In this document: positions 1 to 64,000 of the stretch, piece by piece
How positions within the stretch are numbered: the first letter of the stretch is position 1
How the letters are laid out: every line of letters begins with the position of its first letter
Sequence record: PX246731.1
Reading direction: 5' to 3' (one strand)
Source of the DNA: a phage
Length of the DNA: 64,000 bases
Made by a program: the position numbers and the translations under genes
Notes under the pieces: generated by a model
Database searches by the model: none
The model's input: the letters and a program-made list of their open reading frames with translations, nothing else
What the model was told of the DNA's origin: nothing

Positions 1-434
1 CATTCGCTGATATTAGCTCCAGTACTAACCCATCTGCTGCTACTGCAACACTGACACTTAACGACGTAACAGCTGCTTCCGCTGGTACTTATAAAGTGAT
101 TGCTACTGATGCTAATGGAACCACGGTAGAAGATACGTCACTGCTGGCTGTAGGCTACTACGAAGCAAGCTCCCTGGTAGCTACTCCTGCTTCACTGGCT
201 CTGTCTGTTGCTGCCGATCTTGCTGCTGGTAAGACTGTAACAATTGCTGCTATGCCTGTTGGTTCTTCTGCTGGTACTTTGTCTATCAAAACTGCTCCAG
301 ATTCTGGTCGTGCTACGGCTACCATTGCTGGTAACGTACTGACAGTTAAACCAGTAGCTGCTGGTGATGCTACTTCTGTAGTAGTTACCAACGGTACGGT
401 CGATGTAACCATCGCTGTTACTGTTGCAGAGTAA
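1..434 (+). CDS. Ig-like domain protein, 5'-truncated at window edge (possible capsid decoration protein)
   Basis: Frame is open from position 3 to the stop at 432-434, so the gene enters from upstream. Thr/Ala/Val-rich sequence with TYKVIATDANGT resembles bacterial Ig-like (Big_2-type) domains. N4 has an Ig-like decoration gene in its early region. Confidence 0.45.
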   Translation, partial: FADISSSTNPSAATATLTLNDVTAASAGTYKVIATDANGTTVEDTSLLAVGYYEASSLVATPASLALSVAADLAAGKTVTIAAMPVGSSAGTLSIKTAPDSGRATATIAGNVLTVKPVAAGDATSVVVTNGTVDVTIAVTVAE

Positions 435-486
435 GGGTATCCCTTATTTGGGGTTATAAACCCTGAAAGGAAACCCTCAAGATTGG

Positions 487-514
487 CCTCCCTATTGAAG
501 GGAGGTCTTTTTTT
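487..514 (+). terminator. Rho-independent terminator
   Basis: Stem cctccc(487-492)/gggagg(500-505) with 7-nt loop, followed by a T-run (tcttttttt). Confidence 0.6.
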
Positions 515-539
515 GACTTAAACAAACCGGAGCCAGGAA

Positions 540-728
540 ATGTATAAAGAGATTGCATTCTTCTCGTTCTTATTAGGTGGGTTAATTGGTGCAGGATTTG
601 TAGCTATTTCTAATACCTACTTTGGTTCTACTCCAAACTCTGTAACACAAACCCTCAAGCATGAATGTGAATTGAATATCCCTCGTAATCAAAACTGTGT
701 AATGCAGTTCGTACCGGAGAAGAAATGA
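540..728 (+). CDS. small hydrophobic protein (putative membrane protein)
   Basis: 62-aa ORF with a hydrophobic N-terminal segment (FFSFLLGGLIGAGFVAI); stop overlaps the next ORF start. Confidence 0.35.
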   Translation: MYKEIAFFSFLLGGLIGAGFVAISNTYFGSTPNSVTQTLKHECELNIPRNQNCVMQFVPEKK

Positions 729-910
729 AACTTACTCAGTCCCAAGCAATCTTCCTTCGCATGGTTCAAGGTGGTTCTGCCACTAGTAACCGTAATAACA
801 AAACCGCACAGTCTCTTAAGAAGCTGGGCTTAGTACAGTTCAATGCTGGTCTTGGGTGGTCATTAACCCCTACCGGAGTACTGCAACTCAACGAGATGAA
901 AGGTAACTAA
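725..910 (+). CDS. hypothetical protein
   Basis: 61-aa ORF, start overlaps the upstream stop (ATGA), tightly packed with neighbours. Confidence 0.3.
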   Translation: MKLTQSQAIFLRMVQGGSATSNRNNKTAQSLKKLGLVQFNAGLGWSLTPTGVLQLNEMKGN

Positions 911-1240
911 ATGAAAACTTTACTTAAAGGTATTGCAGTAGCTGCACTGATAGCTTTGGCTCCAAATGCACAAGCAATTGAGCCAGAACCAATTCTGGAA
1001 GGTGCTCAGGCTTATCTGGATGACACTCGCGATGCGTTCGGACAAGGATTCTTCATGGGCAGTATGATCTCTTACATCGAGAGCACAAATAACTGTGTTC
1101 CGGATGGTATGAAGTATTCCGACATTCTACCTAAGATTGCCAAAGTAGTTATTTATGATTCTGCAATCCTCAAATTGAAGAATACATCTCAAATTGTCGT
1201 GTACTCCGTACACAAGGCATATCCCTGCACTAAATCTTAA
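911..1240 (+). CDS. small secreted/periplasmic protein (signal peptide)
   Basis: N-terminus MKTLLKGIAVAALIALAPNAQA has a basic n-region, hydrophobic core and AxA cleavage motif. Confidence 0.45.
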   Translation: MKTLLKGIAVAALIALAPNAQAIEPEPILEGAQAYLDDTRDAFGQGFFMGSMISYIESTNNCVPDGMKYSDILPKIAKVVIYDSAILKLKNTSQIVVYSVHKAYPCTKS

Positions 1241-1274
1241 TCAGTAATCCCATTAGCTTTAGGAGAGTAAGTAA

Positions 1275-1588
1275 ATGGCAAGCATCGACTCCTTGACTGT
1301 ATGTAATTCACGTCAAGCTCGTAACTTTATTATCCGTGCCCTGAAAGCAGGTAACGTACCGTTCCTGACTTCATCACCTGGCATGGGTAAATCTGCAATC
1401 ATTCGTTCTATTGCAGAAGAATTTGGTATGAAGTTAATTGACCACCGTCTATCTACTTCTGCCCCGGAAGACCTGTCTGGCTTACCTTTCCGTAATGGTG
1501 ACCGTGCAGAGTTTATTCCATTCGCTGACTTATTCCCCATTGAGGGAGACGAAGTACCAGAAGGCTATAATGGCTGGCTCTTATTCCT
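1275..1588 (+). CDS. MoxR-like AAA+ ATPase, exon 1 of 3 (join 1275..1588, 2471..2804, 3671..4075)
   Basis: RBS aggag upstream of ATG 1275. Walker A SSPGMGKS. The ORF ends LLFL just before an in-frame stop; the Walker B continuation DEFN is found 882 nt downstream in frame. Confidence 0.7.
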
Positions 1589-2470
1589 TAACTGACGGGG
1601 CTTCATGAGAGCAATCTCATGTCGAAAGTTACCTAAACAGGGAACCTCTTCTAATATGGTTGGCTCAGGTGTATACTTGAGTTTTAATCAATTGGAGACA
1701 ATCCTGTGCTAAATAATGAAATTTGGAAAGATGTGCCCGACTTACCGTATGAAGTTTCCAACTTTGGTGTAGTACGCCGAAAAGAAGGAAAGTATAAATA
1801 CAAAAATAGGACACATATAAAACCGTATCTTAATAACAAAGGGTACTACTGCGTGAACCTGTACATGAATAGTAAAGTGTACAAATATCAAGTTCATCGT
1901 CTGGTAGGCATAGCCTTTGTACCAAACCCCAATAACTATCCAGTTATTAATCATATAGATGGAAACCCTCTTAATAACCACGAGAGTAACCTGGAATGGT
2001 GTACCCAGTCCCAAAATATTAAACATGCTTGGGATACTGGATTATTGTCAAACAGACATGCCAACGCTAGTAACAAAAATCGTGGAGGCTCCTCCAAATA
2101 CGTAGGTGTATCCTGGAGTGAGCAAAGACAAAGATGGTGTGCCCATATAAGGGTTAACAAGAAATCTATTGGTTTGGGACGTTACAAAACAGAGGAAGAG
2201 GCTGCCAAAGCCTATGACTCCTACGTAACTAACAACAATCTTACACAGATTGGGTACAGTACCAATTTCATTTAAACGCCAAACGACTATCGAAAACACA
2301 CAGAAATGTGGAAGTGAGTAGAGTAGGGTGCAAGCCAATGGCACTCGAAACGGTAACAGCCCTAGCAATAGGGCTTTGATATAGTCTCCTCTGCATGGTG
2401 ACATGCAGCAGTCAGTATTCACTGAGTGTACTGACGGCATTAGTAGTTGCGAACTAATGTGAAGATAATG
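1589..2470 (+). mobile_element. Group I intron 1 (self-splicing intron carrying an HNH homing endonuclease ORF)
   Basis: 5' exon ends in U (1588); intron ends in G (2470). GNRA hairpin catgaga-gcaa-tctcatg at 1604-1621. Core 2276-2470 contains gatatagtct (group IA S-element-like) and hairpin ctgcatg-gtga-catgcag at 2391-2408. Strong similarity with covariation to the second element at 2805-3670. Confidence 0.7.
1706..2275 (+). CDS. HNH homing endonuclease (NUMOD4 / HNH_3-type, intron-encoded)
   Basis: GTG start at 1706 with ggag RBS. N-terminal EIWKDV..YEVSNFGVV (NUMOD4-like), HRLVGIAF and NHIDGNPLNNHESNLEW (HNH), C-terminal AP2-like YVGVSW..W.A.I. Lies inside intron 1. Confidence 0.75.
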   Translation: MLNNEIWKDVPDLPYEVSNFGVVRRKEGKYKYKNRTHIKPYLNNKGYYCVNLYMNSKVYKYQVHRLVGIAFVPNPNNYPVINHIDGNPLNNHESNLEWCTQSQNIKHAWDTGLLSNRHANASNKNRGGSSKYVGVSWSEQRQRWCAHIRVNKKSIGLGRYKTEEEAAKAYDSYVTNNNLTQIGYSTNFI

Positions 2471-2804
2471 CGACGAGTTCAACTCAGCTAAGAAAGAAGT
2501 AGTAGCTGCTGCATACAAGCTGATTCTCGACCGTATGACTGGTCAGAAAAAGCTTCATCCTAACGTGATGATTGTCTGTGCTGGTAACAAAGCTACCGAC
2601 CGTGCCATTGTTAACCCATTGGGTACTGCAATGCAGTCTCGTGTGGTTCACTTTGAAATGGAACTTAACTTCGACATCTTTGTTGAAGACGTAATGATTC
2701 CTCAGCAATGGGATGAACGTCTGGTTGCATTCTTACATGCTAACCCAGGTTACCTGCATGACTTCGACCCAGCACACAAGAACAAAACGTTCTGTTGCCC
2801 ACGT
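2471..2804 (+). CDS. MoxR-like AAA+ ATPase, exon 2 of 3
   Basis: Begins DEFNSAKKEVVAAAYKLILDR, completing Walker B (LLFL|DEFN). Contains sensor-1-like VMIVCAGN. Proposed end at 2804 (U, codon boundary), 15 nt upstream of the intron 2 GNRA hairpin, the same spacing as in intron 1. Confidence 0.6.
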
Positions 2805-3670
2805 AAACACACTGCGATTCAGGGGAGTAATTCCCTGTCTAAAGCTGCCTAAAACGGGAAACACTTTACATTCTGTTGCCTAAAGGTAATATGTAAAAGT
2901 CAATCCGTTACTAAATTGGGAGTCAGCATGAGTGAGATTTGGAAAGATGTTGTTGAATTTGAAGGTTTATACCAAGTATCTAATACAGGTAAATACCGTA
3001 AGCATGAGTCACGCCAATCTGTAAATAAGTACAGAGAAGTTAAGCCCCTTATCAGGGCACTTAACAAGAACCGATTAGGTTATCTGTATGCCTCTATGTA
3101 CAAAGATGGGAAGACTCATAAGAAAACTATTCATCAACTCGTTTGTGCAGCATTTAAACCAGGCTTTAAGTATGGTGATCCTGTTAACCACTTAGATGGT
3201 AATAAGGAGAATAACCATGAAGACAACCTGGAACCATGCACCGCACAAGACAATAATCTCCATGCTCATAAAACTGGGCTAGCCCCTAAACCAGGTAAGT
3301 CTGTGTACCACAATGTGCACATACGTCGTAGTAAGTATAAAGATAAAATTTACACTTATTACGAAGCCAAGGTTAAAGATAATTACAAGGTAGTATTCTA
3401 CAAACAGTTTAAAGATGAGGTAGCTGCTGCTAAAGCCGTAGATGCCTATCTGGACTCAATTGGGGATACTAGACGTAAACGTAATTTCTGACTTCCATAA
3501 ATGTCCAACGACTATCCCGGGGAGGGAGTAGAGCATAAGCCAATGATGCTCGAAATGGTAGCCACCCTACAGGTAATGCTAAGGGTGTTGATATAGTCTA
3601 GTCTGCATGGTGACATGCAGCAGTTCATAAGAGAACGGGCGTAGTCTTGCGAACTACGTCGAATATCACG
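2805..3670 (+). mobile_element. Group I intron 2 (self-splicing intron carrying an HNH homing endonuclease ORF)
   Basis: GNRA hairpin cagggga-gtaa-ttccctg at 2820-2837. Core 3520-3670 shares gatatagtct and the ctgcatg-gtga-catgcag hairpin (3603-3620) with intron 1. 3'-terminal hairpin cgtagt/actacg (3640-3658) covaries with intron 1 attagt/actaat (2439-2458). Terminal G at 3670, 12 nt after that hairpin in both introns. Confidence 0.65.
2928..3491 (+). CDS. HNH homing endonuclease (NUMOD4 / HNH_3-type, intron-encoded)
   Basis: ATG 2928 with gggag RBS (ORF track starts at TTG 2916). SEIWKDVVEFEGLYQVSNTG (NUMOD4-like), HQLVCAAF and NHLDGNKENNHEDNLE (HNH). Distinct sequence from the intron 1 endonuclease. 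Confidence 0.75.
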   Translation: MSEIWKDVVEFEGLYQVSNTGKYRKHESRQSVNKYREVKPLIRALNKNRLGYLYASMYKDGKTHKKTIHQLVCAAFKPGFKYGDPVNHLDGNKENNHEDNLEPCTAQDNNLHAHKTGLAPKPGKSVYHNVHIRRSKYKDKIYTYYEAKVKDNYKVVFYKQFKDEVAAAKAVDAYLDSIGDTRRKRNF

Positions 3671-4075
3671 ACCTGGGACTTTGTTAATAAAGACCTCAAG
3701 AACCTACCGGAAGGTGCTCTGCCTGATGAGGATTCTATCTACTATGCAGGACACGTTACTGCTGGTAAGGCTACAGAGTTTGTTCAGTTTACACAGGTGT
3801 ACAATCGTATCATTACGATTGAGAAAGTAGTCAAAGACCCACTGGGCTGTGCACTACCGGAAGATAACAACCTGTGCTGGGCTACTGTTAACCATCTGGC
3901 TAACAAAACTACTGAAGAGAACTTCGCTGATGTTCTTCAGTACATTGAACGCTTTAAAACGTTCACCCATAAGATTCTGTACTTCCGTACAGTAGGCAAT
4001 GCATTACCAGATCTTCAGGCTACCCCTGAATGGCGTAAGGCTGCTGCTAATATCTCTCGCTATATTCACGGATAA
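3671..4075 (+). CDS. MoxR-like AAA+ ATPase, exon 3 of 3
   Basis: Frame is open from 3614; first exon codon proposed at 3671 (acc, TWDFVNKDL...) immediately after the intron terminal G. Stop at 4073-4075. The three exons sum to 1053 nt (350 aa). Confidence 0.6.
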   Translation, partial: TWDFVNKDLKNLPEGALPDEDSIYYAGHVTAGKATEFVQFTQVYNRIITIEKVVKDPLGCALPEDNNLCWATVNHLANKTTEENFADVLQYIERFKTFTHKILYFRTVGNALPDLQATPEWRKAAANISRYIHG

Positions 4076-4082
4076 TCACAAC

Positions 4083-5258
4083 ATGAACCAATTTCCTCAG
4101 CACACACTTAGTGATGAACAACTCATGCGTGAGTATGACCGTATTCAGGCTCAGGCCTTCCTGGGCAAGTCTGCTGCGTTCTTTGGTTCATTGCTGTGTA
4201 GTCTTAAGTTCTCATGGAAACGTGAGGATTGCCCCACTGCATGTACTGATGGGATAGAACTCCATTTCAACCCAGACTTCTTTATCTGGATGTGTCCAGA
4301 TGCAAGAGAAACAGTATTAATGCATGAACTATGGCATGTAGCATATCTACATGACATCCGTCGTGGAAGCCGTGACCCGGAAATCTGGAACCAGGCTTGT
4401 GACCACTTCATTAACCTTCAGTTAGAAGAAGATGGTTACAAGTTCACTGGCATTGACAAAGGCATTTGCAAAGACCCTCAATATAAAGGATGGGTCGAAG
4501 AAGACATCTACGATGACCTGATGAAGAACCCTCAGAAAAGGCAGAAGCCGTCAGGGGGTGCTGGAGCAGGTCTTGCTGGCGACATGAAATCCCCCACTTC
4601 GGGGCAGTCCCAGGGTGCTGTTGTCAACAACGTAGTACGTGCAATGCAGAGCCAAAAGATGGCTGGTGGAACAATGCCCGGTAAGGGTGCTGGTCGTATG
4701 GAAGAGGTTATTACCCAATTCCTTAAACCAGTGGTTCCATGGCAGGAAGTTCTCATGAACTTCTTTACCGACATTGATGACACACATTATACGTGGGCCA
4801 GACCTAACCGTCGTTACACTGACATCTATCTACCTTCACTGGAAGATGATGAAGGTCGTTTACGCCACTTAGCCTACTTTGAGGATGTGTCTGGTTCTAT
4901 TAGTAGTGCTGACTCTCTGCGTTTTAACTCAGAGGTCGCCTATGTTAAGAGCCAGTTTAATCCTAAGAAGATGACCCTAATTACCTTCGACGATACTATT
5001 CAAGAAGAGATAGACATCACTGAAGAAGATACTTTTGAAGAGATTAAGATTACTGGTCGTGGTGGTACAAACCTGGAACCAGTACGCGAGTGGATTATTA
5101 AGAATAAGCCAACCGCTGCAATCATATTCTCCGATATGTATGTTCGCCCAATGGAAGAATTGCCATTTGATATCCCTATCATCTGGTGTGTTCTGAATAA
5201 TCCTAATGCTACCGTACCTTTTGGGGAGGTAGTTCATATCCCTAAAGGAATGAAATAA
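4083..5258 (+). CDS. VWA-like domain protein with HExxH metallopeptidase-like N-domain (MoxR partner, DUF2201/COG3864-like)
   Basis: HELWH motif (HExxH) in the N-domain; C-terminal VWA-like region (MTLITFDDT..ITGRGGTN). Sits directly downstream of the MoxR ATPase, the canonical MoxR-VWA arrangement. Start chosen at the first ATG after the exon 3 stop; ORF track shows an upstream extension from 3999. Confidence 0.6.
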   Translation: MNQFPQHTLSDEQLMREYDRIQAQAFLGKSAAFFGSLLCSLKFSWKREDCPTACTDGIELHFNPDFFIWMCPDARETVLMHELWHVAYLHDIRRGSRDPEIWNQACDHFINLQLEEDGYKFTGIDKGICKDPQYKGWVEEDIYDDLMKNPQKRQKPSGGAGAGLAGDMKSPTSGQSQGAVVNNVVRAMQSQKMAGGTMPGKGAGRMEEVITQFLKPVVPWQEVLMNFFTDIDDTHYTWARPNRRYTDIYLPSLEDDEGRLRHLAYFEDVSGSISSADSLRFNSEVAYVKSQFNPKKMTLITFDDTIQEEIDITEEDTFEEIKITGRGGTNLEPVREWIIKNKPTAAIIFSDMYVRPMEELPFDIPIIWCVLNNPNATVPFGEVVHIPKGMK

Positions 5259-5800
5259 TGGAAACACCCATAAAAACCTGTCGCAAGTGTTTGCAGGAGT
5301 TCCCGGCTACGCTTGAGTTCTTTTACAAGAACGCTGGTGGCAAATATGGGGTAACTCCACGGTGCAAATCATGTGTTAATGAGGATAATGCAGCCGGGCA
5401 TGCAAAACGTTTGGCTGCTAATCCAGAAAAGATACGTGCTCAAGCTGCTGCCCGTAGTAAAAAACATTATTACAAAGATTTGGAACAATCGCGTGAACGA
5501 CAGTGTATAGCTCAAAAGAAAGCGAGAAATGATCCCGTAAGGGGAGAACGTATTAAAGCACGTAAACGTGCAAATGGTGCTGGGCTAACACCGGAAGAGA
5601 TACAACAACTCCTCATTAGTCAAGGAGGCGTGTGTGCTATCTGTGGTGATCCACCTACCGATTTAGACCATTGCCATAAAACAGGTAAAGTTAGATTTCT
5701 ACTATGTAAGCATTGCAATAGAGGACTGGGTGCTTTTAAAGATAAGCCAGAACTAATGCGAAAAGCTGCACAACTACTGGAAGACTTCAATGATAATTAA
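5258..5800 (+). CDS. Endonuclease VII-like HNH nuclease (free-standing homing-endonuclease-like)
   Basis: Paired Cys motifs: CRKC..C.SC at the N-terminus and GGVCAICGD..DLDHCHKTGKVRFLLCKHCNRGLGAFKD (Endonuclease_7/HNH-type zinc site). Start overlaps the upstream stop (TAATG). Confidence 0.65.
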   Translation: METPIKTCRKCLQEFPATLEFFYKNAGGKYGVTPRCKSCVNEDNAAGHAKRLAANPEKIRAQAAARSKKHYYKDLEQSRERQCIAQKKARNDPVRGERIKARKRANGAGLTPEEIQQLLISQGGVCAICGDPPTDLDHCHKTGKVRFLLCKHCNRGLGAFKDKPELMRKAAQLLEDFNDN

Positions 5801-6242
5801 CCGTAATCGCTTACTTGAATTGTCTCCAATAAAAAACATGGTTAACTCAAAGCAAACCTTTAATGGTTTTTCTTGGGGATTAACAGAATGCGGATACGAT
5901 ATTCGTATTAAGCAAGATGTGACCATGTTTTTAGGTCGTCGTTTCGTGTTGGCTTCTGCCATAGAAGAATTCGATGTACCTCATAACCTAATGGGACGAG
6001 TACTCAACAAGAGTACCTGGGCCAGAAAGGGTATTGATGCAAGCATGACTACCAATATCGAACCAGGATGGAAAGGTTTCTTGACTCTTGAGCTTCGTTA
6101 TTCGGGAATATTGCCCATTACAATCAAAGCTGGTACTGGTATTGCACAGGTTATCTTCGAAGAGATAGCTGAACATTGTAGTTACAATGGCAAGTATCAG
6201 AACCAGGAAAACCAACCAGTAGCTGCTAGACCTTCAAAATAA
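5790..6242 (+). CDS. dCTP deaminase-like (dUTPase-fold) protein
   Basis: Motifs resemble the dCTP deaminase/dUTPase superfamily: NKSTWARKGI, NIEPGWKGFLTLEL, GIAQVIF. Start is uncertain (internal ATG candidates exist). Confidence 0.45.
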   Translation: MIINRNRLLELSPIKNMVNSKQTFNGFSWGLTECGYDIRIKQDVTMFLGRRFVLASAIEEFDVPHNLMGRVLNKSTWARKGIDASMTTNIEPGWKGFLTLELRYSGILPITIKAGTGIAQVIFEEIAEHCSYNGKYQNQENQPVAARPSK

Positions 6243-6272
6243 AAGGCTATCCGGCTTAATCAAGGAAACAAC

Positions 6273-6479
6273 ATGTCAGCATTTCAAGTAACTCAAGAAA
6301 GTACTGGTATTCGCCTGACCCTTAATGCGAACCAAGTGATTGCAGTACAAGAACTTACCGCAGGTAACTCTGCTATTACTACCGTAGGTGGTGATGTATT
6401 AATTACCAAAGAAACCTATCGTTCAGTACGTAATTACCTGAAGAAAGCTCTTGCTCCTACAAGCAAAGATGCTGAGTAA
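6273..6479 (+). CDS. hypothetical protein
   Basis: 68-aa ORF with aagga RBS, followed by a hairpin at 6491-6517. Confidence 0.4.
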   Translation: MSAFQVTQESTGIRLTLNANQVIAVQELTAGNSAITTVGGDVLITKETYRSVRNYLKKALAPTSKDAE

Positions 6480-6552
6480 GTAGCTGCCTAAATAGCCCAG
6501 CATTGTTGGGCTATTTGTGAAGAAACTAACTCAACCCCACATAGGAACCATC

Positions 6553-6813
6553 ATGGAATCTTTAGCAGCAATCCTTGTTATGTTGTTTGTATTAGCTGTA
6601 TACCTTATCCCTACTATCATTGCTTTTGCACGAGGCCATGCCTCTAAGTGGGGCATTGGTGTGCTAAACATCGTATTAGGTTGGTCACTGGTATTCTGGG
6701 TAGTAACACTGATTTGGGCACTGTCCAATAAAGGACAGTCTCAGACTACAATCGTTAACGTTGGTAGTGGTAACCAGTACAACGTGTCCCAAACGAGCAG
6801 TAAAGCAGAGTAA
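6553..6813 (+). CDS. Superinfection-immunity-like small membrane protein (Imm_superinfect-like)
   Basis: Two predicted TM helices with IPTIIAFARGH....GVLNIVLGWSLVFWVVTLIWA, matching the signature of the Imm superinfection immunity family. Start at ATG 6553 (aggaa RBS) preferred over 6517, which overlaps the upstream hairpin. Confidence 0.5.
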   Translation: MESLAAILVMLFVLAVYLIPTIIAFARGHASKWGIGVLNIVLGWSLVFWVVTLIWALSNKGQSQTTIVNVGSGNQYNVSQTSSKAE

Positions 6814-6886
6814 CTAACCGAAGTATCCCCAAGAGGGTACTTCTGGAAGTTACTTCCAGCTCATTGCTTATCCATCTCCTAACCCA

Positions 6887-6916
6887 AGCCCACCTAACCC
6901 GTGGGCTTTTTTATTT
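6887..6916 (+). terminator. Rho-independent terminator
   Basis: Stem agcccac(6887-6893)/gtgggct(6901-6907) followed by ttttttattt. It lies inside ORF-track ORF 6864..7310, arguing for a later start of that gene. Confidence 0.6.
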
Positions 6917-6929
6917 AAAGGTACTTCTT

Positions 6930-7310
6930 ATGTCAAGTAGACGAAATGGTAAGTCTATCCTACAAGGACTGGACTTCGGTAAGCTGGAACAAACTGCAAT
7001 GCTTGCTTTAGGTAAAACTATCCATGATCAAGTGGAAAGTGAAATTGAAGCAGATATTTATACAAGAATGCAGGTTCTTATTAAGAAAAAATGGGTTACT
7101 ACCAGATCCCTTCATTCATACATTCCCCCAGAACCTCATCTGAAATCTAAGGTAGACCGAATCATAGATAAGTTCTGGCTTAACCCATGTAAGGATGACA
7201 CGCAACTTTATCTGGCTCAAATACAAAAGAATCCTCGTACTAAGGATGTATTCAAAGGCAAGAGCACTACCCATCACTACCCCTGGTATAGAAGAGGTAG
7301 TAAATACTAA
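6930..7310 (+). CDS. hypothetical protein
   Basis: ATG 6930 downstream of the terminator, with aaagg RBS; same frame as ORF-track ORF 6864..7310. Confidence 0.4.
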   Translation: MSSRRNGKSILQGLDFGKLEQTAMLALGKTIHDQVESEIEADIYTRMQVLIKKKWVTTRSLHSYIPPEPHLKSKVDRIIDKFWLNPCKDDTQLYLAQIQKNPRTKDVFKGKSTTHHYPWYRRGSKY

Positions 7311-7753
7311 TGCGTATTCCATTCCTAAGAAAAAGAGAACGAAATCCTGTTCTTTATAATAAAGGCATAGAGGATGAGTATGAACTCAACCGTAAAGCTC
7401 GTTCCTACACAACAAAATTATTCATGGGGACTAAAAACCCTGATAGATTATTGGACTTTGTTTTTGAACAAGTCTTTATCATATACAGCTTAGCTATGTC
7501 TGCTGGTTCACAAGAAGTGAGTGATAAGGCAAGAGATGCTCTCTGTATGCTCCATAAAGAGTATGAAGCCCTCATGTATGAAGACTTATACTCCTTTAAA
7601 AAAGAAACCGCTGTAGCGTGTTCTGTGGCTCTTACTGAAGGTGTAGCAGTATTACAGGAACTACCTCGTAGTGAGTTTAAGCTGGTATACGTTCAGGTTA
7701 AGAAAATCACAGAGACGAGAAGTGGTATCACCAACTATCTAAGGTCATTCTAA
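7310..7753 (+). CDS. hypothetical protein
   Basis: 147-aa ORF; start overlaps the upstream stop, stop overlaps the downstream start (translational coupling). Confidence 0.4.
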   Translation: MRIPFLRKRERNPVLYNKGIEDEYELNRKARSYTTKLFMGTKNPDRLLDFVFEQVFIIYSLAMSAGSQEVSDKARDALCMLHKEYEALMYEDLYSFKKETAVACSVALTEGVAVLQELPRSEFKLVYVQVKKITETRSGITNYLRSF

Positions 7754-8697
7754 TGATTAAGGCAACTGTCATTGCAGATTCCGTTCATCCAGAAACAGGA
7801 ACTCGTATCACAACCTTTGAATTGGTTTACCCCCGATTCATTCACAGTGAGTTTATGACTCACCGTGTATTTAACCGTAACGCTTCAAGCAGTCGTGCTA
7901 TCCCAACTGCTAAGTTCATCGAACAGGTTCGTAATGAACCAGTGATGCCAAGTCACTGGGGTAAGAACCAGAAAGGTATGCAAGCAGAGGAAGAACTCAC
8001 TCCTTTGGAGATTGTAGACGCTACATTTGCATGGAAGCAAGCTGCCACAAGTGCAGCTATCTATGCTGAAATCCTTCGTCGTGGGCAAGTACATAAGCAA
8101 ATTGTTAACCGTATTCTGGAACCGTTCACACATATCCGTGTAGTGGTAACTTCAACTAGCTGGGCTAACTTCTATGGATTGCGTGACCACAAAGATGCAC
8201 AACCAGAGATTCGTAAACTGGCTCAAGCAATGCGTAAGGCACATGAGGAAAGTACGCCAAGGGCATTACCATATGGGCAATGGCATCTACCTTATATTGC
8301 TCATATTGACCGTGTTGGGGCTTACAATTTCTGCAAACGTAATCGAATTACACGCGATGAACCAAGTGATGCAGAAGTGCATGGACTACTTCTCAAAGTA
8401 AGTGCTGCACGTTGTGCCCGTGCTTCATATAACAACTTTGAAGGACGCCCGTCCACTATCGAAGAAGATCTCGGTTTATTTGCTAAGTTAGTGGAAAACC
8501 AACCTATTCATGCTTCCCCAACGGAACATCAGGCTACGCCTATGAACCTTGGTGAGAAGTACGTGAATAACATGAACCCAGTTACATGGGAGCAAGGTGT
8601 TACATCCATGGATAAAGAAGGGAATCTGTATTCAGGTAACCTGCTCCACTTTATCCAATTCCGTAAGTTAATTCCTGGTGAGACTATTACTGAATGA
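7753..8697 (+). CDS. ThyX-like flavin-dependent thymidylate synthase (putative)
   Basis: HRVFNRNASSSR fits the ThyX signature H-R-x7-S; the N-terminal region resembles ThyX. Longer than typical ThyX, so the assignment is tentative. Confidence 0.45.
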   Translation: MIKATVIADSVHPETGTRITTFELVYPRFIHSEFMTHRVFNRNASSSRAIPTAKFIEQVRNEPVMPSHWGKNQKGMQAEEELTPLEIVDATFAWKQAATSAAIYAEILRRGQVHKQIVNRILEPFTHIRVVVTSTSWANFYGLRDHKDAQPEIRKLAQAMRKAHEESTPRALPYGQWHLPYIAHIDRVGAYNFCKRNRITRDEPSDAEVHGLLLKVSAARCARASYNNFEGRPSTIEEDLGLFAKLVENQPIHASPTEHQATPMNLGEKYVNNMNPVTWEQGVTSMDKEGNLYSGNLLHFIQFRKLIPGETITE

Positions 8698-8933
8698 AAA
8701 AACTAGCTCTATATGCAATGCTAACTAGTGGCTTACTCTCATTAATTTTCGCATACAAAGTCGCCTTTGTATTAGAAACAGATATGCAGTTCATTCGAGC
8801 CAGTATTCTGTTCTTCGTAAGTGAGATTGGTTTGTGGTGTCTTTATTATATTGCCCGTGACTATGAAGCAATTCGTGAGCAAGAAGAAGTGAAAAAACAA
8901 ATGATACGTTTTGTAGAACAAAATCGTAAGTAA
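8694..8933 (+). CDS. small membrane protein
   Basis: 79-aa ORF with two hydrophobic segments (LALYAMLTSGLLSLIFAY; ILFFVSEIGLWCLYYIA). Confidence 0.4.
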   Translation: MKKLALYAMLTSGLLSLIFAYKVAFVLETDMQFIRASILFFVSEIGLWCLYYIARDYEAIREQEEVKKQMIRFVEQNRK

Positions 8934-8939
8934 ACCTAA

Positions 8940-8964
8940 GACCTCCTCCGGGAGGTCTTTTTTT
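8940..8964 (+). terminator. Rho-independent terminator
   Basis: Stem acctcc(8941-8946)/ggaggt(8951-8956) with 4-nt loop, followed by a 7-T run. Confidence 0.7.
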
Positions 8965-8993
8965 GGTTTCAATTAACTCTTTTAGGAGGGTTT

Positions 8994-9206
8994 ATGCCTG
9001 CTAAATACCGTATCAAAGACACACCTGTAATGTGTGAGGGTGAGAAGGGTGACATTGTATATGCCTGTATCCAGGATGATTTCAATGCTGCTCTTATGTT
9101 AACCCAAATGACAAATACACTGCATGTATCTGTAACACTGGACCCTACCGGTGACTATCCATGCTTTCCTATTCCTGCCCATAATCTGGAGCAAATTCAT
9201 GATTAA
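8994..9206 (+). CDS. hypothetical protein
   Basis: 70-aa ORF with ggaggg RBS upstream. Confidence 0.4.
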   Translation: MPAKYRIKDTPVMCEGEKGDIVYACIQDDFNAALMLTQMTNTLHVSVTLDPTGDYPCFPIPAHNLEQIHD

Positions 9207-9513
9207 TCCTGAAGTAATTCATAGTAAAACCGGTAAAGCTGTCCCACTTAGTGAAATTGCAGTAACTGGTGATATTGCTGCTTGTCCAGCTAACATCGCT
9301 TCTCTATGTATGTGCATTGCTGCACTGGCAGAAGAACGTAAGTTATGGCTGGAGCCAAGTAAAGAAATGGTACTGGCTGGTATGGCTGAACTGAATGCAC
9401 TTCTAAAAGAAATGTATGACGAGAATGGTCAATTAGTTGAACCAACCGATGACCAAATTTCTGACGCTGTAGTATTTGTCCTTCAAGCAATGGCAGGTAA
9501 ACGCAATGGCTAA
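9199..9513 (+). CDS. hypothetical protein
   Basis: Start at internal ATG 9199 (ggag RBS), overlapping the upstream stop; ORF track begins at 9151. Confidence 0.4.
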   Translation: MINPEVIHSKTGKAVPLSEIAVTGDIAACPANIASLCMCIAALAEERKLWLEPSKEMVLAGMAELNALLKEMYDENGQLVEPTDDQISDAVVFVLQAMAGKRNG

Positions 9514-9697
9514 TGTAAATATCGCCTCAGAAAAGACGTATAGTATTCAGATTAACGGCTTAACCGAGTATCAGGTCTTATTCCTAATGAATGCTTTTCA
9601 AAATAGTCCTGTAGGTCACCATCCTAATGATGAACCACGGGAAGAAGCTGAACTTCGTAAAGCTATTTTTGATAAGTGTAAACAAATTCTAATGTAA
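9476..9697 (+). CDS. hypothetical protein
   Basis: 73-aa ORF; alternative start at 9506. Confidence 0.3.
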   Translation: MSFKQWQVNAMANVNIASEKTYSIQINGLTEYQVLFLMNAFQNSPVGHHPNDEPREEAELRKAIFDKCKQILM

Positions 9698-9724
9698 GCA
9701 ACATTTAATCTGGAGAGTAAATAA

Positions 9725-12292
9725 ATGTTAGTTGCAGATACCAATGAAGTAGCTACCTCAGCGACACTGGGTGGCAAAGAAACAATTGCCTTTGGCATCT
9801 CTGATGACCCGGCATTCTTCCATGTATTAAGTACTTCCCTATATAACAATCCTACCTTAGCAGTAGTTCGTGAGACTATCTGTAACAGTTGGGATGCTCA
9901 TATAGAAGCTGGTAAGACTGATAATCCTATTCGTATCACTATTGATACTGATAACTTTATTACCTTTCGTGACTACGGTAATGGTATTCCAGATGAACTC
10001 ATTGGTTCCATTTATGGTGTCTATGGTGCATCTACTAAGAAGTCCAACAGTAGTGTTACCGGTGGCTTTGGTCTGGGATGTAAATCCCCATTCGCTTATA
10101 CAGATAGCTTCCAGGTTACTTCATGGAACCAGGGAAAGATGTCGGTATACAACGTAGCTAAGGCTGCGATTGAGAATGATGGTAAGCCTGGTATTGTTCC
10201 TATTGTTACTGGTATTCCTACTGAGAAATCTGGTCTAGAAGTTAAATTCCAGTTAGGCAAACATGACGTAAATACCTTCATACATTACATCACATCAATC
10301 GTATTTAACGGTGAGATTAAAGCTGAGCTTAGTATTCCTAAACTAGTTAAAACAGAAGCAGGAAATAATATTCAACAAGGTGACTACACTTTACTAAATA
10401 CGCTGGGAATGTCATTTGAACCTGGTTCATATGATATGTCTGATAGCTGGTATCAGGGTTATATGGGTAACAGTAACATATTCGTTCGTTACGGCAACGT
10501 AATGTACCCAATAGTATCTAGCCCAGCTAGTGAAGAAGCTGTAGGTCTTATCCTCAACTTTATGAACATCATTGGTGCATCTAATTTAGTAGTTCAGGCT
10601 GCACCGGATACTCTAGCTATTGCCCCTAGTCGAGAAACACTGTCTAATCAGAAGTTAACCGACGATGGTATTACTACTCTATGTGTAGATTTAGTAAACC
10701 GTATGGAGAAAGAGATTAAGGCTAAGATTCCTGAAGCTATTAAGCAGGTTGAAGAATATGCCTCTAAATCCTCTACCTGCTTCTGGACCTATCCGTCTTT
10801 CCTGCTTGCTGTTACAGACAGAATCGTTCAACGTTATATGTCCTCTAGTTTGTGGGCTAAGCAACGTAAGCATCACATCAAGCATTGGCGTAATCTATCC
10901 AATAAAGCATTATTAGCTCGTCCTGAATATGCAGGTCTTAAGAAACTGTATGGTAAGGCTATGCGTGCTCTTAAGGATACTCGCGAAGAAAGTACATACT
11001 CCCCATTCCATGAATTAGTATATCGTCATCTACACTTACCTCAGCTTGCTGCTTTAAAAGCTGCTGGTATTAAGTGGTCTGGTTACATAGTGAACCAGGG
11101 TAACAGTGTTGACTTGGAGAAGGGTAAACTCGCTGACTACTTTAGGATATTCCATAACTCTCATCAAAGTATTGGCATATTCACTACCAAGAACGTTGTA
11201 GTTACCCGACGTTTATCTGATTGTGCAGACTCTTTCTCATACTTCCCCGAATACAACCGAGGTGACCTGGAGCGTACAGCTTTTGTTCACTTAGTTGGTC
11301 CTAAGAAGGGTGCAGCAGAAGAAGCTGTAGCTAAGTTCACTGCTATGGGTTATCGGGTGATTGACCTTACTCAATATAATGAGTGGGACAAACCAACCAA
11401 CTACCGCAGAGAGCAGGCTAAGATAGCTGCTGAGAAACGGGCTAAGACAATAGCTGCCAATAAAACCAAAGCAGGGGGTAAAACTAATGCTCTGATTTCA
11501 TTGAATGCAGTTCTTGGTACTACTCCTGTACATAATAAAAACGGTGATTGGGAATTTAAGCCGTATATTCAGAAGGAGTTTGCTGACCCAAGTCGCCATG
11601 AAAAGTATGGTTTCGTTGAAGTAGAGCATCCTAAGTACTATGTACTGGCTAATCAGGTTGGTTCTGGTAGTCCATTAACTGCCAGAATTGGAACCATGTG
11701 GAAATGGTATGAGCTATCTGATGAGATGAAAGCAGATACTGTTGTCTGTCGCAATCGAATCGAAGCTAATAAGGCCAAACGACGAGGTGCTATCCACATT
11801 GATGATGTTCGCTTTAATGAGTTGATGTCAGTTATTACCAGTAAAGGCTTCAAGAAGTATGTTACTGAACACCGCATCAGTATTCTGGATTACATAGGAC
11901 TGGATGACAGAGAGTATTGGGAAATCCTTGACATACTGGGTCTAACGTTCAAACCATTACAGAATCTGATTTTTAAACCAGAGTATGAATGGGCATATGA
12001 CTTTCTACGGAGTCGACCACATGACAACAAAGAAAAACTTGTTGAAATGGGCTGTATTAAATCAGTAGATGACTTAGAGCCATATAGAATGATGGCTAAT
12101 CCACGTAATCATAAGTACTTTAAAATTCTTAATGATTACAAAGAATTATTCAGTTATAGCTGGAATAAAAATGACATCCTACAGACGCTGGACTTAGGTA
12201 GTTTGGTAAAACACCTTAAGAAGAATCCAGAGGATATTCCTGGGTTTAAGTCCCTCTACCGTAACCGTCTAAATAAACTGAAAGGTAACTAA
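9725..12292 (+). CDS. rIIA: rIIA-like protein (GHKL-type ATPase domain)
   Basis: N-terminal GHKL/HATPase_c motifs: ICNSWDAH (N-box-like), FRDYGNGIP (G1-like), TGGFGLGCKSPF (G2-like). 855 aa, directly followed by a second large ORF, the rIIA-rIIB pair arrangement known in N4-like phages. Confidence 0.65.
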   Translation: MLVADTNEVATSATLGGKETIAFGISDDPAFFHVLSTSLYNNPTLAVVRETICNSWDAHIEAGKTDNPIRITIDTDNFITFRDYGNGIPDELIGSIYGVYGASTKKSNSSVTGGFGLGCKSPFAYTDSFQVTSWNQGKMSVYNVAKAAIENDGKPGIVPIVTGIPTEKSGLEVKFQLGKHDVNTFIHYITSIVFNGEIKAELSIPKLVKTEAGNNIQQGDYTLLNTLGMSFEPGSYDMSDSWYQGYMGNSNIFVRYGNVMYPIVSSPASEEAVGLILNFMNIIGASNLVVQAAPDTLAIAPSRETLSNQKLTDDGITTLCVDLVNRMEKEIKAKIPEAIKQVEEYASKSSTCFWTYPSFLLAVTDRIVQRYMSSSLWAKQRKHHIKHWRNLSNKALLARPEYAGLKKLYGKAMRALKDTREESTYSPFHELVYRHLHLPQLAALKAAGIKWSGYIVNQGNSVDLEKGKLADYFRIFHNSHQSIGIFTTKNVVVTRRLSDCADSFSYFPEYNRGDLERTAFVHLVGPKKGAAEEAVAKFTAMGYRVIDLTQYNEWDKPTNYRREQAKIAAEKRAKTIAANKTKAGGKTNALISLNAVLGTTPVHNKNGDWEFKPYIQKEFADPSRHEKYGFVEVEHPKYYVLANQVGSGSPLTARIGTMWKWYELSDEMKADTVVCRNRIEANKAKRRGAIHIDDVRFNELMSVITSKGFKKYVTEHRISILDYIGLDDREYWEILDILGLTFKPLQNLIFKPEYEWAYDFLRSRPHDNKEKLVEMGCIKSVDDLEPYRMMANPRNHKYFKILNDYKELFSYSWNKNDILQTLDLGSLVKHLKKNPEDIPGFKSLYRNRLNKLKGN

Positions 12293-12296
12293 TCTG

Positions 12297-14345
12297 ATGA
12301 AAATCGAACTGATTTCTATCATCGCACTGGCAGTTGACAGTCGTAATCTTACATTGTGGAAGCCTGATGGCTCCACGATTGTATATCCTCAGAGCGACCC
12401 ACGGGTTGCTCGCATTGTATCTGAAGCACAAACCAAAGGTTTGGGAACTACTAAAGACCAGATAGAAGTAAACATTGCACCAGAAGAAAACCTGCGTACT
12501 GAATATCTGGAAGCAGAGAAGAACACTAATGGATTCGTCCGTTTCTTCAAGGTAGCTAAAGCTAAACTTAAAGAGTTCTTCCAGGATGGTACAGGTGTCC
12601 AACCTGCACACATAGTCTCAGATATTAAGTTGGGTAATCCTACTAAGACATTAGTATCTAAAGCCATGGATACCTTCCTGGCTGTACAGGCTAATGAACC
12701 AGAAGTAACAGTAGTAGATGGTTGTTATGACAGACGTGACAACCTGATGTGGGTTACTGGCTGGGATAAGGACCATAACCATCTTGCACTGGTTCGCTTT
12801 ATTAACGATGTATTGTATTGGGGTTATGTCCATACCGACCGTATTCTTGCACAAGAGTGGCCTATTGCAATTCGTGCAGTATCCGATGATGAAATGAGTG
12901 AGTTTGCTAAACAAGCTAAGCACATCAAAGGAGTACACATTGTATTTACCAGTCGTGATGTAACTCCATTTCCTTACGTAGAAGTAGCTAAAACTACGAA
13001 CCAGGATAAACTGGCTGCTGCTTCTGAGAAGTTAGCTGCATTGGGGGCTATTAGTACCGATGATGCTAACTTCCATACTGATGTGAAAGAAGATGAGGTG
13101 GTTGTTGCTGTTACCAACAATGGGGTTATCCCTGGGGTTGAAAACCTGCATCGTCACTTACGTCAGTCTGCCAAGCTTAAAGACTACAAGGGCTTTACTA
13201 AGTTCCTTGAACGCCTGGCTCCGGTTATTAAAGACCGTCTGCACTCAGTAGAAGACCTGATGAAGTTCATGGAGACTGCTGAATTACCTATTGCTGATGA
13301 TGGTTCAATCCTGTTCCTGAAACGCCTGCAGTATAAAGGCAACGAAGATGGTAAGCGTGTATTCGTTGACTGTCACTCAGGTAACATCAAACAGTGGGTA
13401 GGTTGTAAAGTGCAGGTACGTGAAGACCTGGTAGACCCTGACCGTCGTCAGGACTGCTCAAATGGTCTGCATGTAGCATCCATGAGTTATATCCGTAGCT
13501 TCGGTGGTAATGTGACCATCCTTGGTAAAGTAGCACCAGAAGACGTATTTGCTGTTCCTCAGTACAACACTAATAAGATGCGTGTATCTGCGTATCATAT
13601 TATTGCTGAACTACCGGAAGAGGAGCGTAATAACGTTAACAATGGTATCTACCTGTCTAAGACAGAAGTAGGTAAAAAGCTGCTTAATGATGCCATCGTT
13701 GGTAACCATAGTTCACCTACCACACTTATTATGGTTGGTGGTCATTATGGTACTAACCTCAAATACACTAATCTCACATCTGGTTCTGTAGAACAATTCC
13801 GTACAATTGCTAGTAAAGAAGCACTGAACATGGAAGAGTCACTGAATGAAGCTGTAGCTGCTGAACCAGTGAAGGCTACTGACCTTAAACCTGTTATTAA
13901 GAAGGCTCCTACTGTGAAAGAACAAATCCAGGAACTGGTAAAAGAGTTCCTCAATGCAACAACACCAGAAGATAAGTTAGCTGCTGCTGATTTGCTTGTG
14001 GAAATGCGAGGCAAGGCTCGTAAGCCATGGGCTGCTTTAGGTGTTAGTTCCGATGTGGTGGATGCAATTGCTACTATCCGTAGTACTCGCATTCCTGTAC
14101 CTAAAGCTGTTAAGCAGGATAAGACAGTTAAACCTACGCGTTATGCTACTGCCACTAAAGTAGCTACGTCTGGTAAACACGCTGATAATCTGCGAAGCAT
14201 CCTTAATGATACGACGTACTCTGACTATCAGAAAGGCCATGCTCTGCAAGACTATAAGCGTCATGCTAAGAAGTCATTCACTGCAATGGGTCTGACTGAG
14301 GAAGAAGCTAAGTTAGCTACCAATCTGGTCAAAGCTGCTAAGTAA
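12297..14345 (+). CDS. rIIB: rIIB-like protein (putative)
   Basis: 682-aa ORF immediately downstream of the rIIA-like gene; assignment is by synteny only. Confidence 0.4.
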   Translation: MKIELISIIALAVDSRNLTLWKPDGSTIVYPQSDPRVARIVSEAQTKGLGTTKDQIEVNIAPEENLRTEYLEAEKNTNGFVRFFKVAKAKLKEFFQDGTGVQPAHIVSDIKLGNPTKTLVSKAMDTFLAVQANEPEVTVVDGCYDRRDNLMWVTGWDKDHNHLALVRFINDVLYWGYVHTDRILAQEWPIAIRAVSDDEMSEFAKQAKHIKGVHIVFTSRDVTPFPYVEVAKTTNQDKLAAASEKLAALGAISTDDANFHTDVKEDEVVVAVTNNGVIPGVENLHRHLRQSAKLKDYKGFTKFLERLAPVIKDRLHSVEDLMKFMETAELPIADDGSILFLKRLQYKGNEDGKRVFVDCHSGNIKQWVGCKVQVREDLVDPDRRQDCSNGLHVASMSYIRSFGGNVTILGKVAPEDVFAVPQYNTNKMRVSAYHIIAELPEEERNNVNNGIYLSKTEVGKKLLNDAIVGNHSSPTTLIMVGGHYGTNLKYTNLTSGSVEQFRTIASKEALNMEESLNEAVAAEPVKATDLKPVIKKAPTVKEQIQELVKEFLNATTPEDKLAAADLLVEMRGKARKPWAALGVSSDVVDAIATIRSTRIPVPKAVKQDKTVKPTRYATATKVATSGKHADNLRSILNDTTYSDYQKGHALQDYKRHAKKSFTAMGLTEEEAKLATNLVKAAK

Positions 14346-14357
14346 TAGCCTGTTCAA

Positions 14358-14391
14358 ATAGCCTCACTTATAATAAAGTGAGGCTATCTTT
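14358..14391 (+). terminator. Terminator-like hairpin
   Basis: Perfect 11-bp stem atagcctcact(14358-14368)/agtgaggctat(14377-14387); the downstream T-run is weak (ctttg). Confidence 0.45.
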
Positions 14392-14407
14392 GAAGAGGAA
14401 ATAAGCT

Positions 14408-14803
14408 ATGTCTAAAGTATTCAGAAGTAATCGCAAAGCAACTGATGAAGACATCATTCGTATGAATGCTGTTGGTCTGTCCCTCGCAACTATCGCTAAG
14501 ACGTTGGGGGTTCACCCCACTACGGTTACTTTGCGATTGCGTTCTCTAAACATTGAACCAGCCGACACACGTCGGACGTTCATGGAAAACGTATTACGAC
14601 CTTTACCAACCCATGTGGCTGATTGGCTGTCAGAACAAGTTGGTCCTGCTTATGAGATTCGCTCATATGTAAGAGACTTGATTCTGGAAGCATATAATAA
14701 TCGCCACCTTAACCAAGAGAGTGAGCATGACAAGTTCATCCGTTTGTACGCTGGCAAATACGGAAGCCTGGTTCCGGAAAGCAGTACCAAATCCGACAAG
14801 TAA
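14408..14803 (+). CDS. HTH-type DNA-binding protein (putative regulator)
   Basis: Helix-turn-helix-like segment LSLATIAKTLGVHPTTVTLRL; gaggaa RBS. Confidence 0.45.
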   Translation: MSKVFRSNRKATDEDIIRMNAVGLSLATIAKTLGVHPTTVTLRLRSLNIEPADTRRTFMENVLRPLPTHVADWLSEQVGPAYEIRSYVRDLILEAYNNRHLNQESEHDKFIRLYAGKYGSLVPESSTKSDK

Positions 14804-14819
14804 GAACATTAGTACCCAG

Positions 14820-15182
14820 ATGGGTTGCCATCTGGAAGAAGTAGAAGAAATGCTTCAAACCATTTATCCAAATGGTAGCTACGATGCAGAATTACTGCAA
14901 CGTGCACAAGATGCTCTTACAAATCTGGCAAACCATATGAAACGTAATGATGATGCTTATCGCATTGACGCTAGTACCAACCTGCTGGATTCACTGGCAG
15001 ACCAGATTGTTACAGCAACTGGCGTCGGTACTTTCCTTGGGATGAATGTCCCTGGAGCATTGGCTGAGGTCAATCGCTCAAACTATTCTAAGTTTGAGGA
15101 TGGGGAACCAGTCTTCAACGAGAATAAAAAAGTTATGAAAGGGAAAGACTACACTCCCCCGGATTTAACCCCTTACATCTAA
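14820..15182 (+). CDS. hypothetical protein (possible MazG-like nucleotide pyrophosphohydrolase)
   Basis: Start at the first ATG after the upstream stop (ORF track 14721). Helical E-rich sequence with a weak resemblance to MazG/HisE-like pyrophosphohydrolases. Confidence 0.3.
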   Translation: MGCHLEEVEEMLQTIYPNGSYDAELLQRAQDALTNLANHMKRNDDAYRIDASTNLLDSLADQIVTATGVGTFLGMNVPGALAEVNRSNYSKFEDGEPVFNENKKVMKGKDYTPPDLTPYI

Positions 15183-15202
15183 CCCTCTACGGAGGGTTTT
15201 TT
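15183..15202 (+). terminator. Rho-independent terminator
   Basis: Stem ccctc(15183-15187)/gaggg(15192-15196) with 4-nt loop, followed by tttttt. Confidence 0.65.
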
Positions 15203-15215
15203 ACTGGAGATTTTA

Positions 15216-16526
15216 ATGTTTTCCAAATCTACCAAAGCCCCACTGAACAAGGGGCAAGAAGCGGTTGCGAAGGAGTTCTTCGACTTCCTGCTCAACCCTA
15301 ATGCTACCGAATTCAATATTAGTGGCCCAGGGGGAACTGGCAAGACATTCCTGATGTCGCATCTCATTGATGACACTATGCCTGCATATATGGAAACTTG
15401 CTCCCTTATGGGAACCAAGCCCCTGTATAACGAAGTTGTTATGACTGCGACCACGAACAAGGCTGCTGAAGTTCTGGCTCAGGCTACTGGACGTTCAACA
15501 TCTACCTATCACTCCTTTCAGGGACTGATTGTTAAGAATGACTTTAAGACTGGTGAGGCTAATGTCGTACCTTCTAAATCATTCAATATTAAGAAGAACA
15601 AAATCATCTTCGTAGATGAAGCATCCATGATTGACCGTCAGTTACTTAAGTATGCTCGTGAAGGTACTCACCAGTGCAAACTGGTATTTGTAGGTGATGC
15701 TTCTCAGCTTCTGCCTGTTAAAGAGAATAAGTCTCCAGTGTATGCAGGTAATATCCCAACACACTATCTGACTGAACAGATGCGTACCGATGCACCGGAA
15801 CTCAAAGCATTGCACCAGCAATTGCGTGATACGGTGGAGGGTAAGACGGGCTTCCTGCCTATTAAATGTATTCCAGGCATTATTGACTGGGTACAAGGAG
15901 AGGAGATGGAGAAACTGGTTCTTAGTCACTTCACTCAACCTACCAACAGCCGTATTGTTGCTTACACTAATGACCAGGTTATTAATTACAATAACTACAT
16001 TCGTGAAGCCAATGGCTACGTGGGTGAATACTCCATCGGTGAGCAGTTAGTATCTAACTCTGCTGTTCGCTTAGGGGTGGAAGACCGTCTGTCTATTGAG
16101 CAGGACGTAAAACTCATTGACCAGGATAGTAGTACTCGAATGATTCAGGTTACTGGTGACCTGGAACTAGAAGTCCGTGATAGTACACTTGACCTTGGTT
16201 ATGGTGGTATTGTAAGTGAAGTTCCAGTACCCACTGACCCAGAATACTTCAACCGTTTGGTTAAGTGGCTAGGAAAGGAGAAGAACTGGGAACCTTACTT
16301 CCGTCTTAAAGAAACCATTCCAGACCTACGTGCTACTCATGCATGTACTGTCCATAAATCACAAGGCTCTACTTACGACACAATCTTCATTGATGCAGAT
16401 GACCTCTCAAGCTGTCGCCAACCCGATATGGTTGCCCGTCTGCTTTACGTCGCTGTGTCCCGTGCACGTAAGCGAGTAGTGTTCTATGGCAATCTTGCCA
16501 GTAAGTATGGTGGTCTAACTTTCTAA
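15216..16526 (+). CDS. SF1 DNA helicase (Dda/RecD-like)
   Basis: Walker A GPGGTGKT, Walker B IIFVDEASM, C-terminal VHKSQGSTYDTIFID and LLYVAVSRARKRV, typical of RecD/Dda-family helicases. Confidence 0.8.
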   Translation: MFSKSTKAPLNKGQEAVAKEFFDFLLNPNATEFNISGPGGTGKTFLMSHLIDDTMPAYMETCSLMGTKPLYNEVVMTATTNKAAEVLAQATGRSTSTYHSFQGLIVKNDFKTGEANVVPSKSFNIKKNKIIFVDEASMIDRQLLKYAREGTHQCKLVFVGDASQLLPVKENKSPVYAGNIPTHYLTEQMRTDAPELKALHQQLRDTVEGKTGFLPIKCIPGIIDWVQGEEMEKLVLSHFTQPTNSRIVAYTNDQVINYNNYIREANGYVGEYSIGEQLVSNSAVRLGVEDRLSIEQDVKLIDQDSSTRMIQVTGDLELEVRDSTLDLGYGGIVSEVPVPTDPEYFNRLVKWLGKEKNWEPYFRLKETIPDLRATHACTVHKSQGSTYDTIFIDADDLSSCRQPDMVARLLYVAVSRARKRVVFYGNLASKYGGLTF

Positions 16527-16536
16527 GGGAGGATAT

Positions 16537-17067
16537 ATGCCTCAGATTGGTTCAGCGACTATTGGTCAGGTTGCCAATAGCAGTGAGATAGTCAAACACC
16601 TGTTCTTAGCAGAACTGGTTCGTCTTGATAGTGTGTTAAACGGTATCATTGATAAGAACGACCGTATTAATGGTATTGATGTATCGGCTGGGTTCCTTTA
16701 TCAAGGGGAGTTCTATCAGCGTTCTAATGCTGCCAGACCTCCAACCTACGGTGAACGATTAACGCTTAATCCAGAACTCTGGCCTGCAATGGACAAGTAT
16801 CTGAAAGCCTCCAGCCGTCTGATTATGGAAGTACACCTTGTGAACCAGACTGTATATCGCCTGGTTCGTGGTTGTATGTCCTATCAGGATGTACGTGATG
16901 CTTTGCCTGAATGTTTGGTAGCACAGGACCAGACTGGTAAGTACAAGGAACTGCCACGTACTCGTGAAGCAGCCTGGACACTTGCCGGTGATCCTATGGC
17001 AATAAAGCAGTATGAGAAGATTCTGCCTTCTATTGAGTACTATGCAGCTTCCCATCTGATTTTCTAA
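16537..17067 (+). CDS. hypothetical protein
   Basis: 176-aa ORF with gggagg RBS, in the replication module. Confidence 0.45.
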   Translation: MPQIGSATIGQVANSSEIVKHLFLAELVRLDSVLNGIIDKNDRINGIDVSAGFLYQGEFYQRSNAARPPTYGERLTLNPELWPAMDKYLKASSRLIMEVHLVNQTVYRLVRGCMSYQDVRDALPECLVAQDQTGKYKELPRTREAAWTLAGDPMAIKQYEKILPSIEYYAASHLIF

Positions 17068-17076
17068 GGTAAAGCT

Positions 17077-19656
17077 ATGCGTTACATCACCTCTCAAGAT
17101 ACGGGTAAGTATCCCATTGCTATCCTCGGTCATCAAATCCGAAGGGAGGAGATGATTAAAACCTACTTGCTGCCTAATGACCTAAGTATGGAAGATTTCA
17201 TCTTCATTGAACTTCATTCTGCCCCTGGTAAGAAGAAGACTCCTGCAAGGGAGATTAAGGAGTTCATACAGCAGGAACTGCAACAAGTACTGGATGATGC
17301 AGAGACTCAGTACATTATCTGTACCGATTCTGATTACTTTAAAATACTGACTAAAGAAGCTAAAGCAGAGGCTAACCTCGGCTATGTTTGTGACTCAGTA
17401 TGGGGTAAGCAGAAGGTTATCTATGCACCTAGCTACAGACAGGTCTTTTATGACCCTCCTGTAGTGAAATCCAAGATTGCTCAGGGTATGGATGCATTAC
17501 TTAACCACATTCGTGGACAGTATGCTGAACCAGGTCATGGAATCATTGAGTTTGAAGCCTACCCGGATACTCCAGAAAAGATTAAAGCCTGGCTAGACCA
17601 GTTGCTTGAGATGAATAAGCCACTGGCTATAGACATTGAAGCATTCGGTTTAAAGCACTATAACGCAGGTATAGGGACAATTACATTCTGTTGGAGTAAG
17701 ACACAAGGCATAGCCTTTAATGTGGACTACGAGCCAATTCCTGGAGCTACTGAAGCACCATATGGACGTATCAACAGGAATGATGTTGTTCGAAATCTTC
17801 TACGCGAGTTCTTCATTAAGTACACACAACGGCAGATGTATCACAACATTAGCTATGACGTGTATGTACTTATCTATCAGTTATTCATGGATAACCTGAT
17901 TGATACAGAAGGCTTACTGCATGGCATGGAAATCATGCTGCGTAATTGGGACTGTACTAAGCTAATCACTTACTTAGCTACTAACAGTTGTGCTGGTAAT
18001 CACCTTAGTCTGAAAGATCAAGCTCAGGAGTATGCTGGTAACTATGCTCAGGATGATATTAAAGACATTCGTCTTATTCCTAATGAGCAACTGTTACGCT
18101 ACAACCTCATTGATGGTTTATGTACTTGGTACACCTATGAGAAGCACTGGGATACCTTGGTAGCTGATGACCAACTGGATGTTTACAACAACATCTTTAA
18201 GCCAGCTTGTGAAGACATCATCCAGATGCAATTAACCGGTATGCCTATGAATATGGATACCGTTAACCAAGTAGCTAAGGAGATGGAAACTGACAGGAAC
18301 CAAGCTCTGAAAACTATTCGTGAGTCTAAGCTCATGAAGAACTTCACCCTGATGCTTCGTCAGGAATGGGTAGATGATAAGAATGCTAAGCTTAAGAAGA
18401 AACAAGTAACGCTTGCTGACTGTGACATCGAGTTTAATCCAAACTCCGGTCCACAATTACAGAAGCTGTTATTTGATTATATTGGCTTACCGGTTCTTGG
18501 TCTTACTAAGAACAAGCAACCTGCTACTGACGGTGACACTATTAAAGCACTGCGTACACACACGCAGAGTGAAGATGTTAAGGAACTGCTCAATGCACTT
18601 ATCGACTATAAGCTCGTGGATAAGATTATCACTAGCTTTATACCAGCTTTCAGGAATGCCCAACCCGGGCCGGATGGATGGCACTACCTATTCGGCAACC
18701 TCAATTTGGGAGGCACAGTCTCCGGTAGGCTATCGGCTTCAGAGCCAAATCTACAAACAATTCCATCCGGCTCTAAATATGCCAAGAAGATTAAGAAATG
18801 CTTCGAAGCTCCTCCAGGCTGGATATTTTGCGGCTTGGATTTCGCCTCGCTGGAAGACAGAATCTCTGCACTAACTACTAAAGACCCACAGAAGCTTAAG
18901 GTATATACCGATGGCTATGATGGGCACAGTCTCCGTGCATATGCTTACTTTGGTGAGCAGATGCCAGACATAGAAGACACAGTAGAATCCATTAACTCCA
19001 TTCAGCATAAGTACAAATCATTACGTAGTGACTCGAAGGCTCCAACCTTCTTGCTTACCTATGGTGGTACGTATATGGGGTTAATGAAAAACTGTGGCTT
19101 CTCTGAAGAGAAAGCTAAGACTACAGAGAAACGTTATCACGACCTCTATGTAGTTAGCGACAAGTGGGTTCAGGCTAAGCTAGACGAAGCTGCCAAAACT
19201 GGTTATGTTACTGCCGCATTCGGTTTGAGAGTGCGTACTCCTTTACTGGCTCAGGTTTTACGTGGGACATGTAAGACTCCGTATGAAGCAGAAGCAGAAG
19301 GCAGAACTGCTGGTAATGCTTTAGGGCAAAGCTGGTGTCTACTGAATAACCGTGCTGGTTCAGAATTTATGCGTAAAGTCAGAGCCAGTGAGTTCAGGTT
19401 AGATATACGTCCTAGTATTCATATTCACGATGCTCAGTACTTCATGATTCGTGACAACATGGATACCTTGCAGTTCACGAACAAGCACTTGGTTGAGGCC
19501 GTTAACTGGCAAGACCATCCCGATATTGCTCATCCAGAAGTTGGTTTGGGTGGGGAACTATCCTTGTTTTACCCAACGTGGGCTAACGAGATTGAAATTC
19601 CAAATCACGCTACCCCAGAAGAAGTTCATCAAATAATTCAAAAGGCATTCGCATGA
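17077..19656 (+). CDS. DNA polymerase, family A (with 3'-5' exonuclease domain)
   Basis: Exo motif LAIDIEAFG; motif A GLDFASLEDRI; motif B KAPTFLLTYGGTYMGL; motif C IHIHDAQYF. Size (859 aa) is similar to the N4 DNA polymerase. Confidence 0.85.
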   Translation: MRYITSQDTGKYPIAILGHQIRREEMIKTYLLPNDLSMEDFIFIELHSAPGKKKTPAREIKEFIQQELQQVLDDAETQYIICTDSDYFKILTKEAKAEANLGYVCDSVWGKQKVIYAPSYRQVFYDPPVVKSKIAQGMDALLNHIRGQYAEPGHGIIEFEAYPDTPEKIKAWLDQLLEMNKPLAIDIEAFGLKHYNAGIGTITFCWSKTQGIAFNVDYEPIPGATEAPYGRINRNDVVRNLLREFFIKYTQRQMYHNISYDVYVLIYQLFMDNLIDTEGLLHGMEIMLRNWDCTKLITYLATNSCAGNHLSLKDQAQEYAGNYAQDDIKDIRLIPNEQLLRYNLIDGLCTWYTYEKHWDTLVADDQLDVYNNIFKPACEDIIQMQLTGMPMNMDTVNQVAKEMETDRNQALKTIRESKLMKNFTLMLRQEWVDDKNAKLKKKQVTLADCDIEFNPNSGPQLQKLLFDYIGLPVLGLTKNKQPATDGDTIKALRTHTQSEDVKELLNALIDYKLVDKIITSFIPAFRNAQPGPDGWHYLFGNLNLGGTVSGRLSASEPNLQTIPSGSKYAKKIKKCFEAPPGWIFCGLDFASLEDRISALTTKDPQKLKVYTDGYDGHSLRAYAYFGEQMPDIEDTVESINSIQHKYKSLRSDSKAPTFLLTYGGTYMGLMKNCGFSEEKAKTTEKRYHDLYVVSDKWVQAKLDEAAKTGYVTAAFGLRVRTPLLAQVLRGTCKTPYEAEAEGRTAGNALGQSWCLLNNRAGSEFMRKVRASEFRLDIRPSIHIHDAQYFMIRDNMDTLQFTNKHLVEAVNWQDHPDIAHPEVGLGGELSLFYPTWANEIEIPNHATPEEVHQIIQKAFA

Positions 19657-19958
19657 CCAAAAGCACTAAAGAAACTGTAGTCAGAAAATATCATTGGATG
19701 GTAGCAGCACAGGTAGTATTCCAACTTCCTAAAGTGGATGATGGTTCCCTGCTTACCATGAATACAATGTTGCTCACTGATGAACCTTATGTGACCTATA
19801 AAGATTTGGCCCGTGCCAATCACTCCCTGAAAATTAGTCTGGACCAACGCTTCGATACCTCAGTTGACTTGAAAGACATTGTTTACCTGTCTCTTAGCAA
19901 CCTGGGTCTGATGTCTGAACCAGAGTTCCAGGCAAACATGATTCCTAAGGAGAAGTAA
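19653..19958 (+). CDS. hypothetical protein
   Basis: 101-aa ORF overlapping the polymerase stop. Confidence 0.4.
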   Translation: MTKSTKETVVRKYHWMVAAQVVFQLPKVDDGSLLTMNTMLLTDEPYVTYKDLARANHSLKISLDQRFDTSVDLKDIVYLSLSNLGLMSEPEFQANMIPKEK

Positions 19959-20425
19959 TGGCTAAGCTCTCCGGTGGATTGAATAACTGGTATGTAGTAC
20001 CAGTTAAGCACCCTCAACGGAAAGAGCAAGAGCCATATCAAGCGGAGTGTGAGGATATTATCCAAGCACTGGGCATGACCTTCGATGAAGGTTGTGCCTT
20101 TAAAGCTCTATGGCGAAATGCTGCTGCCCGTATGGGTAATGGTAAACCAGGAAACACTTCAGTATATGACGCTGAAAAGCTAGTTCATTACGCTAATCGT
20201 ATTCTTACTAAGGAGAAGTTAGTAGATGAATTGCCTGCCACAGATACCACTGCTATTGGGAGATGCTGGCATTACCCAGGAAATGGGAAGCCTTATATAA
20301 CAACAAACTTTCAGTTCATTGAGGTAGCGTACAAAGGTGAGCTAGATAATATAGTCAGCTATAACTTCGATGAGGTAGAGGGTATTCGCTGGAACCAGGT
20401 GCATAAATACAGGATTACTTACTGA
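19958..20425 (+). CDS. hypothetical protein (replication-module associated)
   Basis: 155-aa ORF, translationally coupled to its neighbours. Confidence 0.4.
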   Translation: MAKLSGGLNNWYVVPVKHPQRKEQEPYQAECEDIIQALGMTFDEGCAFKALWRNAAARMGNGKPGNTSVYDAEKLVHYANRILTKEKLVDELPATDTTAIGRCWHYPGNGKPYITTNFQFIEVAYKGELDNIVSYNFDEVEGIRWNQVHKYRITY

Positions 20426-21405
20426 TGAAGATAACCAACAATCATGGTGTCTCACTGGCCCTGGCTGTATGGCTATTACATGACGAGTATGATTACGTAG
20501 ACAATCCTAAGTATTTGTCTGTTACTACATTGCTTAAGCCTATTAAGCAAATCGTCATGAAACATCGTGTAGATCTTAGTGACCAGTCAATTGATGTTAT
20601 GGATTTCGTCTCCACATCAATGGGTACTGGTTTACATGATTCTATCGAGAAAGCCTGGAAGCTGGGACATAAGACTGCATTGAAGAAGTTGGGATATCCT
20701 CAGCGAGTAATTGATGCAGTAGTTATTAACCCAACCAAAGCAGACTTTGATGCTAACCCTGACCTTATCCCAATCTACATTGAACAACGTGGAACCAGGG
20801 TAGTTAAGGGTTGGACTATCGGTGGTAAGTTCGACATCGTAACAGAAGGTCTGCTGCAAGACTTTAAGTCCACCTCAACCTATTCCTGGGTTGCTGGTTC
20901 CCGTGATGATGAACACAAGATGCAAGGCAGCTTGTACCGTTGGATTCACAACGACATCATTACTGAGGATGTAATCCGTATTAACTACATCTTCACTGAT
21001 TTCATGAAGCACATGGCTAATAGCAACCCGAACTATCCTGCTAATCGTATTATGCACAAGGATATTCCGTTGCTATCTGTCGAGAATACTGAACGTTGGG
21101 TAGAAGAGAAGATTCACCTCATTGAGAAGTACTGGAATGCACCTGAAGAGGAAATTCCTGAATGTACTGACGAGGAGTTGTGGCGAACAGAGCCACAGTT
21201 CAAATACTTCTCTGATGCTTCCAAGGTAGATGTGCCTGGAGCCAGAAGTACCAAAAACTTTGACGATATGGCATCTGCTCGTATCTTCATGGCTGAAAAA
21301 GGTGGCAAGGGTGCTATCAAGGTCGTGGAGGGGCAGGTTAAGCGTTGTCTATACTGCCCTGTCGCGTCCATTTGCAAACAAAGAGAGAGATATTTTCCAT
21401 CATGA
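20425..21405 (+). CDS. putative nuclease (PD-(D/E)XK / Cas4-RecB-like, tentative)
   Basis: 326-aa ORF in the replication module with a C-terminal Cys cluster (CLYCPVASIC); the call is tentative. Confidence 0.3.
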   Translation: MKITNNHGVSLALAVWLLHDEYDYVDNPKYLSVTTLLKPIKQIVMKHRVDLSDQSIDVMDFVSTSMGTGLHDSIEKAWKLGHKTALKKLGYPQRVIDAVVINPTKADFDANPDLIPIYIEQRGTRVVKGWTIGGKFDIVTEGLLQDFKSTSTYSWVAGSRDDEHKMQGSLYRWIHNDIITEDVIRINYIFTDFMKHMANSNPNYPANRIMHKDIPLLSVENTERWVEEKIHLIEKYWNAPEEEIPECTDEELWRTEPQFKYFSDASKVDVPGARSTKNFDDMASARIFMAEKGGKGAIKVVEGQVKRCLYCPVASICKQRERYFPS

Positions 21406-23555
21406 GTATTGACCTGACCGGAGTCACTCACCACCCTGCAATTGAAGAAATTGTAGACGTGCTGTGTAACAAGACGCAAAACAACGACAGAGGATTCTTC
21501 CGTGTCGAAGTAGCCTACTTCCTGGCTAAAATGGCATCCTGCATGGGTGCAACCATTGTCACTAAAGACCGTGGTGACTTACCAGTCAACATTTACGCTA
21601 TGGCATTAGCAACGTCTGGCTTCGGTAAAGGTCACTCGGTAAATATTATTGAAGACGGGTTCATGACTGGCTTCCGTAAACGCTTTATGGAAGACACCAT
21701 GCCCGTCATTGCAAATGACCGTTTATGGAAGATTGCTAACGAACGTGCTGCTCGTCAGGGTACAGACCAGAACGATGAGTTTGATAAAGTTGAAGCAGAA
21801 TATAAACGTGCTGGGGCATACCCGTTTACGTTTGACTCGGGTACTCCACCAGCAGTGAAACAGCTACGGCATAAGCTGTTAATGGCTGGGTGTGGTTCAA
21901 TCAACCTTCAGATTGATGAGATTGGTTCAAACCTGTTGGCTAACACAGATGTATTAACCCTGTTCCTGGAATTATATGACCAGGGTAAGGTTAAACAGAA
22001 GTTAACCAAGAATACTGCTGAAAGTGTCCGTGGGGAAGAACTGGATGGTAAGACTCCAGCTAACCTGTTGCTGTTTGGTACACCAAGTAAGCTACTGGAT
22101 GGTGGTCAGACTGAAGACCAGTTCTATGACTTTCTGGATACAGGATATGCTCGTCGCTGTCTGTTTGCCATTGGGCATATAGACAAACGAGCACATGCAA
22201 CAATGTCTCCAGAAGAAATCTACCGTAACCTGATTAAGCAGGATAACGTACAGTCTCTAGGTAAGTGGGCTAATCATTTCCATAGTTTGGCTGACCCAAA
22301 CCTGTTTGGCTTTAAGATGGTTGTGGAAGATGCAGTGGGCATTGCTCTGATTACTTACAAGATTGATTGTGAGAAACAAGCAGAAGCTATGGCTGACCAC
22401 GAAGAAATTCGTAAAGCTGAAATCTCTCACCGTTACTTCAAAGCTCTTAAGCTGGCTGGAGCACTGGCGTTTGTTGACCAGAGTTCATTCATTGAGATGT
22501 CCCACCTTAAACAAGCAATTCTGCTTGTAGAAGAATCCGGAGCAGCATTCCAGGGTATCCTCAATCGTGAGAAAGCCTACGTGAAGCTGGCTAAGTACAT
22601 TGCCTCTGTAGGTAAAGAAGTGACTCATGCTGACTTACTGGAGTCATTGCCGTTCTATAAGAGTGGCAATGCAGCTCGTAATGAGATGATGACTCTTGCT
22701 ACAGCATGGGGTTATAAGCAGCACATCATTATTAAGAAGACCTTCAATGAAGGTATTGAGTTCTTCCGTGGGGAAACTCTGAAAGAAACTGACATCAATG
22801 AGATGATAGTGGCATATAGTGATAGCTTTGCTTATGACTACATTGGTGAACGTGTACCGTTCGACCAGTTGCATGTATTAACCCAAGCTCCCGGTATGCA
22901 CTGGGTGAACCACCACATGAAGAATGGACATCGTTCTGAAGAGAACGTTATTCCAGGATTTAACATGATTGTTATTGACTGTGATGGTGGAGTACCACTG
23001 CATACGTGCCATGAACTGATGAAGGAATATAAGTTCATGACCTATACCACTAAGCGTCATTCCGATGAAGAGAATCGCTTCCGGCTGATTATTCCAATGA
23101 ACTATGAGTTACACCTCGATACCGAGGAATACAAAGAGTTCATGAATAACGTCATGTCTTGGCTACCGTTTGAAACGGATGAATCTGCTAATCAGCGAGC
23201 CAAGAAGTGGATGTCCTGTGAGACTGGTTCTTATCATTACAACCTTGAAGCAAATCTGTTGGACGTGCGTGACTTTATTCCTCGTACTAGTAAGAACGAG
23301 CAGTTCCAGAACCAGATGAAGGAAGTACAGTCGTTGGATAATCTGGAGCGTTGGTTCGCTAGTCGTATTGCTACCGGTAATCGTAATAATCAAATGATTA
23401 AGTACGCACTGGCATTGGTTGACAGTGGTTGGGATTTTGCCCAAGTACAGCAAGCCGTCCACTCATTCAATAAGAAACTGGCTAATCCATTGCCTGATGA
23501 TGAATTGAATGCAACCGTAATGGTCACCGTGGCTAAACGCTTCGCTGGCAAGTAA
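21402..23555 (+). CDS. putative DNA primase (N4 gp43-like by position)
   Basis: Start at ATG 21402 overlapping the upstream stop (ATGA). About 717 aa, placed between the polymerase and SSB as the N4 primase is. Confidence 0.4.
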   Translation: MSIDLTGVTHHPAIEEIVDVLCNKTQNNDRGFFRVEVAYFLAKMASCMGATIVTKDRGDLPVNIYAMALATSGFGKGHSVNIIEDGFMTGFRKRFMEDTMPVIANDRLWKIANERAARQGTDQNDEFDKVEAEYKRAGAYPFTFDSGTPPAVKQLRHKLLMAGCGSINLQIDEIGSNLLANTDVLTLFLELYDQGKVKQKLTKNTAESVRGEELDGKTPANLLLFGTPSKLLDGGQTEDQFYDFLDTGYARRCLFAIGHIDKRAHATMSPEEIYRNLIKQDNVQSLGKWANHFHSLADPNLFGFKMVVEDAVGIALITYKIDCEKQAEAMADHEEIRKAEISHRYFKALKLAGALAFVDQSSFIEMSHLKQAILLVEESGAAFQGILNREKAYVKLAKYIASVGKEVTHADLLESLPFYKSGNAARNEMMTLATAWGYKQHIIIKKTFNEGIEFFRGETLKETDINEMIVAYSDSFAYDYIGERVPFDQLHVLTQAPGMHWVNHHMKNGHRSEENVIPGFNMIVIDCDGGVPLHTCHELMKEYKFMTYTTKRHSDEENRFRLIIPMNYELHLDTEEYKEFMNNVMSWLPFETDESANQRAKKWMSCETGSYHYNLEANLLDVRDFIPRTSKNEQFQNQMKEVQSLDNLERWFASRIATGNRNNQMIKYALALVDSGWDFAQVQQAVHSFNKKLANPLPDDELNATVMVTVAKRFAGK

Positions 23556-23611
23556 GCAAACAGGAGTCTTTCTTTGGTTTGAAGGACTCCTAAATTAAAT
23601 GAGGAAAAATA

Positions 23612-24364
23612 ATGTCCGAAGTAATTCCCAATGATATGAACACTCAGCTAATCCTGATTGCAGGATTCTCAGCGAGTGGTAAATCAGCATCACTGCGTAA
23701 CATCCGGAACCAGGAACGCTGGCTCTATCTGAATACTGAAGCAGGTAAACGTCTGCCTTTCCGTAACAAATTTAATACTTACAACATTGAAGACCCATAC
23801 CAGATTTGGGAAGCATTTGATGTTGCATCTCCTGGTGGAGAAATGGCAGATGATGTTGATGGTATCATCATTGACTCAGCAACCTTTATGATGGATATGC
23901 TGGAATCCCAGTACGTATTGCCTTCTGCAAATACGCAAAAGGCATGGGGTGACTTTGCACAGTTCTTTAAGATACTGCTGCAACAAAAAGTCGTTAAGTT
24001 TGGTAAGCCAGTAATCATTACTGCTCATGCTAAAGACGAACTTGATGAAGCTGCTGGTGTAATGAAAACATTCATCCCAGTGAAAGGTTCTCTGAAGAAT
24101 AACGGGCTTGAAGCCTACTTCTCTACAGTGGTTTACGCAGAACGTGTAGACATTAAAGAACTGGAGAAGTACGGAAACAAGATGCTTGAAATTACGGAAG
24201 AAGAACGTGACTTAGGGTATAAGCACGTATTCCAGACCCGTCCAACTAAGAAGTCGGTCGGTAAACGACTTCGTTCTCCAATGGGTATGTTCGATAAGTC
24301 CGAGACTTACATTGATAACGATGCCCAAAAACTCTTAGACCATCTGGCTGAATACTACGCTTAA
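23612..24364 (+). CDS. P-loop ATPase (putative)
   Basis: Walker A-like ILIAGFSASGKSAS and Walker B-like GIIIDSATFM; gaggaa RBS. Confidence 0.45.
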   Translation: MSEVIPNDMNTQLILIAGFSASGKSASLRNIRNQERWLYLNTEAGKRLPFRNKFNTYNIEDPYQIWEAFDVASPGGEMADDVDGIIIDSATFMMDMLESQYVLPSANTQKAWGDFAQFFKILLQQKVVKFGKPVIITAHAKDELDEAAGVMKTFIPVKGSLKNNGLEAYFSTVVYAERVDIKELEKYGNKMLEITEEERDLGYKHVFQTRPTKKSVGKRLRSPMGMFDKSETYIDNDAQKLLDHLAEYYA

Positions 24365-24403
24365 GCGTTTGCCTGGTTGTTAATCACTTATTAGGAAAAT
24401 CAT

Positions 24404-25201
24404 ATGTCATTGTTCAGTAATCTGAAAGAAAAAACCAAAAACGTTGAAGCTGTTAAAGACTCCCTGGGTGGTGGTGGCTTCGGTGCAAAAGAAACCGATA
24501 TCTACACTGGTACTGTAAAAGTAGCTTACGTAGGCAAAGCTGACTCTGGTGCAGATTGGATGCAGTTAATCATTGAAGACCTGAAGAACTCTGATGGCGT
24601 ACCTGCTGGTGAGTTCCGTGCTCAGGTGTACTTCACTTCTGGTAATGCTAAAGGCAACAAGCCGACTTACGAGAAGAACGGTAAAGAGTACTTCTTGCCT
24701 GGCTACACTGTCATTAACGACATGATGCTGATGGCTACCGGTACTGAACTGCCTGAAGCTGACTTCGAAGAGAAGATTGTTAAAGTCTATGACTTCGATG
24801 CTAAAGCAGAAGTTAATAAATCCGTCATGGTTCCGGTTGACCTGGTAGGTCAGACTGTTACCTTCGCTCTGGAAAAGGTTCTGGAATCCAAGCAGGTTAA
24901 AGGTGACAACGGTTACGTTGACTCCGGTGAAACTCGTGAAGTAAACGAGATTCAGAAAGTGTTTCATCCGGAACTGTTGGTCACAGTCGTCGAAGCTCAG
25001 GAAGCAGAGAAGGCTGAGAAAGAACTGACCCCAGAACTGGCTGTATTCTATGCAGCATGGCTAGAGAAGAACAAAGGCAAGACTCGTGACAAGACTAAGA
25101 GTTCTGCTGGTGGTAATGGTAAAGGTGGCTTGCCTCCTAAACCTGGTGCTGGCACGGGTACTACTCCTACTGGTGGTAAATCACTGTTCGGTAAACGTTA
25201 A
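24404..25201 (+). CDS. single-stranded DNA-binding protein (N4 SSB-like)
   Basis: Position after the primase/ATPase genes and length (265 aa) match what I recall for the N4 SSB; Gly-rich segments. Identity is by synteny and size. Confidence 0.5.
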   Translation: MSLFSNLKEKTKNVEAVKDSLGGGGFGAKETDIYTGTVKVAYVGKADSGADWMQLIIEDLKNSDGVPAGEFRAQVYFTSGNAKGNKPTYEKNGKEYFLPGYTVINDMMLMATGTELPEADFEEKIVKVYDFDAKAEVNKSVMVPVDLVGQTVTFALEKVLESKQVKGDNGYVDSGETREVNEIQKVFHPELLVTVVEAQEAEKAEKELTPELAVFYAAWLEKNKGKTRDKTKSSAGGNGKGGLPPKPGAGTGTTPTGGKSLFGKR

Positions 25202-25755
25202 TGAAAATCCCAATTGTCGGTGCAGACATTAGTCTCCGCAATTGGGGTTTAGCTCGTGGGATGCTGGACATTGAGTCCGGCGTCTTCGAGCAGGTCGAAC
25301 TTAAACTGGTTCAAACTGAAGTTGACCACAACAAACAAGTTCGAACCAACTCCAAAGATATACAAGCCGCTCACGATTTGTTTCTTGGTTGTGAGGAATG
25401 GTTACGGTCTGCTAAAGCAGTATTCGTAGAAGTACCAGTAGGCTCTCAGTCTGCTAACGGTATGAAATCCTATGGCGTATGCGTAGGATTAATAGGTGCA
25501 TTTCGTGCATTGGGTTGTCCAATCTTTGAAGTATCCCCAATTGAAAACAAACTTGCACTGGTCGGTGATAAAACTGCATCCAAGGACACGATGATTCGTG
25601 CTGCTCATGCCATCTATCCTGAAGCCAACTGGCTCACGGATAAGAAAGGCAAACTTCTGAATAAGAATGAGCACTTAGCAGATGCAATCGGTGCAATCCA
25701 TGCTGGTGTAAATCTCCCAGCTTTCCAGAACCTCATTAAATTATTAAAGGCGTAA
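25201..25755 (+). CDS. RuvC-like Holliday junction resolvase
   Basis: IVGADISLRNWGLA resembles the RuvC N-terminal catalytic motif, and LADAIGAIHAG the C-terminal RuvC motif. Confidence 0.55.
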   Translation: MKIPIVGADISLRNWGLARGMLDIESGVFEQVELKLVQTEVDHNKQVRTNSKDIQAAHDLFLGCEEWLRSAKAVFVEVPVGSQSANGMKSYGVCVGLIGAFRALGCPIFEVSPIENKLALVGDKTASKDTMIRAAHAIYPEANWLTDKKGKLLNKNEHLADAIGAIHAGVNLPAFQNLIKLLKA

Positions 25756-25756
25756 T

Positions 25757-26203
25757 ATGCAAATCATTTTGAACCAGTCCGAAGTAGAAGCTGCTGTACA
25801 GGCTTATGTCGATGATCAAATCAATCTTGCTGGTGACATCAATATTGTCATCAATGCAGATGGTACTGCCTCCGTTGGTATTAATGAAGAGGTAAGTCAT
25901 GATGATGACACCCCACCCGTGGTAGAGAAGAAGACTCGTCGTTCTCGTAAGAACCCACAAGAAGCTAAACATCGTCCGGTAGAACCAGAACCGGAAGAAG
26001 TAGCTGAAGAGGTAAAGGTAGAAGAAACCCAGACCTCTACTGGTGGTCAGAACGAGAGTTCTACGCCGGAACCTGAAGAAGAAGAAGCAGTAACTGAACC
26101 AGAAGCACAAGAAGAAGTTGTGCAGGAAGAAGTTAAGGCTGAAGAACCAGCAGAAAAACCTGCTACTAAGCCTTCACTGTTCGCTGGCCTTAAACGTAGT
26201 TAA
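25757..26203 (+). CDS. highly acidic low-complexity protein
   Basis: The C-terminal two-thirds is E/P/T-rich (PEPEEVAEEVKVEE, EPEEEEAVTEPEAQEEVVQEEVKAEEP). Confidence 0.45.
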   Translation: MQIILNQSEVEAAVQAYVDDQINLAGDINIVINADGTASVGINEEVSHDDDTPPVVEKKTRRSRKNPQEAKHRPVEPEPEEVAEEVKVEETQTSTGGQNESSTPEPEEEEAVTEPEAQEEVVQEEVKAEEPAEKPATKPSLFAGLKRS

Positions 26204-26434
26204 TCTGGTAGGTGGCTCAGAAGCTGCTGCTAGGTGTGGTAGTGTTTATAGTCCTGATGCTACTACTGGTCAGGATTATAGACGTGTCGGCTCCATACAT
26301 AGCTTTTATCATCACTGTCATTATCCTGTGGAAATGCAGTGGTAAACACGGTGGTGACAAGCCGCCAGAGTAACAACAACCGAACCAGTGTGCAGGAATA
26401 CTCTCCCCTGTGCATTGGTTCAACTGAGGCCAAT

Positions 26435-26605
26435 ATGAACAAATTTACTATTCACTGGTTTAATGGAAAGGTTAGTTCTTTCATGGGTGGAGAACCTGCT
26501 GAAGGAAAGAAAGCATTTCACATTGAATCAGAAGGCTGCAAAATCTTAGTACCGTATGTTTGGTATAAAGATGGTGAAGTAGAAGCATTAAAAAAGAGTA
26601 GTTAA
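26435..26605 (+). CDS. hypothetical small protein
   Basis: 56-aa ORF from an internal ATG with tgagg RBS (ORF track 26339..26605). Confidence 0.3.
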   Translation: MNKFTIHWFNGKVSSFMGGEPAEGKKAFHIESEGCKILVPYVWYKDGEVEALKKSS

Positions 26606-27185
26606 TATCGTGAAGGGTTCTGTTAGAATCCTTTGAGATAGGAACTCCTATCATAACCTTTCTTAACTTAATCTTTGCCGTATGGCACTGACGCTAGGGT
26701 TGATGCCCATCCGTCAGTTAGACTATTTTAAGAATGGGTTATCACAGAAAATGTAAAGCAACATTCGGGTTAATCAATGGCCTCTCCCTATATGGGCCAT
26801 TTCTGAATCTTAGGCTATATCCCAAAGGTTAGTATCTTTGGGATAAGGCTTCAGATCCCTTATCAAACTAACGCTCATGTTGAGCACAACATTAACCCTT
26901 AATGTCGGATAGTTCATTAGGCTATTCCTCCAACATCGAGATGTTAGGTCTTACATGTAAGCTAAAACATAGGGTAAAGAGGGACTTGTCATCCCTCCCC
27001 TATTATGACATCCTATCAATGAGTACATTAAGCTAACGTGCGGAGGTTTACACTGTAGCCGGTGTAGATAGAGAAGACGGCAGGATAGCTACCTGTGCTT
27101 AGTGTACTCTTTGATAGGTTGTGCTATCAAAGTCCAGACGATATCTGAGTGACTTTAAAAACAGATGGAGCCAGGTGGAATCCCT

Positions 27186-27261
27186 GGCAATTAATTCCGG
27201 TGTAGGTACTAGTGTCGTGCACGGCATGAGCATTCTGGTTCGAGTCCAGACGCCGGAACCA
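27186..27261 (+). tRNA. tRNA-like gene 1 (3' half well defined; 5' boundary approximate)
   Basis: T-arm tctgg-ttcgagt-ccaga (27234-27250), 3' acceptor strand cgccgga (27251-57), discriminator A, encoded CCA (27259-61). A complementary tccggtg lies at 27196-27202, only 63 nt upstream, so the cloverleaf could not be completed by hand. Confidence 0.45.
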
Positions 27262-27263
27262 AT

Positions 27264-27387
27264 TACCAGTTGCACGAGATGGCTTGACATGTTCAAGTTT
27301 GGACTAAGTATGACACCGCTAGATTGGAGGGCTGCTGCGGTAAGCTATAGACTCCAACCGGGGGTTCGAATCCCTCACTGGTAACCA
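27264..27387 (+). tRNA. tRNA-like gene 2 (possibly carrying an insertion; boundaries approximate)
   Basis: T-arm ggggg-ttcgaat-ccctc (27360-76), 3' acceptor strand actggta (27377-83), A, CCA (27385-87). The only perfectly complementary 5' strand, taccagt, is at 27264-70, giving about 121 nt, longer than a canonical tRNA. Confidence 0.4.
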
Positions 27388-27439
27388 ATTCAAAGTAGCA
27401 TTGTGATAATCCATCCCGGAGTTCAAAGGCCAAACATGG

Positions 27440-27514
27440 AGCAGTGCTACTTTGAATTAGAAGAATTATGGCGGGTCTGGTGAAGTAGATGGGGTTCGAT
27501 TCCCTCCGGTGGGT
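27440..27514 (+). tRNA. tRNA-like element 3 (T-arm/acceptor-like 3' half; uncertain)
   Basis: ggggttcgattccctc T-arm-like motif at 27491-27506 followed by cggtggg; no convincing 5' acceptor strand found by hand. Confidence 0.3.
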
Positions 27515-27581
27515 AAAACCACTAGCGTGCTTGGTGCACGAATAAGACTTAATACTGGTGGTTCGATTCCATCCCCCGTTA
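27509..27581 (+). tRNA. tRNA-like element 4 (uncertain)
   Basis: T-arm ggtgg-ttcgatt-ccatc (27557-73), 3' acceptor-like ccccgtt (27574-80); partial 5' complement ggtgggt at 27509-15 (73-nt span). Candidate anticodon hairpin at 27525-41 with UGG in a 7-nt loop. No encoded CCA. Confidence 0.35.
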
Positions 27582-27890
27582 TTTGAAGTCGCCAGGTACT
27601 TATGGCAAACGGGTAGTAACGAACTAGTCATTCGTCAAACGCCCACCTTATTATGAGTCAGCAAGAACGCCTTCACTTAAACTTAAACAAAAAAAAGCTT
27701 AACGCAATAATTATGTAGGGGTATGTAAGGATTGCGAAGAAGGAGCCAGTTAAAGCCTGGCATGACTCAACTTATTAATAGAGAACATAGTCCTGATTGC
27801 ATTGCACTCTAAAGACAATGCCGGTGAGACAGTCCGGCACTCTAATTATTGTAAACATACAAGACTCGTTAGCTGCGTTAAAGCTACTAA

Positions 27891-27918
27891 GTCCCTCTTC
27901 GGAGGGACTTTTTTATTT
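27891..27918 (+). terminator. Rho-independent terminator
   Basis: Stem gtccctc(27891-97)/gagggac(27902-08) with 4-nt loop, followed by ttttttattt. Confidence 0.7.
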
Positions 27919-27978
27919 GAGTATTAATAAGCGCAACCATGTTTAAGTACAAATTCAAACCACTCTATGAGGCTAATA

Positions 27979-28359
27979 ATGGCAACAGTAAGTAAAGAAG
28001 CAATCGAATCTAAGATTAAGAGCGTTTACTATTTCAATGAAGCTGATGCAGTGAAGTCTGCATTCGTTGACCCATCCGCACTTCCAGCAGATGATTTGAC
28101 TAACCTGGGTCTGACAACCCATTGCATTATCATCTTGGAAAATGGCTTCAAAGTTGAAGGTGTCTCTGCCTGTGTAGACCCGGCTATCTATGATGAGCAA
28201 AAGGGTCGTCAGTATGCATATGAAAATGCATTCAATAAGATTTGGGAATTAGAGGGTTACCTGCTACGTCAGGCACTGCATGAGAAAGAAGAGACTGCTA
28301 AGGCTCTGGCTTCCTTTGCAGAAAACAATACCTGTGATGGTGGTGGTTGTACAATCTGA
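27979..28359 (+). CDS. hypothetical protein
   Basis: ATG 27979 with gagg RBS (ORF track 27967); C-terminal CDGGGC; isolated plus-strand gene between the tRNA region and the late block. Confidence 0.45.
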   Translation: MATVSKEAIESKIKSVYYFNEADAVKSAFVDPSALPADDLTNLGLTTHCIIILENGFKVEGVSACVDPAIYDEQKGRQYAYENAFNKIWELEGYLLRQALHEKEETAKALASFAENNTCDGGGCTI

Positions 28360-28440
28360 TCCAAAGGAGTAAGGTAGTTTTTACCGAAAGGTACTGAACT
28401 ACCCGACAAGTAGCAAGGCTCATGAAGCCAGTAAAATAAA

Positions 28441-28469
28441 AGCCCCTCTAATGAAGGGCTTTTTCATTT
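28441..28469. terminator. Bidirectional terminator hairpin between convergent genes
   Basis: Stem agcccct(28441-47)/agggct(28455-60) flanked by A-runs upstream and T-runs downstream; sits at the 3' ends of the plus-strand gene 27979..28359 and the minus-strand vRNAP gene. Confidence 0.6.
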
Positions 28470-31400
28470 AGTTAGTGAGGTTGAGCCATGGGTTCAGGGT
28501 ATGGGCACGTAAACCTTGTCCGAAACCGAAGGAGTAACCGAGATTACCCTGTGCAGCAATGCTAAAGATGTTGTCCTGAATAGGTAAACCAACGTTACCA
28601 AACATGGTAGGAGTTGGTGCTAACATAGCCATAGCAGCATGTACCGGGTTATTACGAATCATGGACACTGCAACTTTTGCAGAACGAATCTTAAAGTTGT
28701 AGAACCACATTAAACCAACACTTTCCATATATCCACGGAAGCGTCCTGGTAAACGGTCATAGTTAATGAACTCTTCCGTTACACGTCCTAGTGCTTCTTC
28801 ACGAGTCTTACCCTTACGCTGAGTCAGTTCATCATAAATGATTGCTTTAGCGATAAAGTCAGAGTACTCAACTGTCTTCTGAATACCCTGGAACAGAGCA
28901 GTATCCTTAGTGATAAGTGCATAACGACCAGCGTTACGTACAGACTTAGGCAGCTTATCAGCCAGCTTATCCATGTATTCGTGAAGTTTACCTTCAGTAA
29001 TCAGAATGTCATCACGCCCGATACCAGCATCTGCAATTGAAGAGAACTCTCCAGCTTCCAACAGAGGCCAGATACTCAAACGTTTATGGCTATCAGAGAT
29101 GGACTGAATCTCAGCCTTAAGTTTACGAATCTGGTTCGGGTTAGTAGCTGCACGTAATTCTGCTTCTGCATCTACCTGACGCAGACGAGATTTCAAGTAC
29201 TGGTTAATCTCAGCAGTTTTCTGTGGAATGCTCTTAGCAATATTCTTAACAGGTACACCACGAGCAACCATCTGGTAAAGGTTAGCCAGGAAGTTAACAG
29301 CAGGTACGACTACTGACTTAACTACAATCAGAGTCTTAGCTTCTTTAACTAAGTTCTGAACCAGGTTCTCACCACCCATTACGTACTTATAGGCACGGTT
29401 ACCAAATACACCCAGCATAGCTTTCTTGAAGGTATCCAGTGTTTCTGGGGACCAACGAGAATTACCAGACCAGGCATCACCAACAGAAGCTGCACGATAA
29501 CCAAGAGCATCATTCAGCATGTCACGACGTACCCACAATTCACCAGGACCAAACAGACTTTCTGCTTTCTGACGTGTTTCGCTGTTCATCAGTTTAAGAG
29601 CATCAGCAGTTACTGGGTCCAGTTTAGAACCAAGAAGGTTAACGTACTGGGACTTATTAGAGGCAGACATCTTAATGTCGTTCTCATACATGCTATGCAG
29701 GTTCTCAATCAGCATATCGTTGAAACGCTGAGCCTTAGCCTCTTCTACCTGACGTCCACGCCATACACCGATTGCACGAGCAAGATGGTTCTCACCTTCA
29801 ATATGCTTCAGCATGTTAGGGTCAATAGATTGCTCGTAAGCAACCACATTGCCATTGGCATCATATACAGGCAGCAGGGGTTCATTACCACGTTCACCAC
29901 GAGCCAGTGCTTTAGTGATACGGTCTACGGAAGGCTTGTCAGTAATACGACCAGCTACCATGGTTCCCATCGTAAAGCCTGTACCTAGGTCTACACCACC
30001 AGCAGTATTACGAACGTTCTGCAGGATACCCTGTGAGAATGGAGCCTGTGCCTGTACTGGTGCAAAGTAGTAGCTACGAGCAGAACCACGATTAGCAGAG
30101 CTACCCTGATACGTACCCAGTCGTACATAGGATTTCTCAATCAAATCAGCAAACTGACTATCTTCAGCAACAATCAGGTTAACGCCCTGTTTAGTTTCAC
30201 CAGGAATATACCCTTTGTACTGGTTCAGGGTTGCACGGCTATCAGACTTGGCTTTAGCCATTTCATCTTTACGCTGACCAACCAGGTAAGAAGTAGCAAA
30301 GTCCATGCCTTCAATTTCTGTCTGAGCCAGCGAAGATAACATCTCACGGTCAATCTTATTCATTGCTTCCAGTGCATATAGGGTAATGAGTTTATCCAGC
30401 TGAGCTACATCAACAACAGAACGTGTAGTCTTACGTTCACCAAGCAAGCGAGAAATTGCAGTAGCATTACGCAGTAGGTTATTACCAACTGTACCATTAA
30501 TCATGTACTGAGCCAGTTGCTTAGATTTACGATTAATCAGAGGCCAGTTACGCCCTGCTTGTTTCTGCAAATCTGCTTCCAGTTTATTAACCTCACGGTC
30601 AACAATCTTCTGGTCAGTCAGCAGGTCACGGATTTCATCCAGAGACATAGTGTCACGTAGAACAGCTAAGTCAGTTTTACCCATACCGGTATGCATTGCT
30701 TTCCACTCATCGTTGGTCAGCTTACGGCTGAACTTAGCTGCGATAGTGGTAGGCAAGTGTTCACGGAACTGTTGACGGTCAGCCTGTACCTGTGCACGTA
30801 CTGCTTTAATCAAATCATACACAGAAGCATTGCTCTTAGTACGTCCGATTATGTCATTAACCAGGTCATGGAAAGGTTGCCATACTTTACCCTGATTCAT
30901 TGCAGCCATAACACCCTCAGCTACGATTGAACCATTCTTCTCTGTAGCAATAGCAGCTACCAGTTGTGCAGCATGAGCAGCACCTTTAACCAGTGGGTTC
31001 TTGGTATTAGCTGCAACTTCACGAGCACCTTCCAGAGCACGGGTAGACAGTACATCAATAGAGTCCACCAGATACTGGTTAGCACGGTCAATAGCATTAC
31101 CAGTAGGAGTAGCAACGGAATCATAGAAGGACTCTGCATTAAGACTGGTCTGCATGATTGTCTGAGCCAGTGCATCCATACCTTCCTGTACGTTAGTGGC
31201 TTTAGTATCACCTGCTACACGAGCATTCAGACTAGCCATTGCAGCAGTACCGATGTTAGTCAGCATTGCATCAACAGTATTGCCTGACTTCTTATCCGCT
31301 TTCATAACAGGAATATCAGCCAGTACCTTACGTACCTCTTCACTTACCATTGCCAGACCTACAAAGGTAGGCAGCAAGGAAGAACGACCCTGTGCATCAA

Positions 31401-34400
31401 ACTCAATATTGTTAGCACCCATGATGGTATCGAACTTCTGCTGTGCATAGTAACGGTCAGCAGGGTTAGTACTATCCGGGTCAGCCATGAACGCTTCAAC
31501 AGTCAAGTTCTTAGTAACGTGTGTGTAGTATTCCTGTGCACGAGCCATAGCAGCAGGATTAATAGCAGCCTCGGTAGCCAGTGCAGCAACAATGTTAGTA
31601 AAGAGACGCTGTTCCTGCATATTCATGGTGAAGCCATGAGCCTGAACATCACGGGTTACTTTAGTTGCATTCACTACTGCATCAGAGAACTTACCTTTAC
31701 GAATTACTTGCTGTACTGGTTCTGAACCAATGTAGTTAGTAATTAGCTTATCGAAGGTTTTCCCTAACTCTTCCAGACGAGTATTGTCACCATATGCTTT
31801 GTTATGGAACAGGGTAGTGTCCTTAGCTACAGCAGCAGTAGGAGCTTGCCCACGCATTACTACAGCAGAGTTAAACAGTAAGCCAGAGAACATATCATCT
31901 GCATTAGCTGGAGCTTTCTTACGACCAAATACCAGACGTTTGATTGCTTCGTATACAGCCTGAACCATAGTTTTAAGTGCAGTGGTTTTCTTCTGCTTAC
32001 TAATCAGTTCTCGGTTGGTTAAACCCCAAGCCATGTACTCGTTCAGTGCAGCAGCTTTAGCCATTGCTGGTTCAATGAAGCCATTAGACAAGTGACCATT
32101 AATGGTATTAAGTGCATCAGCATATGCTTCACGTACTGCCGGAGATTCATCATTAACATCCAGAGCACGGAACTGGTTCATCAGGTCTTCAATATTCTGG
32201 ACAGCTTCATTAGGAGTACCTTCGTAGTGAGCCAGTACAGATTCAAAAGTAGAAGCATGTACCAATTCATGAACCAGAGTCTCTAATGAAGGAGTAACTA
32301 AGTAGATGGTCTTATCTTCAAAGTTAGTCCAGCCATATGCATTACCTGCTTCAGCAGCCTCAATATCTTCTGGTGCTGGGCGAGTAATATTCTTCTCAAT
32401 AGCATAGGCATCCAGTTGAGAAGGTGTACCATAAACAACCTTATAGTCTTTAGCAGCAAGGGATTTCTGTATTTCTTTCAATACTTCTTGCTGTTCAGGA
32501 GACATCTCTTTAGCCAATTTAGTAATAGCAGTATTAGACAGCAGACGTACACCAGATTTCAGTACACGACCAACTTGTTCCATTGCTGGTACTTCTTTCA
32601 CTGGTTCTGCTTTAGCAGCACGTACTGCATCACGACGCTTGTTTAATTCAGCATCAAACAGTTCGTTCAGCTTAGCTACTTGCTGGTCTACAGTAAGCCC
32701 TTCCAGAGAGATTTTACCGTTGTTCACATAAGGAGCACCAACAGCAGCCATCTGGTCAACAGTGACTTGTACCTGGTCCATTACCTTGTGACGAATATCT
32801 ACACCCAGGGCAATGTTACGCAGATTACGCTCAATCAATGCAATACCAGAATCCTTAATCATAGAAATTTTATAATCTCTATCACCATCTACTCTGGCAA
32901 TATGAGTACGTTGCTCAAAGTCTAAAGCAGACTTTGCAATAGCATCTATTGCTGAATCGGACAGCTTATTTAAATCAACATTCTTAACAAACTTAGAGAA
33001 AGACTCATAAACATTCTTGATAGGGTTACCCTGCCAGGAAGTGTATACAGCCTCATTAGCTTTACGGCTTGCATCAGTAATGTCATTGATACCAATGTTC
33101 ATACCATCAAAGATTTTAAGGGTATTCTTCGGAGCACCCTTCATAGTAGAAAGAGTCTGCATCATCATGCCATCACCAGTACCAATGGTCATAAATGGAA
33201 TACCTGCAACACCTGCTTGTGAAGGAGCATAGATGCTCATTGGCACACGCATACGGTCATCTAAGTTGGTAGCCAATACTTGGTTAGCAACATCAGTATT
33301 CTCGCTGCCAGCAATGTAGAAAGTCTGGGAACCAGTCTCAATCATTGGAGCCAGTGGTGCTAAACTATTCTGAATTTCATTCAGTTCTTTCTGTGTTAAG
33401 AAATCACCCTTCTTCCATGTTGGGTCTTTTTCTTTTTCTGCCAGTTTAGCCTGTACTGCCTGTTGGAACATATCCTGCAATACCAGAGATTGAATCTGAG
33501 TAGCCTTCTGCAAGTTCTCCGTAGATTGCATTAACCCATCGCCAACAGTGAATCGGATACCTTGTCTCATTGGCTCAACAAAGAAGTGCAGCATATTCTC
33601 TTGTAAGTTCTTAAGAGCATCTCCGGATACGGTAAACTCCTGGGGGTCTAACTTACCAGTCAGAACACCATCTACTTCTTTAATGAATAACTTACCTTTA
33701 CGCTTAGCTGGAATATTACCAGTCAATGCTTTCATAGAAGTAAGGAAGGTATCCAGCATAGCCTGAGCATCAGCCTCAGAAGCAGCCTCCTTACCAAACA
33801 TCGCCATAGCTGGGGAAATGTTAGGGTCAACAGCACGGGCTTTCAGAACGTCGCTTAGACGCTCATAGATGGTATCAGTAATTGCACTTACCATCTTGCC
33901 TGCAATACCACGAGCACCAGAACCATAAATGGTAATAGTCAGTGGGTTTTTAGCGATACCACGCTTCAGGTCCAGAGTACCATCTTCATTAAGATTGAAG
34001 TCTTTGATGAACAGGTCCATTAACTTCTGGAGATGGTCCATCTGGTTTATAACAGGAATATTTTTACTATAAGCATTGCGTAATTCATTTAGATAGAATT
34101 GCAGACTATTAGTAGATGCTTCATACAGGTCAACACTGTCTTCCTGAGTATGATGCTCATTCATGGTCTTACCGGCTTTACCGAAGAACAAACCACCTTT
34201 GGCAGTATTCTTAATCCAGTTTGGAGTGAACTTACCACCGGTCATTAATACCATTGCGTTGATTGGACCGTTGGTTACACCATCGGCTTCAACGTACAGT
34301 GGGGTATTAAAGTTGGCACGGTCATCACTGTTAAGGTAACGGGCATATTCCATAAGAGCCATAAGAGCTACAAAGGATTTATCATTACCCAAAGAGGTCG

Positions 34401-37400
34401 TCAGAATATTCACTGCATCGGTAGGTAAGTATCCAGACTTATCAAACTCAACCATCATATCTACAGCAGGTTTCAGCTTACCTTCCAGAGCTTTGGTAAG
34501 TTCCTCTGACATAGTTTCACGAGTCATTTTATGAACTTTGATACCCAATGCCTGAGCCAGTCCAAGCTGGAAGCCTGAGAAGTCTTCATTGTTCTGGTTC
34601 GATAAATCCAGAGTAGCTTTGGTAGGTAAGATAGCCTCACGAACTAGCTTAGCTGATTGAGGGTTATATTTACCTAACATCTGCATACGACCAACACGGG
34701 TCATATTGTAAGCATAGTGAATAGGTACAGAAGAAATGTCTTCACTCTGTGCTCTTACCTGTTCAATAACAGAGAACAATTGGTTGTAAGAATCCTCTAC
34801 TGAACGGTTTTTACCTTCCAGAGATTTAGCATGGTTCTTATTAAGTAAATCCTTATCCAGAGTACCAGCACCCATCAATTCGAGAATACGGTCTTTACCT
34901 AAAGCCTCATAGAACTGAACCATTGGGGTATGCACAAAGAACTCTGTAGCCTGCTCTGCTTTAAGGGCAGCTTTCTGTTCCGGAGTATTACGGACAGCAG
35001 GGTTACGTAACTGAGTATGAGCCACGGGAGGAATGTCATCACCGAAATACAGTTTCTCTACTGGTTCTACGAGGACAGCTTCCTCGATAGCAGTAGGGAA
35101 TTTGTTAATAGCGTCGGTATCATCCAGCTTCTCAATGGTATACAGACCAATAGTCTTATTGGATTCTGGGTCAATTTCAGACACATCCAGCATGGACTCT
35201 TTAACTTCACCCATTTCAATAAGGGAAGACAGAATCTCTGTAGCCATTGCCATCGGGATACCTTTGGTATAACCAAGTGGTGCATCAGCATTACGATTAA
35301 GTCCCCAGTAAGATTCAATCTTTTGAGCCAGTGAGTTAGTAGCTTCTACTAAGGTTTGTGCATTCTCAAATTCTGCGAGGATACCTTCTGGTAACAAGGA
35401 AGCATTTACACCAGTAATTGCAGCCACATCCTGCATGTCTTTAATAGCAGCATTCTGTGTAGCAGTAAGTCGCCATTGCAGACCAGCAAGTACAGCAGTC
35501 TCTAACAACTGGTCATTGAACTTAAAGGTGTCTCCGTCTTTCTCTACGATATTAAGTAACTTACCACCTACCCAACGGTTAGCTTCAGTACCTTCTGCAA
35601 AACGTTTACCAACGTTCTTGTTAGCAAGGAATTTAGCCAGACGGTCAGACAAAGTAGTCTTCAGAGTTTCACCAAACTCAAATAAGTCCTGGTAACGCTT
35701 AATCACATCACTTGTGAGAGCGTTATTTTCTTTTTGAGTAAATGCTTCAAAACGAGCAGCAGAAGACAGTGCTTTCTTAACATCAGTTAAAGGAGATTCA
35801 GAACCAATGGTACGGGACTTAGGTTCTTCTGGCAGACTAAATGCTTTAAGGAACTGGTTCGGTGTCTTTTCATTGTTATAGACAGGGAACACTGCTTCCA
35901 TTCCCGATAGAGGTTTACCACCAACAGTATAGTCTGCTTTCAGTTGAGCCAGTGATACTTCTTCTTTCTCAACATTATTGGTATTAAGCCCAGATGTATC
36001 TACACCAATCTGAATCAGTGCATTGTTTGCTTCTACGAATGATTGAACAGTATTGAATTGTTCAGCAGTTAGCTTCTGATTATCAAACAATTGCAGAGAT
36101 ACGAACGGTTGCTCACTACCTTTATAGAAAGTAGAACGTACAGCACCAGTATCCAGAGACATGTCACGATAACCATCATGACCAAATACGTCAGACAGAC
36201 TGATATGGTCGCCATTGGAACCAACAACAGTACCATCAGCGAATAGCCATGGACTATCTCTACGGTCACCATACTTATTAAGAGTATCTTGTGAAATAGT
36301 ATTCTCTTTCACATAAGAATCTCTTTCAGATTCAGTAGGCTGTTCAACGATATCCTGTTTTTCAGACTGGTTCTCAGGTTCTTTTACGGTTTGTGGTTTA
36401 GACTCTTTAATAGTAGGTTCTGTTTTAACAGCTTCACTAACAGAGGGTTTAGTCTGTACAGTAGGGGTAACTGGTTCCTGTTTTATAACAGGAGCTTCAT
36501 CAACCTGATTCACTGGTTCATTGGTCTGTTGGGATTGAGCAGCATCAAGATTGCCCTGACGGAACTCTTTAACTACCTGGGCAGCAGGTTTGTCCAGACG
36601 TGAATCCAATGGGGTAACTTTCACATGAGAAACATTAAGCTCCGGGTAAGCCGTAGCAAGTGCGTTAGCAATATCAGCTACGGTCTTGGCTTCCAGTCCT
36701 ACTTGCTGGGCAAACTTAACAGACTTGGTATCATACGGATTGACACCGAGGCCAGTACGACTACGTACCCATTCACGCGAGGGAGTAAGAGCCTGATAAT
36801 GGACAGACTTATTCTTATCCGCATTCCCAGAAATCAAATGCTCATTCAATGCTCCGACCTTATTCTGCATGTGCTGGGCGAACTTCATAAAGTCGTCGAG
36901 ATAAGCGGAAGCCAAATCGAAGTTACCAGAGTTGTACGCAGAACGAATGCGTTTAGCATGTTGCAACGCAGAGTACTGGCCTTCATTAGAACGAGATTCG
37001 TCGGTTTTAATCTGTTTACTAACAATGTCTTGAGGACGTAAGCCTAGTTCTTCTGCTTTAGCGTCAAATTCTCGTGCTCCTTGCAATAAAGCAGCAGCAG
37101 ATTGCAGGGCAGCACGCTGACGATTACCCAGTGTAATCTTACCTTCACTTGCATGTTTCAGAACCATGTTCACTGAATCCGCATCCAGCACTTCTGGAGA
37201 CATATCAGCAGCCATAGCAATGTTGTTTGCCTGAGCTTGGTTAGCTTTTTCAGTAGCTTTCAGTTTACCTGCTTCAGCCTGTTCCTGAATCATAGAATGG
37301 ATGGCACGGAATGCACGGAGTACCTTCGGTGTATTCTGAACATTAGCCATCAGGCCAGAGAATTGGTCAACAATATTAGCAGCAGGAGAACCCTGTTCCA

Positions 37401-39273
37401 GATTAGCCAGAGCACCCGGGTCACGGTTAATGAAGCTATCCATAGACATGATGTTGTCATACATCTGGATTGCAGCTTCCATTTGAACGTTAGGGTCTTC
37501 GGCAGTATTAACCAAGTCAGCCATCTTCTGAATAGCTTCAACACGGTTAGTGGAACCAGAAACAGCTTCACGGATTGCCGGGCTAGCCTGTTCCAGTTCT
37601 ACTGGGTCAAACTTCATTACCTGAGTTAAGTCAGCAGCATACTGTGTAGCAGCAGCTTTCTCTTCAGGAGAAATGTCCATTGCATCTACTGCTTCCTGAA
37701 CAGTTGCCTGTGCCTGTTCTGCCTGAGCAGTAGCTTCTTGTGCAGCAGCGTTAACCGTAGCATCAGATACAGGGGATGCTTGCTCATTACGCTTAGCAAC
37801 TTCTTCACCACGCTGAACCAGGATGTTAGTAATAGGTGAAGCTACTTTCGCTAATGCTTTACCAGCCAGAGAAGCACCAGCCAGGGTAGTACGTACAGCA
37901 GGACCTACGGCAGCACCAGCAGCCTTAACAGTTGCACCAGGAGCTTGAGCAACTCCAGCACTACCGAAGCCATACAGTGCACCAAGCCCGGTTTGTTCAC
38001 CCACACCTTTAAGCAAATCACGATTAGCATCTACATTACCTTGAATTGCTTTGTTCTGTGCAAACTGACTTGTACCAGACTGGATACCTTCTTCTACAGT
38101 CTCACGCAGCATGTTAGAACCAGCTCCAGCCAGTGAACCTACCTTAAGTGGGTTAAGTTCAAACTTGGATACCAGTGGAGCAGTAAGAGCAGCAACTGGA
38201 GCAGTTAAGCCAGCAGCAGTGATACCTGTTTCAGATGCAGTCTGACGACGTGCTTCTTCAGGAGACAGACCATCTTTAATATGCTGTTGGTATACAGGAG
38301 ATTTAGCAGCCAGTTCACTGAACGGCATTTCCATAATTTCATTAGCAGTCTGCTGGTATGCACCACCAGCTTCCATACCACCAATTGCTATAGCAGGTGC
38401 AGCAACACGACCAGTAGCTAATGCAGTACGTGCAGGACGCGAACCTAATTCAGCAGCTAGGGTAATACCCTTAACAGCTTTATCACCACCTACCATTACT
38501 TTACCAAGTGCAGATACACCACGGATAAGTGGACCACCAGTAAACAATGAACCAACACCCTCAGCCAGACCATCTGTAGCAGCCATGCCATTAGATAAGG
38601 TGTTAGCAACAGAATCATAAGCATCACGACCAATTCGAGATAGGGAAGCAACGAGTTCACTTTCTCCTTTATCAATATCTTGCTTATAGAGTTTCTCATT
38701 CTCCTGAGCAGATATTACGTTCTGGTTCTGTACTACATTACGGCGAGCATTCAGTGCATCAGACTGTAGGTTGTGTACACCTTTATTTAACCAGTCAAGA
38801 CCGGAAGCAGTGGATGCCCCGGCATTATCATTGACCAAACCTGTGCCAAGAGCAGCAATGCCCCCAAGGGTATTAGCAACACCAAGACCAACACCAGAAA
38901 GGGTATCACCAAGTGCTTCACCATATGTACGACTCTTAGTTAAATCACGACGAACAGCATTAGCTGCATTGACACGAGCATTGAGAATGTCCATTCCTTG
39001 CTCATTGCCATACTTGTTTATGATTTCAAGAGGAGAGGCATTAGTAAAATCTGCCTGAATAGAACCTGGGTTAAATGCACCAGCACCTAAGTTACCAGCA
39101 CGGCCTGCCTGTAATTGGTAGGCGTTCTGTGGGGTTAATTGGAAAGGGTTTTGCCCTTGTTCAGCTTGTTTCCGAGAGGTTGCAGTAGAGACATCGACTT
39201 GCTTAGCAGTAGTGATGCTGTCTGCGAAACCTGCCAGACGGTCAAATGTTGACATAGCATGATTCCTGTTCAA
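28468..39273 (-). CDS. virion-encapsidated RNA polymerase (N4 vRNAP-like giant protein)
   Basis: Single uninterrupted 3601-aa ORF. A roughly 3500-aa virion RNA polymerase is the hallmark of N4-like phages, and the position at the start of the minus-strand late block matches N4 gp50. Confidence 0.8.
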   Translation of the reverse strand: MNRNHAMSTFDRLAGFADSITTAKQVDVSTATSRKQAEQGQNPFQLTPQNAYQLQAGRAGNLGAGAFNPGSIQADFTNASPLEIINKYGNEQGMDILNARVNAANAVRRDLTKSRTYGEALGDTLSGVGLGVANTLGGIAALGTGLVNDNAGASTASGLDWLNKGVHNLQSDALNARRNVVQNQNVISAQENEKLYKQDIDKGESELVASLSRIGRDAYDSVANTLSNGMAATDGLAEGVGSLFTGGPLIRGVSALGKVMVGGDKAVKGITLAAELGSRPARTALATGRVAAPAIAIGGMEAGGAYQQTANEIMEMPFSELAAKSPVYQQHIKDGLSPEEARRQTASETGITAAGLTAPVAALTAPLVSKFELNPLKVGSLAGAGSNMLRETVEEGIQSGTSQFAQNKAIQGNVDANRDLLKGVGEQTGLGALYGFGSAGVAQAPGATVKAAGAAVGPAVRTTLAGASLAGKALAKVASPITNILVQRGEEVAKRNEQASPVSDATVNAAAQEATAQAEQAQATVQEAVDAMDISPEEKAAATQYAADLTQVMKFDPVELEQASPAIREAVSGSTNRVEAIQKMADLVNTAEDPNVQMEAAIQMYDNIMSMDSFINRDPGALANLEQGSPAANIVDQFSGLMANVQNTPKVLRAFRAIHSMIQEQAEAGKLKATEKANQAQANNIAMAADMSPEVLDADSVNMVLKHASEGKITLGNRQRAALQSAAALLQGAREFDAKAEELGLRPQDIVSKQIKTDESRSNEGQYSALQHAKRIRSAYNSGNFDLASAYLDDFMKFAQHMQNKVGALNEHLISGNADKNKSVHYQALTPSREWVRSRTGLGVNPYDTKSVKFAQQVGLEAKTVADIANALATAYPELNVSHVKVTPLDSRLDKPAAQVVKEFRQGNLDAAQSQQTNEPVNQVDEAPVIKQEPVTPTVQTKPSVSEAVKTEPTIKESKPQTVKEPENQSEKQDIVEQPTESERDSYVKENTISQDTLNKYGDRRDSPWLFADGTVVGSNGDHISLSDVFGHDGYRDMSLDTGAVRSTFYKGSEQPFVSLQLFDNQKLTAEQFNTVQSFVEANNALIQIGVDTSGLNTNNVEKEEVSLAQLKADYTVGGKPLSGMEAVFPVYNNEKTPNQFLKAFSLPEEPKSRTIGSESPLTDVKKALSSAARFEAFTQKENNALTSDVIKRYQDLFEFGETLKTTLSDRLAKFLANKNVGKRFAEGTEANRWVGGKLLNIVEKDGDTFKFNDQLLETAVLAGLQWRLTATQNAAIKDMQDVAAITGVNASLLPEGILAEFENAQTLVEATNSLAQKIESYWGLNRNADAPLGYTKGIPMAMATEILSSLIEMGEVKESMLDVSEIDPESNKTIGLYTIEKLDDTDAINKFPTAIEEAVLVEPVEKLYFGDDIPPVAHTQLRNPAVRNTPEQKAALKAEQATEFFVHTPMVQFYEALGKDRILELMGAGTLDKDLLNKNHAKSLEGKNRSVEDSYNQLFSVIEQVRAQSEDISSVPIHYAYNMTRVGRMQMLGKYNPQSAKLVREAILPTKATLDLSNQNNEDFSGFQLGLAQALGIKVHKMTRETMSEELTKALEGKLKPAVDMMVEFDKSGYLPTDAVNILTTSLGNDKSFVALMALMEYARYLNSDDRANFNTPLYVEADGVTNGPINAMVLMTGGKFTPNWIKNTAKGGLFFGKAGKTMNEHHTQEDSVDLYEASTNSLQFYLNELRNAYSKNIPVINQMDHLQKLMDLFIKDFNLNEDGTLDLKRGIAKNPLTITIYGSGARGIAGKMVSAITDTIYERLSDVLKARAVDPNISPAMAMFGKEAASEADAQAMLDTFLTSMKALTGNIPAKRKGKLFIKEVDGVLTGKLDPQEFTVSGDALKNLQENMLHFFVEPMRQGIRFTVGDGLMQSTENLQKATQIQSLVLQDMFQQAVQAKLAEKEKDPTWKKGDFLTQKELNEIQNSLAPLAPMIETGSQTFYIAGSENTDVANQVLATNLDDRMRVPMSIYAPSQAGVAGIPFMTIGTGDGMMMQTLSTMKGAPKNTLKIFDGMNIGINDITDASRKANEAVYTSWQGNPIKNVYESFSKFVKNVDLNKLSDSAIDAIAKSALDFEQRTHIARVDGDRDYKISMIKDSGIALIERNLRNIALGVDIRHKVMDQVQVTVDQMAAVGAPYVNNGKISLEGLTVDQQVAKLNELFDAELNKRRDAVRAAKAEPVKEVPAMEQVGRVLKSGVRLLSNTAITKLAKEMSPEQQEVLKEIQKSLAAKDYKVVYGTPSQLDAYAIEKNITRPAPEDIEAAEAGNAYGWTNFEDKTIYLVTPSLETLVHELVHASTFESVLAHYEGTPNEAVQNIEDLMNQFRALDVNDESPAVREAYADALNTINGHLSNGFIEPAMAKAAALNEYMAWGLTNRELISKQKKTTALKTMVQAVYEAIKRLVFGRKKAPANADDMFSGLLFNSAVVMRGQAPTAAVAKDTTLFHNKAYGDNTRLEELGKTFDKLITNYIGSEPVQQVIRKGKFSDAVVNATKVTRDVQAHGFTMNMQEQRLFTNIVAALATEAAINPAAMARAQEYYTHVTKNLTVEAFMADPDSTNPADRYYAQQKFDTIMGANNIEFDAQGRSSLLPTFVGLAMVSEEVRKVLADIPVMKADKKSGNTVDAMLTNIGTAAMASLNARVAGDTKATNVQEGMDALAQTIMQTSLNAESFYDSVATPTGNAIDRANQYLVDSIDVLSTRALEGAREVAANTKNPLVKGAAHAAQLVAAIATEKNGSIVAEGVMAAMNQGKVWQPFHDLVNDIIGRTKSNASVYDLIKAVRAQVQADRQQFREHLPTTIAAKFSRKLTNDEWKAMHTGMGKTDLAVLRDTMSLDEIRDLLTDQKIVDREVNKLEADLQKQAGRNWPLINRKSKQLAQYMINGTVGNNLLRNATAISRLLGERKTTRSVVDVAQLDKLITLYALEAMNKIDREMLSSLAQTEIEGMDFATSYLVGQRKDEMAKAKSDSRATLNQYKGYIPGETKQGVNLIVAEDSQFADLIEKSYVRLGTYQGSSANRGSARSYYFAPVQAQAPFSQGILQNVRNTAGGVDLGTGFTMGTMVAGRITDKPSVDRITKALARGERGNEPLLPVYDANGNVVAYEQSIDPNMLKHIEGENHLARAIGVWRGRQVEEAKAQRFNDMLIENLHSMYENDIKMSASNKSQYVNLLGSKLDPVTADALKLMNSETRQKAESLFGPGELWVRRDMLNDALGYRAASVGDAWSGNSRWSPETLDTFKKAMLGVFGNRAYKYVMGGENLVQNLVKEAKTLIVVKSVVVPAVNFLANLYQMVARGVPVKNIAKSIPQKTAEINQYLKSRLRQVDAEAELRAATNPNQIRKLKAEIQSISDSHKRLSIWPLLEAGEFSSIADAGIGRDDILITEGKLHEYMDKLADKLPKSVRNAGRYALITKDTALFQGIQKTVEYSDFIAKAIIYDELTQRKGKTREEALGRVTEEFINYDRLPGRFRGYMESVGLMWFYNFKIRSAKVAVSMIRNNPVHAAMAMLAPTPTMFGNVGLPIQDNIFSIAAQGNLGYSFGFGQGLRAHTLNPWLNLTN

Positions 39274-39358
39274 ACTTATATCGTATAAGAAGATTCACTG
39301 TACAGTAAGTGAATGTAAGAGAAAAGCCCCGGATGGGGCTTTATTAGTATGTAAGATT

Positions 39359-41305
39359 TTATCGAGGTTGCATATAGGGAGGTAAACCCTCTGCCAATTT
39401 TCGATAACGTTTAGCTCGTTCTTCATCTTCACGACTACGCTCACGTTCTACTGAAGCATTAGAACGGAAGTTCTGTGGAACCAGGTTTCCTTGGTTAGCC
39501 ACCACAGTATTAACAGCAGCATCAAGTGCAGCACGTGCTCTTGCTAACTCAGCCTCACGAGCAGGAATAGTAGCAGCAAGTCCACTTTGCCCAGCAGCCA
39601 CACGACGACGAGTATCAGCAAGCAAGGCTTCTGCTTGTGTTACCTGGTTCTGAGCATTTTCAATATTACCCTGTACCTGAGTAAGAACATTATCACGAGC
39701 AGTAGCTTCAATACCTTCTCCACGTCGTACTGAACGTGCTAGTTCTCTGGCAACGGTATCATCAATACGAATACCATTACCACCCTCGTTAGAAATGAAT
39801 GGGTTAATAGCATCTAGTGCTCGACTAATCATACCTTCAGGTACGTTGGTAGTAGACTGCTTAAGAATCTCAGCAGCTACAGCAGGAGACTGCCCGGATT
39901 CCTGCATAACATCATTAAGTCGAGCTATCATCCATCCTTTCTCAGAACCTTTGAAAGCATCCTTAAGAAGACGGTCTGCTACTTCACCAATAGTAGAGTT
40001 GTCACGCAATGCACGGGCATAGTTAGCAGTAATAGTTCCAGTATTATCTTCAGACTGGCGAGCAGCAACTGTATTGCCTGCCATGTTTGAGACTACTTGC
40101 TGGGTCTGTAACTGTTCAAGAGGTGCACCTACTTCTGCCTGTGCAATTAACTGACGTGCTTCACTCCATGGCATATCCTTATAACCACCAACACCCAAGT
40201 CAGGCAATGCAGCCCAAGTCTTAGAAAGGTTACCACTCTTACGGTCATTGAAGATTGCTTCAGCTATTTTGTCCTGTACTTCAGGAGTCATTTGCTGATT
40301 ACGCCAATCTGAACCAAGCACCTTAGGTGCATAGTCTTCCAGAGTAGCTTTATTAATCTGAAATGCTCCTACAGGGGAATGACCTTGTGACGGGTTATTA
40401 ATCATAGTTTGTTGATGATTAGTAACCTCACCCAGTGTCATTTCAGTAATAGGCTTATCAGTAGCAGCAAAGGTATATGTTGCATCATAAGGAGAACCAG
40501 AACGAGTACCAGCAGTTCCCGGAGCAGAGCCAGAAGGAGACACAGCATAAGTACCCGGGAATCTCTGATTCACACCTCGCATGATTGCAGCACGTACACC
40601 AGGAGAAGCATTCTGCATAGCAGACTCTGCCAGTGTAAGAGCATCCATAGGTGTAGAAGCACTACGGAAAATGTCTGTCAATATACCGGATGCAGCTTGT
40701 GAATCAGCATCATTACGTTGAGCCACACCCAAATCAAAACGGTTCTGTGCTTGGTTAATAGCCTGACCACCTTGCCCTTGAAGACGACTCAGCATATCCA
40801 GTTGTTGATCAGCAGGGAGTGTAGACAGTGACTCTCGGGTTTGTCCCAATGCAGAATTAATACGGTTCTGGTCACCGGACTGATAAGCCTCAGACAGCAA
40901 TCGAATAGCTGGAGAAGCATTATCCAGTGCAGAGTTAACATCCTTTAAGCGACCAAAGTTATAAGCATTGAAGTCATTGATTCCCTGTTGACCTTGCTGA
41001 GTCAGAAGTGTACCTGCTCGCTCATCCAGATTCTGAAGGGTATGTTGGTTTACCAATGAAGGGTCAACCCCCTGAAACAGTGCACCAGATGCCAGAGCAT
41101 TACGATACTCAGTAGGGTCTTGATACTGCATAGCATTCATCATGACGGCATTGCCAGCCTCCTGCTTGGCAGCGTTCTGGAAGTTACCCAGTGCATCACT
41201 TAAGCCGGAGGTGGCGTTACCAATCATGCTTCCAAATGTGCGAATGCTGTCACCAACTCCGGAGAAGTTAGGTGCATCAACATTACGCCATGTAATTTGA
41301 GCCAT
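39359..41305 (-). CDS. virion protein (N4 gp51-like by position)
   Basis: 648-aa ORF immediately upstream (in transcription order) of the vRNAP gene; Gly/Ala/Ser/Gln-rich. Confidence 0.45.
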   Translation of the reverse strand: MAQITWRNVDAPNFSGVGDSIRTFGSMIGNATSGLSDALGNFQNAAKQEAGNAVMMNAMQYQDPTEYRNALASGALFQGVDPSLVNQHTLQNLDERAGTLLTQQGQQGINDFNAYNFGRLKDVNSALDNASPAIRLLSEAYQSGDQNRINSALGQTRESLSTLPADQQLDMLSRLQGQGGQAINQAQNRFDLGVAQRNDADSQAASGILTDIFRSASTPMDALTLAESAMQNASPGVRAAIMRGVNQRFPGTYAVSPSGSAPGTAGTRSGSPYDATYTFAATDKPITEMTLGEVTNHQQTMINNPSQGHSPVGAFQINKATLEDYAPKVLGSDWRNQQMTPEVQDKIAEAIFNDRKSGNLSKTWAALPDLGVGGYKDMPWSEARQLIAQAEVGAPLEQLQTQQVVSNMAGNTVAARQSEDNTGTITANYARALRDNSTIGEVADRLLKDAFKGSEKGWMIARLNDVMQESGQSPAVAAEILKQSTTNVPEGMISRALDAINPFISNEGGNGIRIDDTVARELARSVRRGEGIEATARDNVLTQVQGNIENAQNQVTQAEALLADTRRRVAAGQSGLAATIPAREAELARARAALDAAVNTVVANQGNLVPQNFRSNASVERERSREDEERAKRYRKLAEGLPPYMQPR

Positions 41306-41317
41306 GATGGTTTCCTA

Positions 41318-41761
41318 TTAACGAGTTAGCTTATTAGCTGCAATGTAAGCATCAGCTGAAGACTGGTCACGGTTCTCTGCTGTAGCACGACTACGAGCAC
41401 GGTCTTCTAGTGCAGTGTTATAAGACTTAATCTGGTTATTCAGGTTAGTGTTAGTAACACTCTTAGCAAAGTTCAACTGGTCTTTGGCTAACTTATTAGC
41501 CTGGAAACCACTGTAGATATTAGCTAATGAACCAAGTGCACCAAGCCCTAACTGAAAGGTAGGTACGTTTAGGCCCAACTGATTAGCTGAACCAGACATG
41601 AAAGAAGTAGGGGAAGATGCCCCTAAACTCGTACCCATACCAATAGCTGCACCAGGGTTATAGTTCATAGCCGGGGTATTAAAGTTCTGATTGTTATTAG
41701 ACATCCAAGACATAGCAGCTGGCTGTGGGGTTTGGTTGCCTGTTAAGAATGACAAATCCAT
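41318..41761 (-). CDS. virion protein (N4 gp52-like by position)
   Basis: 147-aa ORF in the structural block; Asn/Gly/Ala-rich. Confidence 0.4.
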   Translation of the reverse strand: MDLSFLTGNQTPQPAAMSWMSNNNQNFNTPAMNYNPGAAIGMGTSLGASSPTSFMSGSANQLGLNVPTFQLGLGALGSLANIYSGFQANKLAKDQLNFAKSVTNTNLNNQIKSYNTALEDRARSRATAENRDQSSADAYIAANKLTR

Positions 41762-41774
41762 GGGGATTCTCCTG

Positions 41775-44429
41775 TTAAACTAGGTCAGTATTAAGGGTCA
41801 TGTCAGAGTAGTTGCCAATCATGTCTAGAGACAAGTCAGCTATATCTGAACCAGTCATAAGAGTACGTGATAAGAATGAATCCAGTGACTCCATTGACAC
41901 GAATTGCATTGGGTCAATTACACCCTGCCCAGCAGTACCAAACATTTCTTCATACTGCTTATTGATTGCCATCATATCAGTATTGTACTGCTGCATTACT
42001 TTCTCTGCTTTCTGAATAGTAGCAGCCGTAGATGCATTAATATACTGACTAATACCATTACCTACCGAACTGGTAAGCTGCATGATGTTTTGGGCATTCA
42101 TCATCTCACCTGCTAGGGTGGATAAGGATGTACCAGTAGACAAAGCAGTACCAACATTCATAGCTACCAATGAAGCAATAGCAGCAATGATAAAACCTAG
42201 CTTATCTCCGAACAGTGCAGTGGATACTTTTGTAGTAATGGATATCAGAATCATTGCAGCAATAGCATTTGCTACAGCACCAACTATTACAGCAGCTAAT
42301 CCAACAAAACCAAGAGAAGCACCAACTGCACCATATGCTCCAAGTATACCTGCACCACCAGCACCCATAGTGAATACGGATACAACGACAGCAACTACAA
42401 CAACCACAATCTTAAAAGCAGATGTTTGATACCACTTCTGCTTAACCTTCTTATATGAGTTCATCACTAAGTAGGAACAGGCAGTGGATAACTGAGTACT
42501 TCGAACCAGTGACATTGAACGGTAGATGTTAGTATGTAGTGGAATAATGAATCCACTCTCCTCTGCATCACCCATTGCTTCGGCAACATCAATGTGCACT
42601 GACTTATTCTTATATACCCTGTTATTGTGGTTTAGACCCAGTACCCTGAGTTTACGGTAAGTGTTATTACCATCCTGCCAAAGCAACTCATACTCCTGCA
42701 TCGAATAGAATGTATATGTTACTTCAAGTTTCTTAGCAGAACCGGAGTTAGAAGCTGTCCTTATGTTCTTGCGAGTAAGAGTTATATCTCCTGCATACCT
42801 GGCTCGAAGTTGTCCTTGCTTAGCACCAGACCATGCTTGTCCTGAGTGAGTAGTTTCGGATACATAGTTCCAGCCAATAGTCATGTCATATTTGTAATGC
42901 TTATTACTATGTACCCTAAACTCTCGCTTAGGTATGACTGGATATTCTGGAAGTGGCGGGGGAGTTCCAATAGTATGCCCTTCAGTCCTGTTCCACCATT
43001 CTACATATGCATCAACTGCATCATTAGCTGCCCGATAACCTGCAATTACTGCTTCCAAAGTTGGGTAGGTTGGGTCAGGTGGGAATGCTTCAGTAGCCAT
43101 CTGAAAGAAACGGTAGATGTATTCCTTAGCAGTATCCTCTGGAGTATTAAGAGATACACCGAATGTGCCATAAATGTACTGAATATCACCAATATCCTTA
43201 TTCTTCTTAAGTTCTGTCACTACCTTATCAATTTTTCCACCAGTAGCTTTATAAAGAGCCTTTTTACAGTGAGGGTAGATTGAGTCATTCTCTACCCATT
43301 GCTTGTCATTCCTGATTGGAATGAATGGATAGAATCGGTTATCAGTAGCCTCAGTTTCAAACAGTGAATCTAGTGCAACGTTACCAGAGTTCTGCTTATA
43401 GATAAGCATCTTAGGTGTACCAACAGCAGTCATCTCAGTATCAGTACGAGTAGTCTGAGATGAGTACTTACGAACCAATGTCTCTGTGGTTGTAGTAATT
43501 GTATCAGTACGAGTAACTCCACCACCTATATCAACTACATTGGTAGTTACATTAGTACTGGATTGAACCTCACCAAACTTTTTATGGGTCATTACCCTGT
43601 CAGATACAACTACAGTCACATCATCAGGTTTCTCAGTGAATCCTCTACGGTAAACCTTAACGTAAGAGTTCCAGTTATCCACACTTGGCTCAGTGACAGT
43701 ACTATCTTCATCTGGTCTGCCATCAGAGTAAACAGAATGAGTATGTATAGTCTTAATAAGGTTGGTTGTATTAGCCGTCGTATCGCTTGAAATGGTAGTC
43801 CATAACAAAGTGGAGGGTAAGTCATCCTCATCATCATAGACAGTAGTCGGTCCTACTACAGGTGGATTAATAGAAGGGGATTTGTAAAAAGAGTAATCAG
43901 CATAGAGATACAAAGCACCTGGTTCAAAGTTAGTAGGTGTGAATTTAATAGTAGAACCTCCATCCAAGGAGGTCATAGTAATTTCATTGGTATCTTCATC
44001 AATGTCGATGTCGAATCGTTCCATGATTCGACTTGGAGCATTCTCATAAAGATACTGGTCACACCATTGTTCAAAGTCAGCAAAGCCAATCTCTGCTGCC
44101 TGAACGTAGACAGACTCTCCAGCAGGTGGTGTAATTTGACCCTCTATAACAGTAGGGTCAATCTTAGCCAGTACACCTAATGAAGAACCAGCCATGCCAA
44201 CTTCTGAATCATAGTGATTCTTACTCCAGCTGGAGAACAGTCGCATACGAATACCCGGCCCATTCAGATAACTATCAGAGATAGTGTCTGCCATAGTGAA
44301 TCCTGTATTTGAAACGATATTGCCTATGACTACAGTCTTCATATAGTTAGGGCGTTTATGTATATCCCCTGCCATGTTATAGACAGAGGATGCTACGTAT
44401 ACTTTGGTCTTCCCACTGAATAAGCCCAT
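41775..44429 (-). CDS. large virion protein with glycine-zipper hydrophobic segment (N4 gp53-like by position)
   Basis: 884 aa; about 90 residues of Gly/Ala/Val-rich hydrophobic sequence (VVVVVAVVVSVFTMGAGGAGILGAYGAVGASLGFVGLAAVIVGAVANAIAAMIL...). Confidence 0.45.
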   Translation of the reverse strand: MGLFSGKTKVYVASSVYNMAGDIHKRPNYMKTVVIGNIVSNTGFTMADTISDSYLNGPGIRMRLFSSWSKNHYDSEVGMAGSSLGVLAKIDPTVIEGQITPPAGESVYVQAAEIGFADFEQWCDQYLYENAPSRIMERFDIDIDEDTNEITMTSLDGGSTIKFTPTNFEPGALYLYADYSFYKSPSINPPVVGPTTVYDDEDDLPSTLLWTTISSDTTANTTNLIKTIHTHSVYSDGRPDEDSTVTEPSVDNWNSYVKVYRRGFTEKPDDVTVVVSDRVMTHKKFGEVQSSTNVTTNVVDIGGGVTRTDTITTTTETLVRKYSSQTTRTDTEMTAVGTPKMLIYKQNSGNVALDSLFETEATDNRFYPFIPIRNDKQWVENDSIYPHCKKALYKATGGKIDKVVTELKKNKDIGDIQYIYGTFGVSLNTPEDTAKEYIYRFFQMATEAFPPDPTYPTLEAVIAGYRAANDAVDAYVEWWNRTEGHTIGTPPPLPEYPVIPKREFRVHSNKHYKYDMTIGWNYVSETTHSGQAWSGAKQGQLRARYAGDITLTRKNIRTASNSGSAKKLEVTYTFYSMQEYELLWQDGNNTYRKLRVLGLNHNNRVYKNKSVHIDVAEAMGDAEESGFIIPLHTNIYRSMSLVRSTQLSTACSYLVMNSYKKVKQKWYQTSAFKIVVVVVAVVVSVFTMGAGGAGILGAYGAVGASLGFVGLAAVIVGAVANAIAAMILISITTKVSTALFGDKLGFIIAAIASLVAMNVGTALSTGTSLSTLAGEMMNAQNIMQLTSSVGNGISQYINASTAATIQKAEKVMQQYNTDMMAINKQYEEMFGTAGQGVIDPMQFVSMESLDSFLSRTLMTGSDIADLSLDMIGNYSDMTLNTDLV

Positions 44430-44430
44430 A

Positions 44431-45273
44431 TTAGTTCAGCCCGTTGTTAGACTTCAGCTTGGTCAGAATGGTATCAATACTTGCGTTAGTGAAGCCATTC
44501 GGTGGGTTCAAGCCTTCGTCAATAGTCTTCTGAGTAATCCATGCATCAGTAAACAACTTAGATGCTTTAACCTCTGCATCACGTTGGTAAGAAGTAATCT
44601 GTTGAGAGTACAACTCTTTCTGTTTACCTACAGAACCCTTAACTACTGCACCATCAGTACGAGTGTCCAGCGTCTGTGCACGTTGTGCTTCTGTCTGCTC
44701 AGTAAGCAATTTAAGCTGTTGGGGTAACATCTGACTAGCATTAAACAATGCAGCACAGTATGTCTCAGACTCAGTAGCAATCTTTAACTTAGTAAGTGCA
44801 TATTCACTCTTAGCAGACAGTGCCTGAAGCTTAGCCAGTACAAACTGTGCTTTAGAAGTTGCCAATGTAACACGTGCAGTAACTGCCTGAATCTGTGCCA
44901 GTGCAGCAGCCCAGTATGCCTGGTCACGACCAAGTAAGAACTGAACAGCATTACTCATGCAAGATTCCATCATAGCAATATATGCTTTGGTATATTCACC
45001 ACCCGTAATACGGTTAGCTTTAAACTCAGCTTTAAGGTGATTATGTGCAGATTCCATTAATGCATCAAACGTACCACTACCACCTACTTCACGGGTAGTA
45101 AGGGATTCATTGGTTATTTTAGTAATAGCACCAAAGATTGGAGAACCATCTCCACCAGGGATATCCCATTCAGGACCAGACATATCAATATCAGGAAGGG
45201 TAAAGTCATCACCCTTAGTTAGCTCTTCTAGGAGTCGGTTAGCTTCTACCTCAGCAGAACAAGACATAATCAT
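44431..45273 (-). CDS. structural protein (N4 gp54-like by position)
   Basis: 280-aa ORF tightly packed in the late operon; helical, Ala/Gln-rich. Confidence 0.4.
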
Positions 45274-45343
45274 TCCTCTTGGTTCAAAAAGAAACGGCCC
45301 ACGGAGTTACCCCAGTGAGCCGTGTTGAACTGTAGCTTATACG

Positions 45344-45985
45344 TTAATCGTTAAGGCTACCAGCAGCAATCTGTGCTTGAGCCAGCTGAGCCAATTCTGC
45401 TTCAGTCAACGGAGGCAGTACTTCAATGGAGAACTCACGTGCTTCTGTTGCACGGATGTCCGGTAAGCCATTCTTACCTTTACGGGTAGTAATGTTAATG
45501 AACTTACGTTCTTTAAGGAACTCGTAGATACAGTACGGAATATGATAACCATTGTCCGTTACTTCACCGAACGGGACAAACTTACGTACAGTACCCATAT
45601 ATTCGTTAGCTACGGTGATAATTTCACCCGGCAGGTCTTTCTTCTTAGGATCAAGGTTCTGGATACGTACACGAATCAGTCGAGTCTGTTCTGCACGAAT
45701 CTTCTGACCCAGGGTCATCTTCTTAACACCAACTTCCTGTTTTTCACCAAGGGGGTTAACAGCAGCTTCCTCTACTACTGGTTCATCTTTTACTTGTGCA
45801 GCTTCAATCTTCTCACGAAGCTTCTCAACGGAAATGTTGTTAGAGAACTTAATATTCATCAACGTTGCACGTTGCTTAAGAACTTCAAGTTCGCTAGGCA
45901 TTGCAATATCGTTAACGGTATCTTCGTTGCCCTGTACGTTTACTTCTACGTCAGTGGTCGGTTTATCGTTAATGCTCATGTTCAT
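45344..45985 (-). CDS. structural/assembly protein (N4 gp55-like by position)
   Basis: 213-aa ORF just downstream (in transcription order) of the capsid gene. Confidence 0.4.
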   Translation of the reverse strand: MNMSINDKPTTDVEVNVQGNEDTVNDIAMPSELEVLKQRATLMNIKFSNNISVEKLREKIEAAQVKDEPVVEEAAVNPLGEKQEVGVKKMTLGQKIRAEQTRLIRVRIQNLDPKKKDLPGEIITVANEYMGTVRKFVPFGEVTDNGYHIPYCIYEFLKERKFINITTRKGKNGLPDIRATEAREFSIEVLPPLTEAELAQLAQAQIAAGSLND

Positions 45986-46015
45986 ATTTCCTGTGGTTCA
46001 TTTAGTTTTATTAAG

Positions 46016-46046
46016 AGGGGGACATAAGTCCCCCTTGTTTTATTTC
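46016..46046. terminator. Stable hairpin between capsid gene and next late gene (terminator/attenuator)
   Basis: Perfect 8-bp stem agggggac(46016-23)/gtccccct(46028-35) with ataa loop, T-rich tract on the plus strand (tgttttatttc) and A/T-rich flank on the minus strand. Confidence 0.5.
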
Positions 46047-46052
46047 GGACTA

Positions 46053-47255
46053 TTACAGAGGAGCAACAGTCTTAATCAGAGCCAGACGTTCTGGGCGTTT
46101 AACCAGGATACCATAGTACCACTTGATAGAACTGAAGCCAGTTTCACCATACGGGTCATTACGGTCAGCAGTTTCTTTACCAGGCATCTTAGTCATGATG
46201 GTGAACTTAACAGACTTACCATCAGTCTGGAAGCCAATGGTAGAGAAGGAGTCATCACCAACTACCAGCATCGGGAACACGTCGTAGTGCTCCTGACCAG
46301 ATACCATAGAGCTACGATAACCTGGGTTATTGCTAACCTGTGCACCAGCACCTGCCCAATGCAGCATCTCAGGAACCTGGATAATACGGAACTTATCAAT
46401 ACAACCGATTTCACCATTCATCAGTGTACCAGCATCAGCATAGTGCTGAACTTCGATGAATGCTTTATTACCAAACAGGTCTTTCATCGCTTTCAGTTCT
46501 GGAACTAGTTCAGAACCAACGTACATCACACGAGTACCACCAAGTACTTTGGTATCTGTCAGTTTAGAACCAGTGATGATAGTAGTCTGGGTCGGGGTAC
46601 GGTTCTCAGTAAGAATCTGGTCAAGACGCATCAGGTTCTTATAAGAAACTACAGACGGAGTAGCACCTTCACCAGTGATGGTAGCATCAGAGACAGCAGC
46701 ACCTGCATACAGTACAGTACCAGCAGCAGCCAGCAGGTCTTTCTGGAGAACAGCTTCAGTCAACTGTACGGCACCATTCATCAGTTCACGAGACAGGTGT
46801 TCTTTCAGTTGGTCATCAGAATCAAAGTCCAGAGACTCTTGGGTAAATTCGTAGAAGAAACCGAACTTATGAATAGAACCTTCACGAGCCAGACGAGTGA
46901 AGCCTACACGGTTAACACGACCACCGTTCTCTGACAGCAGAGGCAGTTTAGAGGTGATGTTACCAACGTCTTTGGAAGAACCATACAGGTTACCGTTAAC
47001 GATGGTAGCACCATTAGCATCAATACCCTGGTCGTTAATGTTCTTATCGTCGAGCAGAGGAACGTACTCATACACCTTAACAGTCTTACCGTAGTTCTTC
47101 GGCATGTTAACGGTGTTAGCCAGAGGCATAAAATACTGATCTTTACGGGACTGAATAATAGCTTTCTTCAGCCAGTAATAGGTATTCATCTGGTCGGAGC
47201 CAGCACCATCAATGCTAGATTTCTGACCGTCAATTGGAGCGTTATAGTTTAACAT
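46053..47255 (-). CDS. major capsid protein (N4 gp56-like)
   Basis: 400 aa, matching what I recall of the N4 major capsid size; canonical position downstream of portal and scaffold; strong hairpin after its stop. Confidence 0.6.
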
Positions 47256-47271
47256 ATCATCTCATTCCTGT

Positions 47272-48492
47272 TTAAAGACTACCCGGTACTGGGAGTTTAG
47301 CGAAATCTTCATCACTCATAGCGAGTGGGTTTACAATAGGTGTTGCTTTACGTGTAGCAGCCCGATTAAGGGAAGCTGCTTTAGCTTGCTCGTTGTTAGC
47401 CAGAGTCTGCTTAGGTTGTGCTACACGCACTACCGGCTGAACTGCTGGTTTAACTGCTTGTACCGGTTCAGGCTTAGCCACTTGGTTAAATGCTCCCTGT
47501 TGTGCAAGGAGGTTACCAACGTAGTTATAAGCCTGAATGAACGGAGTACCTACCGGAATCTGACCTAACACCTGAAGACGATTCACTTCATTAGCAATGG
47601 TGTCATAAATACCATTCTCACGTTGTTCGTGAATAGTGTGGAGTAGACCACGATTCTGATAAAGAGCATCTTTACTGGCAGCATCCCATGTCGAGCTAAT
47701 AACACCTAATGTAGCTTGTCCTTCTTGAGTAGACTTTAAGTCGTCAATTTCGGTTGCAAAATCTGCTTCGGTGTCTGTAACACGGTGTTTGCCACCCTGG
47801 TAGTTAATTTCCTCTTCTGGATTAAAGTCCAGAGGATCTGTACCAGAGTCTTTCAACAACTTTTTAATGGCTTCAGGATTCTTCTTATCCAGGTCAATAA
47901 GGAAAGAAAGTTTTTCCTCATCCATTAAACCGTTGTTTTGTAACATCAGCATTACCTTACGGTACGGCTGAAGTTCTTGCATCTTACGAGTATAATTAGC
48001 ACCCATCTGCATCAGGCTAATGGCCTCCTCCGGTGAACGGGGAGTAATCATTTTGCCGTTAGCTTTAAAAGGAGCCATCAACTTCTCATAACCTTCCTTA
48101 TAGTTGAAGTCAGCAGGCAGACCTTCAGACTGTTTACCTTCTTCTTTCTGTTCCTGGCCTGGTTCAGTAGTAGAAGGTTCAGCTTCAGTAATCGGCTTAC
48201 CGTTACTATCAACTTCTGTGTCAACAACTTTATCATCAACTTTATCAGAAGTTAAAGAATTTGCTGAATCATCTTCAACTGGGTCAGTTTCAGTGGAGGT
48301 TTCTTCGGTTGGTAGGTCTTCAACAGCAGGGGGGTCAACTTCTTCATCAGGAGTCTGTACGCCGTTGGTTTCTGGGTTGTTCTGAGTGGAAGAATCTTCC
48401 TCAGCAATAATTGCTGGGGCTTCCATATTCAGAATCTCATCATCCGACATTGCGAGAATGTCGGAAGCTGTGGTTGCAGCTTCCGTAGTCAT
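47272..48492 (-). CDS. scaffolding-like protein (acidic N-terminus)
   Basis: 406 aa with a very acidic, low-complexity N-terminal third and helical C-terminal part; lies between the portal and capsid genes. Confidence 0.45.
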   Translation of the reverse strand: MTTEAATTASDILAMSDDEILNMEAPAIIAEEDSSTQNNPETNGVQTPDEEVDPPAVEDLPTEETSTETDPVEDDSANSLTSDKVDDKVVDTEVDSNGKPITEAEPSTTEPGQEQKEEGKQSEGLPADFNYKEGYEKLMAPFKANGKMITPRSPEEAISLMQMGANYTRKMQELQPYRKVMLMLQNNGLMDEEKLSFLIDLDKKNPEAIKKLLKDSGTDPLDFNPEEEINYQGGKHRVTDTEADFATEIDDLKSTQEGQATLGVISSTWDAASKDALYQNRGLLHTIHEQRENGIYDTIANEVNRLQVLGQIPVGTPFIQAYNYVGNLLAQQGAFNQVAKPEPVQAVKPAVQPVVRVAQPKQTLANNEQAKAASLNRAATRKATPIVNPLAMSDEDFAKLPVPGSL

Positions 48493-48511
48493 AGGAAATA
48501 TCTCCGGTTAA

Positions 48512-48856
48512 TTATTCGTCTTCAGGTTCAGCACGAACTGCATCGAGTTCTTCTTCTACCTGTAGAATAACGTCAGCTTCGTTTTCACCCATACGAATGG
48601 CGAGGTCGAGCCAACGACGTAGATGACCAGCAGCTTGAGCCATGTTCAGTGCGTCTGCACGGTTATTAGGTTCAAGCAGTGGGTCACCAGACTCCTGCAC
48701 GTAACGTGCACAGTCTTCCACACAGAACTGGCGAAGGATTACTTTACGGAACAGTGGGTTCTCCAGAAGTTTACGTACATCTTCTGCGTGTGCAACTGCA
48801 CCTTTAGCAGCTTCCAGTCGATGTTCCAGTCCTGCAATTGTTGATTCTTTACTCAT
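48512..48856 (-). CDS. hypothetical protein
   Basis: 114-aa ORF between portal and scaffold genes. Confidence 0.4.
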   Translation of the reverse strand: MSKESTIAGLEHRLEAAKGAVAHAEDVRKLLENPLFRKVILRQFCVEDCARYVQESGDPLLEPNNRADALNMAQAAGHLRRWLDLAIRMGENEADVILQVEEELDAVRAEPEDE

Positions 48857-48869
48857 GTGAAGGTCTGCC

Positions 48870-51140
48870 TTATAGGTTCATACCAAGAGCCGATGCTGGG
48901 TCTTGGCTAGGGTCATAATACTGGGAACTAAGTGAATAAGTCGGGTCTTGCTGTGCAGCTAAGTCACGTTCCTGTAAAGAGTTCCCGTTAGTCAAAGCGT
49001 TATATCCGACAGCAGCAGATATGTTGGGGGTAGTTTCACCTTCTTTAGTAGGTGTTGTCAACGCCTTAGTTATTTGAAGGTTCTGGTTTCCTTGCGATTG
49101 TGCTTTTTGTTTTTCCATATCACGAGCATGTTTAGTACCAGATTCCTGTTCCAGATAATCCAGGTCTTTAAGGTCACCACTAGAAATAGCTTCTTTAGCT
49201 TTAGCATTATTGAGTGCAATTTTACTTTTCAACTCTTCATTCTCAAGCTGTGCTTTCTGAATTGCTAGTTGCTTAAGCTGCTCTTCCATTGGGTCTGGTT
49301 GTGGTTTCCAGGTACGTAATTCATGAGCAAGGTCTGGCATACGTTTAAGTTCTGCAATCTTAGCTACGAGAGATAACGTAATAGTCTGGTCAACCGTATT
49401 ACCTAACGTTTGAACCATGAAGCTCAAGTCCTGAGATTTCTGGTTATCAATTTCAGCAGTATTAATATCAACCTCAATATCGAAGTTACCTTTAAGGTCT
49501 TCACGATTAATTTCTACATACTGCTCATTAGTAATACGTACTACTTCTTTCTCAGATAAGAACACAGCATTCATTGCACAAATCTTAGTACCAATGTCTG
49601 CCATACCCTTAGCTAACCGACGAAGGATTGCCATCTCACGTTTGGACGCTGCATCGAGTGCACCACGAATACCAGCAGCCACATCCCCGTAAGCTGCACC
49701 AGTTACACCACCAGAGAATGCTTTAACACCAGTTAGTGCTTCTGCTTCCTGGTTCTGCATCTGAGTCATTACTATTGCCGACTGAGGTAACTCAGGGAAC
49801 TTATGCTCCATAATGGCCTGACTAGGATTACCCTGCATTGGGTTGTATTCATAGTCTTGCCCGTCATCATATCGACGTCGGTTCAGGGTATCTAACATCC
49901 CTTTAGGATAACCACGTTGCCCGTTTGCACTTCGGCCTAACAGGTCAATCATCCCACGCATGGTTGCACCAAGAATTGCTTGGTTATCCCCCAACAATTC
50001 AGCATCAGCTTCACCATAGAGTTCACGTTTACGAGGCATATAGGGAACAACTACCAAGGGCAACTTACCATCCGGGAATGGGTTCTTCTCCATACGAATA
50101 AGAGTAGAGCCAATCCAGGTAGCGACAATTGGTTCCAGTGAACCATCATCGTTGATGTCATAGAATCCCCAGTATTCATAAGCGACTACTTTCTTACGAA
50201 GTGCATCCTTAAACTGGAAGTCACCAGGAGTTTTACTTTCATGGTCTGGGTCAGTCATAGGACTGGAACTTTCCCAGTCAATCTTATCCAGGTTATGGTA
50301 ACGGTCTTTGTTCTTCATAAGGTCTGCTTTGCACGTCTCAAATGAGATAACTGCATAAAGAGCCTTATCCAAATCACCATTACAGCTTGGGTCAATAACT
50401 ACGTTATTTGGGTTAAGCATTTCAACAGTAGGTCTGTTAACCAGTGCTTTCTCTACTTCTACTTCAGTAACACCAGTCTGAATTGCATAGGTAGCTTCTC
50501 CAGTTTCATTGAAGTAGTTAACAGCTTCCTTGATATCTTCCGGCATTGTTTCATCATACTCACGGGGATTCTCTGCCTGAAGCTGTAGAGCCTGCTGAAG
50601 AATATCTGCTTGTTCCTGGTTCTCAATTGGATACAACTGGAAGACTGGAGTTTCTGTTTTAATCTTAACAGTCTTACGTTCCCAACCGATACGAGCAATA
50701 CCAGTACCATCATCTACGACACTGTGTACGTAATCATCCACCAATTTTACTTTATTAAGCTGGGTACGGAATTGGTAGTTAAGAACTAGCTCATTCTGAC
50801 GTGCAGCTAACTCATCTTCAAAAGTTACAGGAGTTACCTTAAAGAGTTTATTGGATGAGAGGAATGGTTCAGACAATGGTGCATAACGCCATTCTGCCTG
50901 ACGGCGAACCAGTCTAGGTTGGACTTGTGAACGACCTTTAACCTTTGGGGGTTTAGCCTTACCCTTAACTTCCATCAGGTCATTCCACTCACGAATCTGT
51001 GCCATGATTGCATCGTGAGCAGGTTTAGCTGATTCCAGATCACCTTTCAGTAATTGGATACTTGGTTCCTTCTTCCAGTCCGTTAACTTCTCTGATTGAG
51101 CCGGGTCTGGTAAAGGCTTAAAAGTGTCTTGGTGTTCCAT
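48870..51140 (-). CDS. portal protein (N4 gp59-like)
   Basis: 756 aa, similar in size to the N4 portal; position upstream of scaffold and capsid genes. Confidence 0.55.
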
Positions 51141-51142
51141 AG

Positions 51143-51649
51143 TTATTCCTGTTCAAAAAGTTTACGGTCAGCCTGAATCTGCTTACCCAACTCAATTAGT
51201 TGGCTGTCACGGAGTCTAACAGTTGCCCGGAGTTCTTCAACCAAACGTCTGCCTTCTTCAAGACTGTTGTCGAGTCTGGCTGCATGGCTTGCAAGACTTC
51301 TGCACTCAAAGGTTCCGGCTTCGGCTTGACGTTTATATACCGATGCCCGTCTTTCAGACTGTTGCATCCGGCTGTCATAATCACTGCTAACGCGAGCAAG
51401 CTCGCTTGCGTAATTACTCTCAGCCGTCTGCAACCGGGAAGTGAGTAACCCGACTTCATAACTATGGTTTCTTTGGAGAGCATTGTATTTGTCCTGTAAT
51501 TTTTGCAGTGCCTTACGGTCTTCAATCTTTTGGTCATCCCACTTCTTTTGAACAGTAGACTGCCCATTGGAATTACCCCAAAAGTAAATGGTGGCCCCTA
51601 GGACCACCACCAGAAGATAAGGCCAACCTTTAGAGATTAGCATCTTCAT
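51143..51649 (-). CDS. i-spanin (Rz-like)
   Basis: N-terminal TM ([21 protein letters not shown]) followed by coiled-coil sequence; directly downstream of the endolysin gene; contains an embedded lipoprotein ORF in another frame. Start placed at an internal Met (ORF track 51670). Confidence 0.6.
51196..51459 (-). CDS. o-spanin (Rz1-like lipoprotein) embedded within the Rz reading frame region
   Basis: Alternate-frame ORF entirely inside Rz. Signal peptide ends in lipobox-like MTAGC; the mature part is short and Pro-rich ([18 protein letters not shown]). Start at the internal Met is inferred. Confidence 0.55.
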   Translation of the reverse strand: MKSGYSLPGCRRLRVITQASLLALAVIMTAGCNSLKDGHRYINVKPKPEPLSAEVLQAMQPDSTTVLKKADVWLKNSGQLLDSVTAN

Positions 51650-52265
51650 TACATGCCTCCAGTGGCACATTGCCTATTCGGTTAGCTACCCAACCATACG
51701 TAAAGTCTGGCATGTTTAATGAGGTGTAGTGGTTCAGTTGTTTGGCATCAAGTAACTTAATCATTACCTGACATGCTGCAACTTTGCCTCGTTTTTTCTG
51801 TAATGCTTTATATGCATTAACAGTACTTGTACCGACTTTACCATCAACCTGTATTTTAGGGTAGTCTTTGCCATCACGGGACATTTCATTGAGAGATTGC
51901 TGTAACCACTTAGCCGGACGGGTTACACCCGTATTAACACCAGCATCTACCAGCTTATGTGTTACAGCAGGAGATATATCAGCGAAGGCTACGAAGTTAG
52001 GCTTAAGTACGTAGTCATCAATGTATATCTCAGCAGCCATCTCTTTAGATAAACCTTTCATAGAACCATCCCAACCATACTCAGTAGCCAGAACTTCTTT
52101 ATGTGTCTTAGCTACAGCTTGGGTAATTCCGTGGTTAGTTTCCCCACCTGGGTCACGAAGATTGTTTACGTAACCCCCTTCCATATAGAACACTGCCCCC
52201 AGGATAGCAGCGATAACTCCTCCCACTGCACCACCTTTCGCAGCAAGTTTCTGTTTAGCTTTCAT
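51630..52265 (-). CDS. endolysin, GH108-type N-acetylmuramidase-like
   Basis: EGGYVNNLRDPGGETNHGIT matches the GH108 lysozyme signature (EGGYVNDP.D.GG.T..GIT); C-terminal region is consistent with a peptidoglycan-binding domain. Confidence 0.7.
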   Translation of the reverse strand: MKAKQKLAAKGGAVGGVIAAILGAVFYMEGGYVNNLRDPGGETNHGITQAVAKTHKEVLATEYGWDGSMKGLSKEMAAEIYIDDYVLKPNFVAFADISPAVTHKLVDAGVNTGVTRPAKWLQQSLNEMSRDGKDYPKIQVDGKVGTSTVNAYKALQKKRGKVAACQVMIKLLDAKQLNHYTSLNMPDFTYGWVANRIGNVPLEACNEDANL

Positions 52266-52515
52266 GTGAATCTTCCTTTGGTCGGAATCGTATCAATCTA
52301 CCAACGATGTTTAAGGCAAACAGTGCGATTGCAATATTGGAACCATGGGGAATATCTTCCAGGATGTGACGGGGTAATCCTGTCAACATTGGTTGTATAA
52401 TATCTACAGCAGAAAACAGAATTAAACCAAACGTACTAATCTGAATGGATGACCACTTCCAGCATCTTTTCCAGTTAGGTACTAACTCTACCTTTCTTTT
52501 TAACCTGCGAACCAT
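52255..52515 (-). CDS. holin-like small membrane protein
   Basis: About 86 aa from an internal Met, with two hydrophobic segments (ISTFGLILFSAVDII; IAIALFALNIVGRLI), immediately upstream of the endolysin. Confidence 0.45.
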   Translation of the reverse strand: MVRRLKRKVELVPNWKRCWKWSSIQISTFGLILFSAVDIIQPMLTGLPRHILEDIPHGSNIAIALFALNIVGRLIRFRPKEDSHES

Positions 52516-52829
52516 GCGAATATCTCCCGTCTTGCAGCAGCCAATACACCAATAATTGCACCTGCCCCAGCCCACACCCACTTACCGAAAATCCCAGCAC
52601 CAACGACTTTATGCTTAATGGTAATGAACTCTTCAATAGTAGGTTCGTTCTTAGCTAAGCTATCCTCCACGTTTTTCAGTCTATTGCCTATGTCATTGAT
52701 TGAATCCCGTAGTTCTACCAAAGTTTCCTCCAGTTTCTCACGGTCCTGTCTTTCCCTTGTCTGGTTCTCAAACAGAGTCTTCAATCGTTCCTCCAGTCTG
52801 ACTAGAAGCAGTTCACCCGATTCATTCAT
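52500..52829 (-). CDS. coiled-coil protein with C-terminal transmembrane helix (lysis-cassette associated)
   Basis: Charged helical N-terminus and C-terminal TM (GAGIFGKWVWAGAGAIIGVLAAA); overlaps the holin-like gene start. Confidence 0.4.
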   Translation of the reverse strand: MNESGELLLVRLEERLKTLFENQTRERQDREKLEETLVELRDSINDIGNRLKNVEDSLAKNEPTIEEFITIKHKVVGAGIFGKWVWAGAGAIIGVLAAARREIFAWFAG

Positions 52830-53186
52830 AATATTACCGTAGTTGTGTAGTTAGAATCCCCAATGGGGTCATATCATAAGATGCCTCTTAGATAATACTT
52901 AGTATGATGATGTACATCCAGACATAGTGTCTGCCCTAGAAATTATTGTAAGAAGTGCCGGTACAGCAAGAGAACGGAGAACACAAACAAGGCGAACCAA
53001 TGGAATCACAGTAGTAGGTTCAGACGCTAGTATTAAAGTACAGGGTACGGACATATCTAATAGAGATAATATATTAGCTGCATACACACTTGGTTCAACA
53101 GAACCTTTCATGGTAGAAGGTATTCAGTTAGGGTAATGCAAACAGTAACTCTATATAAAAAGTAATATTAATAAGTTAAAAACTAA

Positions 53187-53209
53187 CCCCGCCGAAGCGG
53201 GGTTTTTAT
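53187..53209. terminator. Terminator hairpin downstream of the tailspike gene
   Basis: Stem ccccgc(53187-92)/gcgggg(53197-53202) with cgaa loop, followed by tttttattt on the plus strand; adjacent to the tailspike stop (53210). Confidence 0.55.
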
Positions 53210-55774
53210 TTACATTGCTGATATGATGAAGCAAAGAAGCTGAGAGTATTCTATCCCCCAGCGATTGCCTGCTGGTTTTGCTGCGGAAAGAATTTTACCG
53301 GTCTTTTCATCAATGACTTCTGGAACATCGTCCCACTCCTCATAAGACAGGAAGTGATATAATTTATGATCAAGTCCGTTACGATTCAGTATCTCAGCAA
53401 CCTCTTGAGCCATTACACCGAAATGCCATTTAGCACCATCACCGTCTCTTTCAACTTCGTCATTGCGCTTGTATGCTCTGATTGATAACTTTATTTCAGC
53501 AGCCGCCTTCTTCTCTGCATCATAAAGCAATCTCTGCTGCTGTTTTTCTCTGATGTCTGATGTGTTAATCGTGCCGTTAACAGCGTAAATCTGTGCCCAC
53601 CTAAGCGAGGCCGATCCATTTGATTTGCTGTTATCCACCATCGGAGCAATTATGCCTTTGACGCTGACGTTACCTGACGCGCCAAACCACGTCATCACAG
53701 GGGAATTGTCACCGTTGAACTTGATGCTCCCATTACTCGCTGAGAAATCCAGCCCCTTCGTGACACCATCCATAGTTATCCATCTGAGGCCATCTTTTGT
53801 ATAAAAGTAATAGCCTCCTGGCGATGCTTCACTCGCACCTTCACGGAGCACGATTGCGTCATTCCCATTCGAGAACTGAACTCGGGTATTCGTCTCACGC
53901 CAGTTCTTCAGGATAAATGAACCATCAGTGAAGTCCGTCTTTATCTGTCGGTTGTCCAGAAAAGCATCACGCGGAGTGAACCCGGTGGTATCCGTAGACG
54001 CCTGAATATCTGATGCAAACAGGCGTAGGTTCCCTGTGTACCCCTGAGTTTCCGCGAGACTGTAGGCCACCATTATCCCGTTCTCGAACTCGGAAGATAC
54101 GATCTTCGTATCTCGACAATCCCCGAAAAGTGTATTCCCTTTATCAAAGGTCGTTTGCGCCTTGAACTTGTCGAAGCGAAGGTTACGCATCGGATAGCCA
54201 TCGATTTCAAGAGCAAACGCTACTGGCAAGCCCAACGAATCAGATGATTGTCCGGAAGAATGCCCAAAGCTGGTAGCAACCGTATTCTCGAACACAGTAC
54301 CGGAGAAGTTATTGCCAATGTTAGGGAAGCGAATGACGCCCAGGGACGCAGGCAATGACGGCGTAATACCAGTAAGCGTAATGTTCGTCCCATCACTCGT
54401 TGACCCGGTAAATGTATACAGGGCTGCGCTACCTGAAATCCTAAAGGAGTTGGTCGCGGTCAAACGGAGTGACGGTCTCTGTTTGAATGTAATGGTACTT
54501 GAGGTGTTACTCACCACATCTATTTGTGGGCTATTTCGAATTAGTAAACCACGAATACCCTGAGTATAGAAACGATTGAACCTGGTTCTTTCTGGGTTCC
54601 CTTTCATCGTCAGAGAGCCGTCGTTTTCAGTCAACAGCGTACCAGCAACGCGCCAGTACCCGCAGACCTGAACGTTCTCGATAACAGCCTCAGAGCTATC
54701 GTAGACGTGAAGACCGATATCCCAGTTATCACCCAGTGACGACGAACTAAAGTCGTTGTATCCATCAATGCCGTTGTTACTAAGCATGATGCGCAGGTTT
54801 TTTAGTTGCGATGTGTGAGTAGCCGTCACCGCCACACTGAACGATTTTAACGTTGCGGGAGTCGTTCCTACCGCGTCCTCATTCGTGAAAGACGTGAACT
54901 TGCAGTCAACGCCATTGACAGACTTAAGAGGCCGCTCGTTAGAGATATTTCCAAACGTTTTATCCTTCACGCCGGTCCCGGTGAACACCAGATGTGTGCC
55001 TTTGGACCAGCTTTTTAACAACCGGTCAGGGGCTGGGCGGTATGTGTCCCAGTAGTCGATACCGCTACCCTCAAGCGTTACCCCAGACGGAACAGCTATG
55101 GTCTTAGAAAGAATACAGCGGCCAGCGGGTATGCGTAATTTAGAACGACCTGAGTTAATTGCTGCGATCAGCGCATCTGAGTCATCTGTCTCACCGTCAA
55201 CTTTAACGCCCCAGCCCCGGACATCCCCTTCGTCGCGCCAGCGCGACATCTGAATGTCCGGAAACTTCTCTGCACCATCTGGGTCCGTTAACTGTGATCG
55301 CAGCACACCATCGCCAACACTAATCCACTTCCCTAAACCAATCCCACCAGCAGTTTCTGGAGTTGAGCCAGCAGTTACTGTTTTAGGGAATTCGCCATCC
55401 CAGCGATACTTACCTGTTGTATTGGTAAGCAATTCATTTTTAACATTAAGTGTAGCACCGGAATCAAACGACCCAGGCAATGTAACGTACTCTTCACGGG
55501 ATACGGCTAATTCCCCAAGGTCTACGGAACCTGCTGAATGTACAAGTACTGCCTGTTCACTAAGGCTTACGGCAGTGGTTCCTACTGGAAGTACGGGTAA
55601 TGAGTAAGCACGTTGGGTAATTTTATCGTAAATGACTTTGTATCCACCTAAGTCTACACCTACAGCAAAGTAGACTACCTCGTTCTGCTTAACACCAAAC
55701 TTACGGGCAATGGCTTGTTTGTTGGTAAGAATACCAGTGGAGCCTTTACCACCTTGTGAGAACATTCCGTTCAT
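53210..55774 (-). CDS. tailspike protein with C-terminal intramolecular chaperone (peptidase S74-like) domain
   Basis: Ser/Thr/Gly/Asn-rich repetitive central region typical of beta-helix tailspikes. C-terminal SDIREKQQQRLLYDAEKKAAAEIKLSIRAYKRNDE...WHFGVMAQEVAEIL matches the autoproteolytic chaperone domain of endosialidases and tail fibres. Confidence 0.65.
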   Translation of the reverse strand: MNGMFSQGGKGSTGILTNKQAIARKFGVKQNEVVYFAVGVDLGGYKVIYDKITQRAYSLPVLPVGTTAVSLSEQAVLVHSAGSVDLGELAVSREEYVTLPGSFDSGATLNVKNELLTNTTGKYRWDGEFPKTVTAGSTPETAGGIGLGKWISVGDGVLRSQLTDPDGAEKFPDIQMSRWRDEGDVRGWGVKVDGETDDSDALIAAINSGRSKLRIPAGRCILSKTIAVPSGVTLEGSGIDYWDTYRPAPDRLLKSWSKGTHLVFTGTGVKDKTFGNISNERPLKSVNGVDCKFTSFTNEDAVGTTPATLKSFSVAVTATHTSQLKNLRIMLSNNGIDGYNDFSSSSLGDNWDIGLHVYDSSEAVIENVQVCGYWRVAGTLLTENDGSLTMKGNPERTRFNRFYTQGIRGLLIRNSPQIDVVSNTSSTITFKQRPSLRLTATNSFRISGSAALYTFTGSTSDGTNITLTGITPSLPASLGVIRFPNIGNNFSGTVFENTVATSFGHSSGQSSDSLGLPVAFALEIDGYPMRNLRFDKFKAQTTFDKGNTLFGDCRDTKIVSSEFENGIMVAYSLAETQGYTGNLRLFASDIQASTDTTGFTPRDAFLDNRQIKTDFTDGSFILKNWRETNTRVQFSNGNDAIVLREGASEASPGGYYFYTKDGLRWITMDGVTKGLDFSASNGSIKFNGDNSPVMTWFGASGNVSVKGIIAPMVDNSKSNGSASLRWAQIYAVNGTINTSDIREKQQQRLLYDAEKKAAAEIKLSIRAYKRNDEVERDGDGAKWHFGVMAQEVAEILNRNGLDHKLYHFLSYEEWDDVPEVIDEKTGKILSAAKPAGNRWGIEYSQLLCFIISAM

Positions 55775-55831
55775 AACAACCTCTTTGTTTTTCTAGTAAA
55801 CCACCCCCTTGTGGGGGTGGGGAGTAGTTAA

Positions 55832-58800
55832 TTAGCTTAAGGGTTTTAATTCCCAACGCTTGTCGTAGTAATGTGCAAAACCACAGTAGGATACAGACAG
55901 ATGAACGATTGCATTTGTTAGGTTTGCCGTAGGCAATGCGATTCTAACAAATGTTTTACCATCTCGTACCAGTTTAGTTACTGTTATCCCGGAAAGGGAT
56001 TTATCACCAGCAATCATATTAGACCAGACTGCACCAGTGGCTACATTTTCCTGTGTGCTACCGGATAGCCCAAACAGAATACTGCCACCTGACTCAGTAC
56101 CAGCCAAACCATTTTTGTTAACTGGAATGATATCTGCACGTCCTGCAATGAAACAACCATCCGGGATTTTAGTCTCTTCCCCTACAGCACAAAGGAATAT
56201 ATCTAAAGCCCTGTTCCATGGAACCAGTACAGTAGCTTCCTTATGGTCAACACTTCTGAAGAAGGAATTACTATTAGAATGGATTGCTGACAAAGTAGTA
56301 CCCGTGTACGAGTTACGACCTTGTGCAATATCTTCTCCATATACCCTGCCCCGGTAAAGGTTGCCACGGTTATATGTAGATATTGTGTAGGAACCATCGC
56401 TAACTTTTAAAAATTCAAAATTACTGTTTAATGTAACACTACGCCCAATGTACTGGTTACTTGGGGAAGTAGAATTCTCCATTAATTTAATGACATAGTC
56501 AGAGTTAACGTAACCACTGTCAAAAATAATCCTACCAGCCTGGTACTCATTAGCAGGCAACTCAATAAAATGAGTTACACCAGTATTCATACTAGACTGA
56601 ATCCAACAAGAGACATCTCTGAACACAATTGTTGTTTGTGCAGCAGGAGAAGCTAACTGCGAGAAGTCTAATGCCACTGGACCATTTATCCCTTCAATAC
56701 CAAAGCCAGAGAACGAGAGGCTACGAATATCCCCATAGAATTTATGAGGTAAAGTACAACCATCTGCTGCAATGTTGCTGGTAGCAACATACATGACAGG
56801 TGTTCCATTATTAGCTGGCTCATACGTAGTACGGTTAATGGCAGCTCCCCACAAAAAGCCAATGTCGCAATGGTGTGCCCAAATAGATGACATATCCGTA
56901 CTAGTACTTCCACTGATACCGAATCCATAAGTACAGTCATATGCATACAAATTGGTCATAACACTGACAAAGCAAGCCATAGGTAAGGCGAACTTATAAT
57001 GGTAAAAATCTACATCATGCACATTAAATGTTTTACCACCACCACCGATGCCATTATTTTGGTCGAATGCGCTAATAATAAGAGGGCTACCCACATAAGC
57101 TGAATCAGCATTTCGGAAAGAGAGGCGACCAATAGTAATATTGTGTCCCCATCTGGTAGAGATGAATCCACCTTTACCTGATGTATAAATAATACTTTGT
57201 CTCTGACCAAGACCCATAATAGATAGAGATCTACCAGTCCAACGTGCATTACTAATATCAATCTGTGTATCACCAATATACATTGGCTGGGTAATTTTAA
57301 TATTCAACCCATTAGCTACAGCATACGAGTAAGTTGCCTGCAAAGCATCCCCATCATTATGCACACCAGACAGGTCAGCAGCCCCCATGCTTGGTGCTTT
57401 AGGGTACGGAGTTCCCTGAATGGTGTTGCCGTCGATATATGGGGCATCCATCCACGCACCAAACATAGATGGGGTAACTTCGGTGCTACCCCGTAAATCA
57501 CGTACCCAACGCTTGCCGGATGCAGTAACAATAGTCATACCATTGTCATCTGCTGATGTAACAGATGGTTTATATACAAAATACCCACCACCTAAATCGC
57601 CTGCATTGGTTGCAATCATACCGTCAGTATGGGCTTCTACGTAAATACGTTGTTCAGCATAAGTGGGTTCAATTGTTCGCAGTACTGCAATATTGGGGCA
57701 TGTACCAATCAGCTTACTACCATCAGGCTTACTCAGGTCTACCCTGAGACTAACACCAGAATTAGGAACTTCCAGCAAATCTACGGTAATGTTGCCCGGG
57801 CTGTAAGTTAACTGACCGTTAGATATGGAACTAATATAGACATTGGTCGGTAATGAAGGTAGACCATACAATTTCTGGGCAACTACGTCATAAATAATCT
57901 TCTTACCGTTCAGGTACTGAGTAGTGTTAGTACTCAAAATGACTTCAGTATCTTTAACGTTAGCAGAACGAGCCACTTCCTGAATGGTACGGTCAGACAT
58001 AATCAATGTCTCAGACTCACCACCAATCGTAACAATCAGACGGTCATTAGTTGCCAGTGGTTCAGTTAACAAAATACGCTGGTTAGCTGCATCAACGGTA
58101 TAAGAGTTTTCAGCCAGACCAGCATAGTAACGGACACCATTCTTATAGATAGCAGGTACAGACTGGAAGGTATATGGAATCTGAATTACCTGTTCACCAC
58201 CAGAAGCATAACCGCCATTATACAACCAGTTAATCTGAACCCAGTCAGTTACATTGGGGTTATCTGGAACAGCAGGAGTACCAGTCAGGAACAGATGTAC
58301 TTCATCACCTGGTTCCAATGCCTGAGCCAGGGTAACAGTTAATGTAGTCGCATCATAAGTAAAACCGTATCCAACTAAATTAGTGTAACCCCCTACTACA
58401 ATCATTGGCACACCAACGGTTCCAACAGGAACTGCAATAGTTGTTTCACCTCCTATAGCAGAACCATTGTTATAAGTGTAAGGGATGTATGGAGGCGATG
58501 TCTTACCATCAGTATCCTCACCACCACCAGAGTTAGTTGTAGCAACCAGAATCCAGGAACCAGTAGCAGCCGGGTCATCCGGAATTACACCAGTACGATC
58601 ACCATCTACATACAGATAGTCTGTAACAACTCGTTTATTAGTATTATCAAAACCATACAGTCGTGCGTAGGAGGCACTGGTAGTCATGGCCTTAAGTTCT
58701 GCCTCAGACTGTACACCAATAACCATTCCATATTGATTCAAGAAATCATACAGGAGTTTCAGGTTACCAAGGTTGCAGTACACAGTACGAACCACGTGGT

Positions 58801-58909
58801 AAGCATTGCCGAGTAGTGCATCTACCATTGGGTCATTGGAACTGTTCTGACAGTAAGGATTAGACCAATCCTTATTTGCATCAAAGGGGGTATGTGCGTT
58901 CATCGCCAT
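55832..58909 (-). CDS. tail fibre/tailspike protein (second receptor-binding protein)
   Basis: 1025 aa, Gly/Ser/Thr/Asn-rich with beta-strand repeats, adjacent to the other tailspike gene. Confidence 0.5.
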   Translation of the reverse strand: MAMNAHTPFDANKDWSNPYCQNSSNDPMVDALLGNAYHVVRTVYCNLGNLKLLYDFLNQYGMVIGVQSEAELKAMTTSASYARLYGFDNTNKRVVTDYLYVDGDRTGVIPDDPAATGSWILVATTNSGGGEDTDGKTSPPYIPYTYNNGSAIGGETTIAVPVGTVGVPMIVVGGYTNLVGYGFTYDATTLTVTLAQALEPGDEVHLFLTGTPAVPDNPNVTDWVQINWLYNGGYASGGEQVIQIPYTFQSVPAIYKNGVRYYAGLAENSYTVDAANQRILLTEPLATNDRLIVTIGGESETLIMSDRTIQEVARSANVKDTEVILSTNTTQYLNGKKIIYDVVAQKLYGLPSLPTNVYISSISNGQLTYSPGNITVDLLEVPNSGVSLRVDLSKPDGSKLIGTCPNIAVLRTIEPTYAEQRIYVEAHTDGMIATNAGDLGGGYFVYKPSVTSADDNGMTIVTASGKRWVRDLRGSTEVTPSMFGAWMDAPYIDGNTIQGTPYPKAPSMGAADLSGVHNDGDALQATYSYAVANGLNIKITQPMYIGDTQIDISNARWTGRSLSIMGLGQRQSIIYTSGKGGFISTRWGHNITIGRLSFRNADSAYVGSPLIISAFDQNNGIGGGGKTFNVHDVDFYHYKFALPMACFVSVMTNLYAYDCTYGFGISGSTSTDMSSIWAHHCDIGFLWGAAINRTTYEPANNGTPVMYVATSNIAADGCTLPHKFYGDIRSLSFSGFGIEGINGPVALDFSQLASPAAQTTIVFRDVSCWIQSSMNTGVTHFIELPANEYQAGRIIFDSGYVNSDYVIKLMENSTSPSNQYIGRSVTLNSNFEFLKVSDGSYTISTYNRGNLYRGRVYGEDIAQGRNSYTGTTLSAIHSNSNSFFRSVDHKEATVLVPWNRALDIFLCAVGEETKIPDGCFIAGRADIIPVNKNGLAGTESGGSILFGLSGSTQENVATGAVWSNMIAGDKSLSGITVTKLVRDGKTFVRIALPTANLTNAIVHLSVSYCGFAHYYDKRWELKPLS

Positions 58910-59610
58910 CCTCGTTGTTCAAATTTAGTTTCGGTAATTGAAATACTTCCATTAGCCAGGTCGTAATCAACAACCTCACCACAGATGCTTTCATACGTTT
59001 GCAGATACTCTGCTGCCTTAGCATTAGCTTCGGGAGTATTCAAACCAGTGTGGTAACGATAACCAACCCAGTTATGAAGTGCTGTCATTAGTGTGTCTGC
59101 TAAGTCAACTTCCTGTTCTTCATCACCCGTAAGTACTGGGTGCTTAGCTTGATAAGTTACGTTAAGTGCCTCGAAGTGTCGAGGCCGCATACACTGAATA
59201 GTATCAGGCCGAGGGGTGAAGATTGCATTAGGGTCTGAATCGTCGTTAAGTCTACGGCGATTTCCTGAGTTATCAAACACATTTAAGATTTTAATAACGT
59301 CATCCTGGAAAGGTTTCATGAACCCATCCATGATATATGGATATTGAATCTCAAGAGTAGGCTTAGTAAATCTGGAATAAGCATATTTGGATTGAAGGGG
59401 ATAGTCGGTGCGACCTTCCTTCATCTCCACAATACAACTATTAGTCCTAAGAGGGAAACGACTATGTAGTCGTATTAACCCTTCATTAATAGCAGCCAGT
59501 ATCTCAGGCTTGCTATCTGGTTCAATATCTAATCTGTCATCAGTGACTGCACCAGTACCCTTCAAGGTACTTAGTGCCAAGCCACGATATACTTCCGATA
59601 ATTTTTGCAT
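58900..59610 (-). CDS. virion/tail-associated protein (hypothetical)
   Basis: 236-aa ORF between the terminase and tail fibre genes; start overlaps the downstream gene. Confidence 0.4.
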   Translation of the reverse strand: MQKLSEVYRGLALSTLKGTGAVTDDRLDIEPDSKPEILAAINEGLIRLHSRFPLRTNSCIVEMKEGRTDYPLQSKYAYSRFTKPTLEIQYPYIMDGFMKPFQDDVIKILNVFDNSGNRRRLNDDSDPNAIFTPRPDTIQCMRPRHFEALNVTYQAKHPVLTGDEEQEVDLADTLMTALHNWVGYRYHTGLNTPEANAKAAEYLQTYESICGEVVDYDLANGSISITETKFEQRGWR

Positions 59611-59616
59611 GGTTCC

Positions 59617-61227
59617 TCACACAATGTATGAACGTAGAGGGTTAACACTATCTTCTTCTTCATCATCCCACATTGGGTCACCCTTGTTATCCACCATAGT
59701 CATACCTGCTTGTGGTTTCCAAGGATTGAGATAACCCAGCATGGAGATAGTATCAATACAGTCATCCTTACCTTTGATTCCATTAATGGTAGCTAGTTTA
59801 ATCTGGCCCATGAACAGACCCATAATAGTTGAATCTCTCAACTCTTCCGGGAAATACATCTTACCAGCCTTGAACCAGGGAACTACCAGGTTAAAACGTG
59901 ACAGCTTAGAGGTTACAGGACGTATACCTGGCTTACCACCCTCAGAGGATGCAAAGTTAAAGAAGACATTACGGTTAATCATTTCTTTCTGAAGGAGTGA
60001 AATGAAACCACCTTGTTGCCCTGTAATTTCGACCCCAACGTTTTGGGGTTGGTATTCTTGAACCAGACGGAATAAGTCATCAAAGTTTTTATCCATAAGC
60101 TGACGATTAGCCACACCATCAACCCAGAACCAATCTCCATTAGAACTATAAGCCCAAACTGATATGACACTGTAGTCACTGGTCTGTTTCTCCGAAGTAG
60201 CAAAGTCGGTTGTAATGTAATAGTTATAGCAAGACTTCATCCTTAACAGTTGCTGTCTGCTATACCATCTAATTTCACTATCCTGAACCAGTCTCTCATC
60301 TTCGGAGCTAATACGGAGCATAAGTTCCTGATAGAAGCCAGCCAACTTACCAGTTTTAACTGCCATGTCATATTGGGCTTTGATATAGTCGTAAGAGAAA
60401 CGGTCATCCCATGCACCCTGAAATTCTTCCCTACTACAGGGGAACTTCTCACACACAGGCCATACGTTGACATCCCATGCACCAGACTCTACTGCTTCAA
60501 TGATAATGTCTTCCTTATTAAAAGGAGTACCGTTGAAGATTACTTTACGTCGAGTTGGATCAAGAGCATGGTTCACACCTTTATAGACGGTATCCTTAAT
60601 AGCTTCCATGCTAGTCTTGGAGTTAGCATCACCATCACTAATCAAGTCATCCAGTACACATAGTGTTGGACGTTTACCATATATCTTCGTACCACGAAGA
60701 CCTGTCTTAGCACCAAACAGCTTAACACCAAGACGATGCCCTTCTACATTACGGAACTCCAGTAGGTTATCCGTAAAGGTAGCTTCAGGTATCCATTGCT
60801 GGAGGAACTCACTATTCTTGTAACGAAACTCAATGTTCTTACGTGCAGATTTAGCACCGTTATCCATTGAGTCAGATACGTAAATCATTCCTTCTACTTT
60901 ACCCAGGCTTGGTAAGTGACCAAACACTGCCAGGAACAGAGTAAAGTATTCCATGAACACAGCAGTCTTACCAGCACCACGGAAGCATAGGTTAACTACA
61001 TACTGGTTCGGACTAATCATCTTATCCAGCATCTTCAAGTGAACTGGAGGTGTTTTGTTGGATTCACCCTCTTTGCCATTAACCAACTTAATAAAGTTGG
61101 CAAAGGTAAGAGCAAACTGACTAGGAACATAGTTAGATGAATTAAGGTGTGAGTAATCCACCTGGTCCAGCCATTCATCCAGTTCCTGCTTAATTAACTC
61201 AGACATCTGTAATGTCCTCATCTGCAC
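59617..61227 (-). CDS. terminase large subunit
   Basis: Walker A-like LCFRGAGKTAV, Walker B-like LCVLDDLISD, C-terminal nuclease-like acidic motifs; 536 aa at the canonical end of the late block. Confidence 0.7.
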   Translation of the reverse strand: MQMRTLQMSELIKQELDEWLDQVDYSHLNSSNYVPSQFALTFANFIKLVNGKEGESNKTPPVHLKMLDKMISPNQYVVNLCFRGAGKTAVFMEYFTLFLAVFGHLPSLGKVEGMIYVSDSMDNGAKSARKNIEFRYKNSEFLQQWIPEATFTDNLLEFRNVEGHRLGVKLFGAKTGLRGTKIYGKRPTLCVLDDLISDGDANSKTSMEAIKDTVYKGVNHALDPTRRKVIFNGTPFNKEDIIIEAVESGAWDVNVWPVCEKFPCSREEFQGAWDDRFSYDYIKAQYDMAVKTGKLAGFYQELMLRISSEDERLVQDSEIRWYSRQQLLRMKSCYNYYITTDFATSEKQTSDYSVISVWAYSSNGDWFWVDGVANRQLMDKNFDDLFRLVQEYQPQNVGVEITGQQGGFISLLQKEMINRNVFFNFASSEGGKPGIRPVTSKLSRFNLVVPWFKAGKMYFPEELRDSTIMGLFMGQIKLATINGIKGKDDCIDTISMLGYLNPWKPQAGMTMVDNKGDPMWDDEEEDSVNPLRSYIV

Positions 61228-61888
61228 GTACTAGTTTAGAACCAGCAACCTCTTTAGTAGGTACTCCACTATTGATTGCATTAATTTGCTGTTCAGCTAA
61301 TGCAGCAAGCGTTGCCTTGAGGTCAGTTAATCCGGAGTTCTCTCTCAAGTCCAGATTGATATTCGTTACCTGGTCTTTTGGTTTAGCTAAGTGAGTAAGG
61401 ATAGAGTTAGCTGCATCACATCTTACTTTCTCACTTGCTGCTGTAGTCATCAGTTCAACCTGAACATTGATTGCCTTCTGATAATTGTCCTGGTTCACAA
61501 TCCACACTGGAACCAAACTTTGTTCCATGATGAGGTTAACTAGCTTACCTCTGTGATAAGCAGATACATAAGCACTAATATCTTTTTCACTGGTTCCTCG
61601 TGCTACAAGTTCTGCTTGTCGGTTGGGGAATGTCTTGAAGTAGGCTTCCTTGTTTGAGTAGCCCATATGTTTATAAGTCACATATTGAACTGCATTCATA
61701 TAGTCCTGTGTCTTAAACTTACCTTCCTTCATTACACCAGAGTAGGAGATAAAGTTTTCACGGAAGGACTCAGCAACCAGTTGGTCTTGGGTAATGTTGT
61801 TAATTGTATCTACTAACTCTTGGGTCACACTGTTTTTGAAGTTAGCAGGTAAGGCATTAATAATCTGCTGCTTAGTTAGTTCACTCAT
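61199..61888 (-). CDS. putative terminase small subunit / DNA-packaging protein
   Basis: 229-aa ORF immediately upstream of, and overlapping, the large terminase gene; first gene of the late block. Confidence 0.35.
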   Translation of the reverse strand: MSELTKQQIINALPANFKNSVTQELVDTINNITQDQLVAESFRENFISYSGVMKEGKFKTQDYMNAVQYVTYKHMGYSNKEAYFKTFPNRQAELVARGTSEKDISAYVSAYHRGKLVNLIMEQSLVPVWIVNQDNYQKAINVQVELMTTAASEKVRCDAANSILTHLAKPKDQVTNINLDLRENSGLTDLKATLAALAEQQINAINSGVPTKEVAGSKLVRADEDITDV

Positions 61889-62059
61889 ACTTATCTCGCT
61901 ACAAAGTTATGTCTATTAAAGAAGATTCTTTTCTTGGGGTGAGATACCCCTTGAAGAAACGATACCATACAGTTACACTTTAGTCATGATATAGAAAAAG
62001 TTCATGATACTAAATAGTATGTAATGTTCCGATGATCCTATTCCCAAAAGGAGTAACCT
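61889..62059. promoter_or_regulatory. Divergent intergenic region (candidate promoters for late minus-strand operon and right-end plus-strand genes)
   Basis: 171-bp AT-rich gap between divergent gene starts; contains hairpin ggggt-atctc-acccc and candidate sigma70-like hexamers (ttgaag, 17 nt, tacact); aaggag RBS before 62060. Confidence 0.35.
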
Positions 62060-62350
62060 TTGAGAATCTATATGAGAGTCCACGACTCTAAAGATGAATA
62101 CAAGGAGCTAGACCACACCAAAGCTGGTATTCTTTCAGATGATATTATCATTACTCATGATGAAGATACCTACCATGCATTAGCTGGGATGATGCTTTTA
62201 GAGAATCGACCTGGCATTAAAATCTTAGAACCAAGAGAAACTTACTCTTTAGAAAAACGCCCATCAGCTCTTGTGTTCTTCACAAAATTACCTCATAGTA
62301 TCTCCGTCAGGCGAAGCAAAGACAGTGTTCGGATGACGGTGACGATGTGA
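62060..62350 (+). CDS. small protein, member 1 of a tandem paralogous family
   Basis: TTG start 6 nt after aaggag RBS. Shares the motif block IIITHDEDTYHALAGMMLLEN with the four downstream ORFs. Confidence 0.4.
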   Translation: MRIYMRVHDSKDEYKELDHTKAGILSDDIIITHDEDTYHALAGMMLLENRPGIKILEPRETYSLEKRPSALVFFTKLPHSISVRRSKDSVRMTVTM

Positions 62351-62498
62351 TTAGTCATGCCGCCTAGTAGACAGTGGCGGTACTCGTAAAGAGTTAATAA
62401 CTTCTACAGTCAGGGTTGCCCGGCTCCTTTCCTACCTAGTAGGCTAACGATACACATGTATCTAGGGTGATGAACTGACCCGTGATAGAAAACGGTAA

Positions 62499-62535
62499 GG
62501 GGTAGAGTCGAGAGGCTCTACCCCATTTCTTTTTC
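62499..62535 (+). terminator. Rho-independent terminator
   Basis: Stem ggggtagag(62499-62507)/ctctacccc(62516-24), followed by atttctttttc. Confidence 0.6.
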
Positions 62536-62550
62536 AGGAGGTATGCAAAT

Positions 62551-62949
62551 ATGAGCATCTACTGTTTTGATATTGATATTACCGGAGTACTACTTAAACA
62601 GGAACCTTATTACCTTGGGGAACCAGAAGTAGTAAGTAAGTTAATTACCCCATGGCAAACAGTATTCTTACCTGACTGCGAAGAGTCCCATGAGGTTATT
62701 GGTTCTCTTTTCTTATCCAACCTGCAACTCAATACTAAGATACTTACTGAACCAAAGGTGTATGATCTTTCCTTTTACAGCGACTTTCAAATGATCTTCC
62801 CTGGTGTACGTTTCTATAAGATAGATGGTTGGGAATTGATAGCTGACCATAATGTTTTTAATAAAACACTTTCCATTTACTTCAGACCTATTCCTAAAGG
62901 AAGGAAAATCAATCATGAAATTCATAATGACCATCCCCAGTTTTGCTGA
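62551..62949 (+). CDS. small protein, member 2 of a tandem paralogous family
   Basis: Strong RBS aggagg; motif block TVFLPDCEESHEVIGSLFLSN. Confidence 0.5.
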   Translation: MSIYCFDIDITGVLLKQEPYYLGEPEVVSKLITPWQTVFLPDCEESHEVIGSLFLSNLQLNTKILTEPKVYDLSFYSDFQMIFPGVRFYKIDGWELIADHNVFNKTLSIYFRPIPKGRKINHEIHNDHPQFC

Positions 62950-63226
62950 AGAGCCTATGTATACAACTGATTTCACTTTAGAAGAAGTCATGAACAGCAA
63001 TCCTCATCAAGTAATCTTGGTTCCAACCTTAAAGGACTACCATGAAGTAAGGGGACAACTTTTCTTAGCAGGTAATGACCGTAAGGTTGTATGCATTATT
63101 CCTCCTTCTGTCTATACCAACTATAACGCTAATGACCCCATCCCATACATGATGGTATCTGATGACTACCAGTGGGAGAGTCATTATGAGAAGGGTGAGT
63201 ACCGTTACTACTATGTGAGGAAGTAA
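62915..63226 (+). CDS. small protein, member 3 of a tandem paralogous family
   Basis: ATG 62915 with aaggaagg RBS (ORF track 62852); motif block VILVPTLKDYHEVRGQLFLAGN. Confidence 0.5.
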   Translation: MKFIMTIPSFAEEPMYTTDFTLEEVMNSNPHQVILVPTLKDYHEVRGQLFLAGNDRKVVCIIPPSVYTNYNANDPIPYMMVSDDYQWESHYEKGEYRYYYVRK

Positions 63227-63229
63227 GCT

Positions 63230-63550
63230 ATGCACTTCTACTCATTAATTGCACTAAGTACAAGCTGCTATCGCAGTAAGGTAACTAAGCAAGATTTCTT
63301 AAGTGGTATACTGGATGGTGCTACCGTCTTATATGAACCAAGTGAAGAAGCTGATGAGTTTATAGGTTCCTGCCTAATGTTAGGTATACCAATTACATTC
63401 ACTAAGATAGATACATCGGTTGAAGTATCTGAGTTTGCACGGGTATACATATTCTCCTCCTGTGATCCTATGGTAGCTACTACTCTTACAGGTAGACTTA
63501 TTACTCTGTATCCTTCTTCCTCATATTTATCTAGCGACGGGAGCCTCTAA
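63230..63550 (+). CDS. small protein, member 4 of a tandem paralogous family
   Basis: RBS gaggaag; motif block TVLYEPSEEADEFIGSCLMLG. Confidence 0.5.
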   Translation: MHFYSLIALSTSCYRSKVTKQDFLSGILDGATVLYEPSEEADEFIGSCLMLGIPITFTKIDTSVEVSEFARVYIFSSCDPMVATTLTGRLITLYPSSSYLSSDGSL

Positions 63551-63593
63551 TGAAACTAAACACATCCCCCTATCCAGTACAAGGTGCAGAATC

Positions 63594-63932
63594 ATGAACG
63601 TTAAACTCTTAGGTATGCGTGGTACAGACTTACTGCACTATTCTTCTGAACCAGAGAAAGCAATCATCCACCTTATGTCCTTTGGGGATTCCACACTAAT
63701 AATGGAACCAGGAGAGTTAGCAGACTTTGCACAAGGACATAAGATTCTTACTAACAGCAATGCAAAGATAGTTATCTTGCAAAATGGTGAGTCAGCCTTC
63801 ATCTTATTAGGTGATTATGCTCATGTGTTTATCAAAGATGCTGCCGTAAGACATAGTAGTGGTAACCCTAACCATCCTGACTATTACTCTGGTATAGCTC
63901 GTATCATCACCCGAAAGCTCCCTCCTATTTAA
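63594..63932 (+). CDS. small protein, member 5 of a tandem paralogous family
   Basis: Motif block TLIMEPGELADFAQGHKILTN; last gene before the window end. Confidence 0.45.
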   Translation: MNVKLLGMRGTDLLHYSSEPEKAIIHLMSFGDSTLIMEPGELADFAQGHKILTNSNAKIVILQNGESAFILLGDYAHVFIKDAAVRHSSGNPNHPDYYSGIARIITRKLPPI

Positions 63933-64000
63933 CTGCTTATAAGTAAGATAGCTATCATATTTTTGCATATGAGAAGTAGCATAGTTATGTATAGCTACAG

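Follow-up and report, generated by a model that had tools for sequence, protein, structure and literature searches.

Two td-like group I introns with putative HNH homing endonuclease genes in the gp24-like ATPase gene of an N4-like phage

The window (the whole 64-kb stretch of phage DNA that was analysed) comes from a Gamaleyavirus, an N4-like coliphage, and carries a gp24-like AAA ATPase gene that is split by two introns into three exons (Table 1). The Walker A motif lies in exon 1, the end of which (...LLFL, final base U1588) adjoins the Walker B Asp-Glu, while exon 2 starts with this Walker B sequence (DEFN) and finishes in ...CCPR. The exon reading frame meets a stop codon shortly inside each intron. 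The spliced translation, on the other hand, is unbroken and yields a 350-aa ATPase with a Pfam AAA score of 27.2 bits (cut-off, 21.2), whereas exon 1 by itself remained at 17.8 bits, below the cut-off. The identity of the exons to intron-less alleles is 94-97%, and the reading frame is kept. Such intron-less alleles occur, for instance, in nithesis and G7C, and the alleles with introns show synonymous changes beside the insertion sites. Several database records list the ATPase pieces as separate "ATPase" CDSs. Neither further introns nor tRNAs were found in the window.

Table 1. Coordinates of the exons, introns, endonuclease genes and predicted ribozyme helices in the window, and insertion sites of ATPase introns given as residues of the phage nithesis protein.
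Feature	Position	Strand	Remarks
Exon 1, N4 gp24-like AAA ATPase	1275-1588	+	Collinear with the intron-less phage nithesis allele (L003 376-690); Pfam AAA match
Intron 1, td-like IA2 group I, 882 nt	1589-2470	+	Ends set by the empty site of intron-less alleles
HE1, 189 aa, GUG start	1706-2275	+	P6a loop of intron 1; Pfam NUMOD4, HNH_3, AP2
Exon 2, ATPase, 334 nt	2471-2804	+	Collinear with L003 691-1024, 95.8%
Intron 2, td-like IA2 group I, 866 nt	2805-3670	+	Ends set by the empty site of intron-less alleles
HE2, 187 aa, AUG start	2928-3491	+	P6a loop of intron 2; Pfam NUMOD4, HNH_3
Exon 3, ATPase, starts TWDF	3671-4075	+	Collinear with L003 1024-1428
Intron 1 P1	1585-1588/1597-1600	+	
Intron 1 P2	1604-1610/1615-1621	+	
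Intron 1 P3	1628-1633/2352-2357	+	
Intron 1 P4	1637-1642/1702-1707	+	
Intron 1 P5	1647-1655/1691-1698	+	
Intron 1 P6	1708-1709/2278-2279	+	
Intron 1 P6a	1715-1726/2262-2272	+	
Intron 1 P7	2285-2289/2382-2386	+	
Intron 1 P7.1	2297-2310	+	Extended; the position is that of its GAAA hairpin
Intron 1 P7.2	2326-2331/2341-2346	+	
Intron 1 P8	2358-2363/2370-2375	+	
Intron 1 P9	2391-2397/2402-2408	+	
Intron 1 P9.1	2411-2416/2430-2435	+	
Intron 1 P9.2	2437-2444/2453-2460	+	
Intron 2 P1	2802-2804/2814-2816	+	
Intron 2 P2	2820-2826/2831-2837	+	
Intron 2 P3	2844-2849/3557-3562	+	
Intron 2 P4	2853-2858/2904-2909	+	
Intron 2 P5	2863-2871/2891-2900	+	
Intron 2 P6	2910-2911/3503-3504	+	
Intron 2 P6a	2917-2926/3488-3497	+	
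Intron 2 P7	3510-3514/3594-3598	+	
Intron 2 P7.1	3515-3518/3524-3527	+	
Intron 2 P7.2	3531-3536/3546-3551	+	
Intron 2 P8	3563-3568/3582-3587	+	
Intron 2 P9	3603-3609/3614-3620	+	
Intron 2 P9.1	3623-3626/3633-3636	+	
Intron 2 P9.2	3638-3645/3653-3660	+	
Insertion site, first Pollock intron	about 37/38		Approximate
Insertion site, pSb-1, PW8, phi 1, L055	67/68		
Insertion site, intron 1	105/106		
Insertion site, Pylas, second Pollock intron	119/120		
Insertion site, pYD6-A	215/216		
Insertion site, intron 2, L032	216/217		

The segments that a sequence-only reading of this DNA had proposed for the two introns (1589-1705 plus 2276-2470, and 2805-2927 plus 3492-3670) have the same ends as those derived here from intron-less alleles. 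For intron 1 the junction could be 1588|2471 or 1589|2472; the former was chosen not from the exon comparison but because a group I intron is expected to end in G. The terminal nucleotide is G in both introns (G2470 and G3670), and the alignments to the covariance model R1 (see below) stop exactly there, within the GAAnAUAAnG tail typical of the family. Presence/absence polymorphism with precise empty sites was seen for the introns: the ATPase gene is uninterrupted in about 95 related phages, phage U1G carries intron 1 only, NAN33P5 carries both, and pSb-1 and PW8 carry a third intron at another site. Within the phage collection searched, only the window and NAN33P5 have two introns in one Gamaleyavirus ATPase gene.

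To place the introns in a family, we used R1, which was built from relatives with intron 1 left out. The model matched intron 1 with 119.7 bits (2282-2470, E about 1e-30) and intron 2 with 160.2 bits (3507-3670), and nothing else in the window. This agreement is much stronger than expected by chance. It also matched the T4 td (108.9 bits) and nrdB (113.5 bits) introns, the td intron of a T4-like Proteus phage (137 bits) and the DNA polymerase intron of the T7-like Yersinia phage Berlin (122 bits). Since R1 recognizes T4 td and nrdB as well, introns 1 and 2 are td-like IA2 group I introns with an endonuclease ORF in the P6a loop. The window thus brings this family, under study since the T4 td intron, two further members and a double-intron allele. 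The general Rfam model RF00028 found neither intron at its gathering threshold (50 bits) and, at an E-value threshold, scored intron 2 with 32.6 bits (E 7.6e-6) and intron 1 with 18.9 bits, a shortfall explained by the ORF that splits the ribozyme core. When the Berlin intron, which also carries an ORF, was searched in a similar way, it scored only 26.2 bits, and the td-type, pYD6-A and Pylas introns were absent from the listing. The RF00028 alignment was discarded, as it omitted P4-P6 and built a "P3" out of the last part of the endonuclease ORF. Relatives were collected by scanning for the pattern AAGCCAATG...GATATAGTC, which gave many chance matches in coding regions that were filtered by requiring GACTA upstream. 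This sample is biased towards introns with an L7.2 loop of the scanned type, and the T4 td, nrdB, Berlin, Pylas and pYD6-A introns, which do not have that loop, were added separately.

The T4 td intron, an IA2 intron that carries I-TevI, is the archetype among the self-splicing group I introns of phages. Both window introns share with it the helix plan P1-P2-P3-P4-P5-P6-P6a[ORF]-P7-P7.1-P7.2-P3'-P8-P7'-P9-P9.1-P9.2, the conserved joiners UAAA-CGGGG-AA, CAAUCCCGUGCUAAAU, AACGACUA and GAUAUAGUC, an identical P9 hairpin (CUGCAUGGUGACAUGCAG) and an ORF looped out at the equivalent place. The differences lie in the host gene (thymidylate synthase in T4), in the endonuclease (GIY-YIG in I-TevI, NUMOD4-HNH here), in the L7.2 loop, which is shorter in td and lacks AAGCCAAUG there, and, for intron 1, in a longer P9.1 and a P7.1 enlarged with a GNRA hairpin. 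The T4 nrdB (I-TevIII) and Berlin introns are likewise placed in this ribozyme family by their R1 scores, and the former also carries an HNH-type endonuclease, but both occupy other sites in other host genes and the Berlin ORF is annotated as endonuclease VII. More than one endonuclease-bearing IA-type intron per conserved phage gene is also found in Twort orf142 (three introns) and in the DNA polymerase and terminase genes of Bastillevirinae, which differ from the present case in phage family and host gene. There, several introns per gene have been explained as sequential colonisation, and exon skipping has been reported (PMC11878797). In the window, productive skipping from the 5' site of intron 1 to the 3' site of intron 2 was rejected because the loss of the 334 nt of exon 2 would shift the frame.

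The RNA fold was examined in the two introns and across the family. All the elements listed in the sequence-only reading were found in place: gatatagtct at 2378 and 3590; ctgcatggtgacatgcag at 2391-2408 and 3603-3620, and nowhere else in the 64 kb; gtgc-aagccaatg-gcac at 2328 and gcat-aagccaatg-atgc at 3533; agccct/agggct at 2358/2370 and caccct/agggtg at 3563/3582; attagt/actaat at 2439/2453 and cgtagt/actacg at 3640/3653; and catgaga/tctcatg at 1604/1615 and cagggga/ttccctg at 2820/2831. As that reading had held, stems stay paired where the introns differ, and the four helices that it named pair in both. When 63 homologous base pairs in 12 helices were compared, 41 were the same and 22 differed, 18 of them by changes on both sides and four on one side, with none broken; this 22/22 count is a non-independent test, the structure having been partly read from the same two sequences. 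Together with a strong family-wide covariation, these compensatory changes support a conserved fold, as the sequence-only reading had claimed, and make the pair a clean textbook example of compensatory ribozyme evolution.

The covariation was visible in several alignments. On A1, a structure-blind MAFFT alignment of 35 relatives, RNAalifold recovered P7, P7.1, P7.2, P8 and P9, with double changes at 21 of 27 pairs; P9.1 and P9.2 were not called because MAFFT had misaligned both, and they were recovered only in A3, an alignment fitted to the model that therefore leans towards the structure. Across the 62 distinct relatives in A3, 96.3% of the cells were paired (65% when shuffled, 32-45% with slid partners) and 34/39 pairs showed double changes. 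The third alignment (A4, again structure-blind MAFFT) comprised 14 ORF-deleted introns including T4 td, but not nrdB and Berlin, the 5' halves of which were not found by regular expressions. It was 93.7% paired, versus 36-43% with slid partners, and covariation affected 7/7 pairs of P2, 6/6 of the pseudoknot helix P3, 3/6 of P4 and 6/6 of P8, with P7 invariant; the P9.2 of intron 1 is one column out of register in A4, which lowered this helix to 75% paired. The helices P7.1, P7.2, P9.1 and P9.2 exist in both introns, and covariation in the family extends to 4/4, 6/6, 3/4 and 7/7 of their pairs, respectively. The 5' strand of P3 was placed by the conserved flanks AAA-N6-UAAA and the structure-blind MAFFT alignment, a complementarity search being dropped as circular, and the resulting long-range pairing bridges about 650 nt across the ORF. 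Single-sequence folding, which cannot reveal a pseudoknot, was modestly better for the 3' halves than for shuffles (z of -2.0 and -1.8). Taken together, the covariation points to a group I core with P3-P8, the P3/P7 pseudoknot and the P4-P6 domain.

These data bear directly on whether the similarity could come from repeated protein-coding or regulatory sequence flanking free-standing endonuclease genes, with no RNA structure involved. The 3' core of intron 1 is indeed overlapped by a minus-strand 156-aa ORF (2048-2518), but this ORF is spurious, neither core is covered by a plus-strand ORF and both lie outside the endonuclease ORFs. Moreover, substitutions gather in compensating pairs and not at codon third positions, and P3 covaries at all of its pairs across some 650 nt, so that this explanation can practically be dismissed. 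It is also very improbable that the introns are decayed, splicing-dead relics, which would leave the phage with pieces of ATPase or without the protein. Such relics would agree with the two Rfam scores under threshold and with the records that list the ATPase pieces separately, but ORF-carrying td-type and Berlin introns also score low in Rfam, and the R1 score of intron 1 is on a par with those of T4 td and nrdB. Furthermore, all core helices are intact (0/63 pairs broken), the invariant nucleotides of J3/4, J4/5, J6/7, P7 and J8/7 match T4 td, the U at -1, the terminal G and both endonuclease ORFs are preserved, and the exons have remained in frame and close to intron-less alleles.

Both P1 helices are short (3-4 bp) and have a U·G wobble at the 5' splice site: U1588·G1597 in intron 1, with CC/GG and a U·G beyond, and U2804·G2814 in intron 2, with CG/GC. 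P10 was not among the helices identified. The internal guide sequence varies with the exon context, being CCU/GGG in intron 1, CGU/GCG in intron 2, GGGU/GCCU in T4 td and UGCU/GGCA in Pylas. The pre-mRNA would fold into the P1-P9.2 ribozyme, an exogenous guanosine in P7 would attack the phosphate after the wobble U (U1588 or U2804), and the freed 5' exon would then attack after the terminal G (G2470 or G3670), so that the three exons end up in a single ATPase mRNA. Unspliced or excised RNA would serve as the template for translation of the endonucleases. In intron 1, the Shine-Dalgarno sequence of HE1 lies in P5 and its GUG start in P4/P6, and in intron 2 the Shine-Dalgarno sequence of HE2 lies in P6a; the endonuclease start regions are buried in this way within ribozyme helices, which may regulate translation.

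All three Pfam domains of HE1 scored above their cut-offs (NUMOD4 38.9 and HNH_3 33.3 bits), as did the two of HE2 (NUMOD4 35.8 and HNH_3 26.8 bits), the C-terminal region of which aligns to the AP2 domain of HE1. HE1 matched I-HmuI (PDB 1U3E), an HNH homing endonuclease from the DNA polymerase intron of SPO1, over residues 7-120 (E 2e-12) and differs from it in having an AP2 domain as the C-terminal DNA-binding part. The U1G orthologue of HE1 (96% identical) is annotated as "HNH homing endonuclease # Phage intron", and relatives of HE1 and HE2 as "DNA endonuclease I-HmuI". We consider both as putative I-HmuI-like NUMOD4-HNH homing endonucleases. Each may cut intron-less ATPase alleles of co-infecting phages, and the repair would copy the intron in. 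The two proteins, which had been described as quite different, share 34% identity over 184 aa (E 3e-26); they are not unrelated but full-length homologues with the same architecture.

The introns had also been called paralogous in the sequence-only reading. They are homologous members of one family, but that they are true paralogues, that is, that one intron was duplicated in the phage lineage, moved within the gene and diverged fast from its copy, seems quite unlikely. Their location in one gene, the common architecture with NUMOD4-HNH ORFs in P6a and a core identity of 72%, which is among the top 25% of values for the family members sampled (median 61%), would fit a duplication. The blocks that are identical in both are uninformative on this point because they are common to the whole phage IA2 family as its invariant catalytic core, the 18-nt P9 hairpin and the GAUAUAGUC segment being identical even in T4 td. 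Against a duplication, the 3' core of intron 2 has a higher identity to introns in the phage contigs L055 (87%), L017 (79%) and L032 (77%) than to intron 1. Similarly, the closest relatives of HE2 are in L032 (69%), pYD6-A (49%) and Pylas (45%), and HE1 is nearer to its homologues in Vibrio phage phi 1 (45%) and L030 (43%) than to HE2. The L032 endonuclease occupies the same insertion site as HE2 in a host ATPase that is only about 30% identical. Neither in cores nor in endonucleases are introns 1 and 2 each other's closest relatives, and U1G has intron 1 without intron 2. We thus infer that they are homologous elements and not duplicates, and that they reached their sites independently, in line with the independent acquisition that the sequence-only reading had put forward as one of two options for the endonucleases. 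On balance, it is highly probable that this ATPase gene contains two mobile IA2 introns, each with an I-HmuI-type HNH gene in P6a, that arrived independently.

Introns in gp24-like ATPase genes of N4-like phages were already annotated in Klebsiella phage Pylas ("ATPase split by intron"), Pseudoalteromonas phage pYD6-A (a joined CDS), Escherichia phage Pollock, Vibrio phages phi 1, JA-1 and VchO139-I, and Shigella phage pSb-1, and Fouts et al. (2013; PMC3670811) noted an HNH gene that splits the gp24 homologue. These introns share with those in the window the host gene, the ribozyme family (R1 scores of 98-123 bits) and the NUMOD4-HNH type of endonuclease, but differ in their insertion sites. 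The intron 2 and pYD6-A sites both fall within one CPRTW motif, offset by a mere 3 nt; for pYD6-A, the end of exon 1 was set by the in-frame stop and the family 5' splice-site pattern, as tblastn over-extended into the intron. In its P7.1-P7.2 region the pSb-1 intron is similar to intron 1, and in P3'-P8 to intron 2; at the pSb-1 site, L055 combines a ribozyme like that of intron 2 with a different endonuclease. It is an evenly balanced proposition that the ATPase gene is an intron hot spot in Schitoviridae, where a td-like clade would have colonised at least six sites through site-hopping, with the guide re-tuned at each move, and recombinational exchange of modules.

The introns described here are an ordinary example of a known mobile element and leave the current understanding unchanged. 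Their use lies mainly in annotation: what records of this phage group show as three pieces of "ATPase" and two genes for "HNH endonuclease" is a single spliced ATPase gene with two mobile introns. The many sites in one gene, the 3-nt offset and the mosaic introns are of modest interest for the spread of homing introns and, if the hot-spot hypothesis is true, the gene would be a small, naturally occurring model in which to follow the spread of group I introns and their endonucleases to new sites.

Window positions 1200-4200 matched about 100 coliphages of the N4-like genus Gamaleyavirus (Schitoviridae), best of all NAN33P5 (96% over the entire stretch). Most of these relatives aligned as three pieces of about 1250 bp in total, which shows that their ATPase gene is uninterrupted. 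The first exon led to the AAA ATPase family (Pfam), and database records name the protein N4 gp24-like. Group I introns are preceded by U and have G as their last base, and this rule was applied, on top of an alignment with the intron-less phage nithesis (L003), to set the intron ends (see table). The joined exons encoded a continuous protein of 350 aa that aligned over its full length with the nithesis ATPase and scored 27.2 bits against a Pfam AAA cut-off of 21.2, whereas exon 1 alone stayed below it (17.8). Intron 1 interrupts the Walker B motif (between LLFL and DEFN) and intron 2 the conserved CPRTW motif (between CPR and TW). While NAN33P5 carries both introns and U1G only intron 1, pSb-1 and PW8 have neither and bear a third intron after codon 67. 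Mobile introns are recognised by just this combination of exact empty sites and patchy presence in phages that are otherwise near-identical. Synonymous differences were concentrated directly beside the insertion sites (window 1586-1588, 2471-2476 and 2799-2801; pSb-1 locus L002, 1444-1460): CTC GAC and CCA in the window versus CTT GAT and CCT or CCC in intron-less alleles, and SGLP coded AGT GGT CTG CCA in pSb-1 versus TCT GGC TTA CCT in others. This clustering is consistent with co-conversion, or with loss of the site that the endonuclease itself would cut.

Features of the intron-bearing ATPase region and intron sites in related phages (window positions unless nithesis is named; sites are nithesis protein residues onto which exon ends of other phages were mapped)
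Feature	Position	Details
ATPase exons	1275-1588; 2471-2804; 3671-4075	
Intron 1	1589-2470	882 nt
Intron 2	2805-3670	866 nt
Nithesis 301-690	1200-1589	alignment
Nithesis 691-1024	2472-2805	alignment
Nithesis 1024-1550	3671-4200	alignment
Endonuclease HE1	1706-2275	GUG start; NUMOD4, HNH_3 and AP2 above Pfam cut-offs
Endonuclease HE2	2928-3491	NUMOD4, HNH_3 (Pfam)
HE1 Shine-Dalgarno and start region	1691-1709	GGAG (1693-1696) in P5 3' strand; GUG (1706-1708) spans P4' and P6
HE2 Shine-Dalgarno and start region	2917-2930	GGGAG (2918-2922) in P6a 5' strand; opposite P6a strand covers UGA stop
Inserted P7.1 hairpin, intron 1	2297-2310	CACA-GAAA-UGUG
DUF2201/VWA-like gene	4083-5258	downstream of ATPase; metallopeptidase and VWA-like domains (Pfam)
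Endonuclease VII-domain gene	5258-5800	free-standing; recombination endonuclease VII domain
dCTP deaminase/dUTPase-like gene	5790-6242	11-nt overlap with endonuclease VII-domain gene
Terminator-like sequence	481-516	after ORF ending at 434
Site ~37/38		first Pollock intron; approximate, only downstream exon start mapped
Site 67/68		pSb-1, PW8, phi 1, L055
Site 105/106		intron 1
Site 119/120		Pylas, second Pollock intron
Site 215/216		pYD6-A, between CP and RTW
Site 216/217		intron 2, L032

The sequence-only reading had proposed a conserved RNA fold from motifs that were all found where it had placed them; the 18-mer ctgcatggtgacatgcag occurs in the 64 kb at 2391 and 3603 only. Comparison of the two introns with each other and with relatives let us draw the whole group I secondary structure for each. 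Its 5' part comprises P1, P2 (with GNRA loops, GCAA and GUAA), P3, J3/4 (UAAA), P4, J4/5 (AA), P5, J5/4 (CAAU) and P4'; its middle, P6 (2 bp), the internal loop UAAAU, P6a, from which the endonuclease ORF is looped out, P6' and J6/7; and its 3' part, P7 (GACUA/UAGUC), P7.1, P7.2 (loop AAGCCAAUG), P3', P8, J8/7 and P7', followed by P9 (GUGA loop), P9.1, P9.2 (loop UUGCGA) and a tail with the terminal G. Of the 63 pairs in 12 helices that are homologous by position, 41 were identical, 4 differed on one side, 18 on both, and none was broken, although this count of kept differing pairs (22/22) is descriptive because the structure was partly derived from the same two sequences. The four helices for which compensation had been claimed are P2, P7.2, P8 and P9.2, all with pairing kept, and compensation was additionally found in P1, P3, P4, P5, P6 and P9.1. 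P6a differs wholly in sequence (AAUGAAAUUUGG/CCAAUUUCAUU versus UGGGAGUCAG/CUGACUUCCA) but pairs in both introns at the same position. Even near-identical orthologues showed compensatory change in the hairpin that intron 1 carries within P7.1 (CACA-GAAA-UGUG in the window, CGCA-GCAA-UGCG in U1G, CGUA-GUGA-UACG in pSb-1), with a GNRA loop in all three.

The statistical test of the fold rests on relatives, not on the two introns, and there covariation strongly supported it. BLASTN with either 3' core found matches of 70-82% identity in the genomes of hundreds of phages, including T4-like, T7-like, Bacillus, Campylobacter, Vibrio and Pseudomonas phages. IMG/VR, scanned for a sequence pattern, yielded 96 DNA stretches, filtered to 35 sequences of less than 90% mutual identity and aligned with MAFFT. 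From these, RNAalifold, supplied with no structure, predicted P7, P7.1, P7.2, P8 and P9, with at least one double compensatory change in 21 of 27 pairs. A covariance model (R1) was built from 14 relatives, intron 2 included and intron 1 left out; it matched the window exactly twice, at intron 2 (160.2 bits) and intron 1 (119.7 bits), both matches ending at the terminal G. When 62 distinct relatives were aligned to R1, 96.3% of cells were paired; shuffling columns lowered this to 65.4%, and sliding the partners to 32-45%. Double changes were present in 34 of 39 pairs, and none of 500 shuffles reached any observed measure. Since R1 fits this alignment to the structure, a structure-blind MAFFT alignment was also made of 14 full-length, ORF-deleted introns, T4 td among them, in which 93.7% of cells were paired (74.7% shuffled, 36-43% slid). 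Here P2 covaried in 7/7 pairs, and P3, the long-range pseudoknot helix with about 650 nt, including the ORF, between its strands, in 6/6, with 100% paired; P4, the P5 base, P6, P7.2, P8, P9 and P9.2 covaried as well. Read from the sequences, the internal guide varies with its partner exon: CCU/GGG (intron 1, pSb-1, L017, L055, pYD6-A), CGU/GCG (intron 2), UGU/GCA (L023), GGGU/GCCU (T4 td), GCGU/GCGC (td-type Proteus phage intron) and UGCU/GGCA (Pylas, Pollock).

R1 also matched the T4 td (108.9 bits) and nrdB (113.5 bits) introns, both of which are classical, experimentally established self-splicing introns. Further matches were the td intron of a T4-like Proteus phage, at 137 bits, and, at 122 bits, the intron in the DNA polymerase gene of the T7-like Yersinia phage Berlin. 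In its database sequence, T4 td shares with introns 1 and 2 the 5' half UAAACGGGGAA...CAAUCCCGUGCUAAAU, P7, J8/7 and P9, an identical CUGCAUGGUGACAUGCAG hairpin, and an ORF in the P6a loop. On these grounds, both introns of the window belong to the td-like introns of subgroup IA2: P7.1 and P7.2 separate P7 from P3', P9 is followed by the extension P9.1/P9.2, and the ORF sits in P6a. Family membership explains the identical blocks noted earlier: over J8/7-P7-P9, intron 1 agrees with intron 2 at 32/34 positions, and with T4 td at 32/34. Because their core is split by the ORF, introns 1 and 2 score below the threshold of the Rfam group I model RF00028; the Berlin intron (26 bits) and the td-type, pYD6-A and Pylas introns (not listed) fall short too. 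ORF-bearing td-like phage introns in general miss its gathering score, so that standard annotation will miss them. In L023 and L027, an R1-type ribozyme holds a loop ORF without BLASTP similarity to NUMOD4-HNH endonucleases, which suggests ORF swapping within a single ribozyme lineage; that of L023 (N-terminus ...KKIEGIYKITC) may be GIY-YIG-like. At least three R1 matches within a few kb occurred in other viral contigs (L096, 6839-9442; L080-L082, a single IMG/VR contig, 3300011985_000004), showing that clusters of td-like introns are not rare.

The two endonucleases had been called quite different. They are diverged homologues (34% identity) rather than unrelated proteins: the alignment is full-length (E 3e-26), AP2-like C-terminus included. 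HE1 matched the solved structure of I-HmuI (1U3E, E 2e-12), and its AP2 part plant AP2/ERF domains. Both Shine-Dalgarno and start regions lie within predicted ribozyme helices, which suggests that ribozyme folding competes with endonuclease translation and may hold it back. Competition of this kind is described for I-TevI in td.

The gene downstream of the ATPase is of the DUF2201/VWA-like type that usually accompanies ATPases of this kind. In several public records, it goes under the name "HNH endonuclease" (CDS0060 of nithesis, gp37 of Pylas, gp34 of Pollock and gp054 of phi 1), probably a propagated mis-annotation. Upstream, ggcctccctattgaagggaggtcttttttt looks like an intrinsic terminator.

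The introns had also been called paralogous. They are homologous, and in the 3' core they are 72% identical across 147 well-occupied columns (family median 61%, 75th percentile 66%), but neither is the nearest relative of the other: the core of intron 2 is 87% identical to that of L055, 79% to L017 and 77% to L032, and the best non-orthologous matches of intron 1 are pSb-1 and L055 (73% each). Likewise, HE2 is closer to other endonucleases (69% to a partial one in L032, 49% in pYD6-A, 45% in Pylas), and HE1 is closest to those of Vibrio phi 1 (45%) and L030 (43%). The L032 intron occupies exactly the site of intron 2, yet the ATPases of L032 and the window share only about 30% identity. Intron and endonuclease are thus much better conserved than the gene that hosts them, which indicates horizontal transfer. 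Judged by these identities, which support the independent acquisition already suggested, as one option, for the endonuclease ORFs, independent arrival at the two sites is the better reading, and "paralogous" is best understood as two td-like IA2 members that were acquired independently.

Introns are already annotated in this gene elsewhere: GenBank/RefSeq gives an ATPase split by an intron in Pylas and a joined CDS in pYD6-A, and the U1G orthologue of HE1 is annotated "Phage intron". In Vibrio N4-like phages, HNH genes split gp24, DNA polymerase and gp43 homologues, and introns were suggested (Fouts et al. 2013, PMC3670811); a group I intron was reported in td of another N4-like phage (PMC5746245), and several introns per phage gene are well documented (Twort orf142; Bastillevirinae polymerase and terminase genes, PMC11878797). 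Introns 1 and 2 add to the known td-like IA2 family.

This family occupies at least six sites in the Schitoviridae gp24-like ATPase (window 1275-4075; L002, L005, L055, L102-L105, L032). At CPRTW, the pYD6-A intron lies between the P and R codons and intron 2 lies 3 nt further, between R and T (window 2802-2806 versus L102 1355-1361 and 2228); their guides match the respective sites (GGG and GCG), even though the two endonucleases share 49% identity. The pSb-1 intron resembles intron 1 in P7.1 and P7.2 (24/30 and 29/30 positions), whereas in P3'-P8 it agrees with intron 2 at 27/34 positions and with intron 1 at 15/34. Over P7.1-P7.2, the intron of pSb-1/PW8 (L002 1240-1370) shares about 90% identity with intron 1 (window 2272-2350), and over P3'-P8-J8/7 about 86% with intron 2 (window 3537-3606). 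By its sequence it is a mosaic, which suggests recombination between introns, and the gp24-like ATPase gene appears to be a hot spot for introns.

Follow-up and report, generated by a model that had tools for sequence, protein, structure and literature searches.

In the established picture, which rests on the work of Lu and Henning, T4 Imm (83 aa, NP_049660), the founding member of the family PF14373/IPR016410, is an inner-membrane protein: when T-even phages superinfect, it keeps their DNA from passing the cytoplasmic membrane. This block of DNA entry is attributed to Lu and Henning in PMC12642591 and summarised in PMC6832632. A 2026 preprint reports that T4 Imm and a fragment of gp29, the tape-measure protein, purify together, that in a cryo-EM map a loop of Imm lies against a hydrophobic patch in the helical-bundle domain of gp29, that the substitutions R33A and W50A reduce exclusion, and that the N-terminus of Imm is periplasmic (bioRxiv 10.64898/2026.03.06.709160). 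[quoted passage not shown] They resemble the protein described here only as functional analogues, with no sequence relationship detected or claimed.

In the window, by which we mean the whole 64,000-nucleotide stretch of phage DNA that was analysed (PX246731.1), an imm-like coding sequence for 86 aa occupies 6553..6813 of the + strand, stop codon included, an assignment based on the open reading frame, the Pfam and PHROG matches, the dN/dS of the core and an AlphaFold2 (AF2) model. It runs from the ATG at 6553 to the TAA at 6811-6813, exactly the limits that had been proposed from the sequence, and its product is MESLAAILVMLFVLAVYLIPTIIAFARGHASKWGIGVLNIVLGWSLVFWVVTLIWALSNKGQSQTTIVNVGSGNQYNVSQTSSKAE. 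A Shine-Dalgarno-like AGGA can be read at 6543..6546 (+), 6 nt 5' of the ATG, and the ribosome-binding block ATAGGAACCATCATG is kept in all 7 aligned Gamaleyavirus sequences, the window among them, with the start codon conserved alongside it; the annotated relatives all begin MES.... The listed frame opens further upstream, at GTG 6517, which is the first start codon past the preceding stop. We rejected this codon as the start, since it falls inside the 3' arm of a hairpin and opens an extension that is not conserved, the frame meeting a stop in Moo19. A promoter scan found no sigma-70 promoter 5' of the gene.

The original prediction had assigned the product to the Imm-type superinfection-immunity proteins and had named a Pfam search as the check. 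In Pfam-A, the Imm_superinfect profile (PF14373) matches far above chance level at 60.2 bits (E=1.8e-16; the gathering score is 27.9), and the alignment covers the full profile length (positions 1-42 of 42) at residues 16-57 of the window protein. PHROG 1039 (phrog_1039, "immunity to superinfection") matches with E=3.3e-32. T4 Imm itself (from NC_000866) scores 58.2 bits against PF14373, close to the score of the window protein, and BLASTP joins the two proteins by a gap-free alignment of 48 aa with 31% identity and 60% positives, in which R27 and W44 of the window protein align with R33 and W50 of T4 Imm. The motif on which the prediction had been built can be read as I19-P20-T21-I22-I23-A24, G43-W44, W49 and L53-I54-W55-A56. 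Moreover, the window protein carries the PF14373 signature, Y..P...A..R.H followed by I...N...GW....W.....W, at 11 of 11 positions (Y17, P20, A24, R27, H29, I35, N39, G43, W44, W49 and W55). When conservation of the signature was scored on the best 150 cluster representatives together with T4 Imm, P20 and W49 were invariant (151/151 sequences), H29 was kept in 121, and Y17, A24, R27, I35, N39, G43, W44 and W55 were each kept in at least 136. Searches with the window protein gave no matches in NCBIfam and PADLOC, neither of which has a model for the family, or among PDB sequences, and DUF3302 scored 18.4 bits in Pfam, below its cut-off of 32. The profile matches, the alignment with T4 Imm, the signature residues, the fold and the annotation of relatives thus agree on the Imm-type assignment, and the window gene shares with T4 Imm the family PF14373 / InterPro IPR016410.

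The predicted architecture points the same way. Two transmembrane segments had been anticipated, which is a fair first description: there are two membrane-length hydrophobic stretches, with Kyte-Doolittle peaks over 19 aa of 2.81 (residues 7-25) and 2.13 (residues 35-53); the AF2 model, built from an 81-sequence alignment with a pLDDT of 87.4, does not keep each as a single helix but breaks it into two short ones (helices 2-17, 19-26, 32-42 and 46-57), with kinks at P20 and at G43-W44. Residues 58-86 form a polar, variable tail that is modelled with low confidence. The nearest predicted viral structures found by Foldseek are all annotated as superinfection-immunity proteins, with probability 1.0 and TM-scores of 0.5-0.7; their E-values are weak (4e-3 to 0.16), as expected for a protein this small. 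Two hydropathy peaks, a compact helical core and fold neighbours so annotated are in keeping with the small, superinfection-immunity-like membrane protein first proposed. T4 Imm has the same length class and architecture, in that both proteins start with a hydrophobic helix, continue with a compact core of hydrophobic helices and end in a polar tail, but their identity over the core is only 31%. The window protein would insert in the cytoplasmic membrane and, by the positive-inside rule, its RGHASK loop would face the cytoplasm.

The PF14373 family is very large. An HMMER scan of 1.84 billion cluster representatives (E<=1e-3) recovered 7,637 clusters at 50% identity, with members of up to 348 aa and extra regions or domains in many of them, and a single common function is therefore not to be assumed. 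This diversity lends some weight to a reading in which PF14373 is a generic small membrane module, acting for example by modulating a host inner-membrane protein, and in which the immunity label is an unjustified transfer from T4; so do the lack of any defence-database model and the atypical sequence of T4 Imm, which is off consensus at three signature positions, without the H, N and G kept by the window protein. We nevertheless consider this reading unlikely. The counterparts of the two T4 exclusion residues, R33 and W50, are near-invariant family-wide, which argues that the activity of T4 Imm is carried by the conserved core; the family is also strongly represented among virulent phages of many types (927 matching phage records), and its siphovirus members adjoin the tape-measure gene. 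In the two siphoviruses sampled, Kagunavirus ULINTec2 (L016) and Pseudomonas phage YMC11/02/R656 (L017), the Imm-family gene lies less than ~1 kb from the tape measure or immediately upstream of it, and in YMC11/02/R656 it encodes a 196-aa protein and sits between tail chaperone-like genes and the tape measure. Such placement fits a link between the Imm family and the genome-entry apparatus, including the reported interaction of Imm with the tape measure.

The window phage had been taken to be N4-like, and the comparison with sequenced genomes bears this out. The 4-kb neighbourhood of the gene is 86-97% identical to the Gamaleyavirus genomes (Schitoviridae, Enquatrovirinae) of G7C, St11Ph5, Bp4, EC1-UPM, PhAPEC5 and others, and the window contains a virion RNA polymerase (vRNAP) ORF of 3601 aa at 28468-39273; the phage is a G7C-like, N4-related coliphage. 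The gene itself is already known, having been annotated in G7C-like phages since about 2011, and it is no discovery of this analysis. In G7C (HQ259105) it is gp27.1, "putative membrane immunity protein; similar to Imm of JS98", the same label appears in St11Ph5, Bp4, PhAPEC5, PhAPEC7, Moo19, nithesis and RefSeq re-annotations, and the 2013 genome paper of EC1-UPM lists the gene under IPR016410 (PMC3853248). A 100% identical 86-aa protein occurs in public collections on 8 contigs, and a copy of at least 60% identity in 55 phage records. Like gp27.1 of G7C, the Gamaleyavirus and Moovirus copies occupy the same locus, between gp27-like and gp28/gp29-like genes, and the proteins of G7C, St11Ph5, nithesis, PhAPEC5, PhAPEC7, EC1-UPM, Bp4 and Moo19 show 71-95% identity to that of the window, which differs slightly from the gp27.1 type by T52 (A in the others) and by a long tail allele ending in SKAE.

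Comparison of 12 phage copies by the Nei-Gojobori method, applied to the core, gave dN/dS values of 0.07-0.22 with dS ranging from 0.17 up to saturation, which clearly places the core under purifying selection and identifies a real gene. Residues 1-61 are nearly invariant among the Gamaleyavirus copies and the core is intact in 12/12. The variation gathers in the C-terminal tail, which exists as two unrelated alleles, QSQTTIVNVGSGNQYNVSQTS(SKAE or QSDK) and QNQVTNVTVVQTNGGSKAE, and which has lost 3 codons in the St11Ph5 copy; the Bp4 copy is truncated at 67 aa. Tail alleles, deletion and truncation are what one would cite for a chance ORF or a decaying, functionless remnant, a reading to which we give next to no credence: set against it are the low dN/dS of a core whose synonymous sites diverge up to saturation, the profile match at E=1.8e-16, the conserved ribosome-binding site and start codon, the intact core of all 12 copies and the 55 records that hold a related copy. 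Selection and profile evidence together effectively refute the chance-ORF reading.

The position of the gene differs from that of its T4 counterpart. Genes 43 and 42 flank imm in T4, whereas the window gene lies at a gp27-like/gp28-like locus, between the dCTP deaminase and gp27-like genes on one side and the gp28-like gene on the other; the Tevenvirinae-type synteny, in which imm of T4 and of MN01 adjoins gene 43, is absent here. The window gene is accordingly a homologue of Tevenvirinae imm and no positional orthologue.

The locus is framed by RNA structures. Directly 3' of the gp27-like gene, at 6489..6517 (+), RNA folding predicts a strong hairpin with a 13-bp stem and a 3-nt loop (-21.5 kcal/mol, z = -3.2), which is annotated as a stem_loop in G7C and whose structure is kept in N4 (L004:13043-13072), in Moo19 (L013:343-372) and in Gamaleyavirus, with both-sided compensatory changes at 5 of the 13 pairs. 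This hairpin is thus conserved across three Enquatrovirinae genera, with or without imm after it, and given its 3-nt loop and the lack of a clear T-run it may serve the phage RNA polymerases as a signal for processing or for termination. On the other side of the gene, the fold of 6811-6925 (-32.5 kcal/mol, z = -3.9) contains two 3'-UTR hairpins on the + strand, at 6820-6843 and 6845-6857. The stem sequence of the first differs among relatives with pairing retained, and the second overlaps GGAAGTTNCTTC, an element of which N4 has one copy and Moo19 two, one to either side of the cassette. We rejected GGAAGTTNCTTC as a recurrent promoter motif: allowing <=3 mismatches gave 10 matches where 6.6 were expected, and none of the others was near-exact. 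A terminator scan then places an intrinsic-terminator-like hairpin at 6886..6914 (+), with an 8-bp stem (5 G-C pairs) at 6886-6908 followed by T6; it is invariant among relatives and is also predicted by the annotators of PhAPEC5 and PhAPEC7. No Rfam family reached its gathering score in the window.

The upstream hairpin and the terminator bound a cassette, with ~370 nt between them, and the Gamaleyavirus and Moovirus copies of imm have the same flanking hairpin and terminator as the window. In N4 these two signals adjoin each other without imm: the gp27-gp28 spacer is 113 nt long and contains the hairpin together with the element GGAAATTCCTTTC...CATTGCTTA and a terminator of the form GCCCAC...GTGGGC-T6. 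Searches of N4 for imm found no homologue, the best E being 1-2.6 by tblastn and 0.4 with the family HMM on the six-frame translation, against 1e-36 for the window ORF, and the annotators of PhAPEC5 and PhAPEC7 record no N4 counterpart. N4 gp28 was considered as an Imm homologue and rejected, being homologous instead to the next gene of the window, at 6930-7310. The imm gene is therefore an accessory cassette set between two pre-existing transcription signals, outside the core Schitoviridae set. Moo19 has a perfect direct repeat of 16 nt, TTGTGGAAGTTCCTTC, with one copy on each side of the cassette (L013:367-382 and 691-706); the corresponding element has one copy in N4, and its upstream copy has decayed in the window. 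The repeat suggests an insertion or duplication scar and acquisition of the cassette by insertion; together with the single N4 copy it favours a gain in the Gamaleyavirus/Moovirus lineage over a loss in N4.

The locus around imm is generally variable among relatives. The gene 3' of it, at 6930-7310 (+), encodes 126 aa, against 80 aa for N4 gp28, and the two products have KSTxHxxPWYxR in common at the C-terminus. G7C lacks this gene; in St11Ph5 a GTG stands in place of its start codon, and the annotation shows just a shorter ORF.

Outside Schitoviridae, the closest relatives of the window protein belong to long-tailed phages, Mangalitsa (Chaseviridae, a myovirus) with 59% identity and Acinetobacter Obolenskvirus-type phages with ~52%. 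The Mangalitsa homologue (L015:3001-3255) shares the VNVGS.N..NVSQ tail motif with the window protein and has Leu in place of W44 (T4 W50), being otherwise well conserved. These similarities indicate that the imm cassette has probably been exchanged horizontally among coliphages of different morphotypes; synonymous divergence is saturated, so the transfer would not be recent.

From these comparisons we hold it probable, with moderate confidence, that the gene encodes an inner-membrane Imm protein which blocks genome entry of superinfecting phages by way of their membrane-inserting ejection machinery. Its position in the N4-type middle-gene block, read with what is generally known of N4 transcription, suggests that the protein would be made after infection begins, some minutes in. 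A second phage, already adsorbed, would then be stopped from moving its DNA across the inner membrane, through interference with the membrane-inserting part of its ejection device. T4 is a myovirus whose Imm is reported to bind its own tape measure gp29, whereas no tape measure can be recognised in the window phage, a podovirus, so that the target would be one of two kinds: the tape measure of long-tailed competitors (heterotypic exclusion) or a functionally analogous, membrane-inserting Schitoviridae ejection protein (self-exclusion). Counting against the proposal are the mode of action of the one family member with a characterised mechanism, which targets a tape measure where this type of phage has none, and N4, which has lysis inhibition and manages without imm. 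N4 has no characterised superinfection-exclusion system (PMC12642591), and since N4 lacks the imm-like gene, this gene cannot be that of N4. We found in the literature no exclusion test or phenotype for this gene or for any podovirus or N4-like Imm homologue, and the suggestion made with the original prediction, that an exclusion function deserves a test, still stands. As a well-conserved Imm homologue that purifying selection maintains in a podovirus lacking a tape measure, the gene offers a test case of whether the mechanism of the family extends to other ejection machineries or whether Imm serves lytic phages to keep out unrelated competitors with long tails, and the matter is relevant to the design of phage cocktails containing Gamaleyaviruses.

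The protein might instead protect the envelope, guarding the inner membrane against lysis from without, or set the timing of lysis in the manner of a holin or antiholin, with no genome-specific exclusion at all. The phenotypes of T4 imm mutants give this some support (PMC6832632), N4 shows superinfection-linked lysis inhibition, a behaviour of N4-type phages (PMC12642591), and the Gamaleyavirus rIIA and rIIB genes lie a few kb downstream of imm (window ORFs at 9725-14345). However, the window protein matches no holin family in Pfam, the lysis cassette is ~45 kb away (near 51-52 kb, by synteny with N4 gp60-63), lysis inhibition in N4 occurs without imm, and the T4 data now indicate direct binding to an ejection protein (bioRxiv 10.64898/2026.03.06.709160). 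We judge it quite improbable that the protein protects the envelope or times lysis.

Schitoviridae are short-tailed phages. The ejection apparatus proposed for them consists of the gp52-like, gp51-like and vRNAP proteins and has no tape measure (PMC11445570), and for vRNAP, as a candidate target, a transmembrane region has been predicted in the homologue of Pseudomonas phage DEV (PMC11445570). Imm in this phage might thus block the Schitoviridae ejection apparatus, or act through a host inner-membrane factor, instead of a tape measure, which we regard as possible, if doubtful. Among the five large virion-module ORFs that we checked, only the gp53-like one (41775-44429, - strand, 884 aa) has a cluster of transmembrane-like segments, three or four of them, Gly/Ala-rich and with Kyte-Doolittle values of up to 2.57, at residues 666-765; vRNAP has one weaker segment at about residue 3312. 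The gp53-like protein belongs to phrog_2220, where its function is unassigned, has no Pfam match, and could be a membrane-inserting ejection protein, a proposal drawn from its hydropathy. As pointers to the target of Imm, the gp53-like and vRNAP segments are a lead, not evidence. Were the target indeed something other than a tape measure, the Imm fold would block the membrane-insertion devices of phages in general and would not be a binder specific to tape measures, and the gene would be the first component of superinfection exclusion to be defined in N4-like phages.

The gp57-like ORF (47272-48492, - strand) was considered as a tape-measure target and rejected. Its PHROG name is all that speaks for it, and it has no Pfam tape-measure domain and no hydrophobic segment. 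The label "tail length tape measure protein" comes from PHROG 2120 and from there has reached RefSeq N4 gp57, in a short-tailed phage; the gp57-like gene sits between the major capsid and portal genes, and the tape-measure label on its product is probably wrong.

Two further features were seen upstream of the imm locus. An Endonuclease VII/HNH-type ORF of 180 aa (5258-5800, +; Pfam PF02945, 67.9 bits) stands between the gene of the gp25-like VWA/metallopeptidase and that of the dCTP deaminase, sharing base 5258 at one end and overlapping by 11 nt (5790-5800) at the other; most relatives align over 71-87% of the 4-kb region, which suggests that this ORF is mobile and absent from many of them. 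In addition, the N4 gp24-like AAA-type ATPase gene (1275-4075, +) is apparently in three pieces, at 1275-1595, 2535-2852 and 3647-4075, split perhaps by introns, by inteins or by endonuclease genes inserted on their own; Rfam gave no group I intron at this split gene. The pieces are separated by two HNH homing endonuclease-like ORFs of ~190 aa, at 1706-2275 and 2916-3491, both with an N-terminal ..EIWKDV...YEVSN.G.

Follow-up and report, generated by a model that had tools for sequence, protein, structure and literature searches.

We found that the gene at positions 25757..26203 (plus strand) of the window, the whole 64,000-nucleotide stretch of phage DNA analysed here (sequence record PX246731.1), encodes a homologue of N4 gp47 that is modular in build, ends in a tail like that of the phage's own single-strand DNA-binding protein (SSB) and is linked in position to Holliday-junction resolvases. 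The open reading frame runs from ATG to TAA and specifies 148 residues plus the stop; its match to PHROG 7641, which is annotated 'unknown function', spans the whole protein (residues 1-148, E 3.8e-69). Our preferred though tentative reading, which we hold at slightly less than even confidence, is that gp47 may act as a resolvase-associated adaptor docking on the receptor of the SSB tail. We are far more confident that its function lies in the N-terminal domain (N-domain) and the C-terminal SLF tail, and not in the mimicry of DNA that the first-pass annotation had proposed from composition.

The window is from a G7C-like N4-type coliphage (genus Gamaleyavirus, family Schitoviridae). Its positions 24400-27000 are 98.5% identical to Escherichia phage St11Ph5, whose gp47 is 100% identical across residues 1-99 of the window protein, and a virion RNA polymerase of 3601 aa is encoded on the minus strand at 28468-39273. 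The orthologue is annotated 'gp47' in both St11Ph5 and G7C, where it is described as similar to N4 gp47. Upstream of gp47 lie a primase gene and then, all on the plus strand, gp44, a Sak4-like annealase (23612..24364; PHROG 124, E 1.2e-49; Pfam AAA_24), gp45, the N4-type SSB (24404..25201; PHROG 743, E 7.4e-89; aligned with N4SSB), and gp46, a RuvC-like Holliday-junction resolvase (25201..25755; PHROG 159, E 1.9e-42). The SSB stop overlaps the gp46 start and the gp46 stop lies 1 nt ahead of the gp47 ATG, which confirms the position downstream of a resolvase gene noted earlier. Because these genes overlap or stand 1 nt apart, we read SSB, gp46 and gp47 as one tightly coupled unit, in which gp46 and gp47 are translationally coupled. 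On the opposite strand, the GAA-rich codons of gp47 give rise to a Phe/Leu-rich shadow ORF at 25736-26110.

With 29 Glu, 7 Asp, 9 Lys and 5 Arg, gp47 has a net charge of -22 and a pI of 4.3. No other among the 76 window ORFs of at least 100 aa is as acidic (-0.149 charge per residue versus -0.089 for the next). Glu, Pro, Thr and Val make up 60% of residues 46-137 (net charge -17) and 69% of residues 76-137 (net charge -20), in agreement with the initial description of a strongly acidic low-complexity protein dominated by these four residues. The 'repeats' of that description were not recovered, as Tandem Repeats Finder reported none in the gp47 region, which is low-complexity and not repetitive. 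The acidic label also applies to only part of the chain: it holds for the N-domain and for residues 76-137, and fails for a basic patch at residues 56-75 (KKTRRSRKNPQEAKHRPV) and for the last 11 residues (KPSLFAGLKRS), which are basic and hydrophobic.

Comparison with G7C gave a dN/dS of 0.22 for gp47 overall, made up of 0.14 for residues 1-45, 0.22 for residues 46-75, 0.38 for the acidic stretch and 0 for the last 11 residues; against KP8, the tail still has a dN/dS of 0.07 despite a dS above 1. The 646 close homologues are 145-150 aa long, and indels therefore preserve the reading frame. Judged by these substitution patterns, the gp47 ORF is a translated sequence under purifying selection that is strongest on the tail. 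The dN/dS of 0.22 and the frame-keeping indels exclude a frameshifted or untranslated artefact, which the first-pass annotation had named as an outcome that would overturn its reading. Since synonymous change in the tail is normal and non-synonymous change almost absent, selection acts on the peptide and not on the DNA, and a DNA-level cause of the motif that recurs in the SSB (see below) was thereby ruled out.

Four parts can be distinguished along the protein. The N-domain (residues 1-45; 25757..25891, plus strand; net charge -8) is predicted by AlphaFold2 to form a strand, a helix at residues 7-21 and a hairpin at 28-32/38-42, with pLDDT of 83-91. It is followed by a basic linker half (residues 46-75; 25892..25981, plus strand), which includes KKTRRSRKNPQEAKHRPV (net +3); within it, E69, K71, H72 and V75 are identical in N4, G7C, KP8 and the window. 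The acidic low-complexity linker half (residues 76-137; 25982..26167, plus strand) is predicted to be disordered, with pLDDT of 53-60, and the C-terminal short linear motif KPSLFAGLKRS (26168..26200, plus strand) fits the family consensus and has a dN/dS of 0 against G7C. AlphaFold2 was run once with a deep alignment of 134 sequences and once with a shallow alignment; the linker as a whole has pLDDT of 53-72, and the acidic region stays at 42-60 over both runs without secondary structure. In the deep-alignment monomer the last 18 residues rise to pLDDT 81-82, again without regular secondary structure. Charge-hydropathy analysis placed residues 1-45 on the folded side and residues 46-148, including the stretch 46-137, on the disordered side, which answers the call for a disorder and charge analysis made along with the initial description.

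A profile search of 1.84 billion representative proteins returned 988 gp47 clusters at E<=1e-3 and 289 at E<=1e-10; among the 150 of the 988 clusters that were listed, nearly all are 130-185 aa long and match over their full length. The family clusters were found in N4-like phages only; no relative, and hence no prophage context, turned up when 185,579 genomes of bacteria and archaea were scanned with two peptide patterns. Two apparent leads were discarded, namely P0158, a eukaryotic PRY/SPRY coiled-coil protein of 1301 aa whose 11 apparent N-domain repeats are a false positive, and the 'gp47' of a 2026 preprint on Migulavirinae and Thoeris, an unrelated tail-fibre chaperone under another gene numbering. 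PHROGs 18842 and 27655 also belong to the family, and gp47 is already catalogued as a conserved hypothetical gene; Pfam matched neither the window protein nor any of 103 relatives, nor the RusA portion of the fusions described below, no gp47 relative was found in the PDB, and our literature search found no paper on the function of the gp47 family or on the SLF motif.

Across the family, the N-domain follows the consensus MQItLvQsEIEqAl..Y...q..vkeGm.I.idLkATRG..G.tAiiD, with M1, Q7, E9, I10, E11 and A13 near-invariant. The linker is variable in sequence and in length (18-116 aa), and it is net negative in 133/133 representatives (mean -9.7); its first half averages +0.6 and is rich in Lys, Ala and Pro, and its second half averages -10.4. 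Some members have an AT-hook-like RRGRPP or PGRKP in the first half. Near the C-terminus, 146/153 representatives have the motif [KR]xSLF[AGS][GN]L[KR][KR]PxN, and at least 5 of the 7 exceptions are incomplete or end in unrelated sequence. Ser, Leu/Ile, Phe and the second Leu are nearly invariant, with the Phe present in 146/146 motif-bearing sequences and usually 9 residues from the end. The tail KPSLFAGLKR is identical in Enquatrovirus gp47 proteins whose overall identity is only about 40%, and the tail motif persists where the remainder of the protein has an identity of 27-40%. Relative to the family, the window protein is among the most acidic members, its N-domain does not have the KATRGxxG loop and its tail does not have the PxN extension; relative to N4 gp47 and PHROG 7641, it has the same N-domain, SLF tail and place after gp46, and nothing essential differs.

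The same SLF peptide stands at the C-terminus of the SSB, and a similar one at its N-terminus. The window SSB begins with MSLFSNLKEK and ends with GGKSLFGKR: its N-terminal copy, MSLFSNLK (24404..24427, plus strand), fits the family consensus M-S-L-F-G-N-L-K/T-x-E-G-L-E, and its C-terminal copy, KSLFGKR (25178..25198, plus strand), follows a Gly/Pro-rich linker and includes KSLFGK, which does not vary among N4, G7C, KP8 and the window. In 32 diverse SSBs the Phe of the C-terminal motif is invariant and the Leu nearly so, and among the real genes of the window a terminal SLF occurs in the SSB and gp47 only. Over 61 distinct phage lineages, the gp47 C-terminus reads x[KR]SLF[AG][GN]L[KR], the SSB C-terminus [KR][KT]SLFGxK and the SSB N-terminus M(S)xLF[GS]NL.

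The two C-terminal tails also depart from these forms in step. One lineage (L061) has VGLF in both proteins, a second (L040) has SIF in both, a third (L012) pairs KKIF with KRLF, and in two others (L060 and L063) gp47 and SSB both stop directly after [AK]LFx; in the distant Pseudomonas phage LIT1, the SSB and the gp47 homologue (gp66, E 4e-10) both end in SLFS-COOH. When SSBs were shuffled among phages, the resulting permutation p values were 0.00025 for the gp47 C-terminus versus the SSB C-terminus and 0.004 versus the SSB N-terminus, values that are not corrected for phylogeny and are therefore suggestive, not conclusive. These sequence patterns are thus suggestive of co-variation of the gp47 and SSB tails within phages. 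As in known terminal docking peptides, the putative SLF anchor of gp47 sits at the end of a linker predicted to be disordered. Acidic residues next to the anchor, of the DDDIPF, DTDF or NDYPPF type, are absent; K, R or P precedes it and [KR][KR]P follows it, and the acidity of gp47 sits further upstream, in the linker and not beside the anchor.

Gene order around gp47 was compared in 85 gp47-anchored loci (84 fetched, plus the window) that were annotated by profile searches. The order SSB, resolvase, gp47 was found in 85/85 loci, as was a Sak4-like annealase, while the kind of resolvase ahead of gp47 varied: 46 loci have a gp46-type RuvC-like enzyme, 13 a canonical RuvC-like enzyme carrying 'GIDPG...DDGRAEA', and 26 a RusA-like enzyme. 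The RusA-like resolvase is a separate gene in 15 of these 26 loci and is fused in frame to gp47 in 11, with gp47 attached to the RusA C-terminus; such fusions are also seen in 10 protein clusters, and both halves match PHROGs in the 8 independent clusters scanned. They occur in cultured phages too (Rhizobium RHph phages and Roseobacter phage RD-1410Ws-07). Hence gp47 has stayed constant while the resolvase ahead of it was swapped among three kinds, one of which has repeatedly been joined to it in a single polypeptide. The window gp47 differs from the RusA-gp47 fusions (PHROG 33948/14238) in being a separate protein with no RusA-like domain, and its weak match to PHROG 14238 (E 6e-4) spans only the gp47 module of that profile.

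A search anchored on the SSB instead gave the same picture, with gp47 in 70/75 new loci; the other 5 end at contig ends less than 1 kb after the SSB, and no lineage with the SSB and without gp47 was found among the 75. The position of gp47 is the same in N4, G7C, KP8 and LIT1, the last of which has two genes between SSB and resolvase and still has gp47 directly after the resolvase, and in all N4-like phages examined gp47 has a strictly syntenic place among the middle genes, in their replication-recombination block. The resolvase itself may have a related ending: the gp46 C-terminus LPAFQNLIKLLKA (25717..25752, plus strand; family form TPMFQNLMRLF) resembles a phi-F-x-N-L-basic motif, and an ending of the TPMFQNLMRLF type, which may serve for docking or may be a structural helix, is conserved in all gp46-type resolvases listed. 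Separate RusA and canonical RuvC-like resolvases have no such C-terminal motif.

Terminal SSB peptides serve for docking in several systems. In HK620, where sak4 and ssb are neighbours as they are here, binding of Sak4 to SSB-covered ssDNA depends on the final six residues of its cognate SSB (PMC5928155). The acidic gp2.5 tail of T7 contacts the polymerase, and in the building of a recent replisome model the C-termini of gp2.5 and gp4 were put at one polymerase site, that of gp2.5 on a bound peptide mimicking the tail of gp4 (PMC12339929). In N4, C-terminal residues of N4SSB are essential for activation via the C-terminus of the RNA polymerase (RNAP) beta-prime subunit (PMC4496689). Since terminal SSB peptides dock in HK620, T7 and N4, we propose that gp47 docks on the receptor of the SSB tail. 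In this reading gp47 is an accessory protein, modular and for the most part disordered, that belongs to the Sak4-SSB-resolvase recombination block of N4-like phages, and its SLF tail would dock on the same receptor as the SSB tail, such that gp47 and its accompanying or fused resolvase could be recruited to SSB-marked replication or recombination intermediates, or be swapped with SSB there. The long acidic linker would serve as a flexible spacer holding the basic tail off DNA, and possibly also as an ssDNA-like competitor, as in the T7 gp2.5 tail. The likeliest receptor would belong to the same module, with the Sak4-like gp44 as first candidate, followed by host RNAP beta-prime and the phage polymerase.

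Several observations stand against gp47 as such an adaptor. The N-domain, which is kept in the fusions, is unlikely to bind three unrelated resolvases, and the link to resolvases could therefore reflect co-expression and not a physical partnership. All fusions are of the RusA type and may stem from few events, and the gp47 tail is basic, whereas classical SSB tails have acidic tips. The raised pLDDT of the tail in the monomer model may also mean that it binds the N-domain of gp47 itself. In a wider and more speculative form, to which we give rather low probability, the SLF peptide would be the currency of an unrecognised docking system of N4-like phages, in which the SSB termini, the gp47 tail and possibly the gp46 C-terminus compete for one receptor, be it the gp47 N-domain, the Sak4-like annealase or RNAP beta-prime. 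If docking were shared in this manner, gp47 would serve specifically as a mimic of the SSB tail, linking junction resolution with recombination-dependent replication and perhaps also with the SSB-dependent late-transcription switch.

That switch is at the centre of one alternative, in which gp47 regulates late transcription, its tail occupying the N4SSB site on the C-terminal region of RNAP beta-prime as an anti-activator or timer, or as a second activator, and its proximity to resolvases is incidental. The host RNAP beta-prime subunit is the only experimentally documented partner of the N4SSB C-terminus, which the gp47 tail copies, and the persistence of the motif in phages of many hosts would follow from a conserved host target. 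However, this leaves the invariable resolvase pairing and the recurrent fusion unexplained, the residues of the N4SSB C-terminus that matter are not specified in the available text of PMC4496689, and SSB-dependent late activation is known from N4 alone among the N4-like phages; we regard this alternative as unlikely. A further candidate, which we consider distinctly improbable, places the receptor in gp47 itself: the N-domain would bind the SLF peptides of the SSB termini, and perhaps that of the gp46 C-terminus, with the tail of gp47 acting in cis or in trans, so that gp47 would be an autoinhibited adaptor or would organise a recombination factory as a multivalent network or condensate. In favour of this, the SLF tails are basic where the N-domain is acidic, charge blocks alternate along the chain (-, +, -, +) in a way that suits multivalent association, and the pLDDT of 81-82 for the last 18 residues against 53-60 for the linker is as expected for a docked tail, although raised pLDDT also occurs for conserved binding motifs that are not docked. 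Likewise, the motif-less RusA is the resolvase that is fused to the N-domain and the gp46-type enzymes end in the similar MFQNLMRLF, but separate RusA and canonical RuvC-like resolvases have neither motif nor fusion, and the 75 SSB-anchored loci held no gp47-less lineage that could show whether the SSB tail persists.

The SLF tail could also be a known type of anchor, tethering the SSB and, via gp47, the resolvase either to the host sliding clamp (DnaN) or, as a MinD-like amphipathic element, to the membrane. Bacterial clamp-binding motifs follow the consensus QL[SD]LF and stand at termini after flexible linkers, and S-L-F corresponds to positions 3-5 of that consensus; the Q-L is missing, however, with K/R/P/A/G two before the Ser and K/R/P/T one before it (Q in 10/146), the conserved xxL[KR][KR]PxN extension is foreign to clamp motifs, and N4 is not known to need the host clamp for replication. 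The basic residues together with L, F and L at i, i+1 and i+4 resemble short membrane-targeting helices, but Gly/Asn at +4 and Pro at +8 speak against a helix. Both anchors are thus highly unlikely in our estimation. As little likelihood, or even less, attaches to DNA mimicry by gp47 as a means of blocking restriction enzymes or other defence proteins that bind DNA. Its strong net negative charge, the highest per residue among the window ORFs, is what suggested this function, and phage SSB acidic tails can compete with ssDNA (PMC12339929). Against this, the acidic part of gp47 is the least constrained and the most variable in sequence and length, and it is predicted to be disordered and rich in Pro, Ala and Thr, not a rigid charge array; selection falls on the N-domain and on the basic tail held in common with the SSB; the gene is a core syntenic member of the middle replication block, neither early nor accessory; and Pfam searches with the window protein and 103 relatives gave no match to an anti-restriction family. 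Of the two functions put forward in the first-pass annotation, a disordered scaffold is thus favoured by the AlphaFold2 and charge-hydropathy predictions and by the consistently negative linker, while DNA mimicry or anti-restriction finds no such backing in core synteny, in the elements under selection or in Pfam.

N4-like phages are a model of phage transcription and widely used therapy candidates, and gp47 is a core gene in them. The SLF peptide on SSB and gp47, together with the invariable pairing of gp47 with interchangeable resolvases, offers a concrete and testable way into the organisation of the recombination block. It may also bear on the regulation of the N4SSB tail, which acts in replication, in recombination and in activating host RNA polymerase. 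A resolvase-associated adaptor of this kind would add a basic-flanked variant on a stand-alone protein to the repertoire of SSB-tail docking. For annotation in general, the conserved parts of an acidic low-complexity phage protein should be checked before it is called a DNA mimic.

The DNA mimics known so far present their carboxylates in rigid, folded arrays. T7 Ocr and ArdA resemble gp47 only in their strong negative charge: they are folded, rigid and early or accessory, whereas gp47 is predicted to be disordered and belongs to a core replication block, and its conserved elements are not its acidic residues. Junction resolvases can be recruited via a terminal peptide, as archaeal Hjc is with PCNA and T4 endonuclease VII with the portal protein. 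The RusA-gp47 fusions have the same predicted layout of a resolvase plus a flexible terminal docking element; the window gp47 bears no sequence relationship to these systems, its putative docking element is a separate polypeptide, and its receptor would be no known clamp or portal. A further likeness is with SSB-tail docking in T7 gp2.5/gp4, the HK620 SSB and the E. coli SSB C-terminus (SSB-Ct), where a disordered acidic stretch likewise leads to a short conserved peptide with an essential Phe; also alike are the presence of the same peptide on two proteins of one machine and the encoding of a Sak4-like annealase beside the SSB. Unlike in those systems, the gp47 peptide is flanked by Lys/Arg and not by Asp, its carrier has no DNA-binding domain, and the N4-type SSB has a related N-terminal copy too. 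With the activation region of N4SSB, which ends in KSLFGKK, the gp47 tail has the SLF core and the flanking basic residues in common, without the SSB core. The docking principle is known from other SSB systems; what is new here is that the peptide has basic flanks, that a stand-alone protein carries it, that the SSB begins with a related peptide and that pairing with one of several interchangeable resolvases is obligatory.

Both termini of the N4-type single-strand DNA-binding protein (SSB, gp45) encoded in the window bear an SLF peptide of the kind that ends gp47 (KPSLFAGLKRS): MSLFSNLK at the N-terminus (24404-24427, plus strand) and, after a Gly/Pro-rich linker, KSLFGKR at the C-terminus (25178-25198, plus strand). 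Each of these peptides is kept across a diverse set of SSBs (n = 32). The gp46-type RuvC-like resolvase, whose gene lies between those of the SSB and gp47, ends in the peptide LPAFQNLIKLLKA (25717-25752, plus strand). Among the loci listed, all gp46-type resolvases share a conserved C-terminal ...HAGV.TP[MVLA]FQNLMRL[FL].., which is similar to the phi-F-x-N-L-basic motif found both at the SSB N-terminus and in the gp47 tail, while the RusA-like and canonical RuvC-like resolvases at the same locus position in these loci are without this peptide. The gp46-type peptide might count as a fourth docking-motif copy, or it could simply be the final helix of the resolvase fold. A terminal LF also occurs in the giant virion RNA polymerases of several distant N4-like phages (L032, L062 and L067), which end in ...NPW.xLFK or ...ALF-COOH; a link to the SLF motif is unlikely. 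The virion RNA polymerase of the window ends in ...LNPWLNLTN.

In the reference record of phage N4 (NC_008720; L002), a 1-nt frameshift lies in an A-run close to the 3' end of gp47 (about 5040-5113), and the annotated protein ends in ...KKYRKKRLKNQYKPNLLCLQV. The C-terminus ...KEVQEEEAKEPVQAKPSLFAGLKR is found in the +2 frame of N4 and in all other Enquatrovirus genomes. The frameshift has two possible explanations: an error in sequencing, or a mutation of the laboratory strain that deletes the conserved tail. Antisense to gp47 in the window, a 124-aa Phe/Leu-rich ORF (25736-26110, minus strand) was rejected as a gene, since it arises from the abundance of GAA and GAG among the sense codons of gp47.

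The interval of 1.37 kb that separates gp47.2 from the gp49 homologue (26606-27966) contains no convincing ORF, no tRNA was detected in it by ARAGORN, and its Rfam matches were all sub-threshold. It aligns over its full length with phage U1G at 94% identity, where the counterpart is unannotated, and identity is at least 90% in most of the matching phage records (n = 93). The equivalent region carries an annotated tRNA-Ala in St11Ph5 and six tRNA genes in KP8. A strong terminator-like hairpin is present at 27889-27910. The stretch may represent an origin, an RNA gene or a decayed tRNA cluster.

Upstream of it, an 88-aa GTG ORF is listed at 26339-26605, of which residues 33-88 are covered by a match to PHROG 14773; the real gene is probably a gp47.2 homologue of 56 aa starting from Met33 (about 26435). 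G7C carries an HNH homing endonuclease gene in the interval separating gp47 from gp47.2, an insertion that the window lacks. For the SSB, a study of the phage N4 counterpart, N4SSB, reports its C-terminal region as essential for late-transcription activation (PMC4496689), and the C-terminal SLF peptide falls in this same region.

Follow-up and report, generated by a model that had tools for sequence, protein, structure and literature searches.

Predicted structured RNA modules shared between a G7C-like coliphage and phiEco32-like phages

Introduction

Annotation of phage genomes deals almost entirely with proteins. The stable RNAs of T4 known as species 1 and species 2 (band C/D) lie in the tRNA cluster of that phage, measure about 120-140 nt and carry tRNA-like 3' ends. 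GOLLD and ROOL are large multi-domain RNAs with variable peripheral domains, often found beside phage or prophage tRNA genes, in elements that infect Firmicutes or bacteria of lakes and the rumen. The intercistronic RNase III hairpins of T7, located in an early operon, are single structures of about 60 nt with no conserved multi-helix elements beside them. They are not known to recur in other phage families, and the duplex requirement of RNase III is known from T7 and lambda sites. N4 vRNAP promoters, located in the early (left-end) region, consist of a 5-7-bp stem with a 3-nt loop. The promoter-early stem-loops (PeSL) of T4-type phages, which are conserved intergenic sequences, reportedly delimit shuffled modules and favour their exchange between co-infecting phages. 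In the Pseudomonas N4-like phage LUZ7, an intergenic region gives rise to abundant RNAs of less than 250 nt, sRNA1-3, detected by ONT-cappable-seq; one apparently arises by processing, and expression is late, from an own start site (PMC9163698).

Here we describe a non-coding region of a G7C-like, N4-type coliphage of the genus Gamaleyavirus (sequence record PX246731.1), analysed within a stretch of 64,000 nucleotides that we refer to as the window and from whose first letter all positions are counted. Our favoured reading, to which we give a somewhat better than even chance, is that positions 26606-27122 hold a series of conserved RNA modules, read from the + strand and each folding independently: module A, with the domain D3 inside its second hairpin, followed by module B (Table 1). 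Genome comparison indicates that these 500 bp are a mosaic of separable cassettes common to phiEco32-like phages, a property invisible from a single sequence.

Results

A non-coding, hairpin-rich island

The region forms the 5' part (26606-27122) of a 1.35-kb non-coding island between gp47.2 and gp48, and the gap between gp47 and gp48 is non-coding across all relatives compared. The first-pass annotation had seen no convincing ORF here, and this held up: only ORFs of 32-44 aa are present, with no conservation of frame or position among 21 relatives. A protein-coding gene was likewise rejected, as ORFs of 25-53 aa come and go among homologues and 1-nt indels fall in the conserved part; Kuraviruses use another frame for the homologous stretch, and the shared block GTTAGGTCTTACATG is likewise read in different frames. 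The region had also been placed between convergent early and late blocks. It lies instead inside the + strand (middle-gene) block, and gp48 and a terminator separate it from the end of the vRNAP gene.

Table 1. Features of the region and its surroundings (positions in the window)
Feature	Position	Strand	Remarks
gp47.2 stop codon (TAA)	26603-26605	+	Directly before module A
Module A, composite structured RNA cassette	26606-27006	+	Starts right after the gp47.2 stop, ends at ...CCCCTATTAT
H1, 10-bp hairpin with 3-nt loop (GUGAAGGGUUCU-GUU-AGAAUCCUUU)	26612-26634	+	Paired in 46/46 distinct homologues
H2a, GAUAGG-AACU-CCUAUC	26637-26652	+	5' copy of the duplicated H2 stem; invariant in Gamaleyavirus
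D3, three-way junction inside the second hairpin of module A	26653-26747	+	Covariation; z -4.5
Two small hairpins (AAUGU/ACAUU, AAUGGCC/GGCCAUU) closed by UCGGG/UCUGA	26750-26806	+	RNAalifold; Gamaleyavirus only
Long imperfect 21-bp hairpin	26807-26856	+	Alternative to H2b; z -5.4; inverted repeat I3
H2b, GAUAAGG-CUUCAGAUC-CCUUAUC	26843-26865	+	7-bp stem, sequence-conserved 9-nt loop; covariation
P3 domain, long-range CUAAC (26868-26872) / GUUAG (26943-26947)	26868-26947	+	Variable hairpins inside
GUCUUACAUG	26948-26957	+	Mostly unpaired; belongs to the block GUUAG(G/A)UCUUACAUG
Terminal bulged hairpin: outer AUAGGG/CCCUAU, 4-nt bulge UAAA, inner GAGGGA/UCCCUC	26969-27003	+
Module B, long hairpin with ~24-bp outer stem and small branched interior	27008-27122	+	z -6.6
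Fourth hairpin (UUUGAUAG-GUUGUG-CUAUCAAA)	27110-27131	+	Overlap with the module B 3' arm; extends into the following cassette
Strong terminator	27889-27915	+	Nearest + strand intrinsic site to 26606-27100, at 27889-27910
gp48	27967-28359		Between the hairpin region and the vRNAP gene end
vRNAP gene end	28468

About 500 bp of hairpin-rich, non-coding DNA had been reported at this place, and all four hairpins named there are real. The cccaaag/ctttggg stem (26821-26827/26836-26842) lengthens to 10 bp (26818-26827/26836-26845) and then into the long imperfect hairpin. Because the gataagg/ccttatc stem (26843-26849/26859-26865) draws on the same 'gata', the two are in part mutually exclusive. The gaggga/tccctc hairpin (26979-26984/26992-26997) is nested within the outer stem ATAGGG/CCCTAT (26969-26974/26998-27003). 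The fourth, tttgatag/ctatcaaa, is present at 27110-27117/27124-27131, but beyond position 27100, where the hairpin-rich stretch had been said to end.

The + strand of 26606-27140 folds with RNAfold at -185.3 kcal/mol, compared with -136.3 +/- 6.4 kcal/mol for 100 shuffles, none of which reached its energy (z = -7.70). With a z of -6.88 for the - strand, and with D3 folding slightly better on that strand, thermodynamics does not tell the strands apart. On the + strand, the folding signal is found in sub-domains 26653-26745 (z -4.5), 26807-26866 (z -5.4) and 27008-27124 (z -6.6); 26746-26806 (z -0.65) and 26946-27008 (z -1.1) show no significant folding alone. The predicted hairpins of 26750-26806 are almost invariant and therefore uninformative, making this the weakest part of the model, with 26746-26806 lacking independent support.

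tRNA genes and known RNA families

The first-pass annotation had set the region upstream of a tRNA-like cluster. Remnants with T-arms do occur downstream, at 27131-27600, but tRNA calls are zero window-wide: ARAGORN reports no gene in the window, and RF00005 is unmatched even at E <= 10 in 26300-28000. Three to five Rfam-confirmed tRNA genes occupy the position of module A in the related N4-like genera represented by N4, KP8 and Moo19. These arrays, the clear T-arm motifs of the downstream remnants and a weak pseudo-tRNA at 27026-27105, inside module B, that ARAGORN returns at a lowered threshold could indicate a decayed tRNA array or neutral spacer, eroded from the array seen in the other genera. 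We consider this extremely unlikely. The absence of any T-loop or cloverleaf signal from 26606-27006 already contradicts decay there, a tRNA remnant having been ruled out in that interval by ARAGORN (default and relaxed) and Rfam (E <= 10); the homologous element of phiEco32-like phages is not a tRNA, and the compensatory conservation of the stretch, presented below, argues against neutral decay.

The Rfam scan that had been proposed as a check (Rfam 15, 4227 models) gave no match in the window at gathering score. At E <= 10, 26300-28000 yields 11 matches, among which GOLLD and ROOL are absent and the best sub-threshold ones are miRNA-type hairpin look-alikes with E > 1. In seven related loci, including those of Kuravirus, 7-11, N4 and KP8, Rfam recovers tRNAs only, and GOLLD and ROOL stay below gathering score throughout the window and these loci.

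Helices are preserved by compensatory changes

Within Gamaleyavirus, 26606-26880 is almost invariant, with 4 of 108 predicted pairs informative. High identity inside the genus is weak evidence alone, since the neighbouring gp46 is equally conserved (98%). The genus being too uniform, the covariation test was taken outside it. The core alignment was structure-guided and hand-parsed, with the middle of module A left out; because MAFFT misaligns the middle of the full-length Kuravirus and 7-11 elements (placing ACTAAC on ACTAGC), only unambiguous blocks were tested.

The module A core (46 distinct sequences) is 95.1% paired, compared with 45-60% in slid controls. Both partners have changed in 11 of 36 pairs, against 0-2 in slid controls and 5.2 +/- 1.2 after shuffling (0 of 500 shuffles reach 11), in a comparison where the shuffles ignore phylogeny and the covariation rests on about 4-5 independent lineages, two Salmonella phages supplying most of the strong compensatory changes. 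For D3, the corresponding values are 87.8% pairing against 37-45% in slid controls, and 9 of 37 doubly changed pairs, where shuffling gives 3.9 +/- 0.9 and none of 500 shuffles gets to 9. Compensatory helices beyond both slid and shuffled controls, the mark of a structured RNA, were thus found for the module A core and for D3. With a plain MAFFT alignment as input, RNAalifold arrives independently at H1, H2, P3 and the terminal hairpin and counts 9 compensated pairs. The alignments show that these predicted helices are kept by compensatory and wobble changes among Gamaleyavirus, Kuravirus/Suseptimavirus and 7-11-like phages.

G.U cells far outnumber A.C cells, by about 121 to 4 in the core (hand tally) and 20 to 8 in D3, which points to a + strand RNA; the orientation of the cassette always follows the flanking genes. 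The suggestion of a small structured RNA, one of three offered by the first-pass annotation, is therefore the favoured one, given the compensatory helices in three lineages and this asymmetry.

A DNA-level element acting through DNA hairpins (an origin, single-strand initiation site, N4-type hairpin promoter or recombination hot spot) would account for hairpins on both strands, for the mosaic variants and precise junction indels that speak of frequent recombination, and for the perfect DnaA box TTATCCACA that ends the D3 copies of Kuraviruses and 7-11. We hold it to be very improbable. In DNA, the many conserved and strongly one-sided G.U pairs would amount to mismatches, G.T or A.C. Gamaleyavirus D3 has TTATCACAG in place of that box; no DnaA box lies in 26606-27960, nor any TTATNCACA (<=1 mismatch) in 25664-28916. 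Iterons or multi-copy direct repeats were not found in 26606-27100, GC content stays at 0.39-0.42 with no AT-rich dip, and the cumulative GC-skew maximum, near 28.5 kb, coincides with the switch of gene orientation. The replication origin proposed earlier finds no support in these results, nor in the unrelated replication and RNA polymerase systems of the carrier phages. An N4 vRNAP hairpin promoter was also rejected: the H1 stem has 10 bp with G.U pairs, not 5-7 bp, it sits in the middle-gene block, and its loop is 3 nt only in Gamaleyavirus and 4 nt in Kuravirus and 7-11 homologues.

Architecture of module A and D3

The structured-RNA reading is illustrated by the individual helices. Across lineages, pair 5 of H1 appears as G.U, A-U or G-C and pair 6 as U-A, U.G or C-G. 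The H2 stem is found as GAUAAGG/CCUUAUC in Gamaleyavirus (H2b), GAUAGGA/UCCUAUC in Kuravirus and GUUGAGG/CCUUGAC in 7-11, both sides having changed in 3 of 7 pairs. Kuraviruses possess a single H2 (GAUAGGA-CUUCAGAUC-UCCUAUC) where the window has H2a and H2b; these duplicates flank a Gamaleyavirus-specific insertion, and D3 is inserted within the duplicated hairpin. D3 itself comprises a closing stem UAACC/GGUUA, a hairpin GCC-GUAU-GGC and an arm CUGACG...CGUCAG with GGGU/GCCC. With its covariance model, D3 scores 105 bits in the window. Kuraviruses and 7-11 have it at loci of its own, which score 60-84 bits; there D3 stands alone ahead of a terminator, apart from module A, and a second, diverged copy is present. 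The long imperfect hairpin (4+5+12 bp) shows one compensatory change, U-A to C-G at 26820/26843 in ZQ2 and metagenome locus L084, and in 6 of 21 relatives a mismatch disrupts its pair 26823/26840.

P3 is predicted by RNAalifold independently in both alignments. Mimir124 has an A-to-G change giving G.U, and in 7-11 and pSal the helix is longer by a sixth pair, C-G; the interior is highly variable, with several variants, some common to Gamaleyavirus and Kuravirus phages. The block GUUAG(G/A)UCUUACAUG, which served as anchor for homologue searches, is near-invariant in the three lineages, with one G/A position and one further A-to-G change in PGN829. Judging by complementarity, GUCUUACAUG could pair with the H2b loop (AGAU/RUCU) or with the downstream AUAGG; for the loop pseudoknot (AGAU with GRUCU), which competes with P3, variation is slight and one U-to-C change is compatible. 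The inner 6-bp stem of the terminal hairpin is fully paired in 51/51 copies (46 distinct core sequences), in a register picked to maximise pairing between a purine-rich and a pyrimidine-rich strand; its forms include GGGAGG/CCUCCC, GAGGGA/UCCCUC, AGGGAG/CUCCCU and AGGCGG/CCGCCU.

A layout in which a G/C-rich hairpin and its U-rich tail come after a conserved core of several helices could be read as a riboswitch or attenuator, in which H1, H2 and the P3 junction form the sensor and the terminal hairpin the platform controlling downstream read-through. AUAGG can pair with the upstream GUCUUA or the downstream CCUAU, as a switch would require, and the inner stem pairs an SD-like GGGAGG with an anti-SD-like CCUCCC. 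This seems improbable to us: what follows module A differs among the window (RNA modules), phiEco32 (a small ORF), NJ01 and XT73 (a D5-like regulator) and 7-11 (other genes), the P3 interior is highly variable, the Gamaleyavirus U-tail is poor (CCCUAUUAUGAC), and an Rfam riboswitch match is absent.

Cassettes with sharp borders in unrelated phages

All phiEco32-like phages examined (Kuravirus, Suseptimavirus) carry a module A that lacks D3; in phiEco32 it lies between genes 101 and 100. XT73 carries a homologue, and Salmonella phages 7-11 and pSal-SNUABM-01 have a diverged version, again without D3. It occurs once per genome and measures about 400 nt in the window and about 240 nt in phiEco32-like phages. 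All Kuraviruses match, and 231 records match parts of the query, including other groups via its 3' modules only. In relatives, breakpoints fall on the borders of module A. A 77-bp tRNA-like insert sits precisely at 27006 in St11Ph5, ECBP1, Bp4 and pSb-1, and Kuravirus and 7-11 copies open with ..CGTGAAGG at a stop codon and close with CCCTATTT. With mosaic variants and exact cassette indels at the junctions, recombination in the region appears frequent. No match was found by tblastn when gp47, gp47.2, gp48 and two small ORFs were compared with 14 Kuravirus/7-11 loci. These comparisons show that the modules are discrete cassettes with sharp boundaries, that at the loci examined they moved between unrelated phages without a flanking protein gene, and that the sequences of several loops and linkers have hardly changed between Gamaleyavirus, Kuravirus/Suseptimavirus and 7-11-like phages.

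Wider searches added no lineage. Relatives of the gp47 protein in IMG/VR come from 9 loci only; scans with the pattern AATATCGTGAAGGNTTCT gave several chance matches in coding DNA and those with TGTTAGRTCTTACATG mostly chance matches. A longer gapped pattern, run on metagenomes and genomes, retrieved the three known lineages and two MAG contigs, one a Kuravirus-type copy and the other a chance match.

Transcriptional punctuation, also suggested by the first-pass annotation, survives in part. The predicted folds of module B and the long imperfect hairpin provide the ~20 bp or more of mostly continuous dsRNA that RNase III requires, and the tail after the terminal hairpin, CCCTATTATGAC, is weakly U-rich, but a consensus scan found no + strand intrinsic terminator, defined by a G+C-rich stem with a T run directly behind it, in 26606-27100, the weak site at 27093-27079 being on the - strand. 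In its full form this explanation makes the region cis-acting mRNA punctuation (RNase III sites, 3'-end protectors, weak terminators) with no trans-acting RNA, serving to separate or stabilise the upstream mRNA and shield an untranslated tract from Rho and RNases. It would fit the start of module A, always at the stop codon of a co-directional ORF, the 21-24-bp duplexes, the UUUAU or UUUUA after the terminal hairpin in Kuraviruses and 7-11, and a sigma-70-like TTGAAT-17-TATATA, read by eye, after that hairpin in phiEco32. We nevertheless judge it unlikely. Processing hairpins need neither the near-invariant CUUCAGAUC and GUUAGGUCUUACAUG kept between 7-11 and phiEco32 nor a conserved three-way junction such as D3, the terminator scan is negative for the + strand of 26606-27100, and the upstream ORF differs in each lineage, leaving no specific mRNA to protect.

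Module B and the downstream junction

The second of the proposed RNA modules, B, is found in only some Gamaleyaviruses. Its stem (3+8+13 bp with two mismatches) corresponds to the inverted repeat I1, whose 26-nt arms (27008-27033/27097-27122) are 88% complementary. Long stems of this kind but of different sequence occur in Gamaleyavirus subtype 2, Kuraviruses, KP8 and N4. The fourth hairpin excludes the base of this stem, and its N4 counterpart is weaker (UAAUAG...CUAUCA). The adjoining cassette, 27131-27190, is present and unannotated in 15 of 5426 E. coli genomes.

Discussion

As far as can be judged from sequence comparison, module A and its companions probably represent a new structured RNA family, located in a phage tRNA/RNA island and cut out as a stable small RNA. 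The island would be transcribed with or after the middle genes; host RNase III would cut module B, and perhaps the long imperfect hairpin, and RNase P the downstream tRNA-like elements. These cuts would free module A as a stable small RNA, about 400 nt long here and about 240 nt long in phiEco32-like phages. It may act on a factor that enterobacterial hosts have in common, and not on the phage's own transcription or replication proteins. Phages whose replication and transcription machinery is unrelated carry the cassette in their early operons. Its retention despite wholly different RNA polymerases and replication proteins, together with its passage between these groups in the absence of a protein gene, argues that the RNA works via the shared host.

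A broader possibility, which we put forward tentatively and regard as less probable than not by some distance, is that A, D3, B and the downstream tRNA-like elements form an undescribed class of swappable RNA accessory cassettes acting on a host factor. They would be swapped as units among unrelated virulent enterobacterial phages, one being insertable in the hairpin loop of another, and could serve as decoys or sponges, for example for a host nuclease, an RNA-binding protein or an RNA-sensing defence.

Stretches of 400-500 nt in the well-studied G7C/N4-like group, and of about 240 nt plus a second locus in each phiEco32-like phage examined, appear to encode folded RNA. No database gives the modules a name, and the papers checked on N4-like, phiEco32, 7-11 and SU10 phages do not mention them; only the LUZ7 paper proved relevant. 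Our analysis suggests that the N4-like 'tRNA region' is better viewed as a general RNA-gene island. If the RNA works via the host, it would be a candidate new host-directed or counter-defence RNA, in two phage groups that both feature in therapy cocktails and the BASEL collection. The module A core and D3, at the least, are new motifs for which Rfam-style seed alignments are now available.

Among known systems, the LUZ7 region is the one that shares the syntenic position: as in the window, it follows SSB, a gp46-like gene and two small ORFs and precedes the small ORFs ahead of the convergent vRNAP. It is about 400 nt long, non-coding, without tRNAs and strongly structured (z -6.2); the likeness lies in this position, as no sequence similarity was seen and the D3 model gives no match. 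GOLLD and ROOL differ in that the window RNA is built of cassettes that also occur separately. The T7 RNase III hairpins belong to the irregular 20-bp class, and the predicted module B and long imperfect hairpin fit them in size and position. PeSLs are short, a promoter plus one stem-loop, with many per genome, whereas module A spans 240-400 nt and occurs once; its promoter-like match at 26602-26629 is not conserved in Kuraviruses. With T4 species 1 and 2, the proposed RNAs would have in common that they are structured, lie beside phage tRNA genes, are co-transcribed with them and are released by host processing enzymes, a likeness that is closer for the elements at 27131-27388 than for module A.

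Cassette structure of the intergenic region

BLAST places the phage in Gamaleyavirus (G7C-like, Schitoviridae), with U1G, St11Ph5 and HK2 as its nearest relatives. A long plus-strand gene block ends in gp45 (SSB), gp46 and gp47, and the minus strand carries a 3601-aa ORF (28468-39273). The stretch 26606-27960 is non-coding in every relative compared and is closed by a strong intrinsic terminator (27889-27915); the first-pass annotation, which had seen no convincing ORF in 26606-27100, is borne out, as we found no conserved ORF there. Between gp47 and gp47.2, a strongly hydrophobic 53-aa plus-strand ORF (26212-26373; VAQKLLLGVVVFIVLMLLLVRIIDVSAPYIAFIITVIILW...) looks like a small membrane protein; similar DNA occurs in N4, and only some relatives annotate it. 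Only 109 nt (28360-28467) separate gp48 from the vRNAP gene end, and the window therefore lacks, like U1G and HK2, the gp49 homologue found between these genes in N4, ECBP1 and PhAPEC5. A bidirectional terminator (28438-28463) lies in this spacing.

Features of the intergenic region and diverged copies of its D3 domain in Kuraviruses
Feature	Location	Strand	Basis
gp47	25757-26203		annotated relatives
gp47.2	26339-26605		annotated relatives
Module A	26606-27006		block indels among relatives
H1 (hairpin)	26612-26634		
H2a (first H2 stem)	26637-26652		
D3 (three-way-junction domain)	26653-26747		
H2b (second H2 stem)	26843-26865		
Module B (long hairpin)	27008-27122		block indels among relatives
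gp48	27967-28359		annotated relatives
vRNAP gene end	28468		annotated relatives
Second D3 copy	L047 11353-11439	-	covariance model
Second D3 copy	L037 8124-8220	-	covariance model
Second D3 copy	L075 5333-5419	-	covariance model
Second D3 copy	L083 18-114	+	covariance model

Pairwise comparison of close relatives resolved the region into blocks set apart by exact indels, which define modules A and B. A 77-bp tRNA-like insert sits exactly at 27006 in St11Ph5, ECBP1, Bp4 and pSb-1, module B is carried by only some relatives, and the presence of tRNA-Ile at 27770-27779 varies. The sister genera represented by N4, KP8 and Moo19 have 3-5 genuine tRNA genes in the place of module A, which is thus Gamaleyavirus-specific among N4-like phages. 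Within the genus 26606-26880 is near-invariant, with 99% identity across 26601-26700 compared with 81-94% in gp47 and gp47.2 and 98% in gp46; the genus alone therefore offers few informative pairs (4 of 108).

tRNA and pseudo-tRNA genes come and go among relatives as exact cassettes (window 27006 and 27770-27779; L002 2203-2279 and L004 3368-3441 in other phages), with limits at most 2-3 nt from the mature tRNA ends and short repeated motifs, CCTATTAT or CTTATTA, as flanks. The 'tRNA-Ala(cgc)' of St11Ph5 falls below the Rfam tRNA threshold. Consecutive cassettes share the motif (C)CTATCA at their 5' edges, namely the H2a end (26647-26653), the start of module B (27012-27018) and that of the next cassette (27124-27130), and Kuravirus module starts show it too (CTATCAAACTAAC, ACTATCGGAGAG); the motif may serve recombination as a microhomology or mark a processing site. 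In phage ZQ2 an HNH homing endonuclease ORF (L019 1598-2095) stands just upstream of module A, at the place of gp47.2 in the window, and an enzyme of this type could help drive mosaic exchange here.

Homologues in unrelated phages

Sensitive BLAST recovered the same blocks in the same order within an intergenic gap of Kuravirus XT73, a podovirus of the phiEco32 type with no relationship to N4. Module A occurs in a 240-nt form in the Kuraviruses and Suseptimavirus of our phage collection, lying between early genes 101 and 100 in phiEco32, and Salmonella phage 7-11 (Grimontviridae) has a diverged copy, as do its relatives, pSal-SNUABM-01 among them. These elements open with ..CGTGAAGG, no more than 10 nt from a stop codon, and close with ..CCCTATTT. 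Kuravirus module A lacks the counterpart of window 26653-26842 and has a single hairpin, GAUAGGA-CUUCAGAUC-UCCUAUC, whereas in the window two related stems, H2a and H2b, bracket the extra 190 nt, of which D3 is the first 95. Scans of IMG/VR and of metagenome and genome collections with the conserved patterns revealed no lineage beyond Gamaleyavirus, Kuravirus/Suseptimavirus and the 7-11 group, and no protein common to the Gamaleyavirus and Kuravirus/7-11 flanks was found.

In every Kuravirus and in 7-11, D3 also has a counterpart at another locus, a short gap with a terminator at its end. A D3 covariance model detected a second, diverged Kuravirus copy, which scores 18-20 bits and has a matching location in four genomes; its core is GCUAGGGNGAG...CUCNAACAUCCG and its P3 stem differs (CACCG/CGGUG). 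In Kuraviruses and 7-11, D3 has the 3' edge GGTTATCCACAG, with a perfect DnaA box, TTATCCACA (L029 5375-5383 and the D3 copies of L067 and L068); in Gamaleyavirus this edge is GGTTATCACAG or GGTTATCTCAG, without the box.

Some types of the variable interior are found on both sides of the family border: AACCCAGCCCACTAAGGGGGCGGGAGTTTA occurs in both PhAPEC5 and phiEco32, and the CTCAATGTTGAGCATTTTAATCACATAAGCCCC type in ECBP1, Bp4 and F22 as well as ECBP2, NC-B and Bas88. In one metagenome contig, a Gamaleyavirus-type 5' part is joined to a Kuravirus-type 3' hairpin. The shared interiors and this hybrid indicate that exchange took place more than once. We show that the modules are autonomous, conserved RNA folds moving as cassettes.

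Folding and covariation

The four hairpins reported at the first pass all lie at their positions; the first two share four bases, and the fourth extends past 27100 and overlaps the 3' arm of a 26-nt inverted repeat (27008-27033/27097-27122). The plus strand of 26606-27140 folds at -185.3 kcal/mol against -136.3 +/- 6.4 by chance (z = -7.7), and the minus strand at z = -6.9. Folding energy tells neither strand from strand nor RNA from DNA. The signal is concentrated in 26653-26745 (z -4.5), 26807-26866 (z -5.4) and 27008-27124 (z -6.6); 26746-26806 and 26946-27008 are not significant alone.

The module A core was tested on 46 distinct sequences, using only the unambiguously aligning blocks: H1, H2, the long-range helix CUAAC/GUUAG and the terminal bulged hairpin. 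Standard pairs fill 95.1% of cells, compared with 45-60% after displacing the 3' partner by 1-3 columns, and both sides have changed in 11 of 36 pairs (0-2 after displacement; 5.2 +/- 1.2 in column shuffles, none of 500 reaching 11). Pair 5 of H1 is G.U in Gamaleyavirus, A-U in Kuravirus and G-C in the 7-11 group; H2 occurs as GAUAAGG/CCUUAUC, GAUAGGA/UCCUAUC and GUUGAGG/CCUUGAC around a 9-nt loop that hardly varies. For the inner terminal stem the forms are GAGGGA/UCCCUC, GGGAGG/CCUCCC and AGGCGG/CCGCCU, in a register picked for best pairing between purine-rich and pyrimidine-rich strands. RNAalifold returned the same four helices, with 9 compensated pairs, from an ordinary MAFFT alignment of 11 Kuravirus, 7-11 and pSal sequences.

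For D3 (16 sequences, tool-made alignment), pairing holds in 87.8% of cells, compared with 37-45% after sliding, and both partners have changed in 9 of 37 pairs (3.9 +/- 0.9 shuffled; 0/500 reach 9); its own P3 helix is 100% paired, with covariation in 3 of 6 pairs. The module B stem of ~21-24 bp is kept with quite different sequences in the window, a second Gamaleyavirus subtype, Kuraviruses, KP8 and N4. These statistics come from few independent lineages, with a shuffle control that ignores relatedness, and in the fold model 26746-26806 is the weakest part and the 26807-26856 hairpin and H2b are alternatives. A selected RNA structure is very probable.

The ratio of G.U to A.C cells is ~121 to 4 in the module A core (hand tally of the pair table) and 20 to 8 in D3, the pattern expected of a plus-strand RNA, unlike that of DNA hairpins or a minus-strand RNA. 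The element also has the orientation of its neighbouring genes throughout. The substitution pattern, unlike folding energy, decides for plus-strand RNA, and a DNA element is highly improbable. Among the roles proposed at the first pass, a structured RNA gains support from the selected helices and this asymmetry, a replication origin is unsupported, its hallmarks being absent, and transcriptional punctuation is possible for parts of the region.

tRNA-like cassettes downstream

A 134-nt cassette (27131-27264) matches phage N4 itself (EF056009 32803-32937) at ~95% identity, much higher than in the adjoining non-coding DNA, where BLAST finds little else between the two. The cassette ends in a tRNA-like minihelix that makes up its 3' half (acceptor UCCGGUG/CGCCGGA, T-arm CUGG-UUCGAGU-CCAG, then ACCA) in which a tetraloop hairpin substitutes for the anticodon arm. 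It is called by neither ARAGORN nor Rfam, and its label in N4-like records is 'tRNA-Undet'. Copies 86-93% identical to the first 60 nt of the cassette (27131-27190; AGTCCAGACGATATCTGAGTGACTTTAAAAACAGATGGAGCCAGGTGGAATCCCTGGCA) occur in the unrelated phages SopranoGao, 9NA, DS8, Segz_1, several temperate Klebsiella phages and XT73. Of 5426 complete E. coli genomes, 15 also carry this segment, without annotation; it is a candidate for a further mobile RNA cassette or for a fragment of an attachment site. Further tRNA-like elements (27265-27388, 27389-27600) combine an acceptor stem, a T-arm and CCA with oversized bodies; one of them spans 124 nt, TTACCAG.. to ..CTGGTAACCA. The T-arm motif repeats at 27357, 27487 and 27554, XT73 has a 135-nt analogue, and 27485-27582 is ~80% similar to DNA of the T4-like phages VR5, PEi20 and CkP1.

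Proposed function

The cassettes contain near-invariant unpaired segments, such as GUUAGGUCUUACAUG and CUUCAGAUC, and reside in operons read by quite different polymerases. The early genes of phiEco32 are transcribed by host sigma-70 RNAP (SU10 and phiEco32 literature), and the block in N4-like phages by phage RNAPII. The RNA would come from the gp45-gp47.2 transcript or have its own promoter nearby; a promoter-like match, TTAATA-16-TGTTAGAAT, overlaps H1 and is not conserved beyond the genus. An N4 vRNAP-type hairpin promoter at H1 was rejected on stem length, position and the 4-nt loops of homologues. Host enzymes would trim the RNA, with RNase III acting on module B and RNase P on the downstream tRNA-like elements, and the product may act on a host component common to E. 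coli, Shigella and Salmonella. We somewhat favor this processed, stable, trans-acting RNA, its sole experimental support being synteny with phage LUZ7. Module A is co-directional with its flanking ORFs in every case, and the ORFs themselves vary by lineage. The main rival, a purely cis-acting processing or stability element, is rather unlikely, and a cis switch improbable.

Comparison with known systems

No tRNA was called in the region, and the Rfam scan suggested at the first pass, run with Rfam 15, matched no family there. A decayed tRNA is scarcely credible. In LUZ7, an N4-like Pseudomonas phage, abundant RNAs of <250 nt arise from the intergenic region at the same map position (PMC9163698), which is equally structured. 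These RNAs, the stable RNAs of the T4 tRNA cluster, the large tRNA-adjacent GOLLD and ROOL, T7 RNase III sites and T4 PeSL cassettes are near analogues in kind, but the window's RNA belongs to none of them. Since Rfam is blank, the elements go unmentioned in the checked papers on G7C/N4-like, phiEco32, SU10 and 7-11 phages, and they fall outside these analogues, we class them as a new RNA family, or two, among the phage-encoded structured RNAs of tRNA/RNA islands: a clean, testable and unannotated family with mobility across phage families.
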